Shown here one piece after another: positions 1-64,000 of a DNA stretch of 64,000 bases. This stretch comes from Pristiophorus japonicus (taxonomy: Eukaryota). Location: the NCBI RefSeq assembly GCF_044704955.1, contig NC_091999.1, positions 61,442,001-61,506,000 on the forward strand, written 5' to 3'. The number at the start of each line of letters is the position of its first letter. Position 1 is the first letter of the stretch. Below the pieces are notes generated by a model, which saw only the letters and a program-made list of their open reading frames with translations, was not told where the DNA came from and made no database searches. The translations under genes and the position numbers were made by a program.

Positions 1-377
1 TGCACCCAAATGCATCCCCACTGGTTATAATTGCTGAAGCCCGAATATCCCCAAGTTCAAGAGGTCTACACCAGCATTATACTGGTTCAAAACCAGTGTC
101 AAATTAATTTCAGGATTTATGGGACAACAGGAAACAAAGTTAAGTTTCTAGTCTTTTGCTGCTATTTTTGTTGCGATGAAAATGTGCAGGAACCAGTCAC
201 ATCCCCCGTCAGAGGAGAAGTGCAAGGTCCGGAGAATGGAGTTGCAAGGAATCTTTTGTGGTGGGGCATCATTTGTAATGATGTGAGGTAGTTTGTTAAT
301 ATCTGTAATTACTGAACATTTATCATGTCTGGTGAGAGAGATTCCGAAAGCACTATTACCTCAGGGCATTAATAGCA

Positions 378-890
378 ACATAGGAACAGGAGAAGGCCAT
401 TCAGCCCATCCATCCTGTCCCGCCATCCAGTTAGATCATGGCTGATCAACACACAAAACCATCTTCACGCCTTGGTTATGTAACCCATGATAAACTTGCC
501 GAACAAAACTCTATCTATTTCAGTTTTCAACTTTTCAATTGAAAGCGAGTGTCAGCAGCTTTTGGGGAGGGAAATCCCGACTTGCACTATTCTTCCAGTG
601 AGAAAATCCTTTCTAACATCACCTCGGCACGGCCTAGCTCTAATGTTAAGGTTCTGCTATTTGTTCTGGACTCTCCCATCAAACTAAATAAATGTTTCTA
701 TATCTACTCGATCAATTCCATTTATCATCTTAAACACCTCAATTGGATCATCTCTTAACTTTCTATACACGCCACCTGATCATTTTACATTATTAGCCCC
801 GGTATAATTAGGGTAAACCTGCAGTTTAGCACCTCCACGTGTATCCTTCCTGAGGTGCGGAGCCCAGAATTGGGCTCAGTACTCTGAATA
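378..890 (-). mobile_element. Degenerate CR1-type LINE 3' fragment
   Basis: cataggaacaggagaaggccattcagccc and gatcatggctgatc are the reverse complement of the CR1 3' tail seen at 53670-53763; paralog at ~55868-56380. Confidence 0.7.
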
Positions 891-1069
891 AGTAGATGCC
901 CATTCTTGCAGTGGGTTCCTGGACAGTTAGCAGTAAAGGATTCGAGACTCCTATTGCCATTCCGTATATGATTAGCCAACTCGGGGTATACCTGAGACTA
1001 AGGACACTTCACTCACTGCCTGACACCAGAGCAAGGGGAAAGCTTTTTTGGCGAGGTTAATAAACCCTG

Positions 1070-1505
1070 AGCAATGAGGAATCCTGAACCAAAAGATCGT
1101 GGGTTGAAGTCCCACTCCAGATATTTGATCACAATATGTAAGCTGAGTCTCTCAGTGCAGTACTGGGGGCGTGGTGCATTGTCGGAGGTGCCGTCTGTCG
1201 GATCATGTGTTAAACCAAGAATCCGTCTAGTCTCTCAGGTGGAGGTAAAAGTTCCCCTGGAATTATTTCAATGAAAAGCAGAGGAGTTCTCCCTGGTGGC
1301 CTGGGAATATTAATCCCTCAAGAAATAACACTAAACAAAAAAAATGGTCATTATCACACTGCTGTTTGTGGGAGCTTGCTGTGCACTAAATGACTGCCGC
1401 ACTTAGTACATTACAACTGTGACCACATTTCACAACTTAATTCATTGCCTGGCAAGCGCTTTGGTTCAGTCTGTGGTCGCTGAAGGCGCTGTATAAAGGC
1501 AAAAT
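1070..1505 (+). mobile_element. tRNA-derived SINE (shark DeuSINE-like), degenerate
   Basis: B-box-like gggttgaagtccc, central tgtgggagcttgctgtgc and 3' gaaggcgctgtataaa tail; paralog at ~56562-56997. Confidence 0.55.
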
Positions 1506-1639
1506 TGTATTGCAAGAATACACAAACTGCATGATTGGCAATTAGGAATATTCCTCTGCTTTCTACTAATTTCAATAAACGTCCTGACTGAGATCAGCGC
1601 TCAGAATGGTCTGGAACCTCCCGGGATTGTGCCTCTTAC

Positions 1640-1957
1640 CCTGAGATCTGCTGAAGTTACGGCTTTGTGTGCCCCCTTCATGAGTGACCTGGCAGGTGTA
1701 GACCGAGCCGGTGAACCATTCCCTGGCGGGGAGTGTCAGCCGACTGGCCGTCAAAACGTTTCCGTTCATCTCAAAGGCGGGAGAGGTGATAAAGCCCGTA
1801 TCCAGGAGTTGTCCACTCTTCAGCCAATTCACGGTCAGTGACTTTGGCCTTAATTCGATGATTGAACACATGGCGCTTACATATCTGCTGCAGATGATTT
1901 GTTCAGTGGAACTTAGCAAGTGGAGAACAATTGGAGGAACGATGATCCGTTCAGGAC
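1640..1957 (-). pseudogene. IGHM: IgM heavy chain Cmu2 exon, cluster copy 1
   Basis: Ig C1-set domain: MCSIIELRPKSLTVNWLKSG...SRLTLPAREWF...YTCQVTHEG; GTAAG donor at 1639; reading frame open, but the neighbouring Cmu1 carries a stop. Confidence 0.88.
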
Positions 1958-2096
1958 CTTCACGAGAAGGCATTTTATTGACATTGCTTGCAAAATAAGT
2001 GATTAAGAAAGGCAAAGTGTCCTTATATTTTAACAAGTTCTTTGCTGTCAGATTCACACTAACCTGGCATTTGCAGAGAGCAAAATTGTGCGCAGT

Positions 2097-2530
2097 ATAC
2101 TCAGTGTAATATGCAGACCAGAACTGTGCATAATATTCTAAGTGCGATATGGGGATCAGAACCATGCACCGTATTCTAAGTGTGATATGGAGACCAGAGC
2201 CGTGCATACTATTCTAAGTATGATACGGAGACCAGAACTTTACACCGTATTTTAAGTATGAGATGGAAACCAGAACATTAAACAATATTCTAAGTGTGAT
2301 ATGGAGAACAGAACTTTGTCCAGTATTCTAACTGTGATATGGAGACCGGAACTGTGCATAATATTCGAACTATGATATGGAGACCAGAACATTACACAGT
2401 ATTCTAAGTATGAGATGGAAACCAGAATTGTAAACAATATTCTAAATGTGATAAGGAAACTAGAACTGTGCACAGTAATCTAAGTATTATATGGAGACCA
2501 GAACTATGCACAGTACTCTAAGTGTTGTCT
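2097..2530. repeat. 38-bp degenerate minisatellite (~11 units) in the Cmu1-Cmu2 intron
   Basis: Unit ~tattctaagtgtgatatggagaccagaactgtgcacag. Confidence 0.9.
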
Positions 2531-2603
2531 AACCAAGTTTCTATACAAGTTGAACATAACTTCTCACCTTATCACAGTTTGCCCTGTATCCCACATCATT
2601 AAC

Positions 2604-2903
2604 CTGACATTGTGATGTTCCACATCGACCCACCACGTCGAACCTCGCAGCAGATTGTGCTGCTCCCCACCTCGGACTCTGTGATGGTTAACTGGCTGCT
2701 CAGGGTGTAGGTTCCCTTCTTTTTGAGCAATGACGGGTATGTCTTCAATCCAGTGGTGATCGGCTCTTTATCTTCCTCCCAGAAAAGGCTGATGATGTCA
2801 GGGGAGTAGTACATCACTAAACAGCCCTACGTGATGGAGCCATCGGTGCTGGGTTGTTCACAGGAGGAGAGCAGGGCGCAGAGGTTGGGGGGAGACGGTG
2901 TTA
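2604..2903 (-). pseudogene. IGHM: IgM heavy chain Cmu1 exon, copy 1, with in-frame TAG
   Basis: [34 protein letters not shown]...[27 protein letters not shown]; acceptor ttcccag, donor GTTAAT; 300 nt; TAG at 2827-2829. Confidence 0.9.
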
Positions 2904-3699
2904 CTGGGAAGGAATGGCCCATTGAACAAGTTAGACTCTGTAATCCGTGCTTATAAAAGAAATAAATAAATCGAAATTTGACTGCAGAATAAACTAATTC
3001 CACCGTTTCTCCATCAAAGAATACACAGGCATTTGAGCTTCTGTCAGTTCTATCGTAAGCACCTGTCAATGCGCTGGTCAGGAACGCACCTCTCTATTAC
3101 CGAGCTCTATCAAATTATAAACAAGAACCTTTACACAACTCGCCTATAAAGAAGCGTTCAGTTGATCATACAATAGCAGAACAGAGACGTGTTCCTGTTA
3201 TTTCGGCCAGCATTTATTTCTCAATCAGCACCATTTCTTGTCCTTTATTTAATTGCAGTTTGCGAAATTTGCTCTGTGCACATTGCCTGCGGTGTATCCC
3301 TACAAAACAACAGTGACTGCACTTCAAAGTAACGGCGGAATTCCTGCTTAGGACGTTAGCAAAAAACCCTCCAAACTTGCCAACCACATAATTCAACAGG
3401 CAGCATTTCCATAGTCTAGTTTCTAAGATGGAAGTTGCTGATGAACCGCGATTGAATCGAATTTCTCCCTTATTTTCTCAGCATTTGAGGGAGAGCGATG
3501 TCCTTCAGCGCACTGTGATCTGAGCTCTATTCCATCCTATTGAATGCATGTCTCTTGAGTAGCCTGCTTCCTGCCACTCAATTAATAATCTGAATAAAAT
3601 ACCATTCCAAAATCCGGTAAATTGGAAGTTACTGCTTAAATGTTAAATTCCCATTGTTGTTCTTGTTATATAACAATGACATGGACTTGGTTACAAGGA

Positions 3700-4530
3700 A
3701 TACAATTTCGAAGTTCAAAATGATGCAAAACCTGGTATGAGGAGGCAGATGGACCAGTGAAATTGACCAGGACATGGCAATTTCAATTAAATGCGAATCA
3801 TTGAGAAGCGATGCTCATTGGGTGGAAGTTGGAGAGGCAATCTAAATAGTATTATTTTGAGGGGATGCACGAATAGTGAGATCTGGATGTACATATTGAC
3901 AAATCTTTGAAGGGGGCAGGGCAAACTGGTAAGGCTGTTAGGAAAGCGTATGGGATACTTGACTTTGTAAATGGGGCATTGACTACAAAAACAAGGCGGT
4001 TATGCTAAACTTACAGATCACGTGGTAGGCCTCAGCTCGACTATTGCATACAATTTTGTCACCACAATGTAAGAAGGATGTCAAGCCCTTCGGGAGTGTA
4101 GAGGGGAGGCTTTTACCTGGATGATGCCAGGGATGGGGTCTTCAGTTATGTGGAGAGATTGGAGAAGCTCGAATATTCTCCTTAGAGCAGAGGTTAAGAG
4201 GAGACCTAAGAGAGATATTCAACATTATGTCAGGTTTTGATATACCAAGTCGGGAGAAATTGTTCCGCTGGAAAGTAGGTGGGTGACCAAATGTAACAGG
4301 TTTAAAATAATTGTGAAAAGATCAGAAGGTGAAATTAAGATGATTTTTTTCACACAGAGGTTTGGTAATTTCAGGAATGCACAAGGCAGTATCTCCTGTA
4401 CGTCAGGTGGACTCATTTGCGCGTTTACAATGAAAACTCTGGGGAGTTGGACTAAATAGGACAGCTCTTTCAGAGCCGGCACAAGCACGATGCCTGAATG
4501 GCCTCTTCTAATGCTGTGAGATGCTATCAG
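3700..4530 (+). mobile_element. Old CR1/L2-type LINE RT and 3' fragment
   Basis: ggcctcagctcgactattgcatacaattttgtcacc is a degenerate RPHLEYCVQFWSP motif, followed by ttaagaggagacctaa and a gaatggcctcttc tail; paralog at ~59040-59900. Confidence 0.7.
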
Positions 4531-5239
4531 TCTACACGAGTGAGAGGGAACAGTTCTTCTAGATTTCATGGAAGGAAACACTTCATATTTTGGACACCTC
4601 TACCAGATCTATTTTTATTGTTCGTTATAATGAAAGAGGATATTTAAAGTAAAAGGATCTTATAAATCTGACGCAAATTAGTCAATCGCATGCTGTTAGA
4701 AAGGCTTAAATTCATTGCGAATCATGACTTATTGCAGGTTGACTCTCTCTCTTTAAATGTTTCACAGAATTGCACCTCAGTGACTGTGTGCCTTGTGTTG
4801 TGACCCAGGCCAATAGCTGCATCTCGTCACAGTTTGTCCCTGCCTTTAACCTTCTCAGGAAGAATTGGACAACATAATTTTTCTAAACATGAGGTCCCCA
4901 TGACGGTTATTTGAAGTGGGAGTCTCGATATTCTCTATTTTAATTGTGGAAATTACTTGTAACCTCCCATCAGATCAGAACAGGCGCTGCTTTCTGGAGC
5001 GTTATTCACTTCCTGAAACTGTTTGTTCTGAAAGTGAGCTGAGGATCAGGCCAATCATGTTCATTAGTAATCTGATGCTCAAAATGTTCAAACATTAATA
5101 ACTCATTAAAAATTGGGCATTTTTTCAGAAAGAATATAAACATCAAAGAATGTGCGCTGTTTAATCTGTGCAATGGGACGAATTATTGTATATATCTGGC
5201 ACGAGCAGTTTATCTGATATCTGTTAGACGCATATAACA

Positions 5240-5765
5240 GTGCCTAGAACTCTGCCTGACCAAGCACTCTCAGGTCAGATACAGCACGGATAAGAGAGCA
5301 AAGCTCCCGCTATGCTGCAATGTGGGTCAGGAAAGGTATAGCAAGTTTTGCACACAGAGTAACATGTTATCTATGCTATCCCGTCAAACATTCCCAGCTC
5401 AAGTACTGCAGAGATGTGCTACGAAATGTCTCCCCATAAAATGCGTTATCAAATTGACCGATTAATTAAGCACAATTATGACGAGTACAATGGAAAGCTT
5501 CCAATACACTGTCCCATTAAAGCGCACCACCCCTCCAAAGCTCTGATTAAATAGAAGATCATTCTATATTGAAGGACCCAATTAAGTTCCACGTCCTTGT
5601 AAAGAAAAGGTTAAAGACTGATTAAAGCTATCTCTGCAATGTCCCATCAAGCATTGCCAGATAAGATAACGTACGGGTTAGTTCCAGATTAAAACTGTCA
5701 TGTCAAACACTGTCAGGGCAGGTACAACCGGGTTAAAAACTGATTAAAACTCCTTCGACTGTCTC
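5240..5765. repeat. Highly degenerate tandem repeat (acactcccagg...tacagcacggg...taaagctc...ctgtcccatcaa type)
   Basis: Recurring ctgtcccatcaa/cccattaaa, aaagctc and ggtacagc motifs; paralog at ~60530-61045. Confidence 0.45.
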
Positions 5766-8700
5766 CCCGTGGTGTTTCGGAACTGCTCCTTCTGACTGTC
5801 ACAATCTGGGTTATGATTTCATTTCTACGGCGACTCCTCAACCTTAAAGTCAATCTTTCATGTTTCTCACATATACAAGTTTCTTAAATAACTGAATTAA
5901 ATGACACTCCCCGCAATACATGATCACAACCCAGAAGGTTTACAACCCGTCAGGAGGACTCCTGATTCTCACACAGTGAGCAGGCGCACAGAAACAGAAC
6001 AGACACAAACGGTGCAACAAGGGTGCTCCAGGCAGAGAGAGACCAGTTCAATCTGTTAATTTCAATGAAGCTGTTTGATTTCTAGTTTATTTCTTGTCAA
6101 TTTCCAACCACCTCAACGCTGCAGATTCTTCGAAATTTATCTGATATTAATTTGAGAGACTCTTCAACATCCAGCCATTTTCCATCACTGTCAGCTATCT
6201 TGTAAACCGTGTACAAATTAACTTCCCTGAAAGCAAGTATCTGGAAATAATTCACATTCCACGGGAATTTGCTGCCTGTCACACGGGACTCGGTGACAGA
6301 GTACGAATGTCACAATCCAGGAGACATATACAGTGATACCTAATCACCCACTGATTTTATATATTTTCATCAGTAAATATAACCTGTAAAATCATCGCGG
6401 AAAAACAGGAAATTAATTCACTAAAATCTGCAGCGACACCTTGTCGAACTCAGCACAGCCGAGTTATCAATGCATTGTTTTCTAAATTAATTTATGAATG
6501 AATTAAACATTATCTCCAACCCTTGAAATTTTGCAATAATTGTAATACTGACCAGTATGCAACACAATTGTAAGGGCTCGCTTATGTATTAATGAATTAG
6601 CACTGATGTTACATTCTAATTTAATGTTCATGTTAGCTGAATATTGAAAATAATCTGAGTGCCAGTCTGGCCCTTCCTCCTCAGAAGCATACGTACCTGG
6701 AACTTTTGAAATTAAATTAATGTGCTTGAATTTCAGCCCTACAAATACAATAAATTATTAATAATTTTAAAACCTTTTTCTGCCTGATAACTTGTGATAT
6801 ATTATGGTTTACTTAACTTACCATAACAATTCATCAATATTAAAATATTAAGCAGCATATTAATACATAACTACTCAGACAAATACCTTATTTTTACTGA
6901 AATGGAATCAAATTTGAATAATTGACAATAATCACGCAGTTCTACTAATGTCCCGCTCTCGACCGACACCTTTTTAAACTCTGCATGTTTCTAATGTAGC
7001 ATAAACTGCATCTATTCACAGAGAACAGTTCACATGATGGATTTGGGGGTGGACTAATTTAAATAGTTCTCTGTCCAGCCGGGGTCACAACTCCGATGGG
7101 CTATAAACCGCTTGTTTAATAATGCTGGAATCTCGAGCTGAAATATTCTCCTCAATCTTAAACCCCAAAAATGTAAATCTCCTCTGTCTTCCTTCTTTTT
7201 GTCTCAGCTTCCTGTGTTACTCCCTTGCTCCTGATGTGTCACTAGTTATTCTCAGGATTGTGTCTAGCAATCTTATTTACAACGCTTTAGTCTTGTGGCT
7301 AATTTTTTCTGGCAGGTATAGGGCTGATTAACTTATGCTCACAGGTAACATTTCATGCTGCACATTGTCAAATAACAATATTACTTTTGTCCCAAGTTTA
7401 ACTACCACGCAATTTCCCAAGGTTAATTCCCCTGGTTTACAATATTCAGGTAACATTTTTTACACATTTATCTTGTGGCTTCAAGACAAATGCTCCTGAC
7501 ACTTAGATGCCGCCCCCTAGAGGCTGCTTTACGTAGTTGCTGTACCATCCGCTGTGGTTAAATGCTTCTGGGCCCCCTCGGGGCGGACTTGTAGCTTGTC
7601 CTTGTAGAATCGGAAGGACGGTGATGATCACGTTTATATTCTGTTGACAAATCACATCCTGGATATTCCAGGTTTTAGTTAGAGTCTTACCATTTCTATT
7701 TCAAACGGATTTTCCTTTCACTAGCCACTATATTGGTTCTGCAATTGCTGTGGTTAGGCACAAAATTCCTACAATAGCTAACGAACCCCAGTTCCTTACA
7801 CACCCCTCAGACTGGTTTTGGTCGGGGCATAATCCTAATGTCCTTCTTCCTGCCATTGGACATGGTCCGAGTTCCTTGGGATATTTCGTGTCCCAGGTAC
7901 TGTACTACAGGTTGTCCGATTTGTGCCTTTTTGGGATTTACTTTAAATCCTGCTTTCCGTTATCTCAAATGTATTTTTCATAACTAGAACAGAGTCTAGC
8001 ACGGAGGCTTTGATAGCTGCTTTCCGTTATTCACATGTTCCAGTTTCAAAGCCTTTACGTCTCACTTTCTGTGGTTCTTCAACCACTGTATCTTAAGTCA
8101 CAAGTTCAATTTTTATTTTCCTTTGTTCTTAACTGCTAAAGCCTGCCGTTTTAACATTTATTTTTTTTTTAAATTCATTTTACGCTTTCGCAGATAGCTC
8201 CCCACTTGCCCAGGAGTTTGACCTGATCCCTGAAGGTATTTCTACATTGTTTCCAAACATTATAGTTTTATTTATTTTTTGTAAGAGAGCAGATTTAACT
8301 TTTTATTTTAAATGTATCTCATTGTGTTGTGTATTTTCTTCAACAGTGGTACTTGAAATCGTCACAACAAAATTAACTCTTCACTGCTACCATCCTAATT
8401 TCTGCTCCACTTTTGTAGTATTTGTATTTATTGTTGGATTATGAAATGTCAAATATGGTAATACTGTTTTTTAATCGGATTTATCATTTATGCTTATAGT
8501 GATTCACAGATCACAGAATGCAAAGTATTGTTTTGTAATTATGTACCGAACTTCTGTTTTAGAAGCTGAACATCAAAAACTCTAATCTTTTGCGCTGTAA
8601 CTTCAATTTTGTGATACAGTATCTCATAAATTTAATCTTTTTAAGCTTCAGCTTCTGAGGCAATATGTTAACTTTTATTAAAAGTCTTCCAAACCCAAGA

Positions 8701-10194
8701 TTTTCTAATCCAACCAAAATGTTTATCAAGGAGAATCACCAGAAATATCTCAAAATCCCAATTCAAATATCGTACTGCCAATCTTTTATTTAAAAATCAT
8801 ATTACTGAGCTCGAAGCTTTCGCATCAAGATTTTACACAAAGAAATATGGGGGCGTATTTCCCAAGCCCGCAGCCTTGAGACACCCACGTAGGATTCTTT
8901 TTTTAAGGCATTACAATTTCCCTTCTCCGTTCTTTATCTCATTTCTAGACTAAATGTATTGTCTTTCAAACAAATGTAATCAATGATTACATGTTTTCTT
9001 TTGACAAGCGAGCGTGTCGAAATTTTTTTTTAAAAACCATCGGGACTACACATTTTTTATCTTTTGCTCAACAAACCTATCCTTTGTGCATTTCCTAGCT
9101 CCATAACATATCATCTGAATAAATCCACACCTGGGTTTCTAAATTAAAATGTAATTCAATTCTAGGTTCACACTTTCTTAAAACTTCCCTCATACAGGAC
9201 AACACTGCAAAGGGTTAAAACAAATTCACTCTGTCTGAAAAAGTAGGTGGGGCCATAACAACAGACAGCTCCATCACTTTCTGGAGCAGGCTTTCAGACA
9301 CCTGAAAAATTCATTAATTCCCACCTCAAATATTCCGCATTCAAAAATCACACAAGCACTTTCATTCAAAGACAGACATTCACAAAAATCTCTCTTCATT
9401 CAACAAAGCTTATTGTTTGGCCGGCTCTATTTTTGTATCCATACTTCACTGAATATAGTCACTAACAGTTTTTGTTATGGACTTCCGAAAAATATCTACT
9501 AAGCTAGTCTTCTGGCCCCCAATCAATACTTTATTTTCCTCAGGTCCTAATCATAACCCTTTTAGTGTGAGATACAAATTTGGGCCAAATTCCTCTGTCC
9601 ATTCCCTTCTGTCATCTATATCTATTTTTATACTTATATCCTGTTGTCTTTTGTCACTTTCTCTGTCCATCTCACCTTCGGGTATCTTTCTATTCATCTT
9701 TCCGGATGTTAAAATTATCTTTTTCCCTTCATCATATCCTGCCTTAACCATCTTCATGACCTTTTCAGATGTATCTCTCAGAAACTCTTCTGGTAGTTTA
9801 TACCTCAGCCCTCCAAGGGCCTTGGCAGATTCCTTTGCCATTTCATACATTGGGGCTTTTTCTCCAGTTCCTGTTTTACCATCTTTACTTAAGCAGAACT
9901 TTTAAAACCAAGGCTTTTTACCTAGTGCTGTTTTTCCGCCTTTACTTATGCGGAACTATTTACACTGAGGCTTTTTCCCTGATATCCCGTATACGTGCTT
10001 ATTGTACCGACACTTACAGTACTTATTTACATTGTCCTGACGCACCCTTCAACTGGATTTACTGGCTGCATGGACTCTACCTCAGATTCGTTGGATCTCT
10101 GGTTACTGTGCGAGGAGAATTTCTCAAGGTAATTCTCTACTCACTCATTATTCGGTTGGTTTGGCTTTTTGTGTCTAATCTGCCCGTCCAGTAG

Positions 10195-10212
10195 ATCCTG
10201 CTGACTGCGCCA
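10195..10212 (-). promoter_or_regulatory. Primer-binding site, tRNA-Ser-like
   Basis: Minus strand TGGCGCAGTCAGCAGGAT, close to the complement of the vertebrate tRNA-Ser 3' end (TGGCGTAGTCGGCAGGAT); 3 nt from the LTR end. Confidence 0.75.
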
Positions 10213-10215
10213 CGT

Positions 10216-10689
10216 TGTTAGAGTTAACTTCAAACCACCACTCGGAGATACAAGCTGGCAGGTGAGCTACCCTTGAATGAATGCTCAGAGAAACTGCCAG
10301 AGACATCTTATTTTATACAGTTTCAGATTATCGTCTTACTTAATTACGCAAGTTACAATTAATATGTGCTGATTGATTAATACATGATTATCTGGTAGGT
10401 TGCTTCCTCCAATCTGGCCTCTATATACTTTAATTAGTAATTCAGGATACATGTTGTTATGATTCCTTTTATTTAACTTGTATCTTATTACAGAATTCAA
10501 ATTCTATGTTATCTGTGTCTGTGCCCAGCTCCCAAGGCCTTTGGTCTATGAATTGAAACATCTGACCCTCTGTGGAATGCATCCCACACATGCTTCCCAC
10601 ATTCTGAAAAACAGGCTGTGGGATCTATTTAAAAAATCTGTTAACTCCATTTTAAAACATCCCAATTATTATTATTAATTGTAATTACA
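10216..10689 (-). repeat. LTR of ERV-A
   Basis: Minus strand TGTAATTAC...TAACA termini, internal TATAAAA, PBS immediately downstream. Confidence 0.6.
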
Positions 10690-10694
10690 ATTTG

Positions 10695-11640
10695 TGATCT
10701 GCCCTTTCAGTCTATTATGGGGTATCTTATCGAAGGCCTTTCGAAATCTAGATAAATTACATCTACTACATTACGTTAATTTACGCAATCTGTTACTTAT
10801 TCGAAAAATTCAAAGAATTTGGTCAATTCAAGACTTTCCCTTTTCTTATCCATGCTGACTATTCATTTTTGGTTTCTAGTTGTTCTTCCACTTTCTCCTT
10901 TAGTCGGGAATCCATTATTATTCCTCCCAACGACATTAAGTTGACTGGACTATAGTTCCTCAGACACGTTCTACCTCCCTTCTTAAAAATAGGTATTACA
11001 TTAGGTATCTGCCAATCATCCGGCACTGCACTTTATTCTAACGAAGTATTAAATATGTTTATTAATGCCTCTGCTATCTCTTCCCTCGATGTAATTTGTC
11101 CGAAGCCGGCATTTTATCCATTTTCGGTTTGATTATTTTATATAATATTTTCCTCTTGTTATTTTAAATGCAGTTATTTCATTTCTAATATCATCCAATG
11201 TCATGTCCAGCTGTGTTGACTCCCTGATAAATACTGATTCAAAGTAATTGTTTAATATTTCTTCCTATCTCTGCCTGTGGACAACCTTCTGAGCCACGTA
11301 CCTTGGTATGTATTGTGGATGTCCTCCACGCAATCTTTATCCTTCTCGTTGGGCAGGAGCAGTATCTCATTCTCAGCCTCTCCTCAGTTCTCGCTACACG
11401 GCACCCAATCAGACACGGACTTTCCTGAACCTGCGTTTTTCTGTGGGATGTGACTGTTTTCTGGATTAAATTAATTATCCTGTGTGTTTCAGAGTGTGTC
11501 GAACTCGCATTCCAGCCCAATTACCCTGAGCCAGAGAGAATAAAGCAGAGACGTTTCCTGCAGATGTGGGAATGTGGGACAGATTTGATGTCCACAAACT
11601 CACACACATTAATGTCTCGACTCATTGCCTGCCCTGCCAT
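10695..11640 (-). mobile_element. Degenerate CR1-type LINE (RT remnant plus ORF1 start)
   Basis: Minus strand near 10720-10770 reads DVIYLDF/KAFDKIPH across a frameshift; ATGGCAGGGCAG...HICRK-like ORF1 start at 11640. Confidence 0.7.
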
Positions 11641-13380
11641 CTTTAGTTATTTTTTATAAATGTATTTGCTTATTTACACACTGAATTAATTTAATTACTT
11701 AGTTTTTATTCAATGGTTATTTATAATGATATTAATTAATTAGTAATTATAGTTAAATTATTAATTTAATAAAGTATTGTATTGCTCCCAGGTCTTAGTG
11801 TGGACCAAGCTTCGAGAAAAAAGGTAATACTCACCAAACGTTCATCTACCTGCTGTATTTTGGAGGCCAAAGCAGCACCTCCTTCAACCACTGTTCCCAT
11901 TCAAACTCTCACCAAATTCCGTTTAATATCACTGTGCAGAACACACTGTGAGTCAGCAGTTAGTGTTTAGTTTTATACCTTTGGAGCCACACACAAGTTA
12001 CAAGTGCTGTCTCAGCTCCATGCCCATTGCTCGCAGTAATTAGCACATATTTAAGACTAACACTTACAGCTGACTGATAGTTAACTACCACCAACAGGCA
12101 GTTTCTGCTAACTTCTGTTTTTAAAGTTCTAAGTTCAATTCAAAACGTTAAACTAAATTTCCCTTCTTACAGCTAATACTCAGCCAGACTCACCACGGAC
12201 TTACCACTGAATCTCACCTTTCTCTACGTTCCCAAGTTTACCACTCTCTTTGTGCACTCTGTTTAAGATCAGGATGTGATGATCGAGTAAGCTCTGGCAT
12301 GCTCTGCTGGGCCGAAAGGGTCGGGGTGGGGAAGATCGCTCTGTAAATTTGCAGTCCACAGGCTGACGGGCTGCTAACTCCCAGCACCCCCAGGGAAACC
12401 TCAGGGGAACGCCTCAGACCAGTTTGCAGCCGCGAGCACTGAATGGCCTATTTCTGTGCTGCAGACATTAAGTAACTCGATGTAAAGTGATGGGTGAAGG
12501 AGAAGGGATGTCTGAAATGCGCTTCTGGGTCAACCACAGACCAGGGCGTGGTCAGAAGGGCAGGTCTGTGATGTCACAATGCTCAGGCACAGTGTCATGC
12601 GAGTTTCCCCGCTTTATTACATCACACATACTGCAATACCTACCAACAAAACTCGTTACCACCCTCCCTGAACACTGCATATTATGGGCTATGTTGAGCT
12701 CGGAGATTTTACAGAGAGTGAGGAGGAGCTGAGTTTCATGTGTGTCGAGTGTGTACGGGGAACACTTCATCCTGCAGATCACCGCATTGTTCAGGCAAAC
12801 TTACAAAGGAACGTTATAGTGGTGAATGTCACTGGAATATACTCCGTCTGTAGGAGACCCTTTAATCCCAAAGGTAGATTATCTGAATCAAGGATACGCC
12901 GCTATCACCAGGCGTTGGGGCTGCTCAGGTTAAACCCCACTGAGAGAAAAACACATGGAGCCTGCAAAAGGATGAAAGCACTGACCTTTGAGCCTTTGAA
13001 ACCTTCCCTCTCTGGCTGTTGTTTGGACCCAGGCCATTTCCCCCCAGCTTTTCCTGGGAGTGCTGGGGACTGAGCGGCCCGCCCGTGGACTGAAAAGTAA
13101 CAGAGCCACCTTCCCCGTGCCGCTCCCTTTGGGTAAACACATCCGACACGAGCCTGGCGGTCGGGAGCTTTATAAATCCGTCCCAGGCCGCAGCAGACGT
13201 CTTAGCGGGGATAAAACCTGCAGGAGTCCAGCGGGACTGATCTCCGTGGACTTCCCCACCTCTATCAGTTTTGTTAGTCGCTGAATCCGCGCGGTGAAAG
13301 ATGAAAACAGGCCTCACTGTGTGTGTATCACAGAGATGAGCGGATTGGGCAGAATACACGCCCAAAACATTGTGTGATTC

Positions 13381-14282
13381 TTAATATTTAATACATTTAA
13401 CAATTACAGTAAAGGGATATTTCACCACATTCTTCAACTCCTCTCTGAATTTCGTCTGTGTCACGGCATAAATACATGTGTTGGTGCAGCAACTCAGGAG
13501 CTGAAGCATTGATCCCATTTCCTGTACATATTGAGGTAGATATACAGGAATAAAGTTTAACAAATACAATCGTGTAACCACAGAATATAACAGAAACACT
13601 GCCCATAACAGGATAAAATTGACGGATATAACAAACAGTAAAATGATGGATTTCCTTCGCTTCTCCATCTCTGGGTCACTGGGAATCTCCCCACTGCTGT
13701 GGGCCCGGAGTCTCCTGCGGGCTCTGCTCGACACTAAAACCTGTCTGACAGTTAAAGTATTGAGCAGAAGGATCAGAACAAATGGAATAAACGGTGTTAT
13801 AATATAATGAAGGAATTCAATTACTGCCCATGATAGTGACTCAGAGACTTCCCATCTAACAAAACAAAACCAGGGATTATTGTAAATCTGATGCATACCT
13901 CCATACATAAAGTACCAGAAAGTGTTCCTTACACAGAACAGCGCGGTCACTGTTCCCATAGCCACAGTCGCCGTTTTCTCGGTGCAATATTTGGTTTTGA
14001 GCTTCTGACAACAAATGGCTATACATCGATCAAAGGTAAAAGCAACTGTGAACGAGACGGAACAGTCTGTGACTGCGTAAAGCAGGATGGCATGGATATT
14101 ACAAACATTAATCTTCCACATGAACTCAAACACGGTTGAATAAAGAATAGGAATCTGCCTGGATATCAGGTCGAGGATAACGACCAGTAGATCTGCCGCT
14201 GCCATTGCCACCAGGTAACGGCTGACACACTTGGAGAGACCGCACCTTCCTCGAGACAGGATCATTATCGTCACTAAGTTCA
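13381..14282 (-). CDS. GPR139/GPR142-like class A orphan GPCR, exon 2
   Basis: Open 300-codon frame with TM1(part)-TM7: AAADLLV, FTFDRCIAIC (DRY-like), PFIPFVLILLLN, SCCTNTCIY (NPxxY-like), TKFREEL helix 8; acceptor ttttctctttcttgcag. Confidence 0.92.
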
Positions 14283-14387
14283 CTGCAAGAAAGAGAAAAA
14301 CAGGGAATTTATATTTCAGATTGAGAGCAACATCAGCTGTCTCAAAGAATTATGTATGAAATGTGTCAGGATTAAATGAACCATCCA

Positions 14388-15010
14388 ATGGGACGTGTGG
14401 TGTTTGGGTCAGGACTGATTACACCAGCGGATGGGACGTGTGGTGTTTGGGTCAGGACTGATTACACCAGCGGATGGGTCGTGTGGTGTTTGGGTCAGGA
14501 CTGATTACACCAGCAGATGGGTCGTGTGGTGTTTGGGTCAGGACTGATTACACCAGCGGATGGGTCGTGTGGTGTTTGGGTCAGGACTGATTACACCAGC
14601 GGATGGGTCGTGTGGTGTTTGGGTCAGGACTGATTACACCAGCGGATGGGTCGTGTGGTGTTTGGGTCAGGACTGATTACACCAGCGGATGGGTCGTGTG
14701 GTGTTTGGGTCAGGACTGATTACACCAGCCAATGGGACGTGTGGTGTTTGGGACAGGACTGATTACACCAGCGGATGGGACGTGTGGTGTTTGGGTCAGG
14801 ACTGATTACACCAGCGGATGGGACGTGTGGTGTTTGGGTCAGGACTGATTACACCAGCGGATGGGACGTGTGGTGTTTGGGTCAGGACTGATTACACCAG
14901 CGGATGGGACGTGTGGTGTTTGGGTCAGGACTGATTACACCAGCGGATGGGTCGTGTGGTGTTTGGGTCAGGACTGATTACACCAGCGGTTGGGTCGTGT
15001 GGTGTTTGGC
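14388..15010. repeat. 43-bp minisatellite, ~14 near-identical units, in the GPCR intron
   Basis: Unit gatgggtcgtgtggtgtttgggtcaggactgattacaccagcg. Confidence 0.97.
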
Positions 15011-15329
15011 ACAGGTATTGAAATAACCAATATACGGGACGTGTGGGTGTCGGGGCAAGGACTGAATGTACCAATGGATGGAACGTGTGGGTGTTGGCTC
15101 TGGACTGAATGTACGAGTGGATGGGATGTTTGGGTGTTGTGACAGGGAGTGAGTGAAGCGGTGGATGTGATGTGTGGTTGCTGTGTCATGACTGAAAGAA
15201 TTAATGTGTTGGACTTTTGCCGGGATGTTAAAGCGCTGAATGAGACTAATATATAACGCCATATCCAAGTCAGAGTGAGCAATAATTCAGCACAAGAAGC
15301 CGCGAGTTTGTGTGTAACCTGTGTCCATT

Positions 15330-15550
15330 GAGGGGAATAGAGACATTGTCCAGTGATGGGAATGTAGTCTGGGGACAGCGAGGGGAATGGAATCTGTGTC
15401 CATGGAGGAGAATGGAGTTGTGGGCCAAGGGAGGAATGGAGTCTGTGGCCAAGAAAAGGAATGGAGTCTGTACAGGGAGGGGAATGGAGTCTGTGGCCAA
15501 GGTGGGGAATGAAATTTGTTGCCAGAGAGGGGAATGGAGTCTTTGGCGAG
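15330..15550. repeat. ~24-bp degenerate tandem repeat
   Basis: Recurring ggaatggagtctgtggccaag. Confidence 0.75.
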
Positions 15551-16370
15551 ATTATGGCGGTTGTGTCGAAGGCTGAAGAAGATGACTTGAATTCCATTAT
15601 GGATCGAAATCAGAACCTTTCCAACCATTGTATTGAAAGTACACTTTGTAACTGGCTTAAGCTGACTTTCCAAGAATATTGCAAATAATCTTTAAAGAAG
15701 GGACTGTCGCTTTACAATAGACTAATGATGACCCATGTTGTATGATGTCACAGGGGATTTTCGAACGTGTCTGTTTAGAGCTGGAACTGTGTCAACCTGC
15801 TGCCTTTCACCTGGTGTGAGAAAGTTACAGACTTCCAGTTGACAGAGAGAGTATGAGACTGGAAATATCAAAATATTTCACAATATAGTGCTCCATTTTG
15901 AATAGTTGCTACCGTGCGGCCCACACCGAGATCTCCTGAACTGTGGCTGAACAAGGGAAATAAATCAATTCAAGCACAACTGAACAAACATTTTACTGGA
16001 AGACGTATTGCAGTTTTAACCCGGTCCTGACCATCTGGAATTAGTGATTGTGAGGCAGAGCAGGAGGCAGTGGAAATTCCGACAACTGTCTATAGTTGAA
16101 TCATTAGTGAATAATGTCTCATATCTCAGTGTATTTGTGAAGGATCTCTCAACGCTGATTTCCACAGAGCAGTGTCATTAACAATAGCCAGCGGTCCATA
16201 AAACACTTGTTACCTCTGAACACATATTTATTATCCAACACTGGGCATCAGTGCAGAAAGCTGACTGCAAGCTGTTCAATAATCTAATCGTTCACTAACA
16301 TATCTTGTGTCAATAAAATCAAATTTCTGTCAAATCCTGTAAACCACTATCACTGGAAACAAGTTGCGGA

Positions 16371-16701
16371 AACAACACACTATTTATTGAACTGGGAGCA
16401 GTGAGTCAGCAAATCAGCAAACATTACATGACAGAAACTTCCGTGCATTGCCTGACACAGAAAACAGGTTTAAATTGTGAAAACAACATACTGTTCATTG
16501 AACTGGGAGCAGCGAATCAGCAAATGATCAAACATTACATGATAGAAACTTCCGTGCATTGCCTGACACAGAAAAAAGGTTTAAATTGTGAAAACAACAT
16601 ACTGTTCATTGAACTGGGAGCAGCAAATTAACAAATGATCAAACATTACATGACAGAAACTTCTTTGCATTGCCAGACACAGAACAAGAGGTTTAAATTG
16701 A
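16371..16701. repeat. 111-bp tandem repeat, ~3 units
   Basis: gaactgggagca at 16389, 16500 and 16611. Confidence 0.92.
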
Positions 16702-16788
16702 ATACAATTAATAACTAGAACTAAAGGACAAGGACAGAAAATACAGAGAAACATGGGTTACATAATTAATTGCAGATGAAGGACTCAC

Positions 16789-16885
16789 CAGGAACACCAA
16801 CAGCAGCGAGGAGCGGGTAATAAATACGTTCCACATTTAAAAGTGCCCACAGGATCCTAAGCTCAGTTGGAATCTCCCAGAACAT
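16789..16885 (-). CDS. GPCR exon 1 (MFWEIPTELRILWALLNVERIYYPLLAAVGVP)
   Basis: ATG at 16885; 97 nt ending in a phase-1 G|GTGAGT donor that joins exon 2 in frame (YYPLLAAVGVP-VNLVTIMIL), giving ~332 aa; too short for the ORF track. Confidence 0.88.
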
Positions 16886-17339
16886 GATTTGACTTTCTGT
16901 GACCTCCAATGAGAACTGTTCGTTTTAGACAACAACTTCAGTCAAACATTGCTATACAGGCTGAAAAAAAATCCCAATTTATAGCCTGAGTGAACTCTCC
17001 AGTGAGACAATTAAACTGCACACTGAAGGATATTAATCACAGTCACTGAATAAACAAGTTGTCCGAACCTTTTCTTTGCATCACTTTCAATTGGAAAATA
17101 TCTTAAAAGCAACGTGGCTTTCAGATCAAATAACTTTATCCAAAACCAAGCACTATTGGTAAAAGCAGAAATAGTTAAGTCCACAGAATCACAGCATGCA
17201 TGTGAAGGGAGCAGCTTCATTTAGGGAGTTTCTATTATTACTGCGATGTAAAATAACTCTGTAATTTCAGATTTTCAATTCACTTCTCGGCGTAACACAA
17301 GTGAAATAAAACAAATGGAAGGATAGATTTCTAAGTAAA

Positions 17340-18545
17340 GGTCAGTAACATACATGGGGACTGACAGTACAGTGCTAAGTAAGGATACATTGGCACTGAT
17401 AATACAATGGTCAGTAAAGATATATGACGACTGATCACACAATGGTCAGTAAAGATACATGAGGACTGATAATACAATGGTCAGTAAGGATTCTTGGGGA
17501 CTGATAATACAGTGGTCAGTAAGGGTACATGAGGACTGATAATACAATGGTCAGTAAGGATACATGGGGACTGATAATACAGTGGTCAGTAAGTGTACAT
17601 GAGGACTGATAATACAATGGTCAGTAAGGGTACATGGGGACTGATAATACAGTGGTCAGTAAGGGTACATGAGGACTGATAATACAATGGTCAGTAAGGG
17701 TACATGGTGACTGTTAATATAATGGCGAGTAAGGATACATGGGACTGATAATACAGTGGTCACTAAGTGTACATGCGGATAGATAATACAGTCGTCAATT
17801 AGGATACATGGGGACAGATAATACAATGGTCAGTAAGGGTACATGGGGACTGATAATACAGTAGTCAGTAAGGGGACATGGGGACTGATAATACAATGGT
17901 CAGTAAGGGTACATGGGGACTGATAATACAGTGGTCAGTAAGGGTACATGGGGACTGATAATACAGTAGTCAGTAAGGGGACATGGGGACTGATAATACA
18001 ATGGTCAGTAAGGGTACATGGGGACTGATAATACAGTGGTCAGTAAGGGTACATGGGGACTGATAATACAATGCTCAGTAAGGGTACATGGTGACTGTTA
18101 ATATAATGGCGAGTAAGGATACATGGGACTGATAATACAGTGGTCACTAAGTGTACATGCGGATGGATAATACAGTCGTCAATTAGGATACATGGGGACA
18201 GATAATACAATGGTCAGTAAGGGTACATTGGGAAGGATAATAAAATGGTGAGTAAGGGTACATGGTGACTGTTAATATAATGGTGAGTAAGGATACATGT
18301 GGACAGATAATACAGAGGTCAGTAAGGATACATGGGGACAGATAACACAGTGGTCACTAAGGGGACATGGGGCATATAATATATTGGTCAGTAAGGGTTC
18401 ATGGGGACAGATAATACAGTGGTCCGTAAGGGCATATGGGGGCAGATAACATATTGGTCAGTAAGGGTACATGGGGACAGATAATACAATGGTCAGTAAG
18501 GATACATGTGTGCTGTTAATACAATGGTCAGTAAGGATTCATGGC
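17340..18545. repeat. 35-bp minisatellite, ~34 units
   Basis: Unit ggtcagtaagggtacatggggactgataatacaat; a block of variant units at ~17701-17830 recurs at ~18083-18215. Confidence 0.95.
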
Positions 18546-18599
18546 GACCTATGCCATGCAGATAGTCACACGCCATGCTATCGTTTATTTTACTCAGAG

Positions 18600-20691
18600 C
18601 ATGGAATGGAGAGACTGGAGGTGAGGAAAGGCGATGAAAGGAGCAGAGAGGTGAGGAGGGGAGAAGAGAGAGGACAGGAGGCGGGAAGGGAGTAGGCGAG
18701 AGGAGATGAGTGTGGAGGTGAGGAGAGGAGGGGAATAGGAGAGCAGAGGTGAGGGGAGGAGATGAGTGGAGTGGAGAAGACAGCAGAGCAGAGTAGAGGA
18801 TAGGAGGTGAGAGGAGAGGTTGGAGGAGGAAAGAGAGAAGATGAGCAGGAAGGGGAGGAGGGTTTAGTGGAGGAGAGGATAGAGGAGAGGGGAAGTAGAG
18901 AGGAGAGCAGAGCAGAGATGAGTAGAGGAATGGAGAGGAGAGTTGATAAGAGGTAAGGAGAGGACAAGAGAGGAGAAAAGAGGGCAGAGGAGAAGATAGG
19001 AGAGGGGAAGAGAGGAGAGGAGGGGAATGGAGATGAGAGTGTAGGGGAGATGGTAGGAGAGGAGAGTGGAATAGAGTTGGGGAGAAGGTAGGGGAGAGAA
19101 GAGAGATGAGAGGGGAGAGGAGGAGAGGAGCGGAACGCAGAAGGGAGGAATGGAGTGAAGTGGAGAGGGGAGAGAGGATGCGAGGGAAGGAGAGTAGAGC
19201 AGAGGAGAGGGGAAGGGCGGCGGGAGAGTAGAGGAGAGACCATCAGAGGAGAAGAGAGGAAGAGAGTGGGGAGAGCAGGGGCGAGAAGAGATGAGAATAG
19301 AGGGGAGGAGAGGGGAGAAGAGAGGGGAAGTGGGGAGGAGAATGGAGGGGAGAAGAGCTGTGGAGAGTCGAGCAACGGAGAGGAGAGTAGGGGAGATGAG
19401 AGGAGAGGAGAGAAACGAAGAAAAGGAGAGAGGAGGGTAGTAGATTAGAGGAGAGGAGAGAATGAGACATGGGACAAGAGAGGAGAGTAGAAAAGAGGGC
19501 AGGAGAGGAAAGAAGAGTGGGTAGTGGAGAGGCGAGTAGAGGTGAATGGAAAAGAGGGGTGGTGAAGTTAGGGGAGAGGAGAGGAGAGAGAAGACAATGA
19601 ATGAGAGGAGAAGGTGAAAAGAGGGTAGAGGAAAGGAGAGCAGATGGGAGGAGAGGGTAGGAGGGCAAGGAGAGGAGTGGAGAAGAGAGGAGTGGAGAGG
19701 GTACAGGAGAGCAGAGGGAACGAGAGGAGCGGGAAGGAGAAGAGAGGGGAGAACATCAGAGGACACAAGTTGAGGAGAGGAGTTAAAATGAAAGGGGAGA
19801 AGAGGTGAGACGGAGGGGAGAGGGGAGAGGAGAAGAGGGGAGAATTTAGGGGAGCGGAGTAGAGATGATTGGAGTGGAGAGGAGAGTAGAGATAGAAGCG
19901 ACTTGAAAACAGGGGGAGGAGAGGATAGGGGAGGAGAGGAGATGATTGGAGATGAGAGAGCAGAGGAGAGGAGATGAGAGGAGATGAGAGGAGAATGGAG
20001 GAGAGGAAAGGGGAGGAGAAGAGGGTCGGGTGAGGGGAGAATGGAATAGAGGCATGGAGAAGGTAGGCGAGAGGGGAGAAAATGAGGACATAAGAGAGTT
20101 GAGAGAACAGCTGAAAGGGGAGGAGAGTTGTGGAAAGGCGGGGAGATGGGAGAGGAGAGAGGAGAGAACGGGAAAACAGGTGAGGAGAGAAGTGGAGAGG
20201 AGAGAGGAGCAGATGGGAGAAGGGATGAGCCGAGTGGAGAGGATAGAGGAGCAGAGGGGAGAGGAGGAGAGAAGATGAAAGGAAAAGGAGGTAAGCAGAG
20301 GAGAGAGGAGATGAGAGGAGTGTGGAGGAGAGGGGAGGCGAGAGGAGGAGAGTTGTGGAGAGGGGAGTAAAAGAGGGACGAGCGGCGAGAGGAGGGTAGA
20401 GATGAGCAGGGAGGGGACGAGAGTGTAGGGGAGGAGAGGTGAGAAGAAAGCAGAGCAGGGGAGAGTAGAGGAATGGAGAGTAGATGTGATGAGAGGAGAG
20501 GAGAGGTAATTGGAGTGAAGAGGGGAGGGGATTAGAGGAGAGGACTTGGCAGGGGACAGGGGAGGGTAGGGGCGAGGATAGGAGAGGAGAATAGAGTAGA
20601 GGAGGGGAGAAGGCAGGGGAGAGGAGAGGAGACGAGCATAGGAGAGATGTGAGGAGAGAGGAGAGGAGAGGGGAGGGGTGAGGAGGGGAGG
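18600..20691. repeat. ~2.1-kb polypurine (GGAGA-like) low-complexity tract
   Basis: Almost entirely G/A on the plus strand. Confidence 0.95.
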
Positions 20692-21289
20692 TGTTGGGGT
20701 AAAAAGGAGGCTTCTCTCCTTTAAGGTGGACTAACTGATGTAGTTAAACGACATCTCGCCCAGCTTCCCACTGTATAACGACCAAGGAAGTAAACAAACG
20801 AAACCTCAGGTTTATTGGTTTTATTACGAGCAATGCACGGGAAGGTTCAATCTTGGAACCTCTGAAATAGAAGCGTTTTCAAGCATAATTTATACAGGTG
20901 TTGGAGAGGAGCTAACCTCCTGCAAAATCATCGATAGTTCTATTGCTATTAGCGAAGTTACATTGATTTGTTGACTCTTATCAGACGGGCTCTGAGTGGT
21001 ACATGCAACTGCCCATCTCTCATCTTTGTTTTGTTCCATTTTGCTCTCTACCCCAGTATATCCGATGCCTCGTATGGTTGTCCTGGTTTCTTTATCTCTT
21101 CTCAGGGACTTGTACAGAAAACTGCTGATTTTGGCTGATTAAGTCTTACTAAGGTTAACCTATAATATACTGCGTATAAGCGTGTTATACCTTTATAAGC
21201 AAGTGTTACGTACATAGGTAATTGATAAGTTCACAACCTTCAGCATAATTCTGACCCCATATCTAGAACCTTACTATTTATCCTTTACA
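20692..21289 (-). repeat. 3' LTR of ERV-B
   Basis: tgttgggg...tttaca; preceded on the minus strand by PPT AGGGGGAAT (21290-21298); homologous to 28516-29113. Confidence 0.92.
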
Positions 21290-21499
21290 ATTCCCCCTAA
21301 TGGCCCTTGGCTATATGCCCAAGATAGGTCATTTCGCAATTAATTCCACATGGGTGAGCTTCCAGGGGTGACCTTTTACTTGGGTAGTGCTACTTCCCGA
21401 GCTCCTAGATCTATCTGTTGGTTTTCCCATCAAGGTTATACTATGTATGTCCTTTCTGCCGGACAGTCTGATTTCCCTTTCTTCAATGTTTTATCCATA

Positions 21500-23450
21500 G
21501 TACGGACTAGGGCCTGCCTCTTACGTCGGTTACAGCTTTTTAAAGGATAATACTAGCAAGTTGAGTTCCATTGCACTACAACCAGTACAATGGGTCCAGC
21601 ATAGTTCGTGTATAAGTCCTTTCTAGCCAATATTTTCTCGGTGTTCGAATTATGCCCCGCCTGGGGTATACTCTCTTTCTTCTATTTTTTCTCCACTTGG
21701 GGTCTTCTCTATTCTACCGAATTCTTGCCCTGCCTGGAGTATCCTCTATGTTGTCGAATGGTGTCCAATTCAGTCCAGTTTGTTTCTCTTTCAATTCGAG
21801 TATCGGTTTTCCTTGTTGTCCGATGGCCTTCGCATAACCTCCTCAGGTAATGTCCATCATTGTCCCATCGATCATTCCTCCTTTAGCTCAGGGGTTATAA
21901 TAAACCCATTTATATCTGTCTCGTTAAGTGGAGTAAAGCAGAAGTCAATATCCATAATGGTGCATGAGGTGTTCCTTTCTTTATTTCAGTTGCCGTGATG
22001 CTCACACATGAATCTCCATAAGCTCGTGAAACAGCGATAATTTTGTAGTCCTGTGTTAATGGGGGTGATACTCAAGAAGCACCCGTCCACTTGATTATAT
22101 TCACAGTCATCTTTGATCATTCGTAGTGGATCTCGACATAAAGCAACTTGGTTATTTTTATAACAATCTACATATGCTGGGACTCTTAGTACTGTTGTTC
22201 TCCTCAGTTACATTTCTGGTTTTTCATCGTACCGCACACGAGTTTGATTCCTTTTTACTCCTGCATTGTTTGGTGTAGAGTATCTACCATTGTCACATCA
22301 TACTGTCATATAGATAATAAAAAATCTATTTAATGTGCGGTTACACAGCAGGCCTTTGAAACCCAAGCATGACTGTTTCTCTGCACCTCGCAGGCATGAG
22401 TCATGTTTTTTCTAAGGTCCAGTTGGTAAATATATCGAGTGTTATCCAATCCGGCACCTTTCTATTCTGAAGCTGTTCAATGTTATGTTGTATTCCATTC
22501 AGCAACCATACTCCATATCCTATACATAATAGTTCTGTCTGTATGGTTTTACTTAAGTTTGTTTCTGCTCTATTCATTTTTAGTTCTGGCGTGGTCTCGC
22601 AATGTGTGGGCCACTTTAATAATTCCCTTTCTGCGCCATTACCCAGTTGTGTCTGTAACTTTTCATGATCCTCATCCCTTTCCAGCAATCCCTGTAAGGT
22701 TTGTGTTTGGGCGTTAACTCGATCATCTATCGTGTCTGGCCCTATAGTGTTCCAACTCCCGCAACGTATCCCACCGTGTACCATTTCTAGCATCCCTCTT
22801 TTTCCCCTGTCCCGTTTTTTACCTGACGCTCTTTCGACAATAAGTTTCATGGCTTTTGATTGAGGGCCTTTAAGTGCTCGCAGGGTCAGGTGTCTATACA
22901 GGCTTATACTGTTTAACCCGCAGATGTTGGTGTTAGTTATATTGTTTAAATTTACGAATACAGTAATTATTCGCTGACGTACCCTGACGTGTATCTTATC
23001 CTTGGTCTGCCATAGCAATTTCTCTTTTGCCCCAGTGTTCACAGTTGGACACGTTTGTGGCACTGGGCGTGTGATGGTCGAGGTCCTGGTAATGCTCACT
23101 GTTGCTAAACTAGTGGATGGGGCCGTGTTGGTGGGTCGATCTCTGGAGATATCCCTCCACCACCATTCATATATGTTAGTGAAATCTGCACCCACTTCCC
23201 CGGGTGCAGTATGTTTGACCCTCCTGATTATAAAACACACCGCGGTCTTATTCCCACTAATTATGGTTCTATATTATTGACACAACCCCAATGTTGTTGC
23301 GTTTCCTTGTTACGTTGTTTTATGCCCGTTATTTAACTCTACTGTTGTTCCGTCCTTCACCATCAGTGTTTTTGATGTTTTATTAAACTAATGTCGCCCA
23401 AGTTCCTGTAATACAGGCCTTGCCATCCCTCAGTCTGTTGTCCCTGATGT
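21500..23450 (-). pseudogene. env: ERV-B env remnant
   Basis: ORF 22401-23240 has a Thr-rich stretch, furin site RGKR (~22797-22808), a Gly-rich putative fusion peptide and a heptad-like helix; Cys-rich disrupted continuation; boundaries approximate. Confidence 0.75.
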
Positions 23451-23499
23451 GAGGCTGCGTTACTCCACGTTATTTCCACGAGCTCTTGAGTCCTGCAAA

Positions 23500-26230
23500 A
23501 AGGAATATATTCCGGTCGTCACTGGTTAGTTAGTGACCATGCTTTTTTAACTGGATCCAGTGTTTCCACTTGCCGATACTCCTTATAAGTACCATAACTT
23601 ACCATGATTACCTGATAGAGACCGATCCATTTGGATGCGATCCCGAACCTCTCTGGGGTAATCTCTTGACTGCCTATTTGGGGTGTTTGGAACTTCTGTT
23701 TCTTAGTGTCGTTCTCTAAATCCATCACCAGCATCTGGATATCGAGCTTATCATGTTGGTTCTACCTGTATGCACATACCCGTGGTATAAATTTAATAGG
23801 CTCCCCTGGATGCATTCCGGGGCCACCACATTCCCATCTTTTCTCCATATCCCGTCGGTCCCTTGTTTGGCCCTCTCTGCTTCCACTCCTCCTGTCCCTG
23901 CGGAGTGGCCTCTCCCTGTACCTCAAGCATATTTACTTCCTCAGGCCCAAATGTACATGCTCTGCCTTGGGCTTCCCCGGCCAGTGTACCTGCCACTCGC
24001 TTTGCTGCTTCATCTGTCCATGCATTCCCCTGTTCATACTGATCATTATTTTTTACGTGTGCTTTGATCTTTATTATCGCACACTCCTGGGGTAGGAAGG
24101 AGGCTTCCACTAGATGTTTCCCAATCTCCTCATGTTTAATCGGTCCTCCTCCTGAGGTCGTGTATCCCCGTCTGCTCCAGGCTATCATATAATCATGCTC
24201 TACTCCGAAAGCATATCGACTGTCTGTATAGATATTTACTCATTTTCCCCTCGCAAGCCTCAGAGCCTCAGTGAGAACCACTAATTCAACCACTTTAGCT
24301 GATAGATTCTCTACTAACCGTCCTTCCCCTTTGACCTGACCGCTGCTATCTACCACGACCCATCCTGTCTGTGGTGTCCCATTGATATAGCGCCGAAACT
24401 CATCTACATATAGATCCATGTCTGCCTCCTCAAGCAGGGTTTCACTTGCCTGACTACTTCCCTCATCTTCTGTTGTGCTACAATGATGCTCCTCTCCATT
24501 TGTAATGATCCACCCTGCAGGCGTCTTTTATTATTGTTACCGTCCCGTTGAGTGGGGCGGGGGGCGGGGTGGGGGGTGGCGGGAGAGGAGGGGGGAGAAC
24601 ATTATTTACCACCTCGCCATTTGTGCATCGAATACATTTTTAGCCTTCCAGTGTTAAGTAATTCTACTAAGGTACGCTGGGTTTGTAGAATAATGCACCC
24701 TGACATTATTATTGGTTCGTTTACTCTGATGGCCCAAGTCGCACAGTCGAGGGCAGCAACGCACCTGGACAGTCCTGCAGCTACAGGTTGCGGTTTGTCT
24801 GAGTAATATGCCACTGGTCTATGCCTGTCTCCATGTAATTGAATCACCACCACGTTATAATGATGGTTAATATGGTAGGTATAGACGTGTAAGGGCCTAT
24901 TCTGGTCTGGTAATCCCAGGGCTGGAGCACTTGTGAGAGTTAGTTTTAACCGCACACATGCAGTTTCTTGATCTAGGCCCCAGTTTACTGGCTCTTAGGA
25001 GGGGTCCCATCCTTTGACCTGTTTCTGTATAGGTTAGGCCACCTTGGCATATTCGGGAATAACATTTCTGCAGTAGTTTAATAGCCGAGTACCTGCCTGA
25101 CCCCTTTCACGGTTCCTGGTCTGGGGATTGATTGAATTGTTCCTTACTGTCCTCGGGCATCTGTTTCTTCCCTTACGATATTATGTATCCCAGATATGTT
25201 ACTTCGCTCCTTCTTTCTCCTAAGTCTACTGGTTCCAAAATCCCTGACAATATTCGATGAAGTATGCTACAGCTGTTATTGAATCCCAGTGGTACCTTCG
25301 CCCATGTGTATTGTTATCCATTTACCTTGAAGACAAATTTTCCTTGAGACTCTTTGGCTAAGGGAATGGTCCAAGTTCCATTCATTATATCCAGCACGGT
25401 GAATATCTTATGATCTGGATCCAGGCCATTAAAAATTGTGGCTGGACTTGCCACTATTGGGTGTTCTCCGGAAGTCACCTTATTCAGGGTGGTATAATCG
25501 ATAGTCAATCGTTAAGACCTGTCGGGTTTCTTCATCAGCCACACAGGTGAATTAATGGAGGCTATTACATGTTTCAATATACTTTGCTCCTCTAATTCAT
25601 GCACTATCTGACAGACCGCTACCTCAGCTTCGGGTGTTAATTGGAACTGTCGGTGAGCTTTGTGTTAGGGTCCAGGAAATTTGATGGGTGATATCTCTGC
25701 TAATCCATAATCTTGTTTGCATTGTGCCCACAGAGTCGGGTATAATTGGCACACGCTACCCCATACACCCTTTGTTTCCCACTCGGGTTGGATTATGGTT
25801 GTTCCTACCACTCGTTGCTGCTGGTGTCCCGGGTTTTCGAACTTAATTCGGTTTCGTGCTTATCTCCCAAAATTATCCGATTACGCTGAAGAACTATCAG
25901 TCCCCCTATCTCCCGAAATGTATCGCTGCCTTCTGTATGCCTTCTTTATGTTGTCTTCTGTATTCTGACAGCACCAAAACTGAGCAGGTAACATTACCCC
26001 TGTACTTCGACAACACCATCTCACTTCGGGTTGCTTTCTGATATCCCTCACTCTCTCCTTGTATGTTGATGGTCCTATGGGTCAGGGGCAAATCTAAGTT
26101 GGTTATTGGGTATTCTCGGGTTGGGGCGATGGTGGCAGTGGTACCAGTGGTGCTGGTACCTGTCTGAGCATGTCCATCAGATCTTCCCTGGTTAATGGTA
26201 TTCCCTTCTTTGCCTGTTTGTGGTCTCGCC
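23500..26230 (-). pseudogene. pol: ERV-B pro-pol remnant (RT, connection, RNase H, IN C-terminus)
   Basis: TIDYTTLNKVT, FTVLDIMNGTWTIPL, LTSAPALGLPD, RPVAYYS, IYTDSRYAFG, KIKAH...GNAWTDEAAK, KWIGLYQV; many stops and deletions. Confidence 0.9.
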
Positions 26231-28461
26231 ATCCAGCGCCTTCCTCATAACTCCAGCAATCTTTGGCCAAATGTCCAAGTTTACCACAATTTTGACATGT
26301 CCCTTTAGAATTGCTGTAACGTCTGCTTTTCTGCAGGAAATCCCTACTGAAGTTACCTTCCTGATTGCAGTTTAAACATATCAGTGGAGCTGCGCGGGAG
26401 TCTGTCTCTTCCTCCTTCGTCTCTGCTGCTAACGCTGTTGCTGCTATTTTTGCTCATTTATCCCTTGTTCTAACTTTAACCACTCTACATGTTCTGCCCA
26501 TTCCAAAGTTTTATCATAATCATCTCCTGTCTTAAATACTCACTTAATTATCTTTTGATGTGCCTTTCCTAGTCCATCCTTAAACATTTTCAAGAATGCT
26601 GCATCATTTCTGTTGCGGTCATCAGCCCCAGAGTGGTTTTTGTATTCAATCCACTTTCGTTCCCCGTACTCCCCAACCCTTTTCCCTGTCTTTTGAGTCA
26701 CAGTATTCTACTCCAGTTTTTTGTCAGAGTTCTGTATCTCTACTATTTTGCTTTAGCACGTGGTAACTTATTCAATAGAATTTGTCTCCTGTGGGCTGAG
26801 GGGCACCTCCTGTATGGCAATGTGGGCTGCTCTACATCCGCTGGAGCGAATGGTGGTCGTACGTATCAGTGCCACTGATAAATAGCCATTATCATGTGCC
26901 GGGGCCACCTCGACTCCAAACTCATTATCCCTGTCTGATTGATTGTCAGGTTAGGGTTGTGGACTGCACTTACCCACCTTGGGGTACATTATCTCTATTA
27001 CCGTAGGTGATGGTGCTATGACTGTGCTCTGCACTATCTATCTGGTCCTGTCTTTTTCTCTGCCAGCTTATTTATCTTAGCTTCTAACTCTTGAATTTGA
27101 TGTGTTTAAGAGTCTATCTGTCCTCTGTAGCAGGTGAGTATTATTACATAGGCTTTCTTCGTTTTGTTTTCATTCTGAATATCCCCACATTTCTTCTGTC
27201 TGTCAGGTGAGTCTTTTTTCTTTTATTAAGAAATCCAAACTAATAATGTCCAGTATAAAATATCTTTCAATGGAAAGGGTTAACTCCACTACAGGATTGT
27301 AAGAAGGTCTGACGTCATTACGTGACTTCGGGTATCCATCTGAAAATATTACCCCAAGTCTTTGTGCTTTCAAAACTTGATAAGAAATTAGGAATCCGTT
27401 AAAATAGCAGAAATTATTGGTAAAGTTGTCAAAATAAAACTTTCTCAGCGGGAAAGGCAGCATTTTAGATTAAACTCCAATTTCTCTACACACCCAATTC
27501 AAATACGTGCCAACGAGTTTTTCATTGATTTAAAGCGAGACCACACATTTTAATAGCTATTTTGTTTACAGAAATCCAATTTCCACGCAAGCTATATACA
27601 TTCCAGCATTTTGTTTTTTTTATGGTCCCGTTCACTGAGCAAATCTTGTGTTTTATTTTCTCTCGGCACAAAATCTAAACTTCGGTGCCGGTCCATCTTT
27701 TTAAGAATCCTGTAATTCCCAGTTTTTTCTTTCTGTGCTGAGTTCACATAGCTTAGATCTTTCCCCCCTTTTGAATCTGAACTTAATCATTTTTTGATGA
27801 CCTTACTCCAGTCCATAGTTAAACATCTTTGTTTCTCTTCCTCGGCACAAAGCCTTGCCGGGTTTAACTCATAAGTTTTTATATTTCAACCAATATCCTT
27901 TTCACAGCCAATTTAAATCTCGTTTCTTCAAATTAGGTTTAGTATTTTGATGATCTTCCTCCAGTCCATTTTGCTCAACATCTTTGTTTCTCTGCAGCTT
28001 TCAAGGTCAAATTTCTATCTTTTGATAAAAACAAACTGTCCTTTGTAAATTCAATTTGATATCCAACATTTTTCTTTTCTTTTATTAATTTTCCATTTAT
28101 CTCAGCTCGCATTTTATCCCACTTGCCAGTTTTGCTAGGATCCTGGGGTCCCACCCCACGGTTTAGGTTGTATTCCTTCTTGTTTGCACCGCACACGATC
28201 AATACCAGCTTCACTGTGTGATTACCACGTCATGCTTTAGGACATACACCTTATATTTCCTCTAACAATCGCTGGGGTCCACTCCCCATGCGGTTGCATT
28301 CCTTCTTTTTCAGGCATACACCTATCCCACCCTTGGTTTTCAGCCATCTGTGGTTCGTTATAAGTTGTCCTACAGCTGACCCCTTCTAATTCTTTATACA
28401 AATTAGCTCCTTCCCCGTCAATGCTACAGTTGCATGTGGTAAAAAACATGCTCACTACCAT
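26230..28461 (-). pseudogene. gag: ERV-B gag remnant with two zinc knuckles
   Basis: CLNCNQEGNFSRDF (degenerate) and CQNCGKLGHLAKDC at ~26255-26385; fragmented upstream ORFs 27975-28461. Confidence 0.7.
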
Positions 28462-28495
28462 TTAGCTGTCACGTGATCCAGGTCGGAAGGTCTGC

Positions 28496-28513
28496 ATCCG
28501 GTTCATGACGCCA
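28496..28513 (-). promoter_or_regulatory. ERV-B primer-binding site, tRNA-Ser(CGA)-like
   Basis: TGGCGTCATGAACCGGAT versus the expected TGGCGTCACGAACAGGAT. Confidence 0.8.
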
Positions 28514-28515
28514 AA

Positions 28516-29113
28516 TGTTGGGGTTAAAAAGGAGGCTTCTTTTCTTCGACGTGGACGAACTGATATAGTTCATCGACAACTCACCTTTCTCCCACTGTAT
28601 AACGACCACGGAAGTGAACACACGAAATCCCAGGATCAACTGACTTTTATTACGAGCAATTGCAAGGGAAGGTTCAGTCGTGGAACCTCTGAAATACAAG
28701 AGTTTTCAAGCATAACTTATACAGGTTTTGGAGAGGAGCTATCCTCCTGCAAAATCATCGTCAGGTCTATTGATATCAGCGAAGTTACATTGATTTGTCG
28801 ACACTTATCCGACGGTCTCTGAGTGGTAAATGCAACAGTCCATCTCTCCTCATTGTTTTGTTCCATTTTTCCCTCTACCCCAGTCTATCCGACGGTTAGA
28901 GTGGCTGTACTTGCTTATTTATCTCTTCCTCAGGGACGTAAAAAAACTGCTGACCAGCTGTTTAAGTATTACAGAGGTTACGGATTCAGTTCAATGCGTT
29001 ATACATTTGCACTGTACCTACATAAGCAAGTGTTACCTACATAGCAATTATAAGTTCAAGACCTTCATCATAATTCTGAGCTCCTATTTGCAACCTTATA
29101 ATTTATCCCTTGA
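28516..29113 (-). repeat. 5' LTR of ERV-B
   Basis: Aligns end to end with 20692-21289 at roughly 80-85% by eye. Confidence 0.9.
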
Positions 29114-30510
29114 AGGGGTCGATGCAAAGCCTCCATCATTGTTCCCCATGAGTCCTCTAATTGTTTGGTGAGACGTTTATTCTCTCTGCTTAGATCTTCT
29201 TTTTAAATCTCAAGATTTCCTAATTGTTTACATTGCAGCCCCTACGTGAATTGCATTGATACTCTGCTGTTGCATTACTGCAGTAGCTGAGGCAAATTGA
29301 CTCTGCAAATTCACAATTTTCTGTTTAATGTCTGAATCTATTTTCTGCAATTCTTCATTCTTAGCCGAATTTTTTTTTCCAGTTCTGATATTTTATCCTC
29401 TAATTCTTTCTTGACCTTTGATTGACGTCCTGCGAAGTACGAAGCTGCACAGGTGACTAGACTCATCGCCTTACCCAGCTTCCATTTCTTAGCTTTAATC
29501 TGTTCATCAATAAAAGTGACCGTATCCTTAAGGGATACATTCGGATTCTTCCCTAGGCAATCTAGCAACAGTGTCTGCACTTGCGTTTCGTCACATCTTT
29601 TTCCAACTTTTTCTGATACTCTTCCAAGAGACACTCCTCCGGCATTTGAAAATTAATTATTTTTAAGTAAGCTTCCTTAATGAAGATAACAGTCACTAGC
29701 AGTTGACGTAAATCAACCTTACACAAGATTTGATCTGCCTTGCATCTGCTGGTGACACACAAGAACTTGTTTTCAAATAGACAGAAAAAATTACAAGAGT
29801 TCCCAATTAATTTGATTATTGAGTATATTGCATTTTGTTCAATATCTCTTTGTTTTCTTCCTTCGTGGTCGCCAGATGTAGTTTTTAACCAATGAGCAGC
29901 TTTTTGCCGCTTTGCTAACTATAGCAATTCAGCTATTTCCAGGGTATATACTTAATTCAAACTGGGAGACTCTTGTTCACATCATACCAAATACTTTTAA
30001 TACAGGTATAGTGAATAAAAACAGTGTTTTATCAAGTAAATTACATTCTGTTACAAAAAGTAATACTTAACAAATTATAGTCACAGCCTAATTCTCGATA
30101 GCGTCCTCTCGAGCTGACCGTGGTGCCGACTCCTTATCTCCTGTTCGCTTGATTCGCACTGCCTTCTGAGTAGAAGAGCTGTTACTTTATACCATTTTTC
30201 TCCCATTCAAAAGCTGTGAAAATTTACAGCTGTTGTAGCCTTACAGTAGATCATATTATCTACTGCCTTTGACTTTCTATGTTATCTCTATCTCCCTCCC
30301 TCTCTGTGGCAGGAATCACTTCTCTGAGAACAATTATACAGACCATGGTCACACAGAATTCATTACTGAGCTTGGCTTTACAAAAATATGACAAGAACTG
30401 CTACGCAATGTATACCTTTATGTTATTGATTAATAATTTTGGCCTTGATCTTTCTATTTCTAAATTAAGCTTTATCAGCAGTTACAAAAATGGATAAAAT
30501 AATAATGACT
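29114..30510 (-). mobile_element. ERV-C: 5' LTR (~29877-30510), tRNA-Arg PBS (29860-29874) and gag N-terminus, truncated by ERV-B
   Basis: TGGCGACCACGAAGG matches the complement of the tRNA-Arg(TCG) 3' end; coiled-coil gag-like ORF 29338-29634; outer LTR end uncertain. Confidence 0.72.
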
Positions 30511-30529
30511 CAATTTTAAAATTATGCTT

Positions 30530-31420
30530 TGTTCATGTTTGTAAGTGTATATGTGTGGTTATGTCGAAATGTTTGTTTATGTTGAGGTGTAAGTGTGTGT
30601 GAGTTTTCGTGTAACATTGTGTTCACATGTAAGTGTGTGTATGTGTGTTTTTTGTGTTAGTTTGTGTTTGGATTTATAGGCATGTGCATGCTTGTGTAAG
30701 TGTGTTGAGGTATGTGTTTTCCTGTAAGTGTATGGTTATGTCTCAATGTTGTTCATGTTTGGTGATTGTTTGTGTGTGTATGTTTCGTGTAAGTGTGTGT
30801 TTTGATATGTGTGTATAAGTGCAATAGTGTGTTTGCATGTAGGCGTGTGTGTGTTTTGTGTAAATCTGTATTTGATTTGATGCATTTGTTTACGAGTGTG
30901 TGTGTGTTTTGTGCAAGTCTGTGTGTGGATTGACGTGTGTATTTACCTGTGTGTAAGTCTGTTTTTGTGTTTTGTGTAAGTGTGTGTGTGGATTGATGTG
31001 TGTGTTTATGTGTGTGTAATTGTGTGTGTGCTTTGTGTAAATGTGTGTGTAGATTGATGTATGTGTTGATATGTGTGTAAGTGTGTGTAAGTGTGTTTTG
31101 TGTATGCGTGTCTGGATTGATATGTGTGTCTATGCTTGTGTAAGTGTGTATAAGTTTCCGTTGTGTTAGTGTACGTTTCGATTGACGTGTATTATTGTTT
31201 TGTTCAAAGTTTCAGAGAGTACCAATAACTGGATTTGACAATGATGGTTTTCATTATATTCTAGTTATGTATAATATTATGTTTCAGGTTGTTAGTATGT
31301 CTTTATATGTAAGTCTTTGTGTGTTCATGTGTAATTGTGCACTTACACAAAAACACAAACTTATACAAAATCATCAAAACACTTACATATGAACACACAC
31401 AAACTCACTTTCACATGTAT
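30530..31420. repeat. Degenerate TG-rich microsatellite tract with a short CA-rich inverted end
   Basis: (TG)n-like sequence 30530-31190; acacaaaaacacaaac... at 31340-31420. Confidence 0.85.
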
Positions 31421-32085
31421 TCTCCTCCGCTCTGTGTAAATGTGTTCTGTGTGAGGCGCAATGTGACATCAGCCGAACGAATGTAACAATTCAACCGATG
31501 GGCTTCAGCAACATCAGGGACACAACTGTGAGAAACCCGCAGAGGATTCAGTCACCAGTTTAGACATGGCCCATTAGAATTCAACATGTTAGTTTACAAT
31601 TAACAGGGACTGTTGCACCCCCAAGCCTATTTAAAAATATTATGTGGAATAAATAGTTATTTCAGAATATAATACTCATATGGCAAGTTTAAAATGTTTA
31701 GATCATGGGTTAGAATGTACGATGGCAACTTAGTGCATTAAAAAGAGAGTGGTTCACTTCCCATCTCCCTGCGGGAGGGGCAGTGGGGGTTACATGAATT
31801 ACACGTTTCCCTTTCTCCTCACGCTGGTGCGTGTGAGAGGCACAGTGAGTTAAAATTACCCTTTACTCCCTCTCAGCTGAAGTTACCTTCAGGAATCCTG
31901 TAATGAGAGAACTCCACCCAGTTTCTAACTCATGCTGTATCTGAGCTGGGAGCGATGGCTGTACAAGCCTTGGGACCGAGATCTGCAAATACCCTACTTC
32001 AGATAAAAAGCCCTCACATTGGTCAAAATAGGAAACATAATTAATTGAGTGGCTGTGTGTTTAACTCACGATGGAAGAAAAGCCC

Positions 32086-32143
32086 TTTATTGTTTTTTAT
32101 TTAAGAACTGAAATGCAATCGAGACATTCTCATTGACAAGAAT
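32086..32143 (-). pseudogene. IGHM: Distal end of the IgM secretory tail ((N)SCQ*) with two AATAAA signals
   Basis: Minus strand AT TCT TGT CAA TGA (32143-32130); AATAAA at 32101-32096 and 32091-32086. Confidence 0.82.
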
Positions 32144-33367
32144 GACTAAGAAAGCAATAAAGGAAGGAAAGATAGATTACAAAGGTAAACTTGCGCAAAA
32201 CATGAAAACGGATAGTAAAAGCTTTTACCGATATGTAAAACGGAAAAGAGTGACTAAAGTAAATGTTGGTCCCTTAGAAGATGAGAAGGGGGATTTAATA
32301 ATGGGAATTGTGGAAATTGCTGAGAGCTTAAACAATTATTTTGCTTCGGTCTTCACAGTGGAAGACACAAAAACCATGCCAGAAATTGCTGGTCAAAGGA
32401 ATGTGAGAAGGGAGGACCTTGAGACAATCACTATCACTAGGGGGGTAGTGCTGGACAGGCTAATGGGACTCAAGGTAGAAAAGTCCCCCGGTCCTGATGA
32501 AATGCATCGCAGGGATAAAGAGATGGCGGAAGTTATAGCAGATGCATTCGTTAAAATCCACCAAAACTCTCTGGACTCTGGGGAGGTACCAGCGGATTGG
32601 AAAGCAGCTAATGTAACACCTCTGTTTAAAAAAGAGGGCAGACAAAAGGCAGGTAACTATTGGCCGGTTAGTTTAACATCTGTAATGGGGAAAGTGCTTG
32701 AAACTATCATTAAGGAAGAAATAAGCGGGATATCTAGATAGGAATAGTGCAATCAAGCAGACGCAGCATGGATTCATGAAGGGGAAATCATGTTTAACTA
32801 ATTTACTGGAATTCTTTGAGGATATAACGAGCATGGTGGATACAGGTGTACCGATGGATGTGCTGTATTTAGATTTTCAAAAGGCATTCGATAAGGTGCC
32901 ACACAAAAGGTTACTGCAGAAGATAAAGGCACGTGGAGTCAGAGGAAAAGTATTAGCATGGATAGAGAATTGGCTGGCTAACAGAAAGCAGAGAGTCGCG
33001 ATAAATGGGTCCTTTTTGGGTTGGAAATCGGTGGTTAGTGGTGTGCCACAGGGATGGGTGCTGGGACTACAACTGTTTACAATATATATAGATGACCTGG
33101 AAGAGGGGACAGAGTATAGTGTAACAAAATTTGCAGATGACACAAAGATTAGTGGGAAAACGGGTTGTGCAGAGGACACAGAGAGGCTGCAAAGAAATTT
33201 AGATAGGTTAGAGAATGGGCTAAGATTTGGCAGATGGAATACAATGTCGGAAAGTGTGAGGTCATCCACCTTGAGGGAAAAAAAACAGCAAAAGGGAATA
33301 TTATTTGAATGGGGAGAAATTATAACATGCTGCGATGCAGAGGGACCTGGGGGTCCTTGTGCATGAA
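32144..33367 (+). mobile_element. CR1-type LINE ORF2, left part (5'-truncated, frameshifted)
   Basis: KSPGPDEMH, VPADWKAANVTPLFKK, HGFMKGKSCLTNLLEFFE, YLDFQKAFDKVPH, SGVPQG, KFADDTK. Confidence 0.95.
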
Positions 33368-33547
33368 ACTCTTTTAGGAGCAAACAAAAAATATTAAGCC
33401 GTGCCCCCCGATCTGGGGGAAACACCAACATTTACAAGGTTTATTTTTGGCACAAAAACATATTTTTTCTCCAAGTGCCCCCTATAAAAGGGGAGGGGGA
33501 CACTAAAAGCACCGGCAATTAAAACAAATTAACTTAAAAATATGAAA

Positions 33548-36500
33548 TCAAGTTAAAATTTGGTTGCCGGGCGTGATGATGCACTCCAGTCCCTCCGGTG
33601 CCCACCTCTTGCGGAAGGCCACGAGCGTACCGGTGGACACCGCATGCTCCATCTCCAGGGACACCCTTGACCGGATGTATGCGCGGAAGAGAGGCAGGCA
33701 GTCTGGCTGAACGACCCCCTCGACCCCCCGCTGCCTGGACCGGCTGAGGGCCCCCTTGGCCGTGCCCAGGAGCAGTCCTACGAGGAGGCCCTCGGACCTA
33801 CCCGCTCCCCTCCGCACAGGGTGCCCGAAGATCAGGAGTGTGGGACTGAAGTGCAGCCAGAATTTCAGGAGCAGCCCCTTTAAATAACAAAACAGGGGCT
33901 GCAATCTCGTGCACTCAATAAAAACATGGAACACGGACTCTTGCAGACCGCAGAAATTGCAGGCGGCCTGGGAGCCCGTGAACCGGCTTAAAAATTTATT
34001 GCACGGCACTGCTCCGTGCATCACCCTCCAGGCCAAGTCCCCGGCAAATAGTGGGAGGACCCCTGCGTAGAGTGCCCTCCATCGGGGACCCCCGCCTCCT
34101 CTGGACGGCAAGATGGTACACCATGGCGTGTCCAGACGGCAGGCAAGGATGGCAAAGTTGAGAGTGTGCAGGAGCAGCCCGTACAGGAAACCCCTCCGCG
34201 CGGAACTGAAAGGCACGGAGGGGATTTCCCCGAGGCGGCTCAAGTTGTGAGGCGCCGGCCCCCGAGGGAGGTTCCGGGGTTTGGCGCCGATGAGGAATTC
34301 CGTCCGGACGGGGGTCAGTTCGGACGGGATCTCCCCACGTGCTTGAGCCTCCTCGATGCACCTAACGGAGTCAGGGCCCAGAGCTGTTCTTAGCGACTCG
34401 ATGGCATCAGCCGCGCGGCGGACGTTGGCGGAATTTAGGCGCCGCGCCAGCGTGTCTGGCGCCATCCAACCCGCTCCTCCGCCATCGAGCAGGTCCCTGA
34501 CCCTAGTCACCTCACCAGCCACAGCCCTCTCGTCCGACCGCCACCTAAAACCTCGGTCGTGGAGGTACGGATTCCAGAGCAGCGGCTCCTGCAGGACGGC
34601 CGCCACTCCAGCCGGCGGAGAGCTGCGCTTGGTGGAGACTTTGTTCCAGACCCTGGTGAGTTCCTTGTAAAAGACAGGCAGCTCCCGGAGGGCGGTCCTA
34701 GCACCCCCCAAGTTCACAAACAGGAGCTGCGTGTCGTAGTTGAGGCCGTGCTGCTGGCGGAAGAAATACATCACCAGAGCATGCCACCTAGGAGGGGGCT
34801 CGACGTAAAGGTATCTCTGCAGTGTCCAAAGACGGAAAGTCGCGAGCTGGCCGCTGACGCACACCAACGACTGACCGCCCTCCTCAAGCGGGAGACTCAG
34901 GACCGCGGCAGAGACCCAGTGCTTCCTGTTGTTCCAGAAGAAGTCCACCAGCTTCTTCTGTATCTTGGCGACAAACGCAGGGGGAGGGGTCAAAGTGACC
35001 AGCCGGTACCACAACATTGCGGCCACCAGCTGGTTTATGACTAGTGCTCGACCCCTGTAGGTCAGCACTCGGAGCAGTCCTGTCCAGCGCCCTAGGCGAG
35101 CGGCGACCTTGGCCTCCAGCTCCTGCCAGTTCGCCGGCCAGGCTCCCTCGTCGGGGCTAAGGTAGACTCCCAGATAGAGGAGATGGGTCGTGCTCCAGGC
35201 AAATGGCCTGAGCTCCTCCGGCAGGGAGTCCACCCGCCACTGACCGACCAGGAGTCCGGAACATTTCTCCCAGTTGATCCTGGCGGAGGACGCGGCTGAG
35301 TAAATGTCCTGGCACTCACAGATCCTCCGCAGGTCAGCGGGATCCTCTACCGTGAGGAGCACGTCATCGGCGTAAGCCGAGAGGACGACCTCCACGCCCG
35401 GCCCTTGCAGAGCCAGTCCCGTCAACCTCGTCCGCAGGAGGCGCAGGAAAGGCTCCACGCAAATGGCGTATAACTGGCCGGACATGGGGCATCCCTGGCG
35501 CACCCCTCTCCCAAAGCGAAGGGGCGCCGTCCAGGACCCGTTAACATTAATCAGACACTTCGCGGCGGCGTATAAAAGTCGGATCCGGGCGGCGAAATGC
35601 GTCCCGAACCCAAAAGCGCGCAGAGTTCCGAGCAGATAATTGTGATCCACCCTGTCGAACGCCTTCTCTTGGTCGAGGGATAGGAAGGCGACCGACAGAC
35701 CAGCCTCCTGGGAACAATGGATGAGGTCCCGGACCAGATGGATGTTATCGTGGATTGTCAAGCCCGGGACCGTGTAGGACTGGTCGGGGTGGATCATGTG
35801 GTCCAGCACGGCACCAAGGCGAGCAGACATCGCCCTGGCGAAGATTTTGTAGTCCGTGCTGAGGAGGGAGACCGGGCGCCAGTTCTTAAGGAGGCGGAGA
35901 TCGCCCTTCTTAGGCAGCAGGACGATGACTGCCCTGAGCCAAGAGAGGGGCATCTCCCTGGTCGCCAGACTTTCCCACAGGACCCACGCGTAGTCGCTCC
36001 CCAGGACGTCCCAGAACGCCCTGTGGAACTCCACGGTCAGCCCGTCCAGCCCCGGGGCTTTTCCCCCCGAGAGCCGGGCGAGGGCACCGGTCAGCTCCGC
36101 CAGGCTTAGCGGAGCTTCCAGATTTTCGGCGCCCTCCGGGCTGACCTTCGGCAGGTCCTACCACAAAGCTCTACGCGCTTCCTCGCTGGACGGCTCCAGA
36201 GAGAACAGAGCCCCGTAATATTCACGGGCCCTGTTGTTGACGCCCTCCGGATCCGAGACGAGAGAGCCGTCGTCGGCCAGCAGCGTCAAGAGCTGCTTAC
36301 GGACACTCTGCCTTTTTTCCAGCGAGTAGAAGAAGGGGGAGCCGCGGTCCAGATCCCGCAGGAACCGGATCCGCGACCTCACGAACGCGCCTCGGGACCC
36401 GACGAGCTGCAGGTCCTTCAGCGCGGCCTTCTTCGCTTCGTACACCGTCCGCAGGGCCGGGTCCTGGACGACTTGACCGAGACGGGACTCCAGGTCGTGC

Positions 36501-37465
36501 ACCTCTTTTTCTAGGCGCCCGACCGTGGCCGCCCGCCTCTTGGTCGACCCTCTCGCGTATTCTTGACAGAAGACGCGGACGTGAGCCTTGCCCACGTCCC
36601 ACCATAGCCTCAAGGAGGGGAAGCCCCCCTGCTTCCTTCTCCAGTCGGTCCAGAATCGACGGAACGAGTCCTGGAACCGCACGTCCTCCAGCAGCCGCTT
36701 GTTAAAATGCCAGTACACGGACCCCGTCCTCGCGCGGAGCGAAGCGAGCTCCGCCCACACCAGGTGGTGGTCCGAACACGGCACCGGCCGCATGGAGGCC
36801 GCCGGGACGCAGGAAACGTACGCCTGAGACACGTAAAGGCGGTCGACTCTGGACCATCCTACTCCAGGCCTCACCCAAGTAAAGGCGCTGGAGTCGGGAC
36901 AGAGATTTCGCCAGACGTCCACCAAGTCGAAGGACCCGAACAGGTCCCTCAACTTCTCCATCGCCGTCATGCTCTGCGGGGCACCGGAGCCGTCCCTCGC
37001 CTCGAGGGTGCAGTTAAAATCCCCCCCGAGGACAATGCAGTCGCCGACGTCGACAGAGCCAAGAAGAGCGGACACCTCTTCGAAGAAGCGCGTTTGCTGC
37101 GGGCCGGGCTGAGGGGCGTACACGTTCACGAGATGGAGTGGCACGTCCCCCAGGCGAACCGTGACATGCAGCAAGCGGCCTGGCACGGGCTCCTCGACCC
37201 CCAAGATCTCCGGCTGAAAATGCGGGGCCAGCAAGATGGCCACCCCACTAGAAGTGGCAGTGAGGTGGCTCATGCGGACCTCTCCTTGCCATTCCAGGAG
37301 CCACGTCGCTTCGTCTCCCGGAACGGTGTGGGTTTCTTGCAGGAAGCACACCGCATATTTCCCCTCCCGCAGGAGCGAAAAATTGTTAAATCTATGGCGT
37401 GCCTCTCTGCCGCCGTTGATGTTGAGGCTGGCTATGGTTATCTTCATGACAAAAGCATAGTGCAA
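33548..37465 (-). CDS. Tx1 copy A ORF2 (APE endonuclease, RT, C-terminal zinc finger) with one premature TAG at 36158-36160
   Basis: SLNING, FLQETH, NVYAP, GGDFNC, SRVDR, SDHH; KNWRPVSLL, DQEKAFDRV, RQGCPMS, AYADD, CNFC...HVFIEC; ORFs 36158-37465 and 33548-36034 are in the same frame. Confidence 0.93.
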
Positions 37466-37477
37466 CCTCTACCTAAC

Positions 37478-39579
37478 CTATTGTGGCGGGGGGGGGGAGT
37501 AGAGTCGTTTGTTGACCTCCACTCCTTCAGCAGCCCAGCGAGGAACTTTTTGAGCCGGCGCAGCTCAAGGCCTTGCGCCTTTAATAAGGGCCCGCCCGCG
37601 GCCATGGTTTTAGCGGCGGCGCGGACGGAAGCGATGAGCAACACCGGCTCGGATCATCTTTCCCGGGCCAGATGGGTTCGGTTGCGGCGACCCCGGCACT
37701 GGACCAAAAAGTCCCGGAGTTCCTCTACGGGAATGACGGGGGTATCAGCGGCGGTCACGAGGAGATCCACCGCCTCACTGGCGATGGCCTCGAGATCTTC
37801 ACCCGCGTCCTCCACCGAGTCCCCGTCCCCCTCCGGGAGGTCGTCGTCAGCAGCCGGCCCGTCGACCGCACGAGGTATGGCAAAAGGCCCGGCCGCTCCA
37901 TCTGGCCCTGGCTCTGCCCCAATCCCAACCCCAGGATCGTCGGCAGAGGAGTCCCCACTGGGCTCTTGTAAAATTGGTACTGGGTCGGGAAGCGACAGCG
38001 GAAGGGGTTCCTCCTCCGCCCCAGGAACCGGGGAACACGGAGAGACCTGGTCAAAGTAATGTTCCAGGTCCACCAAGTACCCCAGCTCCAAAGTAGGGGG
38101 CGAGGGTTGTTGTTCTTCCCCCTCCCCGCCGCCACCCCCCGGCCCAGTGTGTACAGAATCGTTAAAATTAATCCATTTTCAGTTTCTTCCGGGCCGAGCG
38201 ACTCTAGGAGGCAGATAATTAATAGCTGGGCGGGCTCAGGTTCGGCCTGTTCGGCCCCGCCTGCCTCAGTCCCGGGGACGCTCGGCCCGGCGGCTACGCA
38301 TTCCACCGCTGGCCCCACGCCCCCCACGACAGGCAGATCATTCACGCCATCCCCGGGAGGCAGAGGCCGGGCAGCCTCGACTGCCCCTCCCTCCCCGGGG
38401 ACAGATTCCTCTCGCCTACGGCGCAATTTGGGGGCGCTGGTGGGGGACGCGGGACACGCGGCGGGCACCGACTCCTCCGCGGAGGGATGTTGTTCCCCCT
38501 CCGCCTCATTGGAGCGGCGCCTCCTTTTGTTCCTGGGAGGGCGTGGAGGCAGGGAGACCTCTATGTCTGCCGAGGCCTCCCGCTCCACCCCCCCTTTTTC
38601 TTTTCTTGCCCGCGCCCGAGCGCCTCTGTGATACTGGTCAAGGGCTCAGGCACGGGCTCAGGGCACCCCGCGCTCGCCGGGACGGGGTTGGCCCGAGCGC
38701 GGTAAACAGATTGTCTGGCGCACTGAGGGGACCCGCCTCTAGATGTTTCATCTTCTTCCGCGCCTTCTTTCCGCTCGGACGCTCTCCCTCCCCCCCGCCG
38801 GAGGCCCTGAAAACAAAGGCCTCCGACGATTCCCGCGCACCTACGGCTCCCGGCACGTGGACGCTACTCGGGGGAGGGGTGGCGGCGGCGCCAGCCTTGG
38901 CCACCCTCGGTGGTTTGGCGGCCTTGGAGGCGGGGCAGTTCTTGCGAACGTGTCCCACCTCCCTACAGGCATGGCACCGCACGCCGTCCGACGTCCAGAA
39001 GACGCGGTAGGCAGTCCCCTCGTGCACCACATTAAAACTTCCCTCCGTCGTCTCCTCCCGCGCCAGCCGGACAAAGAGCTGGCGGCGGAAGGAGAACACG
39101 TGGCGCAGGCTGCTCTCCCTGAGGCCGAGCGGTATGGGGTTGATCCCTGACCTTACCTCCCCCAGTTGGTGTAGGTGAGGGAGGAGGAGCTCAGCGGAAA
39201 CAAAGGGCGGGACGTTTGACACGATGACCCTCTGCGCGGTGGCCTCGAGAGGGTGCACCGGCAGGAACGTCCCGCCTACCGTGAGCCCCTTTTCAAGGGC
39301 CAGGGACACCGGTCGCTCCGACCCCAGGAAGAACACAGCCTTCCCAGACACCTTGGAGGCCGCAACAATGGCCGAGTGGCCGACTACCCCAGCCATCGCC
39401 CGCACGCACTCCTCAATGCTCATTGTGGGGTGAGTGTAGCTCTTGACCCCGTGTTTCTTAGTTATAAGTCTGAATGGTGGCAGGGCAGCAGGAGGCACAG
39501 GAGGTGCTGTGGAAGCGGTTGCCACCTGCGCATATGTCCTCGCTGGCCCTGCCACCGGCGTGGATGGGGTCGCCATCAC
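37478..39579 (-). pseudogene. Tx1 copy A ORF1 (RRM-like, CCHC knuckle, P/A/E-rich tail), frameshifted
   Basis: VIVSNVPPF, VFSFRRQLF, CHACREVGHVRKNC; C-terminal ELRRLKKFL. Confidence 0.88.
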
Positions 39580-40527
39580 AGGGTCCCTTTAAGGCCTACA
39601 CCCACCCCAAAGTCACAGGCCTTAATGGTCTTAAATGGCCTCGTTTAAGTATATGAACAGAGGGAGCTCTGAAAGAGGCACACCTCTCCCCTAGTTGGCA
39701 ATTGGGGAGGGGCCTTGCTCCCTCTGCTCAGTTGTCTTAATTGTTCTTGTTTTTGTTCACTTGTGAGGAAAGGGCTCTCAGAGAGAGAGGGGAGAGACAG
39801 AGAAAGAGTGAAAGAGTCAGGCGGGGTGGGAAAGAGGGAAGCTGCGAGGGCTGATCTCCCCTCACAGCGATGGGTGGGCGCACTCCCCAGATGTCAAACA
39901 AAACAGTCCTTGGGGTGGTCTTCGGGTGGGTGGAGAAGGTGTCTTCACCTGGGGCAGCTGGAGCCACATAGATACACACTCCCAACGATGTTATTTAGGG
40001 TGATTGAGTTTCTTCAGCCAGGTAGCTCCAGCTATCCCAGGCTAGGCAATGGGGAGGGGTGCTTCAGTGGTGTGTGGGCCTAGCTGTAGGCAAGACCCCC
40101 ACACACACTTCAACACACACACACACACACACACACCCCGCGATGTTCCGGCCCTCGATTGGTCTTCTTTCCTCCCCCCCACCGATACAACAAAGTCTTT
40201 TTGGGGAATGCACCAAAATACACCCAACTCTGGTTGAAGAAGTCTTTCCCTCCTTCCACACTGGTAAGTTGTTGTTCTTTTTTTTCCCCTCTCTCGAACT
40301 CTTCGTAGGGATAATAATGGTGTTGCAGTCTTCTGCTCTCCTCCTCTCACTCTGGATAAATGGTAATGAAGCTCTTTCCTTCCTCCTCCTATTCCTGGTC
40401 TGTTCTCAGGGCTCAGTCAAGGCCTCCCAGACAGGAGCAAAGCAGGGAGTTCCTTCTCTCTCAGCAGCACAGCTCCAAGTGAAGAGGCCACGCCTCCAAA
40501 GCTCCACCATTGGTCCTTGTGCATCAA

Positions 40528-43500
40528 ACTCTTTTAGGAGTAAACAAAAGACTTAAACCGTGCACCCGATCTGTGGGAAACACCAACATTTACAAGTCCC
40601 TTTTTTTAATTTTAGTTTTTTTTTTTGGGGCACAGAATCAATTTTTTTTCCAAGTGCCCCCTATAAAAGGGAAGGGGGACACTAAAAGCACCGGCAATTA
40701 AAACAAATTAACTTAAAAATATAAAATCAAGTTAAAATTTGGTTGCCGGGCGTGATGATGCACTCCAGTCCCTCCGGTGCCCACCTCTCGCGGAAGGCCG
40801 CGAGCGTACCGGTGGACACCGCGTGCTCCATCTCCAAGGAGACCCTGGACCGTATGTATGCGCAGAAGAGAGGCAGGCAGTCTGGCTGAACGAACCCCTC
40901 GAACGCCTGCTGCCTGGACCGGCTGATGGCCCCCTTGGCCGTGCCCAGGAGCAGTCCTACGAGAAGGCCCTCGGACCTACCCGCTCCCCTCCGCACAGGG
41001 TGCCAGAAGATCAGGAGTGTGGGACTGAAGTGCAGCCAGAATTTCAGGAGCAGCCCCTTTAAATAGCAAAACAGGGGCTGCAACCTCGTGCACTCAATAA
41101 AAACATGGAACACGGACTGTTCCAGACCACAGAAATTACAGGCGGCCTGGGAGCCCGTGAACCGGCTTAAAAATTTATTGCACGGCACTGCTCCGTGCAC
41201 CACCCTCCAGGCCAAGTCCCTGACAAATAGTGGGAGGGCCCCTGCATAGAGTGCACTCCATCGAGGACCCCCGCCTCCTCCGGACGGCAAGATGGTACGC
41301 CATGGCGTGTAAGGACGGCAGGCGAGGATGACAAAGTTGAGAGTGTGCAGGAGCAGCCCGTACAGGAAACCCCTCCGCGCGGAACTGAAAGGCACGGAGG
41401 GGATTTCCCCGAGGCGGCTCAAGTTGTGAGGCGCCTGCTCCCGAGGGAGGTTCCGGGGTTTGGCGCCAATGAGGAATTCCGTCCAGACGGGGGTCAGTTC
41501 AGACGTGATCTCCCCGCATGCTTGAGCCTCCTCGATGCACCTAACGGAGTCGGGGCCCAGAGCTGTTTTAGCGACTCGATGGCATCGGCCGCGTGGCGGG
41601 CGTTGGCAGAATTTAAGCGCAGCGCCAGCGTGTCTGGCGCCATCCAGCCCGCTCCTCCGCAATCGAGCAGGTCCCTGACCCTGGTCACCTCACCAGCCAC
41701 AGCCCTCTCTTCCGACCGCCACATAAAACCTCGGCCGTGGAGGTACGGATTCCCGAGCAGCGGTTCCTGCAGGACGGCCGACACTCCAGCCGGCGGAGAG
41801 CTGCGCTTGGTGGAGACTTTGTTCCAGACCCTGATGAGTTCCTTGTAAAAGACAGGCAGCTCCCGGCGGACTGTCCTGACGCCCCCCACACTCACAAACA
41901 GGAGCTGCGTGTCGTAGTTGAGGCTATGCTGCTCGCGGAAGAAATACCTCGCCAGAGCACACCACCTAGGAGGGGGCTCGACCTAAAGGCATCTCTGCAG
42001 GGTCTGAAGATGGAATGTCGCGAGCTGGGCGCTGACGCACAGCAATGACTGACCGCCCTCCTCAAGCGGGAGACTCAAGACCGCGGCAGAGACCCAGTGC
42101 TTCCTGTTGTTCCAGAAGAAGTCCACCAGCTTCTTCTGTATCTTGGCGACAAACGCAGGGGCAGGGGTCAAAGTGACCAGCAGGTACCACAGCATTGCGG
42201 CCACCAGCTGGTGTATGATTAGCGCTCGACCCCTGTAGGACAGCACTCGGAGCAGTCCTGTCCAGCGCCCTAGGCGAGCGGCGACCTTGGCCTCCAGCTC
42301 CTGCCAGTTCGCCGGCCAGGCTCCCTCGTCGGGGCTAAGGTAGACTCCCAGATAGAGGAGATGGGTCGTGCTCCAGGCAAAAGGCCTGAGCTCCTCCGGC
42401 AGGGAGTCCACCCGCCACTGACCCACCAGGAGTTTGGAACATTTCTCCCAGTTGATTCTGGCGGAGGACGCGGCCGAGTAAATCTCCTGGCACTCACGCA
42501 TCCTCCGCAGGTCAGCGGGATCCTCTACCGCGAGGAGCACGTCGTCGGCGTAAGCCGAGAGGACGACTTCCACGCCAGGCCCTTGCAGAGCCAGTCCCGT
42601 CAACCTCGTCCGCAAGAGGCGCAGGAAAGGCTCCAGGCAGACGGCGTATAACTGGCCAGACATGGGGCATCCCTGGCGCACCCCTCTCCTAAAGCGAAGG
42701 GGCGCCGTCAAGGACCCATTAACCTTAATCAGACACTCCACAGCGGCGTACAAAAGTCGGATCCGGGCGACAAAATGCGTCCCGAAGCCGGAAGCGCGCA
42801 GAGTTCCGAGCAGATAGTCGTGATCCACCCTGTCGAACGCCTTCTCTTGGTCGAGGGATAGGAAGGCTACCGACAGACCAGCCTCCTGGAAATGATGGAT
42901 GAGGTCCCGGACCAGATGGATGTTATCGTGGATTGTCCGGCCCGGGACCGTGTAGGACTGGTCGGGGTGGATCATGTTGTCCAGCACGGCACCAAGGCGA
43001 GCAGACATCGCCCTGGCAAAGATTTTGTAGTCCGTGCTGAGGAGGGAGACCGGGCGCCAGTTTTTAAGGAGGCGGAGATCGCCCTTCTTAGGCAGCAGGA
43101 CGATGACTGCTCTGCGCCAAGAGAGGGGCATCTCCCCGTCGCCAGACTTTCCCCCAGGACCCGCGCGTAGTCGCCCCCCAGGACGTCCCAGAACACCCTG
43201 TGGAACTCCACGGTCAGCCCGTCCAGCCCCGGGGATATTCCCCTCGAGAGCCGGTTGAGGGCACCGGTCAGCTCCGCCAGGCTTAGCGGAGCTTGCAGAT
43301 TTTCTGCGCCCTCCGGGCTGACCTTCGGCAGGTCCTCCCACAAAACTCTATGTACTTCCTCGCTGGACGGATCCGGAGAGAACAGAGCCCCGTAATATTC
43401 ACGGGCCCTGTTGTTGACGCCCTCCGGATCCGAGAGAGAGAGCCGTCGTCGGCCAGCAGCGTCAAGCGCTGCTTACGGACACTCTGCCTTTTTTCCAGTG

Positions 43501-46500
43501 AGTAGAAGAAAGGCGGAGCCACGGTCCAGCTCCCGCAGGAATTGGATCCGCGACCTCACGAACGTGCCTCGGGACCCGACGAGCTGCAGATCCTTCAGCG
43601 CGGCCGTCTTCGCTTCGTACACCATCCGCAGGGCCGGGTCCTGGACGACTTGACCGAGACGGGACTCCAGTTCGAGCACCTCTTTTTCTAGGCACCCGAC
43701 CCTGGCCGCCCGCCTCTTGGTCGACCCCCTCGCGTACTCTTGACAGAAGACGCGGATGTGAGCCTTGCCCACGTCCCACCATAGCCTCAAGGAGGGGAAG
43801 CCACCCTGCTTCCTTCTCCTGTCGGCCCAGAAACGATGGAACGAGTCCTGGAACCCTACGTCCTCCAGCAGCTGGTTGATAAAATACCACTATGCGGACC
43901 CCGTTCTCGTGCGGAGCGAAGCGAGCTCCGCCCACACCAGGTGGTGGTCCGAACACGGCACCGGCCGCTTGGAGGCCGCCAGGACGCAGGAAACGTATGC
44001 CCGAGACACGTAAACGCGGTCGACTGTGGACCATCCTACTCCAGGCCTCACCCAAGTAAAGGCGCTGGAGTCGGGATGGAGATTTCGCCAGACGTCCACC
44101 AAGTCGAAGGACCCGACCAGGTCCCTCAACTTCTCCATCACCGTCATGCTCTGCGGGGCACTGGAGCGGTCCCTCGCCTCGAGGGTGCAGTTAAAATCCC
44201 CCCCCGAGGATAATGCAGTCGCCGACGTCGACGGAGCCAAGAAGAGCGAACACTTCTTCGAAGAAGCGCACTTGCTGCGGGCCGGGCTGACGGGCGTACA
44301 CGTTCACGAGATGGAGTGGCACGTCCCCCAGGCGAACCGTTACGTGCAGCAAGCGGCCTGGAACGGGATCCACGACCCCCAAGATCTCCGGCTGAAAATG
44401 CGGGGCCAACAAGATGGCCACCCCACTAGAAGTGGTAGTGAGGTGCCTCATGCGGACCTCTCCTTGCCATTCCAGGAGCCACGTGGCTTCATCTCCCGGA
44501 ACGGTGTAGGTTTCTTGCAGGAAGCACACCGCATATTTCCCCTCCCGCAGGAGCGAAAAATTGTCAAATCTACGGCGTGCCTCTCTGCCGCCGTTGATGT
44601 TGAGGCTGGCTATGATTATCTTCATGACTAGAGCATAGTGCAACCTCTACCTAACCTATTGTGGGGGCGGGGAGTGGAGTCGTTTGTTGATCTCCACTCC
44701 TTCAGCAGCCCAGCGAGGAACTTTTTGAGCCGGCGCAGCTCAAGGCCTTGCGCCTTTGATAAGGGCCCGCCCGCGGCCATGGTTTTAGCTGCGGTGCGGA
44801 CGGAAGCAACGAGCAACACTGGCTCAGACCATCTTTCCCGGGCCAGACGGGCTTGATCGCGGCGACCCCGGCACTGGACCAAAAAGTCCCGGAGTTCCTT
44901 TACAGGAATGAGGAGGGTCTCAGCGGCGGCCGCGAGCAGATCCACCGCCTCACTGGCGATGGTCTCTAGATCTTCTCCTGCGTCCCCCACCGAGTCCCCG
45001 TCAACCTCCGGGAGGTTGCCGCTATCAGCCGGCCCGTCGACCGCACGAGATACGGCAAACGGCCCGGCCGCTCCATTTGGCCCTGGCTCTGCTCCGATCC
45101 CACCCCCAGGATCGTCAGCAGAGGTGTCCCCACTGGGCTCTTCTAAAATTGGTGCTGGGTCGGGAAGCTTCAGCGGAAGGGGTTCCTCCTCCGCCCCAGG
45201 ATCCGGGGAACATGGAGAGACCTGGTTTAGGAAATTCTCCAGGTCCATCAAGTCCCTCAGCTCCAAAGTAGGGGGCGAGCTTTGTTGTTCTCTACCCTCC
45301 CCACCGCCAACCCCGGCCCAGCGTGTGGATGTATATTACAGTTGTCTGCAGTGTCAGTTTCTGCCGAGTCGAGCAAATCCCGGGGGAAGTTGGGTATTGG
45401 CTGGGCGGGCTCAGGTTTGGCCTTTTCGGCCCCGCCCGCCTCAGTCCCCGAGACGCTCGACCCAGCGGCCACACATTCTTCCACGGTCCCCACGCCCCTC
45501 ACGACAGGCAGATCTTTCACGCCATCCCCGGGAGGCAGCGGCTGGGCAGCCTCGAATGTCTCACCCTCCCCGGGGACAGACTCCTCTCGCCTACAGCGCA
45601 GCTTGGGGGCGCTGGTGGGGGACGCGGGACACGCGGCGGGCACCGCCTCCTCCGCGGAGGGATGTTGTTCCCCCTCCGCCTCATTGGAGCGGCGCCTCCT
45701 TTTGTTCCTGGGAGTGAGCGGAGGCAAGGAGACCCCCATGTCTGCCAAGGCCTCCTGCTCCACTCCCCCCTTTTCCTTATCATGCCCGCGCCCGAACCCC
45801 TCTGCGGTATTGATCGAGGGCTCGGGCACGGGCTCAGGGCACCCCGCGCTCGCCGGTGACGGGGTTGGGCTGAGCGCGATAAACAGATTATCTGGCGCAC
45901 CGAAGGGACCCGGCTCGAGATGTTTCGTCTTCTTCCGCGCCTTCCTTCCGGCCGGACGCTCTCCCTCCCCCCCGCCGGATGCCGTGAAAACAAAGGCCCC
46001 CGACGATGCCCGCGCACCGACGGCTTCCGGCACGCGAACGCAACTAGGGGGAGGGGTGGTGGCGGCGCCAGCCTTGGCCGCCTTCGGTGGTTTGGCGGCT
46101 TTGGAGGCGGGGCAGTTCTTGCGAACGTGCCCCACCTCCCTACAGGCATGGCAACGCACGCCGTCCGACGTCCAGAAGACGCGGTAGGCAGTCCCCTCGT
46201 GCACCACATTAAAATTGCCCTCTGTTGTCTCCTCCCGCGGCAGCCGGACAAAGAGCTGGCGGCGGAAGGAGAACACATGGCGCAGGCTGTTCTCCCTGAG
46301 GCCGAGCGGTATGGGGTTGATCCCCGACCTTACCTCCCCCAGTTGGTGTAGGTGAGGGAGGAGGAGCTCAGCGGGAACAAAGGGCGGGACGTTCGATAGA
46401 ATGACCCTCTTTGCGGTGGCCTCGAGAGGGTCCACCGGCAGGAACGTCCTGCCCACCGTGAGCCCCTTTTCGACGGCCAGGGACACCGCCCGCTCCGACG

Positions 46501-47663
46501 CCAGGAAGAACACGGCCTTCCCAGACATCTTGGAGGCTGCGACAATGGTCGAGGTGCCGACTACCCCAGCCATCGCACGCACGCACTGCTCGATGCTCAT
46601 TGTGGGGTGAGTGTAGCTCTTGACCCCGTGTTTTTTAGTTATCAGTCTGAATGGTGGCAGGCAGCAGGAGACGCAGGAGGTGCCGTGGAAGCGCTTGCCA
46701 CCTGCGCATATGGCCTAGCTGGCCCTGCCACCGGCGTGGATGCGGTCGCCATCACGGGGTACCTTTAACGGCTACACCCACCCCAAAGTCACAGGCCTTA
46801 ATGGTCTTAAATGGCCTCGTTTAAATATTTGAACAGAGGGAGCTCTGAAAGAGGCACACCTCTCCCCTAGTTGGCAATTGGGGAGGGGCCTTGCTCCCTC
46901 TGCTCAGTTGTCTTAATTGTTTGTTTTTTTTTAATTAGGAGGAAAGGGCTCTCAGAGAGAGAGGGGAGAGACAGAGAGAGAGATAGAGTGAGGGGGTGTG
47001 GGAAAGAGGGAATCTGCGAGCGCAGGTCTCCCCTCACAGCGGTGGGTGGGTGCACTCCCAGATGTCAAACAAAACAGTCTTTGGGGTGGTCTTCGGGTGG
47101 GTGGAGAAGATGTCTTCACCTGGGGCAGCTGGAGCCACACAGGTACACACTCCCAACCATGTTAATTAGGGTGATTGAGTTTCTTCAGCCTGGTAGCTCC
47201 ATCTATCCCAGGCTAGGCAATGGGGGAGGGGTGCTTCAGTGGAGTGTGGGCCTAGCTGTAGGCAAGACCCCCACACACACTTCCACACACACACACACAC
47301 CCTCCGCGATGTTCCGGCCCTCGATAGGTCTTCTTTCCTCCCCCCACCGATACAACAAAGTCTATTGGGGAATGCACCAAAACACACCCACATCTGGTTG
47401 AAGAAGTCTTTCCCTCCTTCCACACAGTTGTTTTTTCCCCCTTTCTCCAAATCTTTGTAGAATTAATCAAGTTGTTGCAGTCTTCAGCTCTCCTCCTATC
47501 CCTCTGGAAGAATGGTAATATAGCCCCTTCCTTCCTCCTCCTATTCCTGGGCTGGTCTCAGGGCTCACTCAAGGCCTCCCAGACAGGAGCAAAGCAGGGA
47601 GTTCCTTCTCTCTCAGCAGCACAGCTCCAAGTGAATAGGCCACGCCTCCAAAGCGCCACCATT
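40528..47663 (-). mobile_element. Tx1 copy B (full-length; ORF1 ~44655-46753 and ORF2 40727-44643, both frameshifted)
   Basis: Same motifs as copy A, split over several frames; followed by gttccttgtgcataa at 47664-47678. Confidence 0.95.
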
Positions 47664-47678
47664 GTTCCTTGTGCATAA

Positions 47679-50600
47679 ACTCCTTTAGGAGTAAACAAAA
47701 AACATTAAACCGTGCCCCCGATCTGGGGGAAACGCCAACATTTACAACGTCCTTTTTTTTTTGGGCACAGAATTGAATTTTTATCCAAGTGCCCCCTACA
47801 AAAGGGGAGGGGGACACGAAAAGCACCGGCAATTAAACACCTAAAGTCAAATTAAAATTTGGTTGCCGGGCGTGATGATGCACTCCAGTCCCTCCGGTGC
47901 CCACCTCTCGTGGAAGGCCGCGAGCGTACCGGTGGACACCGCGTGCTCCATCTCCAAGGACAGCTTGGACTGGATGTAAGAGCGGAAGAGAGGCAGGCAG
48001 TCTGGCTGAACGACCCCCACGACCGCCCGCTGCCTGGACCGGCTGATGGCCCCCTTGGCCGTGCCCAGGAGCCGTCCTACGAGGAGGCCCTCGGACCTAC
48101 CCGCTCCCCTCCGCACAGGGTGCCCGAAGATCAGGAGTGTGGGACTGAAGTGCAGCCAGAATTTCAGGAGCAGCCCCTTTAAATAACAAAATAGGGGCTG
48201 CAACCTCGTGCACTCAATAAAAACATGGAACACGGACTCTTCTAGACCGCAGAAATTACAGGCGGCCTGGGAGCCCGTGAACCGGCTTAATAATTTATTG
48301 CACGGGACTGCTCCGTGCACCACCCTCCAGGCCAAGTCCCCGATAAATACTGGGAGGACGCCTGCGTAGAGTGCCCTCCATCGGTGACCCCCGCCTCTTC
48401 CGGACGGCAAGATGGTACGCCATGGCGTGTCCGGACGGCAGGCGAGGTTGGCAAAGTTGAGAGTGTGCAGGAGCAGCCCGTACAGGAAACCCCTCCGCGC
48501 GGAACTGAAAGGCACGGATGGGATTTCCCCGAGGCGGCTCAAGTTGTGAGGCGCCGGCCCCCGAGGGAGGTTCCGGGGTTTGGCGCCAATGAGGAATTCT
48601 GTCCGGACGGGGGTCAGTTCGGACGGGATCTCCCCACGTGCTTGAGCCTCCTCGACGCACCAAACGGAGTCGGGGACCAGAGCTGTTTTTAGCGACTCGA
48701 TGGCATCGGCCGCGTGGCGGACGTTGGCAGAATTTAGGCGCCGCGCCAGCGTGTCTGGCGCCATCCAGCCCGCTCCTCCGCCATCGAGCAGGTCCCTGAC
48801 TCTGGTCACCTCACCAGCCACAGCCCTCTCATCCGACCGCCACAAAAAACCTCAGTCGTGGAGGTACGGATTCCCGAGCAGCGGTTCCTGCAGGACGGCC
48901 GCCACTCCAGCCGGCGGAGAGCTGCGCTTGGTGGAGACTTTGTTCCAGACCCTGATGAGTTCCTTGTAAAAGACAGGCAGCTCCCGGAGGGCGGTCCTGA
49001 CGCCCCCACACTCACAAACAGGAGCTGCATGTTGTTGTTGAGGCCGTCCTGCTGGCGAAATAAATACATTGCCAGAGCACGCCACCTAGGAGGAGGCTCG
49101 ACGTAAAGATATCTCTGCAGGGTCTGAAATGGAAAGTCGCGAGCTGGGCGCTGACGCACAACAACGACTGACCACCCTCCCCAAGCGGGAGACTCAAGAC
49201 CGCGGCAGAGATCCAGTGCTTCCTGTTGTTGCAGAAGTCCACCAGCTTCTTCTGTATCTTGGCGACAAACGCAGGGGGAGGGCTCAAAGTGACCAGCCGC
49301 TACCACAGCATAGCGGCCACCAGCTGGTTTATGACTAGAGCTCAACCCCTGTAGGACAGCACTTGGAGCAGTCCTGTCCAGCGGCCTAGGCGAGCGGCGA
49401 CCTTGGCCTCCAGCTCCTGCCAGTTCGCCACCCACACTTCCTCGTCGGGGCTAAGGTAGACTCCCAGATAGAGGAGATGGGTCGTGCTCCAGGCAAAAAG
49501 CCTGAGCTCCTCCGGCAGGGAGTCCACCCGCCACTGACCCACCAGGAGTCCGGAACATTTCTCCCAATTGATTCTGGCGGAGGACGCGGTCGAGTAAATC
49601 TCCTGGCACTCACACATCCTCCGCAGGTCAGCGGGATCCTCTACCGCGAGGAGCACGTCATCGGCGTAAGCCGAGAGGACGACTTCCACGCCCGGCCCTT
49701 GCAGAGCCAGTCCCGTCAACCTCGTCCACAAGAGGCGCAGGAAAGGCTCCACCGCATATTTCCCCTCCCGCAGGAGCGAAAAATTGTCAAATCTACGGCG
49801 TGCCTGTCTGCCGCCGTTGATGTTGAGGCTGGCTATGGTTATCTTCATGACTAGAGCATAGTGCAACCTCTACCTAACCTATTGTGGGGGGGGAGTGGAG
49901 TCGTTTGTTGACCTCCACTCCTTCAGCAGCCCAGCGAGGAACTTTTTGAGCCGGCGCAGCTCAAGGTATTGCGCCTTTGATAAGGGCCCGCCCGCGGCCA
50001 TGGTTTTAGCTGCGGTGCGGACGGAAGCGACGAGCAGCCCCGGCTCGGACCATCTTTCCCGGGCCAGACGGGCTTGGTCGCGGCGACCCCGGCACTGGAC
50101 CAAAAAGTCCCGGAGTTCCTTTACAGGAATGAGGAGGGTCTCAGCGGCGGCCGCGAGCAGATCCACCGCCTCACTGGCGATGGTCTCTAGATCTTCTCCT
50201 GCGTCCCCCACCGAGTCTCCGTCCCCCTCCGGGAGGTCGCCGCCAGCAGCCGGCCCATCGACCGCACGAGGTACGGCAAACCGCCCGGCCGCTCCATCTG
50301 GCCCTGGCTCTGCCCCGATCCCACCCCCACGATCGTCGGCAGAGGAGTCCCCACTGAGCATTTTTAAAAGTGGTGCTGGGTCGGGAAGCGACAGCGGAAG
50401 GGGTTCCTCCTCCGCCCCAGGAGCCGGGGAACACGGAGAGACCTGGTTTAGGAAATTCTCCAGGTCCACCAAGTATCCCAGCTCCAAAGTATGGGGCGAG
50501 GGTTGTTGTTCTTCCCCCTCCCCGCCGCCTCCCCCCGGCCCAGCGTGTGGATGCATATTACAGTTGTCTGCAGTGTCAGCTTCTGCCGAGTCGAGCAAAT

Positions 50601-52859
50601 CCCGGGGCAAGTTGGGTATTGGCTGGGCGGCCTCAGGTTCGGCCTTTTCGGCCTCGCCCGCCTCAGTCCCCGGGACGCTCGACCCGGCGGCTACGGATTC
50701 TTCCGCTGGCCCCACGCCCCCCACGACAGACAGATCTTTCACATCATCCCCGGGAGGCAGCGGCTGGGCAGCCTCGACTGCCTCACCCTCCCCGGGGACA
50801 GATTCCTCACGCCTACAGCGCAGTTCGGGGGCGCTGGTGGGGGACGCGGGACATGCGACGGGCACCGACTCCTCCGCGGAGGGATGTTGTTCTCCCTCCA
50901 CCTCATTGGAGCGGCGCCTCCTTTTTTTCCTGGGGGTGCGCGGAGGCAGGGAGACCCCCATGTCTGCCGAGGCCTCCCGCTCCACTCCCCCCTTTTTCTT
51001 GTCTTGCCCACGCCCGAACCCCTCGATGATACTAGTCAAGGGCTCGGGCACGGGTTCAGGGCACCCCGCGCTCGCCGGTGACTGGGTTTGGCCTTGCGTG
51101 GTAAACAAGTTGTTTGGCGCACCGAGGGGATGTTTCGCCTTCTTCCGCGCCTTCTTTCCGGCCGTGAAAACAAAGGCCCCCGATGATGCCCGCGCACCTA
51201 TGGCTCCCGGCAAGCGGATGCTACTAGGGGGAGGGGTGGCGGCGGCGCCAGCCTTGGACGCCCTCGGTGGTTTGGCAGCCTTGTTGGCGGGGCAGTTCTT
51301 GCGAACATGCCCCACCTCCCTGCAGGCATGGCACCGCACGCCATCCGACGTCCAGAAGACGCCGTAGGCAGTCCCCTCGTGCACCACATTAAAACAACCC
51401 TCCGTCGTCTCCTCCCGCGCCAGCCGGACAAAGAGCTGGCGGCGGAAGGAGAACACATGGCGCAGGCTGGTCTCCCTGAGGCCGAGCGGTATGGGGTTGA
51501 CCCCGACCTTACCTCCCCCAGTTGGTGTAGGTGAGGGAGGAGGAGCTCAGCGGGAACAAAGGGCGGGACGCTTGAAATGACGACCCTCTGCGTGGTGACC
51601 TCGAGAAGGTCCACTGGCAGGAAAGTCCCGCCCACCGTGAGCCCCTTTTCAAGGGCCAGGGACACCGGTCGCTCCGACCCCAGGAAGAACACGGCCTTCC
51701 CAGACATCTTGGAGGCTGCGACAATGGCCGAGGGGCCGACTACCCCAGCCATCGCCCGCGCACACTCCTCAATGCTCATTGTGGGGTGAGTGTAGCCCTT
51801 GACCCCGTGTTTTTTAGTTATCAGTCTGAATGGTGGCAGGGCAACAGGAGGCGCAGGAGGCGCCGTGGATGTGGACGCCGCCTGCGCATAATTCCTAGCT
51901 GGCCCTGCCACCAGCGTGGATGGGGTCGCCATCACGGGGTCCCTTTAAGCGCGACACCCACCCCAAAGTCACAGGCCTTAATGGTCTTAACTGGCCTCGT
52001 TTAAGTTCTTAACAGCGGGAGCTCTGAAAGAGGCACACCTCTCCCCTAATTTGCAATTGGGGAGGGGCCTTGCTCCCTCTGCTCAGTTGTCTTAATTGTT
52101 CTTGTCTTTTTTTCCCAATTGGGAGGAAAGGCTCTCAGAGAGAGAGGGGGGAGACAGAGAGAGAGACAGAGTGATGGGGTGTGGGAAAGAGGGAGGCTGC
52201 AAGGGCAGGTCTCCCTTCACAGTAATGGGTGGGTGCACTCCCCAGATGGCAAACAAAACAGTCTTTGGGGTGATCTTCGGCTGGGGGGAGAAGATGTCTT
52301 CACCTGGGGCAGCTGGAGCCACACAGGTACACACTCCCAACGATGTTAATTAGGGTGATTCAGTTTCTTCAGCCTGGTAGCTCCAGCTATCCCAGGCTAG
52401 GCAATTGGGTGAGGGGTGCTTCAGTGGTGTGTGGGCCTAGCTGTAGGCAAGACCCCCACACACACTTCCACACACACCCCCCCCCCCCCCCGCGGTGTTC
52501 TGGCCCTCGATTGGTCTTCTTTCCTCCCCCCACCGATACAACAAAGTATTTTTGGTGAATGCACCAAAACACACCCACCTTTGGCTGAAGAAGTCTTTCC
52601 CTCCTTCCACACTGGTAAGTTGTTGTTCTTTTTTCCACCTCTTTCCAACTCTTTGTTGAAATAATGAAGGTGTTGCAGTCTTCTGCTCTCCTCCTCTCAC
52701 TCTAGATGAATGGTAATGAAGCCCCTTCCTATCTCCTGTTCCTGGGCTGGTCTCAGGGCTCACTCCAGGCCTTCCAGACAGAAGCTAAAGCAGGGAGTTC
52801 CTTCTCTCAAAGCAGCCAGGCTCCAAGTGCATAGGCCACGCCTCCAAAGCTCCATCATT
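47679..52859 (-). mobile_element. Tx1 copy C (~5.2 kb, with a ~1.9-kb deletion in ORF2)
   Basis: ORF1 49879-51935; ORF2 jumps from EGKYAV to EPFLRLL at ~49750; followed by GGTCCTTGTGCATGAA at 52860-52875. Confidence 0.95.
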
Positions 52860-52875
52860 GGTCCTTGTGCATGAA

Positions 52876-53067
52876 ACTCTTTTTCGGAGTAAACAAAAAA
52901 CATTAAACCGTGCCCCCCCCCCCGATCTGGGGGAAACACCAAACATTTACAGGCCCTTTTATTTTTTGTGGTATTTTTTGGGGGGTTTTTTTTGGCACAA
53001 AAACATATTTTTTCTCCAAGTGCCCCCTATAAAAGGGGAGGGGGACACTAAAAGCACCGGCAATTAA
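52876..53067 (-). mobile_element. Tx1 copy D: 3'-UTR-only fragment (~190 bp)
   Basis: Homologous to 33368-33522, 40528-40701 and 47679-47836 (actctttt...gtgccccctataaaaggggagggggacac...caattaa). Confidence 0.9.
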
Positions 53068-53761
53068 TGTTAGTTTGCAGGTGCAGCAGGTAATCAGGAA
53101 GGCGAATGGAATGTTGACATTCATTGCCAGAGAGATGGAGTACAAAAGCAGGGAGGTCCTTCTGCAACTGTATAGGGTATTGGTGAGGCCGCACCTGGAG
53201 TACTGTGTGCAGTTTTGGTCACCTTACTTAAGGAAGGATATACTAGCTTTGGAGGGGGTACAGAGACGATTCACGAGGCTGATTCAGGAGATGATAGGGT
53301 TACCTTATGATGATAGATTGAGTAGACTGGGTCTTTACTCGTTGGAGTTCAGAAGGATGAGGGTTGATCCATAGAAACATTTAAAACAATGAAAGGCATA
53401 GACAAGATAGAGCAGAGAGGTTGTTTCCACTGCTCGGGGAGACTATAACTAGAGGGCACAGCCTCAAAATACAGGGGAGCCAATTTAAAACTCAGTTGAG
53501 AAGGAATTTCTTCTCCCACAGAGTTGTGAATCGGTGGAATTATCTGCAAAGGGGAGGAATTGAGGATAGCTCATTGAATGTATTCAATTCACAGAAAGAT
53601 AGATTTTTAACCAATAAGGGAATTAAGAGTTATGGGGAGCGGGCGGGTAAGTGGAGCTGAGTCCACGACCAGATCAGCCATGATCTTGTTGAATGGCGGA
53701 GCAGGCTCCAGATGCAAGATGGCCTACTCCTGTTCCTAATTCTCATGTTCTTATGTTCTTA
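53068..53761 (+). mobile_element. CR1-type LINE, right part (ORF2 C-terminus, 3' UTR, (TTCTTATG)n tail)
   Basis: QVQQVIRKANGML...LVRPHLEYCVQFWSP...LEGVQRRFTR directly continues the RT broken at 33367; tail atgttcttatgttctta. Confidence 0.95.
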
Positions 53762-53959
53762 TGAAGGTGTCCATCAGAACAAGGAAAATGCTTTACCACT
53801 GGATTTATTGACGGTTCTGTTGGTGATTATCAAGGAGATCGCTTCATGTCCCACCACACAGGTGTGAGAGGCGCCGCTGGCCCACTCCTCGGATGCAATG
53901 GATAGTAGGCTGTACATGAAGAAGGAGGACAGACACGGCTGGTTCCCGCGGATCTTTCG
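53762..53959 (-). pseudogene. IGHM: IgM Cmu4 plus proximal secretory tail, internally deleted, copy 2
   Basis: ctacag acceptor, then [11 protein letters not shown] fused to [29 protein letters not shown]...[10 protein letters not shown]; after a frameshift, LVLMDTF. Confidence 0.87.
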
Positions 53960-54851
53960 CTGTAGAACAGTTACAACAAAGGCCAATGAACTGGATAGTT
54001 CCAGAGACAATGGGGGAATTTCAACCCAATACAGCGGGCGGGTTTTGGGCGTGGAGGTTGTTAAATTGGTAAAAATTAGAATCCCTACCTCAACTCGCCT
54101 ACTTCCAGTTGTAATATTATATTTGAGTAATATATTTAAATGATACTTGAATCCTCTATTTTAACCACCATTTGGTGTTTAACAGTCGTTGGTCCGGTTT
54201 GACACACTGTGTAAATCTCAGCAGTTACAGCAAGGTGGGGATTGCTGCTCCCAGGTGATAATTGCCCTTGCACCTACCTCCTGGATCCAGGATCCGCGAC
54301 CTCCTCACTCGGCTTCCAATCCTCCCGTTTTCACTGGTGGCCTGTGAGACCAACGCCCACAACTCGCCTTCCTCATTTAAATTCAGCCAATTTCCGGTGG
54401 TTAGATGTGAGAGAAATGGACACCGCGTTGAATTTTGACGCTTTTCATTTTCCCCTCTGTTGCCTCTCTGGTTTTCCATCCCTTATCCGAGGGAAAGTAA
54501 TCTTTCTCTCTGAAATCTTGAAGCATTGGACTGGAAAATGACAAAGAATTTAATGCACAGAACGAGGAGATTTGGCCAACTGGTCTATGCCGGTGGTTGT
54601 GATCCACACAAGCCTCCTCCGAGCCCACTTCATCTAAACCTAATAATATACCGTTCTATTTCTTTCTCGCTCATGGACTTATCCAGTTTCCCCTAAAATA
54701 CATAATGTCAGGTCCCAGAGTGCTGAGTTGGTGGAATTACCAACCTGAATGATCAGAGTAGCCATTAAACACTTTATATAATCAATTGGCCCTTGCACAC
54801 GCATCGAAATTGTCGCAGTGTCTTACTTATTGCAACAATCTCCCCGCTCAC

Positions 54852-55159
54852 CCTTTTCCTTGTGGATGGAATCTCTGAGAGGAGTCGGCATATCCTGATG
54901 GCTCACCACGCAGTAGAACTTATTCCCACTCAGCCAGTCTTGTGTCGAGATGTTTTAGTTGCTGATCACACTGTTGGGATCCTCTCCGGGTTGGACGGCA
55001 ATCTCTGATTTCAAAGACTCGTTTTTTCGTGTCCAGGTCACGGTGAGCCCATAAGGAGCGTTAGACACGACGCACGTTAAGGTCACCGTCGCCTCCAGTA
55101 AAACCTGTTCCAGTGACTGTGGGCGAAGAGTGATTTTTAATCGCTGCATGGGACATCCA
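54852..55159 (-). pseudogene. IGHM: IgM Cmu3 exon, copy 2 (frameshift and TAA)
   Basis: [21 protein letters not shown]...[39 protein letters not shown]; cgcag acceptor, GTGAG donor; 308 nt. Confidence 0.9.
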
Positions 55160-57113
55160 CTGCGAAACAGGAATGAAAGTCAGGAAAAGCCGCATCTTCA
55201 GAATCAGGACACCAATAATTAGCCTTAACTCTTTCAAGGGGAATAACTCAATTTTGAGATATCAACCTCTCGCTATTGCTTGAACACCGTCGTTATGGAA
55301 GGACAATGAATTTGCAACGATTCCGGGGAATCTGTAATATTTCCTGTGTATTTGAGCCAGAGCTACCTGTAATGGCCTGTGAAGCAAATACCTGGCGTAA
55401 AATGGGAATACATTGGGACGCAATTGTGATAGGCACTGAATAGCGCTCTTCCTGAAATCCCTTGCTCCTTTACGCCCGTCTATAGATTCTTGCACCCAAG
55501 TGCATCTCCACTGGTTATAATAGCTGAAGCCCGAATATCCCCAAGTTCAAGAGGTCTACACCAGCATTACCCTGGTTCAAAACCAGTGTCAAATTAATTT
55601 CAGGATTTATGGGACAACAGGAAACAAAGTTAATTTTCTAGTCTTTTGCTGCTATTTTTGTTGCGATGAAAATGTGCAGGAACCAGTCACATCCACCGTC
55701 AGAGGAGAAGTGCAAGGTCCGGAGAATGGAGTTGCAAGGAATCTTTTGTGGTGGGGCATCATTTGTAATGATGTGAGGTAGTTTGTTAATATCTGTAATT
55801 ACTGAACATTTATCATGTCTGGTGAGAGAGATTCAGAAAGCACTATGACCTCAGGGCATTAATAGCAACAAAGGAATAGGAAAAGGTCATTCAGCCCATC
55901 CATCCTGTCCCGCCATCCAGTTAGATCATGGCTGATCAACACTCAACACCATCTTCACGCCTTGGTTATGTAACCCATGATAAACTTGCCGAACAAAAAT
56001 CTATCAATTTCAGTTTTCAACTTTTCAATTGAAAGCAAGTGTCAGCAGCTTTTGGGGAGGGAAATCCCGAATTGCAATATTCTTCCTGTTAGAAAATCCT
56101 TTCTGACATCACCTCTGCACGGCCTAACTCTAATGTTAAGGTTTTGCTACTTGTTCTGGACTCTCCCATCAAACTAAATACATGTTTTTATATCTACTCG
56201 ATACAATTCCATTTATCAACTTAAACACGTCAATTGGACCATCTCTTAACGTTCTATTCTCACCAACTGATCATTTTACATTATTAGCCCCGGTATAATT
56301 CGGGTAAACCTGCAGTTTAGCACCTCCACGTATATCCTTCCTCAGGTGCGGAGCCCAGAATTGGGCTCAGTACTCTGAATAGGGTAGATGCCCATTCTTG
56401 CAGTGGGTTCCTGGACAGTTAGCAGTGAAGGATTCCAGACTCCTATTGCCATTCCCTATATGATCAGCTAACTCAGGATATACCTGAGACTAAGGACACT
56501 TCACTCACTGCCTGACACCAGAGCAAGGGGAAAGCTTCTTTGGCGAGGTTAATAAATCCTGAGCAATGAGGAATCCTGAACCAAAAGATCGTGGGTTGAA
56601 GTCCCACTCCAGATATTTGATCACAATATGTAAGCTGAGTCTCTCAGTGCAGTACTGGGGGCGTGGTGCATTGTCGGAGGTGCCGTATTTCGGATCATGT
56701 GTTAAACCAAGAATCCGTCTAGCCTCTCAGGTGGAGGTAAAAGTTCCCCTGGAATTATTTCAATGAAAAGCAGAGGAGTTCTCCCTGGTGGCCTGGGAAT
56801 ATTAATCCCTCAAGAAATAACACTAAACAAAAAAAATGGTCGTTATCACACTGCTGTTTGTGGGAGCTTGTTGAGCACTAAATGACAGCCGCACTTAGTA
56901 CATTACAACTGTGACCACATTTCACAACTTAATTCATTGCCTGGCAAGCGCTTTGGTTCAGTCTGTGGTCGCTGAAGGCGATGTATAAAGTCAAAATTGT
57001 ATCACAAGAATACACAAACTGCATGATTGGGAATTAGGAATATTCCTCTGCTTTCTACTAATTTCAATCAGCGCTCAGAATGGTCTGGAACCTCCCTGGA
57101 TTGTGCCTCTTAC

Positions 57114-57431
57114 CCTAAGATCTGCTGAAGTTACGGCTTTGTGTGCCCCCTTCATGAGTGACCTGGCAGGTGTAGACCGAGCCGGTGAACCATTCCCTGT
57201 CTGGGAGTGTCAGACGACTGGCCGTCAAAACGTTTCCGTTCATCTCAAAGGCGGGAGAGGTGATGAAGCCCGAATCCAGGAGTTGTCCACTCTTCAGCCA
57301 ATTCACGGTCAGTGACTTTGGCCTTAATTCGATGATTGAACACATGGCGCTTACATATCTGCTGCAGATGATTTGTTCAGTGGAACTTAGCAAGAGGAGA
57401 ACAATTGGAGGAACGATGATCCGTTCAGGAC
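57114..57431 (-). pseudogene. IGHM: IgM Cmu2 exon, copy 2 (TAG at 57115-57117; putative acceptor AAG changed to AAC)
   Basis: Paralog of 1640-1957. Confidence 0.88.
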
Positions 57432-57570
57432 GTTCACGAGAAGGCATTTTATTGACATTGCTTGCAAAATAAATGATTAAGAAAGGCAAAGTCTCCTTAT
57501 ATTTTAACAAGTTCTTTGCTGTCAGATCCACACTAACCTGGCATTTGCAGAGAGCAAAATTGTGCGCAGT

Positions 57571-57850
57571 ATACTCAGTGTAATATGCAGACCAGAACTG
57601 TGCATAATATTGTAAGTGCGATATGGGGACCAGAACCATGCACAGTATTCTAAGTGTAATATGGAGAGCAGAGCTGTGCATACTATTCTAAGTATGATAT
57701 GGAGAACAGAACTTTACACAGTATTCTAAGTATGAGATGGAAACCAGAATTGTAAACTAAAACCTAAATGTGATAAGGAAACTAGAACTGTGCACAGTAT
57801 TCTAAGTATTATATGGAGACCAGAACTATGCACAGTACTCTAAGTGTTGT
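57571..57850. repeat. 38-bp minisatellite, ~7 units
   Basis: Paralog of 2097-2530, four units shorter. Confidence 0.88.
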
Positions 57851-57925
57851 CTAAACAAGTTTCTATACAAGTTGAACATAACTTCTCACCTTTTCACAGT
57901 TTGCCCTGTATCCCACATCATTAAC

Positions 57926-58224
57926 CTGACATTGTGATGTTCCACAGCGACCCACCACGTCGAACTTCGCAGCAGATTGTGCTGCTCCCCACCTCGGACT
58001 CGGTGATGGTTAATTGGCTGCTCAGGGTGTTGGTTCAATTCTTTTTGAGCAATGACGGGTAGGTCTTCAATCCAGTCGTGGTCGGCTCTTTATCTTCCTT
58101 CCAGAAAAGGCTGATGATGTCAGGGGAGTCGTCCATCACCAAACAGCCCTACGTGATGGAGCCATCGGTGCTGGGTTGTTCACAGGAGGAGAGCAGGGCG
58201 CAGAGGGTGGGGGAGACGGTGTTA
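57926..58224 (-). pseudogene. IGHM: IgM Cmu1 exon, copy 2 (1-nt deletion, TAG 58149-58151, TGA 58035-58037)
   Basis: Paralog of 2604-2903; 299 nt. Confidence 0.9.
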
Positions 58225-61200
58225 CTGGGAAGGAATGGCCCATTGAACAAGTTAGACTCTGTAATCCGTGCTTATAAAAGAAATAAACAAATCGAAATTT
58301 GACTGCAGAATAAACTAATTCCACCATTTCTCCATCAAAGGCTACACGGGCATTTGAGCTTCTGTCAGTTCTATCGTAAGCACCTGTCAATGCGCTGGTC
58401 AGGAACGCACCACTCTATCACCGAGCTCTATCACATTACACAACAAGAACCTTTACACAACTCGTCAATAAAGAAACCTTCATTGGATCGTGCAATAGCA
58501 GAACAGAGACGTGTTCCTGTTATTTCGGCCTGCATTTATTTCTCAATGAGCACCATTTTTTGTCCTTTATTTAATTGCAGTTTGGGGAAATTTGCTCTGT
58601 GCACATTGCCTGTGGTGTATCCCTACAAAACAACAGTGACTGCACTTCAAAGGAGCAGCGGAATTCCTGCTTAGGACGTTAGCAAAAAACCCTCCAAACT
58701 TGCCTACCACATAATTCAACAGGTAGCATTTCCATAGTCTAGTTTCTAAGATGCATGTTTTAAATGAACCGCGATTGAGACGAATGTCTTCCTTATTTTC
58801 TCAGCATTTGAGTGAGAGCGATGTCCTTCAGCGCACTGTGATCTGAGCACTATTCCATTCAATTATATGCATGTCTCTTGAGTAGCCTGCTTCCTGCCAC
58901 TCCATTCATAATCCGAATAAAATACCATTCCAAAATCCGGTTAATTTGAAGTTTACTTCTTAAATGGCCCCTTTCAATTCCCATTGTTGTTCTTGTTATA
59001 TAACAATAACATGGACTTGGTTACAGGGAATACAATTTCGAAGTTCGAAAATGATGCAAAACCTGGCAACGTAGCCAATAGTGAGCATGATAGCAGCAGA
59101 CTCCATGAGAAGACAGATGGACCAGTGAAATAGGTTGGGACATGGCAATTGCAATTAAATGCGAATCATTGAGAAGCGATGCACATTGGGTGGAAGTTGG
59201 AGAGGCAGTATAATCTAAATAGTATTGTTTTGAGGGGATGCACGAATAGAGAGATCTGGATGTACATATTCACAAATCTTTGAAGAGGGCAGGGCAAACT
59301 GGTAAGGCTGTTAGGAAAGCGTATGGGATACTTGACTTTGTAAATGGGGCATTGACTACAAAAACAAGGCGGTTATGCTAAGCTTACAGATCACGTGTTA
59401 GGCCTCAGCTGGACTATTGCGTACAATTTTGTCACCACAATGTAGGAAGGATGTCAAGCCCTTGGGGAGCGTAGAGGGGAGACTTTTACCTGGATGATGC
59501 CAGGGATGGGGTCTTCAGTTGTGTGGAGAGATTGGAGAAGCTAGAATATTCTCCTTAGAGCAGAGGTTAAGAGGAGACCTAAGAGAGATATTCAACATTA
59601 TGTCAGGTTTTGATATACTAAGTCGGGAGAAATTGTTCCGCTGGAAAGTAGGTGGGTAACCAAATGTCGCCGTTTTAAAATAATTGTGAAAAGATCAGAA
59701 GGTGAAATTAAGGTGATTTTTTTCACACAGAGCGTTGGTAATTTCAGGAATGCACAAGGCAGTATCTCCAGTACGTCAGGAGGACTCATTTGCACGTTAA
59801 ACTCTGGGGAGTTGGACTAAATTGGACAGCTCTTTCAGAGCCGGCACAGGCACGATGCCTGAATGGCCTCTTCCAATGCTGTGAGATGCTATCAGTCTAC
59901 ACAAGTCAGTGGGAATAGTTCTTCTAGATTTCATGGAAGGAAACACTTCATATTTTGGACACCTATACCAGATCTATTTTTATTGTTCGTTATAATAAAA
60001 GAGGATATTTAAAATAAAGGGATCTTATAAATCTGACGCAAATTAGTCAATCACATGCTGTTAGAAAGGCTTAAATTCATTGCGAATGATGACTTATTGC
60101 AGGTTGACTCTCTCTCTTTAAATGTTTCACAGCATTGCAGCTCAGTTACTGTGTGCCTTGTGTTGTGACCCAGGCCAATAGCTGCATCTCGTCACAGTTT
60201 GTCCCTGCCTTTAACCTTCTCAGGAAGAATTGGACAACATAATTTTTCTAAACATGTGGTCCCCATGATGGTTATTTGAAGTGGGAGTTTCGATATTCTC
60301 TATTTTAATTGTGGAAATAACTTGTAACCTCCCATCAGATCAGAACAGGCGCTGCTTTCTGGAGCGTTATTCACTTCCTGAAACTGTTTGTTCTGAAAGT
60401 GAGCTGAGGATCAGGCCAATCATGTTCATTAGTAATCTGATGCTCAAAATGTTCAAACATTAATAACTCATTAAAAATTGAGCAGTTTATCTGCTATCTG
60501 TTAGACGCTGATAACGGTGCCTAGAACACTGCCTGACCAAGCACTCTCAGGTCAGATACAGCACGGATAAGAGAGCAAAGCTCCCGCTATGCTGCCGTGT
60601 GGGTCAGGACAGGTATAGCAAGTGTTGCACACAGAGTAATATATTATCTATACTATCCCGTCAAACATTCCCAGCTCAAGTACTGCAGAGATGTGCTACG
60701 AAATGTCTCCCCATAAAATGCGTTATCAAATTGACCGATTAATTAAGCACAATTATGACGAGTACAATGAAAAGCTTCCAAAACACTGTCCCATTAAAGC
60801 GCACCACCCCTCCAAAGCTCTGATTAAATAGAAGATCATTCTATATTGAAGGACCCAATTAAATTCCACGTCCTTGTAAAGAAAAGGTTAAAGACTGATT
60901 AAAGCTATCTCTGCAATGTCCCATCAAGCATTGGCAGATAAGATAAATCACGGGTTAGTTGCAGAGTAAAGCTGTCATATCAAACACTGTCAGGGCAGGT
61001 ACAACCGGGTTAGAAACTGATTAAAACTCCTTCGACTGTCTCCCCGTGGTGTTTCGGAACTGCTCCTTCTGACTGTCACAATCTGGATTACTGATCTCAT
61101 CTCTACGGCGACTCCTCAACCTTAAAGTCAATCTTTCCCGTTTCTCACATATACCAGTTTCTTAAATAACTGAATTAAGTGACACTGCCCGCAATACAGG

Positions 61201-62537
61201 ATCACAACCCAGAAGGTTTACAACCCGTCAGGAGGACTCCTGATTCTCACCCAGTGAGCAGGCGCACAGAAACAGAACAGACACAAACGGTGCAAAAAGG
61301 TTGCTCCAGGCAGAGAGAGACCAGTTCAATCTGTTAATTTCAATGAAGCTGTTTGATTTCTAGTTTATTTCTTGTCAATTTCCAACCACCTCAACGCTGC
61401 AGATTCTTTGAAATTAATCTGATATTAATTTGAGAGACTCTTCAACATCCAGCCATTTCCCCATCTCTGTCAACTATCTTGTAAACCGTGTAAAAATTAA
61501 CTTCCCTGAAAGCAAGTATCTGGAAATAATTCACATTCCACGGGAATTTGCTGCCTGTCACACGGGACTCGGTGACAGAGTAAGAATGTCACAATCCAGG
61601 AGACATATCCAGTGATACCTAATCAGCCACTGATTTTATATATTTTCATCAGTAAATATAACCTGTAAAATCATCGCGGAAAAACAGGAAATTAATTCAC
61701 TAAAATCTGCAGCGACACCTTGTCGAACTCAGCACAGCCGAGTTATAAATGTATTGTTTTCTAAATTAATATATGAATGAATTAAACATTATCTCCAACC
61801 CTTGAAATTTTGCAATAATTGTAATACTGACCAGTATGCAACACAATTGTAAGGGCTCGCTTATGTTTTAATGAATTAGCACTGATGTTACATTCTAATT
61901 TAATGTTCATGTTAGCTGAATATTGAAAATAATCTGAGTGCCAGTCTGGCCCTTCCTCCTCAGAAGCATACCTACCTGGAACTTTTGAAATTAAATTAAT
62001 GTGCTTGAATTTCAGCCATACAAATACAAGTAATTATTAATAATTCTAAAACCTTTTCTGCCTGATAACTTATGATATATTATGGTTTATTTAACTTACC
62101 ATAACAATTAATCAATATTACAATATTAAGCAGCATATTAATACATAACTACTCAGAAATATACCTTATTTTTACTTAAATGGAATCAAATTTGAATAAT
62201 TGACAATAATCAGGCAGTTCTACTAATGTCCCGCTCTCGACCGACACCTTTTTAAACTCTGCATGTTTCTAATGTAGCATAAACTGCGTCTATTCGCAGA
62301 GAACATTTCACATGATGGATTTGGGGGTGGTCTAATTTAAATAGTTCTCTGTCCAGCCGGGGTCACAACTCCGATGGGCTGTAAACCGCTTGTTTACTAA
62401 TGCTGGAATCTCGAGCTGAAATATTCTCCTCAATCTTAAACCCCAAAAATGGTTTTATTAATTAAAATCCATCCTTGCAGTTTGCAGTCAGTAGCAGAGC
62501 CTCCGCTACTTAATAACACAGACAATCTTTTAAAGTT

Positions 62538-62620
62538 CATAGAGACATAGAAAATAGCTGCAGGAGTAGGCCATTCGGCCCTTCGCGCCTGCACCGCCAT
62601 TCAATGAGTTCATGGCTGAA
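62538..62620 (-). mobile_element. Short CR1/SINE 3'-tail fragment
   Basis: catagaaaatagctgcaggagtaggccattcggcccttcgcgcctgcaccgccattcaatgagttcatggctga. Confidence 0.75.
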
Positions 62621-64000
62621 TACTCCAGTTATTCACAAAATGCCCGTAAGTTAATGATTAAATATATTCTGCTACTTCTTGAAAATAGTTTCCAGAATGG
62701 TCAGTGTAAAACTAGAGGATAACAATTCATGCAGACCATCTGGGGCACTGAAACTGAATGAGCAAATGGAGGAGAGACATTGTTCATCAATTTAATATTA
62801 ATAAGAATTAAACATAGCTCTCAGATATGATTTGTGCTTTGTCTACCGTTCTATTCCGCATACAGCAGCGTTTTGGGAGATAGGATTTTGTTTTAAATTC
62901 AAAATAAGATGAACCTTTTGTAAGTAAATTAATCTGCTTGAATTTCAATGGATTATTTGCTGTCTCCAGCCATACGCAGTCGGAACCTGCCTTGAATTTC
63001 AATATAATTACATGAACAATTCTTTGACTGCCAGCGACGCCTGTCTCTCAGCTTTTGTTCTTGCAAAGTGTTCAAGATTAACTTAGTGATAATTCTATCA
63101 AACAACACACAATATTGATTCAATAACAAATTTCTGCTACACAGTGAGAATGTCATACCCCGGCAGATATATTAAATTGATAAAATGGAATTTGCAACAC
63201 GGCTTTAAGTTATAATTAATTGCACTCAGTCATTCATCTGTGTAAACAAGAGGTAGCAAGTAATTGAACTCCCGACTCAAACTGAACACAGCGGTGGAAT
63301 CAGTATGTTGTTAATGAAATAATTGCAGGCATAATTAATAACTGTATCCAGCCTCTAAAAGTTTCTGCTTCCCTTAATGGTGCCCAGTGTAGAGCAGGAT
63401 TTTTGAAGGCGAATAATATTAAGTAAATGAACATTGGACTTATAGCATATTTGAATAACATTCAGAGATATTATTGCATTATAATCGGTTGGTTAATAGT
63501 AATTTAATCCAACTACAACCTGAATAAGTTAATTATGTAGATGGCAACTAGTTACATTTCACATATTAATATACCAGCATCGTCAACATTGATTAATAGT
63601 TGAATATATAATTATCACTTCAATAATTGTGATGTTAAAATACCTTTCAATAATTTCTGATGTGTAAACCCGTCCTGTTCTTTGCCTACCGACTGTTTTC
63701 AAACAGTTTCAAAATACATATCGTGTTTGGATTCGATCAGAAACCTGCTGCTGTCACCGATATTAAACATTGTAGAAACGCCAAACAGTTTCACAAATTC
63801 TAGGTATTCTGAGTAACACAGGCACAAACTCTCCTCAGCAGATCAACACTAAATCACATCGCTGAGGGGCGGAATCCCTCGACAGAACCTTTCATGGAGC
63901 AGATCCGTAATTCTATAAACCCTTTCAGCAGAATCAAATGTATCATTGCAAAAAATCTCATTACACAATCATCAAACCCGCCTAACACTGAAACAACGAA

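What the first reader, a model, noticed from the sequence alone, without database searches (positions are those of the whole stretch)
33352..53067. Candidate CR1-targeting, sequence-specific Tx1 retrotransposon: four insertions stacked at one site in a LINE RT gene
Seen: the CR1 RT breaks after ...GACCTGGGGGTCCTTGTGCATGAA (33367) and resumes at 53068. Between lie four antisense Tx1 copies. The CR1 16-mer GGTCCTTGTGCATGAA recurs at every junction (33352, 40512, 47664, 52860), always followed by the Tx1 3' end ACTC(T/C)TTT. Known: Tx1-clade APE elements are often target-specific (Xenopus Tx1L/Tx2L in Tx1D/Tx2D transposons; Keno in U2 snRNA genes), and target-primed reverse transcription duplicates the target. 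Inference: the endonuclease nicks after GCATGAA and each insertion regenerates a 16-bp target, so the family is a hyperparasite using an abundant LINE as a landing pad and inactivating it. I do not know of a described CR1-targeting Tx1 but cannot confirm novelty.
Basis: partly seen in the sequence, partly recalled or inferred. Interest (0 to 1): 0.92.

Follow-up and report, generated by a model that had tools for sequence, protein, structure and literature searches.

The report
Tx1 LINE stacked in CR1 site
A jumping gene of the Tx1 type has landed four times at the same 16-letter spot inside another jumping gene (a CR1 LINE), and most landings rebuilt the spot so copies pile up head to tail; aiming at other repeats is a known Tx1 habit, and CR1 is a new target for it.

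Summary
The CR1-derived 16-mer GGTCCTTGTGCATGAA occurs four times (0, 1, 2 and 0 mismatches; 0.05 expected by chance). Each time the 3' end of an antisense Tx1-lineage LINE follows directly. There are three copies with complete 5' ends (7144, 7136 and 5180 bp) and one 192-bp 5'-truncated copy.

Contigs of two related species show the 16-mer is native CR1 sequence. The empty site reads GCATGAA|TCCCAAAAAGTTAGTTTGCAG.

Contigs of the same organism hold at least six differently 5'-truncated Tx1 copies. Each is joined to positions 33352-33356 of the 16-mer and then to another Tx1 3' end. None of these junctions exists in this window, so landings at this site recur elsewhere in the genome.

ORF2 (APE + RT + zinc motif) is 45-49% identical to Xenopus Tx1L and sits in its clade with 100/100 support.

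One correction: the truncated copy has no target duplication. It joins CR1 through a 6-9 bp target deletion.

The closest precedent is crocodilian Tx1-Mar/SINEU-3, with a 16-bp duplication and tandem insertions around it. I found no paper describing a CR1-targeting Tx1.

This scan already reported the same phenomenon in at least eight other stretches of this genome. The "inactivating hyperparasite" gloss is not shown. Verdict: new member of a known kind.

The parts
32133..33367 (+). Left part of the target CR1 LINE (degenerate ORF2 with an RT domain), ending ...GACCTGGGGGTCCTTGTGCATGAA. The 5' limit of the CR1 was not determined.
   Evidence: Pfam RVT_1 in ORF 32776-33366. Very many contigs from four runs lie on it.
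33352..33367 (+). T0: the native CR1 16-mer target, with the inferred first-strand nick after 33367.
   Evidence: Contigs of related species run through it into intact CR1 (table 7 and records 21, 22, 30 of table 8).
33368..40511 (-). E1: full-length Tx1-lineage element, 7144 bp. 3' UTR 33368-33547. ORF2 37447-33548, with APE 36767-37432, RT 35165-35914, zinc motif 33908-34036 and one in-frame stop at 36158-36160. ORF1 pieces 38638-39579 and 37755-38588. 5' UTR about 39580-40511.
40512..40527 (+). T1: duplicated 16-mer, 1 mismatch.
40528..47663 (-). E2: full-length copy, 7136 bp, 92% identical to E1, with many frame breaks.
47664..47679 (+). T2: duplicated target, GTTCCTTGTGCAT-AA (one substitution plus a 1-nt deletion, or 2 mismatches).
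47680..52859 (-). E3: copy with complete 5' and 3' ends and an internal deletion (junction near 49750) that removes the equivalent of E1 35459-37348 (APE and the start of RT).
52860..52875 (+). T3: duplicated 16-mer, 0 mismatches.
52876..53067 (-). e4: 5'-truncated copy holding only the last part of the 3' UTR. It is joined to CR1 through AA microhomology with a 6-9 bp target deletion and no duplication.
   Evidence: (intact site from X5).
53068..53763 (+). Right part of the target CR1: the C-terminal part of ORF2 and the 3' UTR, ending in three copies of the octamer TTCTTATG (53740-53763).

Best explanation
This is a site-specific non-LTR retrotransposon of the Tx1 lineage, with an APE endonuclease, RT and a C-terminal zinc motif. 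Its target is a ~16-bp sequence, GGTCCTTGTGCATGAA, in the C-terminal part of the ORF2 of a CR1 LINE family, about 0.7 kb from the CR1 3' end.

Shown: the element always lies antisense to CR1. Its 3' end always abuts ...GCATGAA. Full-length copies have the same 5' end, abutting a second copy of the 16-mer. The 16-mer is native CR1 sequence.

Inferred: the endonuclease nicks the CR1 sense strand after GCATGAA. The freed 3' OH primes reverse transcription of the element RNA (target-primed reverse transcription). The other strand is cut 12-16 bp away, so a full insertion is flanked by a 12-16 bp duplication that rebuilds the target.

At this locus the truncated copy e4 probably came first, because it has a target deletion and no duplication. 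E3, E2 and E1 then landed in the retained or regenerated 16-mer, giving T-E1-T-E2-T-E3-T-e4.

Because the sequence to the right of the nick had become Tx1 3' end, recognition must rest mainly on the 16-mer side. Read-through transcripts that carry the 16-mer may help by pairing with the primer strand (inferred).
For: - Four 16-mer/3'-end junctions and three identical 5'-end/16-mer junctions lie in this window.
- e4 is 5'-truncated and fused to CR1 by microhomology, which is typical of target-primed reverse transcription.
- The intact CR1 site in related species B and C contains the 16-mer and continues TCCCAAAAAGTTAGTTTGCAG (table 7).
- In contigs of the same organism (X1), Tx1-internal positions 33572, 33747, 34043, 34195, 34259 and 34486 are each joined, with 1-4 extra letters, to 33353-33356. 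A full-length 5' end reading GCCTCCAAAGCTCCACGAAT, which differs from all three in this window, is joined to 33352 (table 5c). These are other loci with differently truncated copies stacked on the same site.
- The 3' UTR variants are interleaved (E1 and e4 versus E2 and E3). Of 13 positions where E1 departs from at least 90% of the family, 10 are not shared with E2 or E3.
- APE, RVT_1 and zf-RVT domains are present. ORF2 is 45-49% identical to Xenopus Tx1L ORF2 and falls in a 100/100 clade with it.
- There is a published precedent for a 16-bp duplication and tandem insertions sandwiching it in Tx1-mobilised elements (PMC4494074).
Against: - CR1 sequence beyond the 16-mer next to Tx1 3' ends elsewhere is therefore not shown by my own data, only by unchecked earlier notes.
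- The contig joints show only stack junctions (Tx1, 16-mer, Tx1).
- No nicking assay exists, so the cut positions are inferred.
- The three long copies are about equally distant from each other (about 94% in the 3' 1.25 kb), so their order of arrival is not resolved.
- All copies here are broken, so current activity is unknown.
Confidence: 0.85

Rival explanations
1. One insertion into this CR1 was followed by local tandem amplification, through unequal crossing-over or replication slippage between the 16-bp duplications. On this reading the array says nothing about repeated targeting.
For: The three long copies have identical 5' and 3' boundaries and are about equidistant from each other. Two minority letters (33827, 33888) are shared by all three.
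Against: e4 is a separately truncated copy with its own junction. The 3' UTR variants are interleaved, with E1 and e4 differing from E2 and E3. E3 differs from E1 and E2 at family-polymorphic positions 33541, 33552 and 33680. A 16-bp homology is a poor substrate for unequal exchange. Other loci show differently truncated copies on the same 16-mer (table 5c).
Confidence: 0.06
2. The 16-mer belongs to the element's own terminus, or the element targets its own end, so the match to CR1 at 33352 is incidental. Arrays would then form by self-targeting or by end-to-end template jumping of read-through RNAs within a single event.
For: Every internal junction shows only the 16-mer and no further CR1 sequence. 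The contig joints I could see are all Tx1/16-mer/Tx1. Template jumping between RNA molecules is known for LINE reverse transcriptases (from memory, not checked here).
Against: The 16-mer is contiguous with CR1 on the left. It is present in intact CR1 copies of two other species with no Tx1 attached (X5 records 21 and 22, X9 record 30). The start of the retained 16-mer varies between 33352 and 33356 with extra letters, as expected for second-strand joining rather than a fixed RNA end (table 5c). Earlier unchecked scan notes report CR1-hosted arrays in at least eight other stretches.
Confidence: 0.05
3. The array is an assembly artefact: a repeat mis-joined or expanded by the assembler.
For: It is a 20-kb tandem array of a very abundant repeat. 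About 151,000 contigs of X1 lie on the 2-kb stretch that was tested, which spans both CR1 and Tx1.
Against: The copies differ by 6-11% and by large indels, and the 16-mers differ from each other. An artefact would give near-identical units. Stack junctions are seen independently in short-read contigs.
Confidence: 0.02

Closest known systems
Tx1L / Tx1D of Xenopus laevis (type element of the Tx1 clade)
   Same: Same ORF2 architecture. The RT piece is 49% identical over 99% of its length, and the APE plus linker is 45% identical. Both fall in the same 100/100 clade. Tx1L inserts at one specific site inside another transposable element, and its endonuclease nicks that site specifically (PMC1950540, PMC6719617, PMC4494074).
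   Different: The Tx1L target is a DNA transposon (Tx1D, piggyBac-type), whereas here it is a LINE (CR1) coding region. The APE hairpin loop implicated in DNA reading differs: FTWVRPGVGWSRVDR here against FTYVRVRDGHVSQSRIDR in Tx1L, three residues shorter.
Tx1-Mar families and SINEU-3 of crocodilians (Kojima 2015, PMC4494074)
   Same: Both target one site in an abundant, old transposon family. Both give a 16-bp target duplication, and tandem insertions sandwiching the duplication are read as sequential insertions.
   Different: Their target is Mariner-N4_AMi, a DNA transposon. Tx1-Mar clusters with Keno, whereas the alligator TX1 sampled in my tree lies outside the clade of the window element. 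Other crocodilian Tx1 families target LTR retrotransposons, Harbinger elements or microsatellites. None is reported in CR1.
R1/R2-type rDNA-specific LINEs
   Same: They show precise site-specific target-primed reverse transcription into a multicopy sequence. Read-through transcripts that carry target sequence may help initiation (from memory for R1Bm; co-transcription is discussed in PMC4494074).
   Different: They belong to different clades (R2 has a restriction-like endonuclease). Their target is a host gene, not a transposon. They are usually not stacked head to tail in long arrays.

Membership tests
Tx1 clade of APE-type non-LTR retrotransposons | ORF2 with an N-terminal APE endonuclease, a central RT and a C-terminal zinc-binding motif | tested here: met
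   Pfam Exo_endo_phos (E 6e-12), RVT_1 (E 2e-36) and zf-RVT (E 8e-5, below the gathering score). ORF2 is ~1299 codons against 1308 in Tx1L.
Tx1 clade of APE-type non-LTR retrotransposons | The RT/ORF2 groups with Tx1 elements in a phylogeny | tested here: met
   The best named hits are Tx1 149-kDa proteins. The ML tree puts it in a 100/100 clade with Xenopus Tx1 YTX2 and turtle elements. Human L1 ORF2p is far weaker (E 2e-25 against 6e-124). No L1 outgroup was included in the tree.
Tx1 clade of APE-type non-LTR retrotransposons | ORF1 homologous to Tx1 ORF1 | not tested
   The ORF1 pieces have no Pfam hit. They were not compared with Xenopus ORF1.
Target-specific LINE (Kojima's criterion: more than 20% of flanks are one sequence type) | The same flanking sequence at independent insertions | tested here: inconclusive
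   All 4 insertions in this window meet it, and at least 7 further junction types in same-organism contigs share the 16-mer.
Target-specific LINE | The endonuclease cleaves the target specifically | not testable with these tools
   This needs a nicking assay.
CR1 clade (identity of the target LINE) | RT-bearing LINE whose 3' end carries an octamer microsatellite | tested here: met
   RVT_1 is present. Three copies of TTCTTATG stand at 53740-53763. The octamer motif is cited as a conserved CR1 hallmark in PMC4316615.
CR1 clade (identity of the target LINE) | The RT groups with CR1 rather than L2 or Rex1 in a phylogeny | not tested
   No reference CR1 or L2 proteins were fetched.

The most novel reading that the evidence does not exclude
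The element is a true hyperparasite with an effect on its target family. By landing antisense in CR1 ORF2 and building stacks whose read-through transcripts run into CR1 as antisense RNA, it would both disrupt full-length CR1 copies and feed silencing of CR1, and so shape CR1 dynamics in cartilaginous-fish genomes. Nothing here tests this, and nothing excludes it.
Probability: 0.06. Interest if true: 0.8.

Novelty: new member of a known kind. Interest (0 to 1): 0.45.

Why it matters
It adds a LINE coding region to the list of Tx1 targets, which so far comprises snRNA, rRNA and tRNA genes, microsatellites, satellites, DNA transposons and LTR elements.

It is a natural APE-type endonuclease with an apparently long recognition site of about 16 bp, mostly on one side of the nick. 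It is closely related to the biochemically tractable Tx1L endonuclease but has a different DNA-reading loop. That pairing is useful for working out how APE nucleases acquire specificity, and for engineering targeted integration.

The self-renewing landing pad also explains how multi-copy head-to-tail LINE arrays build up in a very repeat-rich genome. Repeat annotators should treat such arrays as serial insertions and not as satellite-like duplications.

Tried and rejected
No other loci could be fetched.
- The old Tx1L papers PMC85248 and PMC362770 are not held. The length of the Tx1L duplication therefore could not be checked and is not cited.
- BLAST and tblastn of the CR1 flanks and the Tx1 ORFs against the window found no further Tx1 copy and no unoccupied CR1 site of this subfamily. 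Only a distant CR1-like fragment turned up at about 10700-11260.
- The RNA fold of the 3' UTR plus target is not better than shuffles (z -1.64). I make no claim of a structured tail beyond two G/C hairpin-like inverted repeats conserved in all four copies.
- I considered searching the protein collection with the junction-spanning ORF 32877-33431. I dropped it because one search returned no protein above 65% identity, so this species' copies are evidently not in that collection.
- Summed contig depth cannot serve as copy number or site occupancy, as the tool itself states.
- Five literature searches found no CR1-targeting Tx1. Repbase and Dfam could not be queried.
Full report
**Observation**

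The 16-mer GGTCCTTGTGCATGAA occurs at 33352, 40512, 47664 and 52860 with 0, 1, 2 and 0 mismatches. Chance expectation is 0.05 matches. Each occurrence is followed directly by ACTC(T/C)TTT....

BLAST of the first unit against the window resolves four head-to-tail copies on the - strand, with no copy outside the array:

| Copy | Coordinates | Length | Notes |
|---|---|---|---|
| E1 | 33368-40511 | 7144 bp | reference copy |
| E2 | 40528-47663 | 7136 bp | 92% identical to E1 |
| E3 | 47680-52859 | 5180 bp | 89-92% identical; both ends complete; internal deletion equal to E1 35459-37348 |
| e4 | 52876-53067 | 192 bp | only the end of the 3' UTR |

The three long copies share the same 5' terminus...GCCTCCAAAGCTCCACCATT on the + strand, which abuts the next 16-mer.

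**What the parts are**

- E1 encodes an APE endonuclease (36767-37432), an RT (35165-35914) and a zinc motif (33908-34036).
- These lie in one ~1299-codon frame running 37447 to 33548. It is interrupted by a single in-frame stop at 36158-36160.
- The ORF1 region has no Pfam match. It is frameshifted in E1.
- The RT piece is 49% identical over 99% of its length to the Xenopus Tx1 149-kDa protein, and about 50% identical to sea-turtle elements.
- The APE plus linker is 45% identical to Tx1L (E 6e-124). Human L1 ORF2p scores only E 2e-25.
- In an ML tree the window element and an ENA protein (P0002) are sisters. They sit inside a 100/100 clade with Xenopus Tx1 and turtle elements, apart from alligator TX1 and the teleost elements. 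It is therefore a Tx1-lineage LINE close to the type element.

**The host element**

- The host is a degenerate LINE with an RT domain.
- Its reading frame runs ...DLGVLVHE up to 33367 and VSLQVQQVIRKANGML... from 53069.
- It ends in three copies of the octamer TTCTTATG at 53740-53763.
- An octamer microsatellite tail is cited as a conserved CR1 hallmark (PMC4316615).
- The insertion site therefore lies about 0.7 kb from the CR1 3' end, and the Tx1 copies are antisense to CR1.

**Is the 16-mer CR1 sequence or element sequence?**

I laid contigs of four runs on 32600-34600. In two other organisms (X5, X9) contigs run through 33352-33367 as part of CR1. In X5 they continue TCCCAAAAAGTTAGTTTGCAGGTGCAGCAG, which is the uninterrupted CR1 (HE-SQK-VSLQVQQ). 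So the 16-mer is native CR1, and the empty site is GCATGAA|TCCCAAAAAGTT....

This also corrects one detail. At 53067/53068 the truncated copy e4 (...GGCAATTAA) is joined to (T)GTTAGTTTGCAG. That means 6-9 CR1 bases are lost, there is AA(A) microhomology, and no 16-mer is present. e4 made a target deletion and no duplication.

**Do landings at this site recur elsewhere?**

In contigs of the same organism (X1), Tx1-internal positions 33572, 33747, 34043, 34195, 34259 and 34486 are each joined, with 1-4 extra letters, to 33353-33356. From there the contig runs on into the 16-mer and a Tx1 3' end. A full-length 5' end reading GCCTCCAAAGCTCCACGAAT is joined to 33352 (table 5c; 54 further rows were not shown).

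None of these junctions exists in this window. They come from other loci where differently 5'-truncated copies sit on the same site.

Variable truncation points joined to one fixed target position are the signature of independent target-primed reverse transcription events. The slightly variable start of the retained target (33352-33356) gives a duplication of 12-16 bp.

**Independent insertions or local duplication at this locus?**

- e4 has its own junction.
- The 3' UTR comes in two variants that are interleaved along the array. E1 and e4 share GGCACAAAAACATATTTTTTCTCC. E2 and E3 share GGCACAGAAT..ATTTTT.TCC.
- At family-polymorphic positions 33541, 33552 and 33680, E3 differs from E1 and E2.
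- Of 13 positions where E1 departs from at least 90% of the family, 10 are not shared with E2 or E3.
- The three long copies are about equidistant from each other (about 94% in the 3' 1.25 kb).

This favours serial insertion. It does not fix the order of arrival.

**Mechanism (inferred)**

1. The endonuclease nicks the CR1 sense strand after GCATGAA.
2. The freed 3' OH primes cDNA synthesis on the element RNA, whose sense strand ends ...CCTAAAAGAGT.
3. The second strand is cut 12-16 bp away, so a full insertion duplicates the target.

After the first landing the sequence to the right of the nick is Tx1 3' end and no longer CR1. Later landings therefore show that recognition rests mainly on the 16-mer side.

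Every copy is followed by the 16-mer in its own sense orientation. Read-through RNA would be complementary to the primer strand and could fix the start point. This is an inference, by analogy with rDNA-specific LINEs recalled from memory.

The APE hairpin loop that reads DNA in L1 endonuclease (PMC1950540) is RPGVGW in both E1 and E2. In Tx1L it is RVRDGHVSQ, three residues longer. That is compatible with a different target.

**Comparison with known systems**

Tx1 elements are known to aim at other repeats:
- Tx1L into the DNA transposon Tx1D.
- Keno into U2 genes.
- Kibi and Koshi into microsatellites.
- Crocodilian Tx1-Mar into Mariner-N4_AMi.
- Other crocodilian families into LTR elements or Harbinger elements (PMC4494074; PMC6719617).

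SINEU-3, mobilised by Tx1-Mar, has a 16-bp duplication and tandem copies sandwiching it. The author interprets these as sequential insertions, which is the same architecture as here.

Five full-text searches found no Tx1 reported in CR1 or in any LINE. Repbase and Dfam could not be consulted. I therefore class this as a new member of a known kind, with a new target.

**Earlier notes of this scan**

The same phenomenon was already reported in at least eight other stretches of this genome, one of them ending 2.6 kb before this window. A different Tx1-like family aimed at an LTR-like repeat was also noted. These are unchecked AI notes. They agree with my reading, and I use them only as leads.

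**Limits**

I could not make the genome-wide flank logo.
- CR1 sequence beyond the 16-mer at other Tx1 3' ends is not shown by my own data.
- All runs laid were contigs, so depth cannot give copy number or site occupancy.
- The claim that the element 'inactivates' CR1 as a hyperparasite is untested. This CR1 copy is itself degenerate, and the site near the CR1 3' end is also carried by dead 5'-truncated copies.

Noticed in passing
window 36158-36160 (- strand): E1's ~1299-codon ORF2 is open from 37447 to 33548 except for one in-frame stop. E2 has many breaks, and E3 lacks the APE and the start of RT.
   Followed up: partly
window 33404-33470, 40590-40640, 47745-47765, 52950-52995: The middle of the 3' UTR is a hypervariable T-rich stretch that differs in length in all four copies, and few contigs lie on it. 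On either side are two conserved G/C hairpin-like inverted repeats (GTGCCCCC...GGGGGACAC). The fold is not significantly better than shuffles (z -1.64).
   Followed up: partly
window 33538-34600, run X10: In a small run of the same organism, of unknown library type, summed contig depth falls about 100-fold from the Tx1 3' end inward, while the large DNA run is flat. This may be RNA or a bias from 5'-truncated copies. It cannot be interpreted from contigs.
   Followed up: no
window 33496-34162, run X5 record 23: A related organism (B) holds a 668-nt contig about 95% identical to the Tx1 RT C-terminal region, together with intact CR1 sites. The family, or a close relative, is therefore shared between species.
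   Followed up: no
window about 10700-11260 (- strand): A distant CR1-like ORF2 fragment, 41-43% identical in protein to the left part of the target CR1. It does not reach the Tx1 site.
   Followed up: no
window 53740-53763: The target LINE ends in three copies of the octamer TTCTTATG, a CR1-type microsatellite tail, in a cartilaginous-fish element.
   Followed up: partly

What the first reader, a model, noticed from the sequence alone, without database searches (positions are those of the whole stretch)
33368..52859. Tandem Tx1 copies look like independent insertions from different subfamilies, not a local duplication
Copies A, B and C differ at many positions and carry different lesions. A has an ORF1 segment (~38140-38225, LLIICLLESLGPEETENGLIL) that does not match the equivalent in B and C (PIPNLPRDLLDSAEADTADNC). 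A has only one stop in ORF2, whereas B and C have several frameshifts. If each new copy primes at the CR1-proximal site, the age order is D, C, B, then A youngest, which fits A being the most intact.
Basis: partly seen in the sequence, partly recalled or inferred. Interest (0 to 1): 0.7.

Follow-up and report, generated by a model that had tools for sequence, protein, structure and literature searches.

The report
Stacked Tx1 insertions, later reshuffled
Three long copies and one stub of a jumping gene sit nose-to-tail at one fixed spot inside another repeat; they share almost no private mutations, so they likely arrived as separate insertions, and the whole stack was then copied along with a broken antibody-gene region and partly rewritten by recombination.

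Summary
Tx1 units A, B, C and stub D lie head-to-tail, antisense in a CR1, each behind the same 15-16 bp target motif. Against 53 unrelated loci, A/B/C share only 1-2 private alleles per pair, while true local duplicates share 23-64. They share no disabling lesion. ORF1 and 5'UTR trees reject an A+B+C clade. Separate insertion is therefore supported. Three corrections follow. (2) 'Different subfamilies' holds for ORF1 only; the 5'UTR lineage is shared and the copies are mosaics. (3) 'A youngest' is not supported. There is no age gradient in 5 of 5 paralogs, A's ORF1 has three frameshifts and a stop, and A's tidy ORF2 is likely an imported patch. Target geometry, stub position (12 of 21 right ends against 1 of 17 left ends) and the R1 precedent favour the reverse order. 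The mechanism is known from R1 arrays. The scan had already noted this CR1-targeting family on other DNA of this genome.

The parts
32138..33351 (+). Left part of the host CR1 LINE fragment (RT region), up to the Tx1 target
   Evidence: RVT_1 match in 32725-33363; continuous with the right part in 12 empty paralogs
33352..33367 (+). Target motif GGTCCTTGTGCATGAA, left copy; the inferred first-strand nick lies at its right end
   Evidence: sequence; same motif at type-1 CR1 sites across the genome
33368..40511 (-). Tx1 copy A, full length. ORF1 from 39576 (three frameshifts, one stop); ORF2 37447-33548 (one stop at 36158-36160)
   Evidence: 49% identity over 99% of the RT part to Xenopus Tx1 ORF2
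34551..37351 (-). Interior of A's ORF2, likely replaced by sequence from a dispersed, younger copy (limits approximate)
   Evidence: over 35451-37351 the nearest sequences after paralog L002 are unrelated-locus copies at 2.9-3.4% (3.1% nearest over 34551-35451), not the other A orthologs; 0-2 private alleles shared per segment with orthologs other than L002
38140..38225 (-). ORF1 variable segment of the second ORF1 lineage, with A-specific substitutions and a 1-bp deletion at 38173
40512..40527 (+). A/B junction: target motif with one substitution; the first 5 bases are likely supplied by the element's 5' tip
   Evidence: the GGCCC/GGTCC variant follows the element's 5' type, and L050 keeps GGTCC without a duplication
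40528..47663 (-). Tx1 copy B, full length, frameshifts in both ORFs, two ORF2 stops
43905..44507 (-). Tract of B that shares 7 private alleles with the undeleted C of paralog L008: exchange between B and C after insertion (limits approximate)
   Evidence: present in the window, L012 and L018, absent from B of L002, L008 and L009
47664..47678 (+). B/C junction: degenerate target motif (one substitution, one base lost)
47679..52859 (-). Tx1 copy C, both ends present, 1.9-kb internal deletion near 49751 removing most of the endonuclease and the start of RT
   Evidence: the same deletion in 5 other paralogs, absent in L008 and L015
52860..52875 (+). C/D junction: intact target motif
52876..53066 (-). 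Stub D: about 190 bp of Tx1 3' end, 5'-truncated, with no target duplication behind it and 7 bp of CR1 lost
   Evidence: compared with empty paralogs
53067..53763 (+). Right part of the host CR1, to its 3' tail; the CR1 interrupts the IgH secretory tailpiece
53764..53960 (-). Broken last IgH constant exon and secretory tailpiece (about 160 bp missing relative to paralogs, frameshifted tail)

Best explanation
The array was likely built by separate target-primed insertions of a CR1-targeting Tx1 family at one regenerated site, and it was then copied inside a duplicated IgH pseudogene region and patched by recombination. Steps: (1) shown: a CR1 interrupts the IgH tailpiece, and paralogs exist without the CR1 (8), with an empty CR1 (12) and with Tx1 (50). 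(2) Inferred: the Tx1 endonuclease nicks the + strand after the 16-bp motif, the 3' end of the RNA is copied first, and the 5' end joins through a 5-base match, leaving the motif on both sides. (3) Shown: A, B and C descend from different source copies. (4) Inferred, about 60-65%: later copies mostly entered the motif at the 5' side of the previous copy, where both halves of the native site survive, which gives the order A, B, C, D, with D ending growth because it left no duplication. (5) Shown: the A-B-C-D block was duplicated, contracted to A/C chimeras, expanded and converted in paralogs.
For: Shared private alleles A-B 2, A-C 1, B-C 2 against 53 loci; 4, 1, 3 and none three-way against 34 loci, with a between-locus null of median 0, 95th percentile 3, n=884. 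True local duplicates share 23-64. 138-217 of the 390-511 pairwise differences are at sites where both alleles occur in 3 or more unrelated loci. In ORF2, alleles shared with other loci have pN/pS 0.29 (p=1e-11) and private alleles 0.76 (p=0.13 against neutral). An A+B+C clade is rejected in ORF1 (p-AU 3e-5) and the 5'UTR (0.017). No shared lesion. Order: short units at 12 of 21 right array ends against 1 of 17 left ends (Fisher p=0.0015, hand tally); in array C4b a target variant sits at both internal junctions and the right end but not the left; A's 3' part groups with the leftmost units of four other filled lineages (98/86); 48 of 50 filled paralogs carry the same leftmost tip type, seen in 3 of 74 unrelated tips, or 11 of 74 loosely defined; Drosophila R1 arrays grow at the 5'-side duplication (PMC2718515, passages).
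Against: The ORF2 3' tree does not reject an A+B+C clade (p-AU 0.28). All three 5'UTRs belong to one lineage. B carries a C-like tract. B-C dN/dS 0.67 is not significantly below 1 (p=0.064), and local duplicates also give 0.42-0.52. L066 shows a SINE inserted on the 3' side. Left against right units elsewhere show no age difference (15 against 14 of 32 pairs). No paralog with the orthologous right flank preserves an intermediate such as A only or C+D.
Confidence: 0.75

Rival explanations
1. Local tandem duplication: one insertion (plus stub D) was amplified in place by unequal exchange, and the copies then diverged neutrally.
For: Such duplications are common in this family: C9a, C4a, C18a and L009 hold neighbours with 50-69 shared private alleles. 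A, B and C share a 5'UTR lineage. The ORF2 3' tree allows a clade.
Against: 1-2 shared private alleles per pair and no shared lesion. 84-135 non-CpG differences per pair at old polymorphic sites. ORF1 and 5'UTR clade tests rejected. Purifying signal in the shared-allele class.
Confidence: 0.07
2. Separate insertions, but always at the left site (3' side of the previous copy), giving the reader's order D, C, B, A.
For: Private alleles are lowest in A in the window, and C has more stem alleles. L066 shows 3'-side insertion can occur.
Against: No significant gradient in 5 of 5 paralogs tested (p 0.12-0.77). A's low count coincides with a likely imported ORF2 tract. A's 3' end is shared with all filled lineages tested. 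Stub asymmetry and C4b polarity. One caveat: 3'-side insertions could be hidden if they resolve as conversion of the resident 3' end (inference).
Confidence: 0.3
3. Part of the array was imported ready-made from another locus, by ectopic recombination between arrays or by reverse transcription of a read-through dimer, rather than inserted unit by unit here.
For: Other paralog lineages join this left flank to right flanks from different CR1 loci, and carry junctions of the second CR1 target type inside a first-type site. A's interior looks imported.
Against: The window's left and right CR1 halves are both orthologous to the empty paralogs. No non-paralogous copy closer than 93-96% appeared in the top 40 for A, B or C, though these lists are capped.
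Confidence: 0.12
4. Assembly artefact.
For: No long-read check was possible; the region is highly repetitive.
Against: The copies differ by 7-8%, and the same A-B-C-D structure recurs in 7 other paralogs with distinct flanks, 5 of them with the same deletion in C.
Confidence: 0.02

Closest known systems
Tx1L of Xenopus laevis (UniRef YTX2) and other target-specific Tx1 families: Tx1-Mar, Tx1-8_Crp, Tx1-4_AMi, Tx1-9_AMi (PMC4494074; passages and section 15 read, supplements not seen)
   Same: Two ORFs, AP-type endonuclease plus RT, 49% identity over 99% of the RT part to YTX2; fixed insertion site inside another transposable element; SINE-like passengers use the same site.
   Different: The known targets named in the passages read are DNA transposons, LTR retrotransposons, U2 genes and microsatellites. 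Here the target is the RT coding region of two CR1 LINE families, entered antisense.
Tandem R1 arrays in Drosophila rDNA (PMC2718515, passages read)
   Same: Head-to-tail full-length non-LTR elements separated by the target duplication; formed by repeated insertion; 5' junctions with microhomology. The authors place new copies at the 5'-side duplication.
   Different: Different clade, and a dispersed, non-essential target. The order here is inferred from indirect signs only.
Double insertion followed by unequal exchange (McGurk and Barbash 2018, PMC5932611, passages read)
   Same: The tandem starts by repeated insertion, keeps the target duplication in the junction, then expands or contracts by unequal exchange.
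   Different: Here the later history can be read across about 70 segmental paralogs, including empty and pre-CR1 states.

Membership tests
Tx1 clade non-LTR retrotransposon | ORF2 with AP-type endonuclease, RT and C-terminal zinc-binding region | tested here: met
   Exo_endo_phos and RVT_1 above cut-off; zf-RVT weak and below cut-off
Tx1 clade non-LTR retrotransposon | RT closest to Tx1-clade proteins | tested here: met
   best named full-length hit is Xenopus YTX2, 49% over 99%; by similarity, no clade-level tree built
Target-specific Tx1 family | Most copies at one position of one target sequence | tested here: met
   nearly all unit 3' tips listed across the 57 unrelated loci scanned follow the motif of CR1 type 1 or type 2; loci were chosen by similarity to full-length copies, so they are not a random sample
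Target-specific Tx1 family | The element's endonuclease nicks that site | not testable with these tools
   needs a nicking assay
Tandem array by repeated insertion (R1 type) | Target duplication kept in each internal junction | tested here: met
   3 of 3 internal junctions
Tandem array by repeated insertion (R1 type) | Units descend from different source copies | tested here: met
   ORF2 3' part alone unresolved
Tandem array by repeated insertion (R1 type) | Growth at the 5'-side duplication | tested here: inconclusive
   stub asymmetry, C4b polarity and shared A tip in favour; stem counts and L066 against
Local tandem duplication | Shared private mutations and lesions among units | tested here: not met
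   1-2 shared per pair against 23-64 in controls; no shared lesion; one 0.6-kb B/C tract is an exception
Distinct subfamilies along the whole element | Units fall in different lineages in every segment | tested here: not met
   different in ORF1, same lineage in the 5'UTR, unresolved in the ORF2 3' part

The most novel reading that the evidence does not exclude
A CR1-targeting Tx1 family makes self-renewing landing pads that became recombination hinges for a chromosome full of shark-type IgH clusters. The arrays are where cluster copies contract, expand and swap flanks with unrelated loci, so a parasite of a parasite helped drive IgH cluster birth and death. A single change in the target kept the sister group of 12 paralogs empty.
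Probability: 0.25. Interest if true: 0.62.

Novelty: new variant of a known kind. Interest (0 to 1): 0.4.

Why it matters
The added value is a natural series of about 70 paralogs of one locus (no CR1, empty CR1, filled, contracted, expanded, rearranged). It shows insertion and recombination acting on the same array, and it warns that 'most intact' does not mean 'youngest' for such copies. It also makes the target rules of a LINE-targeting Tx1 endonuclease and the direction of array growth directly testable. Tx1 targeting of CR1 coding sequence did not turn up in the four Tx1 paper searches run; Repbase and most subscription papers were not searchable.

Tried and rejected
Nearest-neighbour test as proposed: rejected as confounded, because the top hits are segmental duplicates. 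First private-allele densities counted deleted bases and inflated C; redone with substitutions only. Dating left against right units in unrelated arrays gave no signal (455 against 414 alleles, p=0.17). D is too short to date (0-1 private alleles in 155 columns). The idea that neighbours share 5' ends through a special 5'-completion mechanism was set aside: in the arrays inspected by eye, the middle unit also shares its 3' tip with the right neighbour, which ordinary unequal exchange explains. Read support: public runs are held only as short contigs, none bridged the A/B junction by 31 bases on both sides, and the best runs may be the assembly's own sample, so this is no evidence either way. 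The Tx1L endonuclease paper (PMC85248) was not held; its findings are cited only through PMC1950540 passages. A search for papers on IgH clusters and retrotransposons listed nothing on point.
Full report
ANATOMY. The window lies on contig C23 of a 5.9-Gb genome, likely a cartilaginous fish (inference from the IgH tailpiece and the multi-cluster layout; the tailpiece label is recalled). Self-comparison and translation show three long Tx1 units and a stub on the minus strand: A 33368-40511, B 40528-47663, C 47679-52859 and D 52876-53066. ORF2 carries endonuclease and RT domains and is 49% identical over 99% of its RT part to Xenopus Tx1 ORF2. Each unit is preceded on the + strand by GGTCCTTGTGCATGAA or a decayed form. 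The array interrupts a CR1 RT region, and D ends without a duplication and with 7 bases of CR1 lost.

OBSERVATION. Pairwise differences are 7.2-8.0%. A's ORF2 has one stop. B's has five 1-bp indels and two stops. C's has a 1.9-kb deletion, three small deletions and three stops. No lesion is shared. A's ORF1, however, has three 1-bp deletions and a stop, so A is not intact. The ORF1 segment near 38140-38225 is a real lineage variant, found in 8 of 15 unrelated copies aligned, but the peptide quoted is partly out of frame and partly A-specific decay.

THE CONFOUND. The best genomic matches to A, B and C (97-99%) are not other insertions. They are copies of this same locus, with the same spacing and with left flanks 95-99% identical. 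I fetched 50 further left-flank paralogs (one ends at its contig edge before the target, so 50 filled loci including the window) and 20 right-flank paralogs. Of the 20, 12 have the CR1 with an empty target and 8 lack the CR1. All lists are capped at 40, so these are lower bounds. The duplicated unit is an IgH constant region: nearby exons match Ig heavy constant domains, and the CR1 interrupts an already frameshifted secretory tail that is intact in pre-CR1 paralogs.

SEPARATE ORIGIN. I built a pool of unrelated loci chosen by similarity to the ORF1 segments of A, B and C (34 loci, 73 units; L052 and L057 dropped as duplicates of L042), then added loci of the same 5'UTR lineage (53 loci, 114 units; L162 and L163 look like duplicates and were both kept; L051 is on C23 but at another site). 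Alleles absent from the pool and shared by two window copies number 4, 1 and 3 in the first pool, none three-way, against a between-locus null of median 0, 95th percentile 3 and maximum 25 over 884 pairs. They fall to 2, 1 and 2 in the larger pool. True local duplicates in other arrays share 23-64. Of 511, 413 and 390 differences, 217, 175 and 138 are at sites where both alleles occur in three or more unrelated loci. ORF2 dN/dS is 0.59, 0.52 and 0.67 (p=0.0005, 0.002, 0.064). Split by class, alleles shared with other loci give 0.29 and private alleles 0.76, as expected if the sources diverged while active and the copies decayed afterwards. Local duplicates also give 0.42-0.52, so dN/dS alone does not decide. 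Trees reject one clade for the ORF1 C-half (p-AU 3e-5) and the 5'UTR (0.017) but not for the ORF2 3' part (0.28); trees left out four or five units known as local duplicates and any unit covering under 85% of the segment. The three 5'UTRs belong to one lineage that is widespread in the genome. So the sources were different mosaics of one recombining family rather than three separate subfamilies.

LATER HISTORY. Among 21 paralogs that end in stub D, 8 have three units, 11 have one and 2 have partial extra units. Painting with private alleles shows that single units such as L001, L011 and L017 have an A-type 3' end and a C-type 5' end, so they are deletion products and not early stages. In the window, B shares 7 private alleles with the undeleted C of L008 over about 43905-44507. 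A's ORF2 interior is closer to unrelated copies (2.9-3.4%) than to A orthologs other than L002, and shares 0-2 private alleles per segment with them; A's tidy ORF2 is likely an imported patch. In 8 other filled paralogs placed in the right-flank tree, the right CR1 half comes from other loci, and several carry junctions of a second CR1 target type. The array has thus served as a rearrangement point.

MECHANISM AND ORDER. Across unrelated loci the family sits at the same position in two CR1 families. The first five bases of the 5'-side motif follow the element's own 5' type and persist where no duplication was made, so they are likely element-encoded and act as microhomology; the duplication proper is about 11 bases (inference). 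After an insertion, only the 5'-side motif keeps the native sequence on both sides of the inferred nick. Drosophila R1 arrays are reported to grow there (PMC2718515, passages). In favour here: short units end 12 of 21 arrays on the right but 1 of 17 on the left (hand tally, p=0.0015); in C4b a target variant occurs at both internal junctions and the right end but not the left; A's 3' part groups with the leftmost units of four other lineages, and 48 of 50 filled paralogs share its tip type, so A's position is as old as the filled group. Against: private alleles in the window rise from A to C, stem alleles are 22/23/40 (p=0.027), and one SINE entered on the 3' side. The gradient is not significant in any of 5 paralogs, and unrelated arrays show no left-right age difference. 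I put about 60-65% on A first and D last; all units are close in age.

COMPARISON AND NOVELTY. Repeated insertion followed by unequal exchange is described in PMC5932611 (passages), and Tx1 families that target other transposons in PMC4494074 (passages and section 15; supplements not seen, and they may list further targets). Four searches (listings only) showed no paper on Tx1 targeting CR1. The scan's own notes already describe this family on another piece of this genome. The finding is a real, well-supported case of a known process in a Tx1 family with an apparently unreported target class, with a wrong or unproven age order and an unusually rich paralog record.

Noticed in passing
window 53764-53960 and 57118-57687, 1575-2213 (minus); L141-L160: The array sits in a CR1 that interrupts the secretory tailpiece of an IgH constant gene. 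The region is seen at 70 or more places, mostly on C23; the tail is intact in the 3 pre-CR1 paralogs printed and frameshifted in the CR1-bearing ones printed.
   Followed up: partly
L141-L150, L152, L153: All 12 empty paralogs carry a G-to-C change in the target motif (4 have a second change) and form one clade, so this is one event; it may have blocked insertion.
   Followed up: partly
L023/L114, L033, L066, L062, L168: Short SINE-like units use the same target. Three are called tRNA-Asp by ARAGORN (3 of 5 loci scanned); L062 and L168 hold other short units.
   Followed up: partly
L043, L045, L047, L049, L051, L053, L055, L056: A second, about 70% identical CR1 family is hit at the homologous position with a shorter motif (GTCCACAGA), by copies with their own 3' UTR types; target type tracks the 3' end of the element.
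   Followed up: partly
L021, L024, L031, L032, L034: Arrays anchored in a type-1 CR1 contain type-2 junctions, and in L024 and L032 end in non-orthologous right flanks: recombination between arrays at different loci.
   Followed up: partly
window 1-7173 and 55491-62451: Tandem segmental duplication (92-96% identity); the preceding unit, just upstream of the window (L022, L040), has its own rearranged Tx1 array.
   Followed up: partly
window 20692-29111: Degenerate LTR retroelement: LTR-like pair 20692-21286 and 28516-29111 at 81% identity, with two RNase H-type Pfam matches on the minus strand. Observed only.
   Followed up: no
window 13381-14349 (minus): Intronless 322-codon frame matching 7tm_1 (rhodopsin-family receptor) between IgH-like units.
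   Followed up: no
G000 C19:5.16-5.88 Mb (L042, L052, L057): One Tx1-in-CR1 insertion repeated at about 38.8-kb spacing, in a tandem duplication; its two target copies differ at two bases.
   Followed up: no
window 14388-15138, 17340-18548, 18698-20676, 2076-2525, 57550-57847: Minisatellites of 43, 35 and 38 bp and a 2-kb purine-rich (GAGAG) tract.
   Followed up: no
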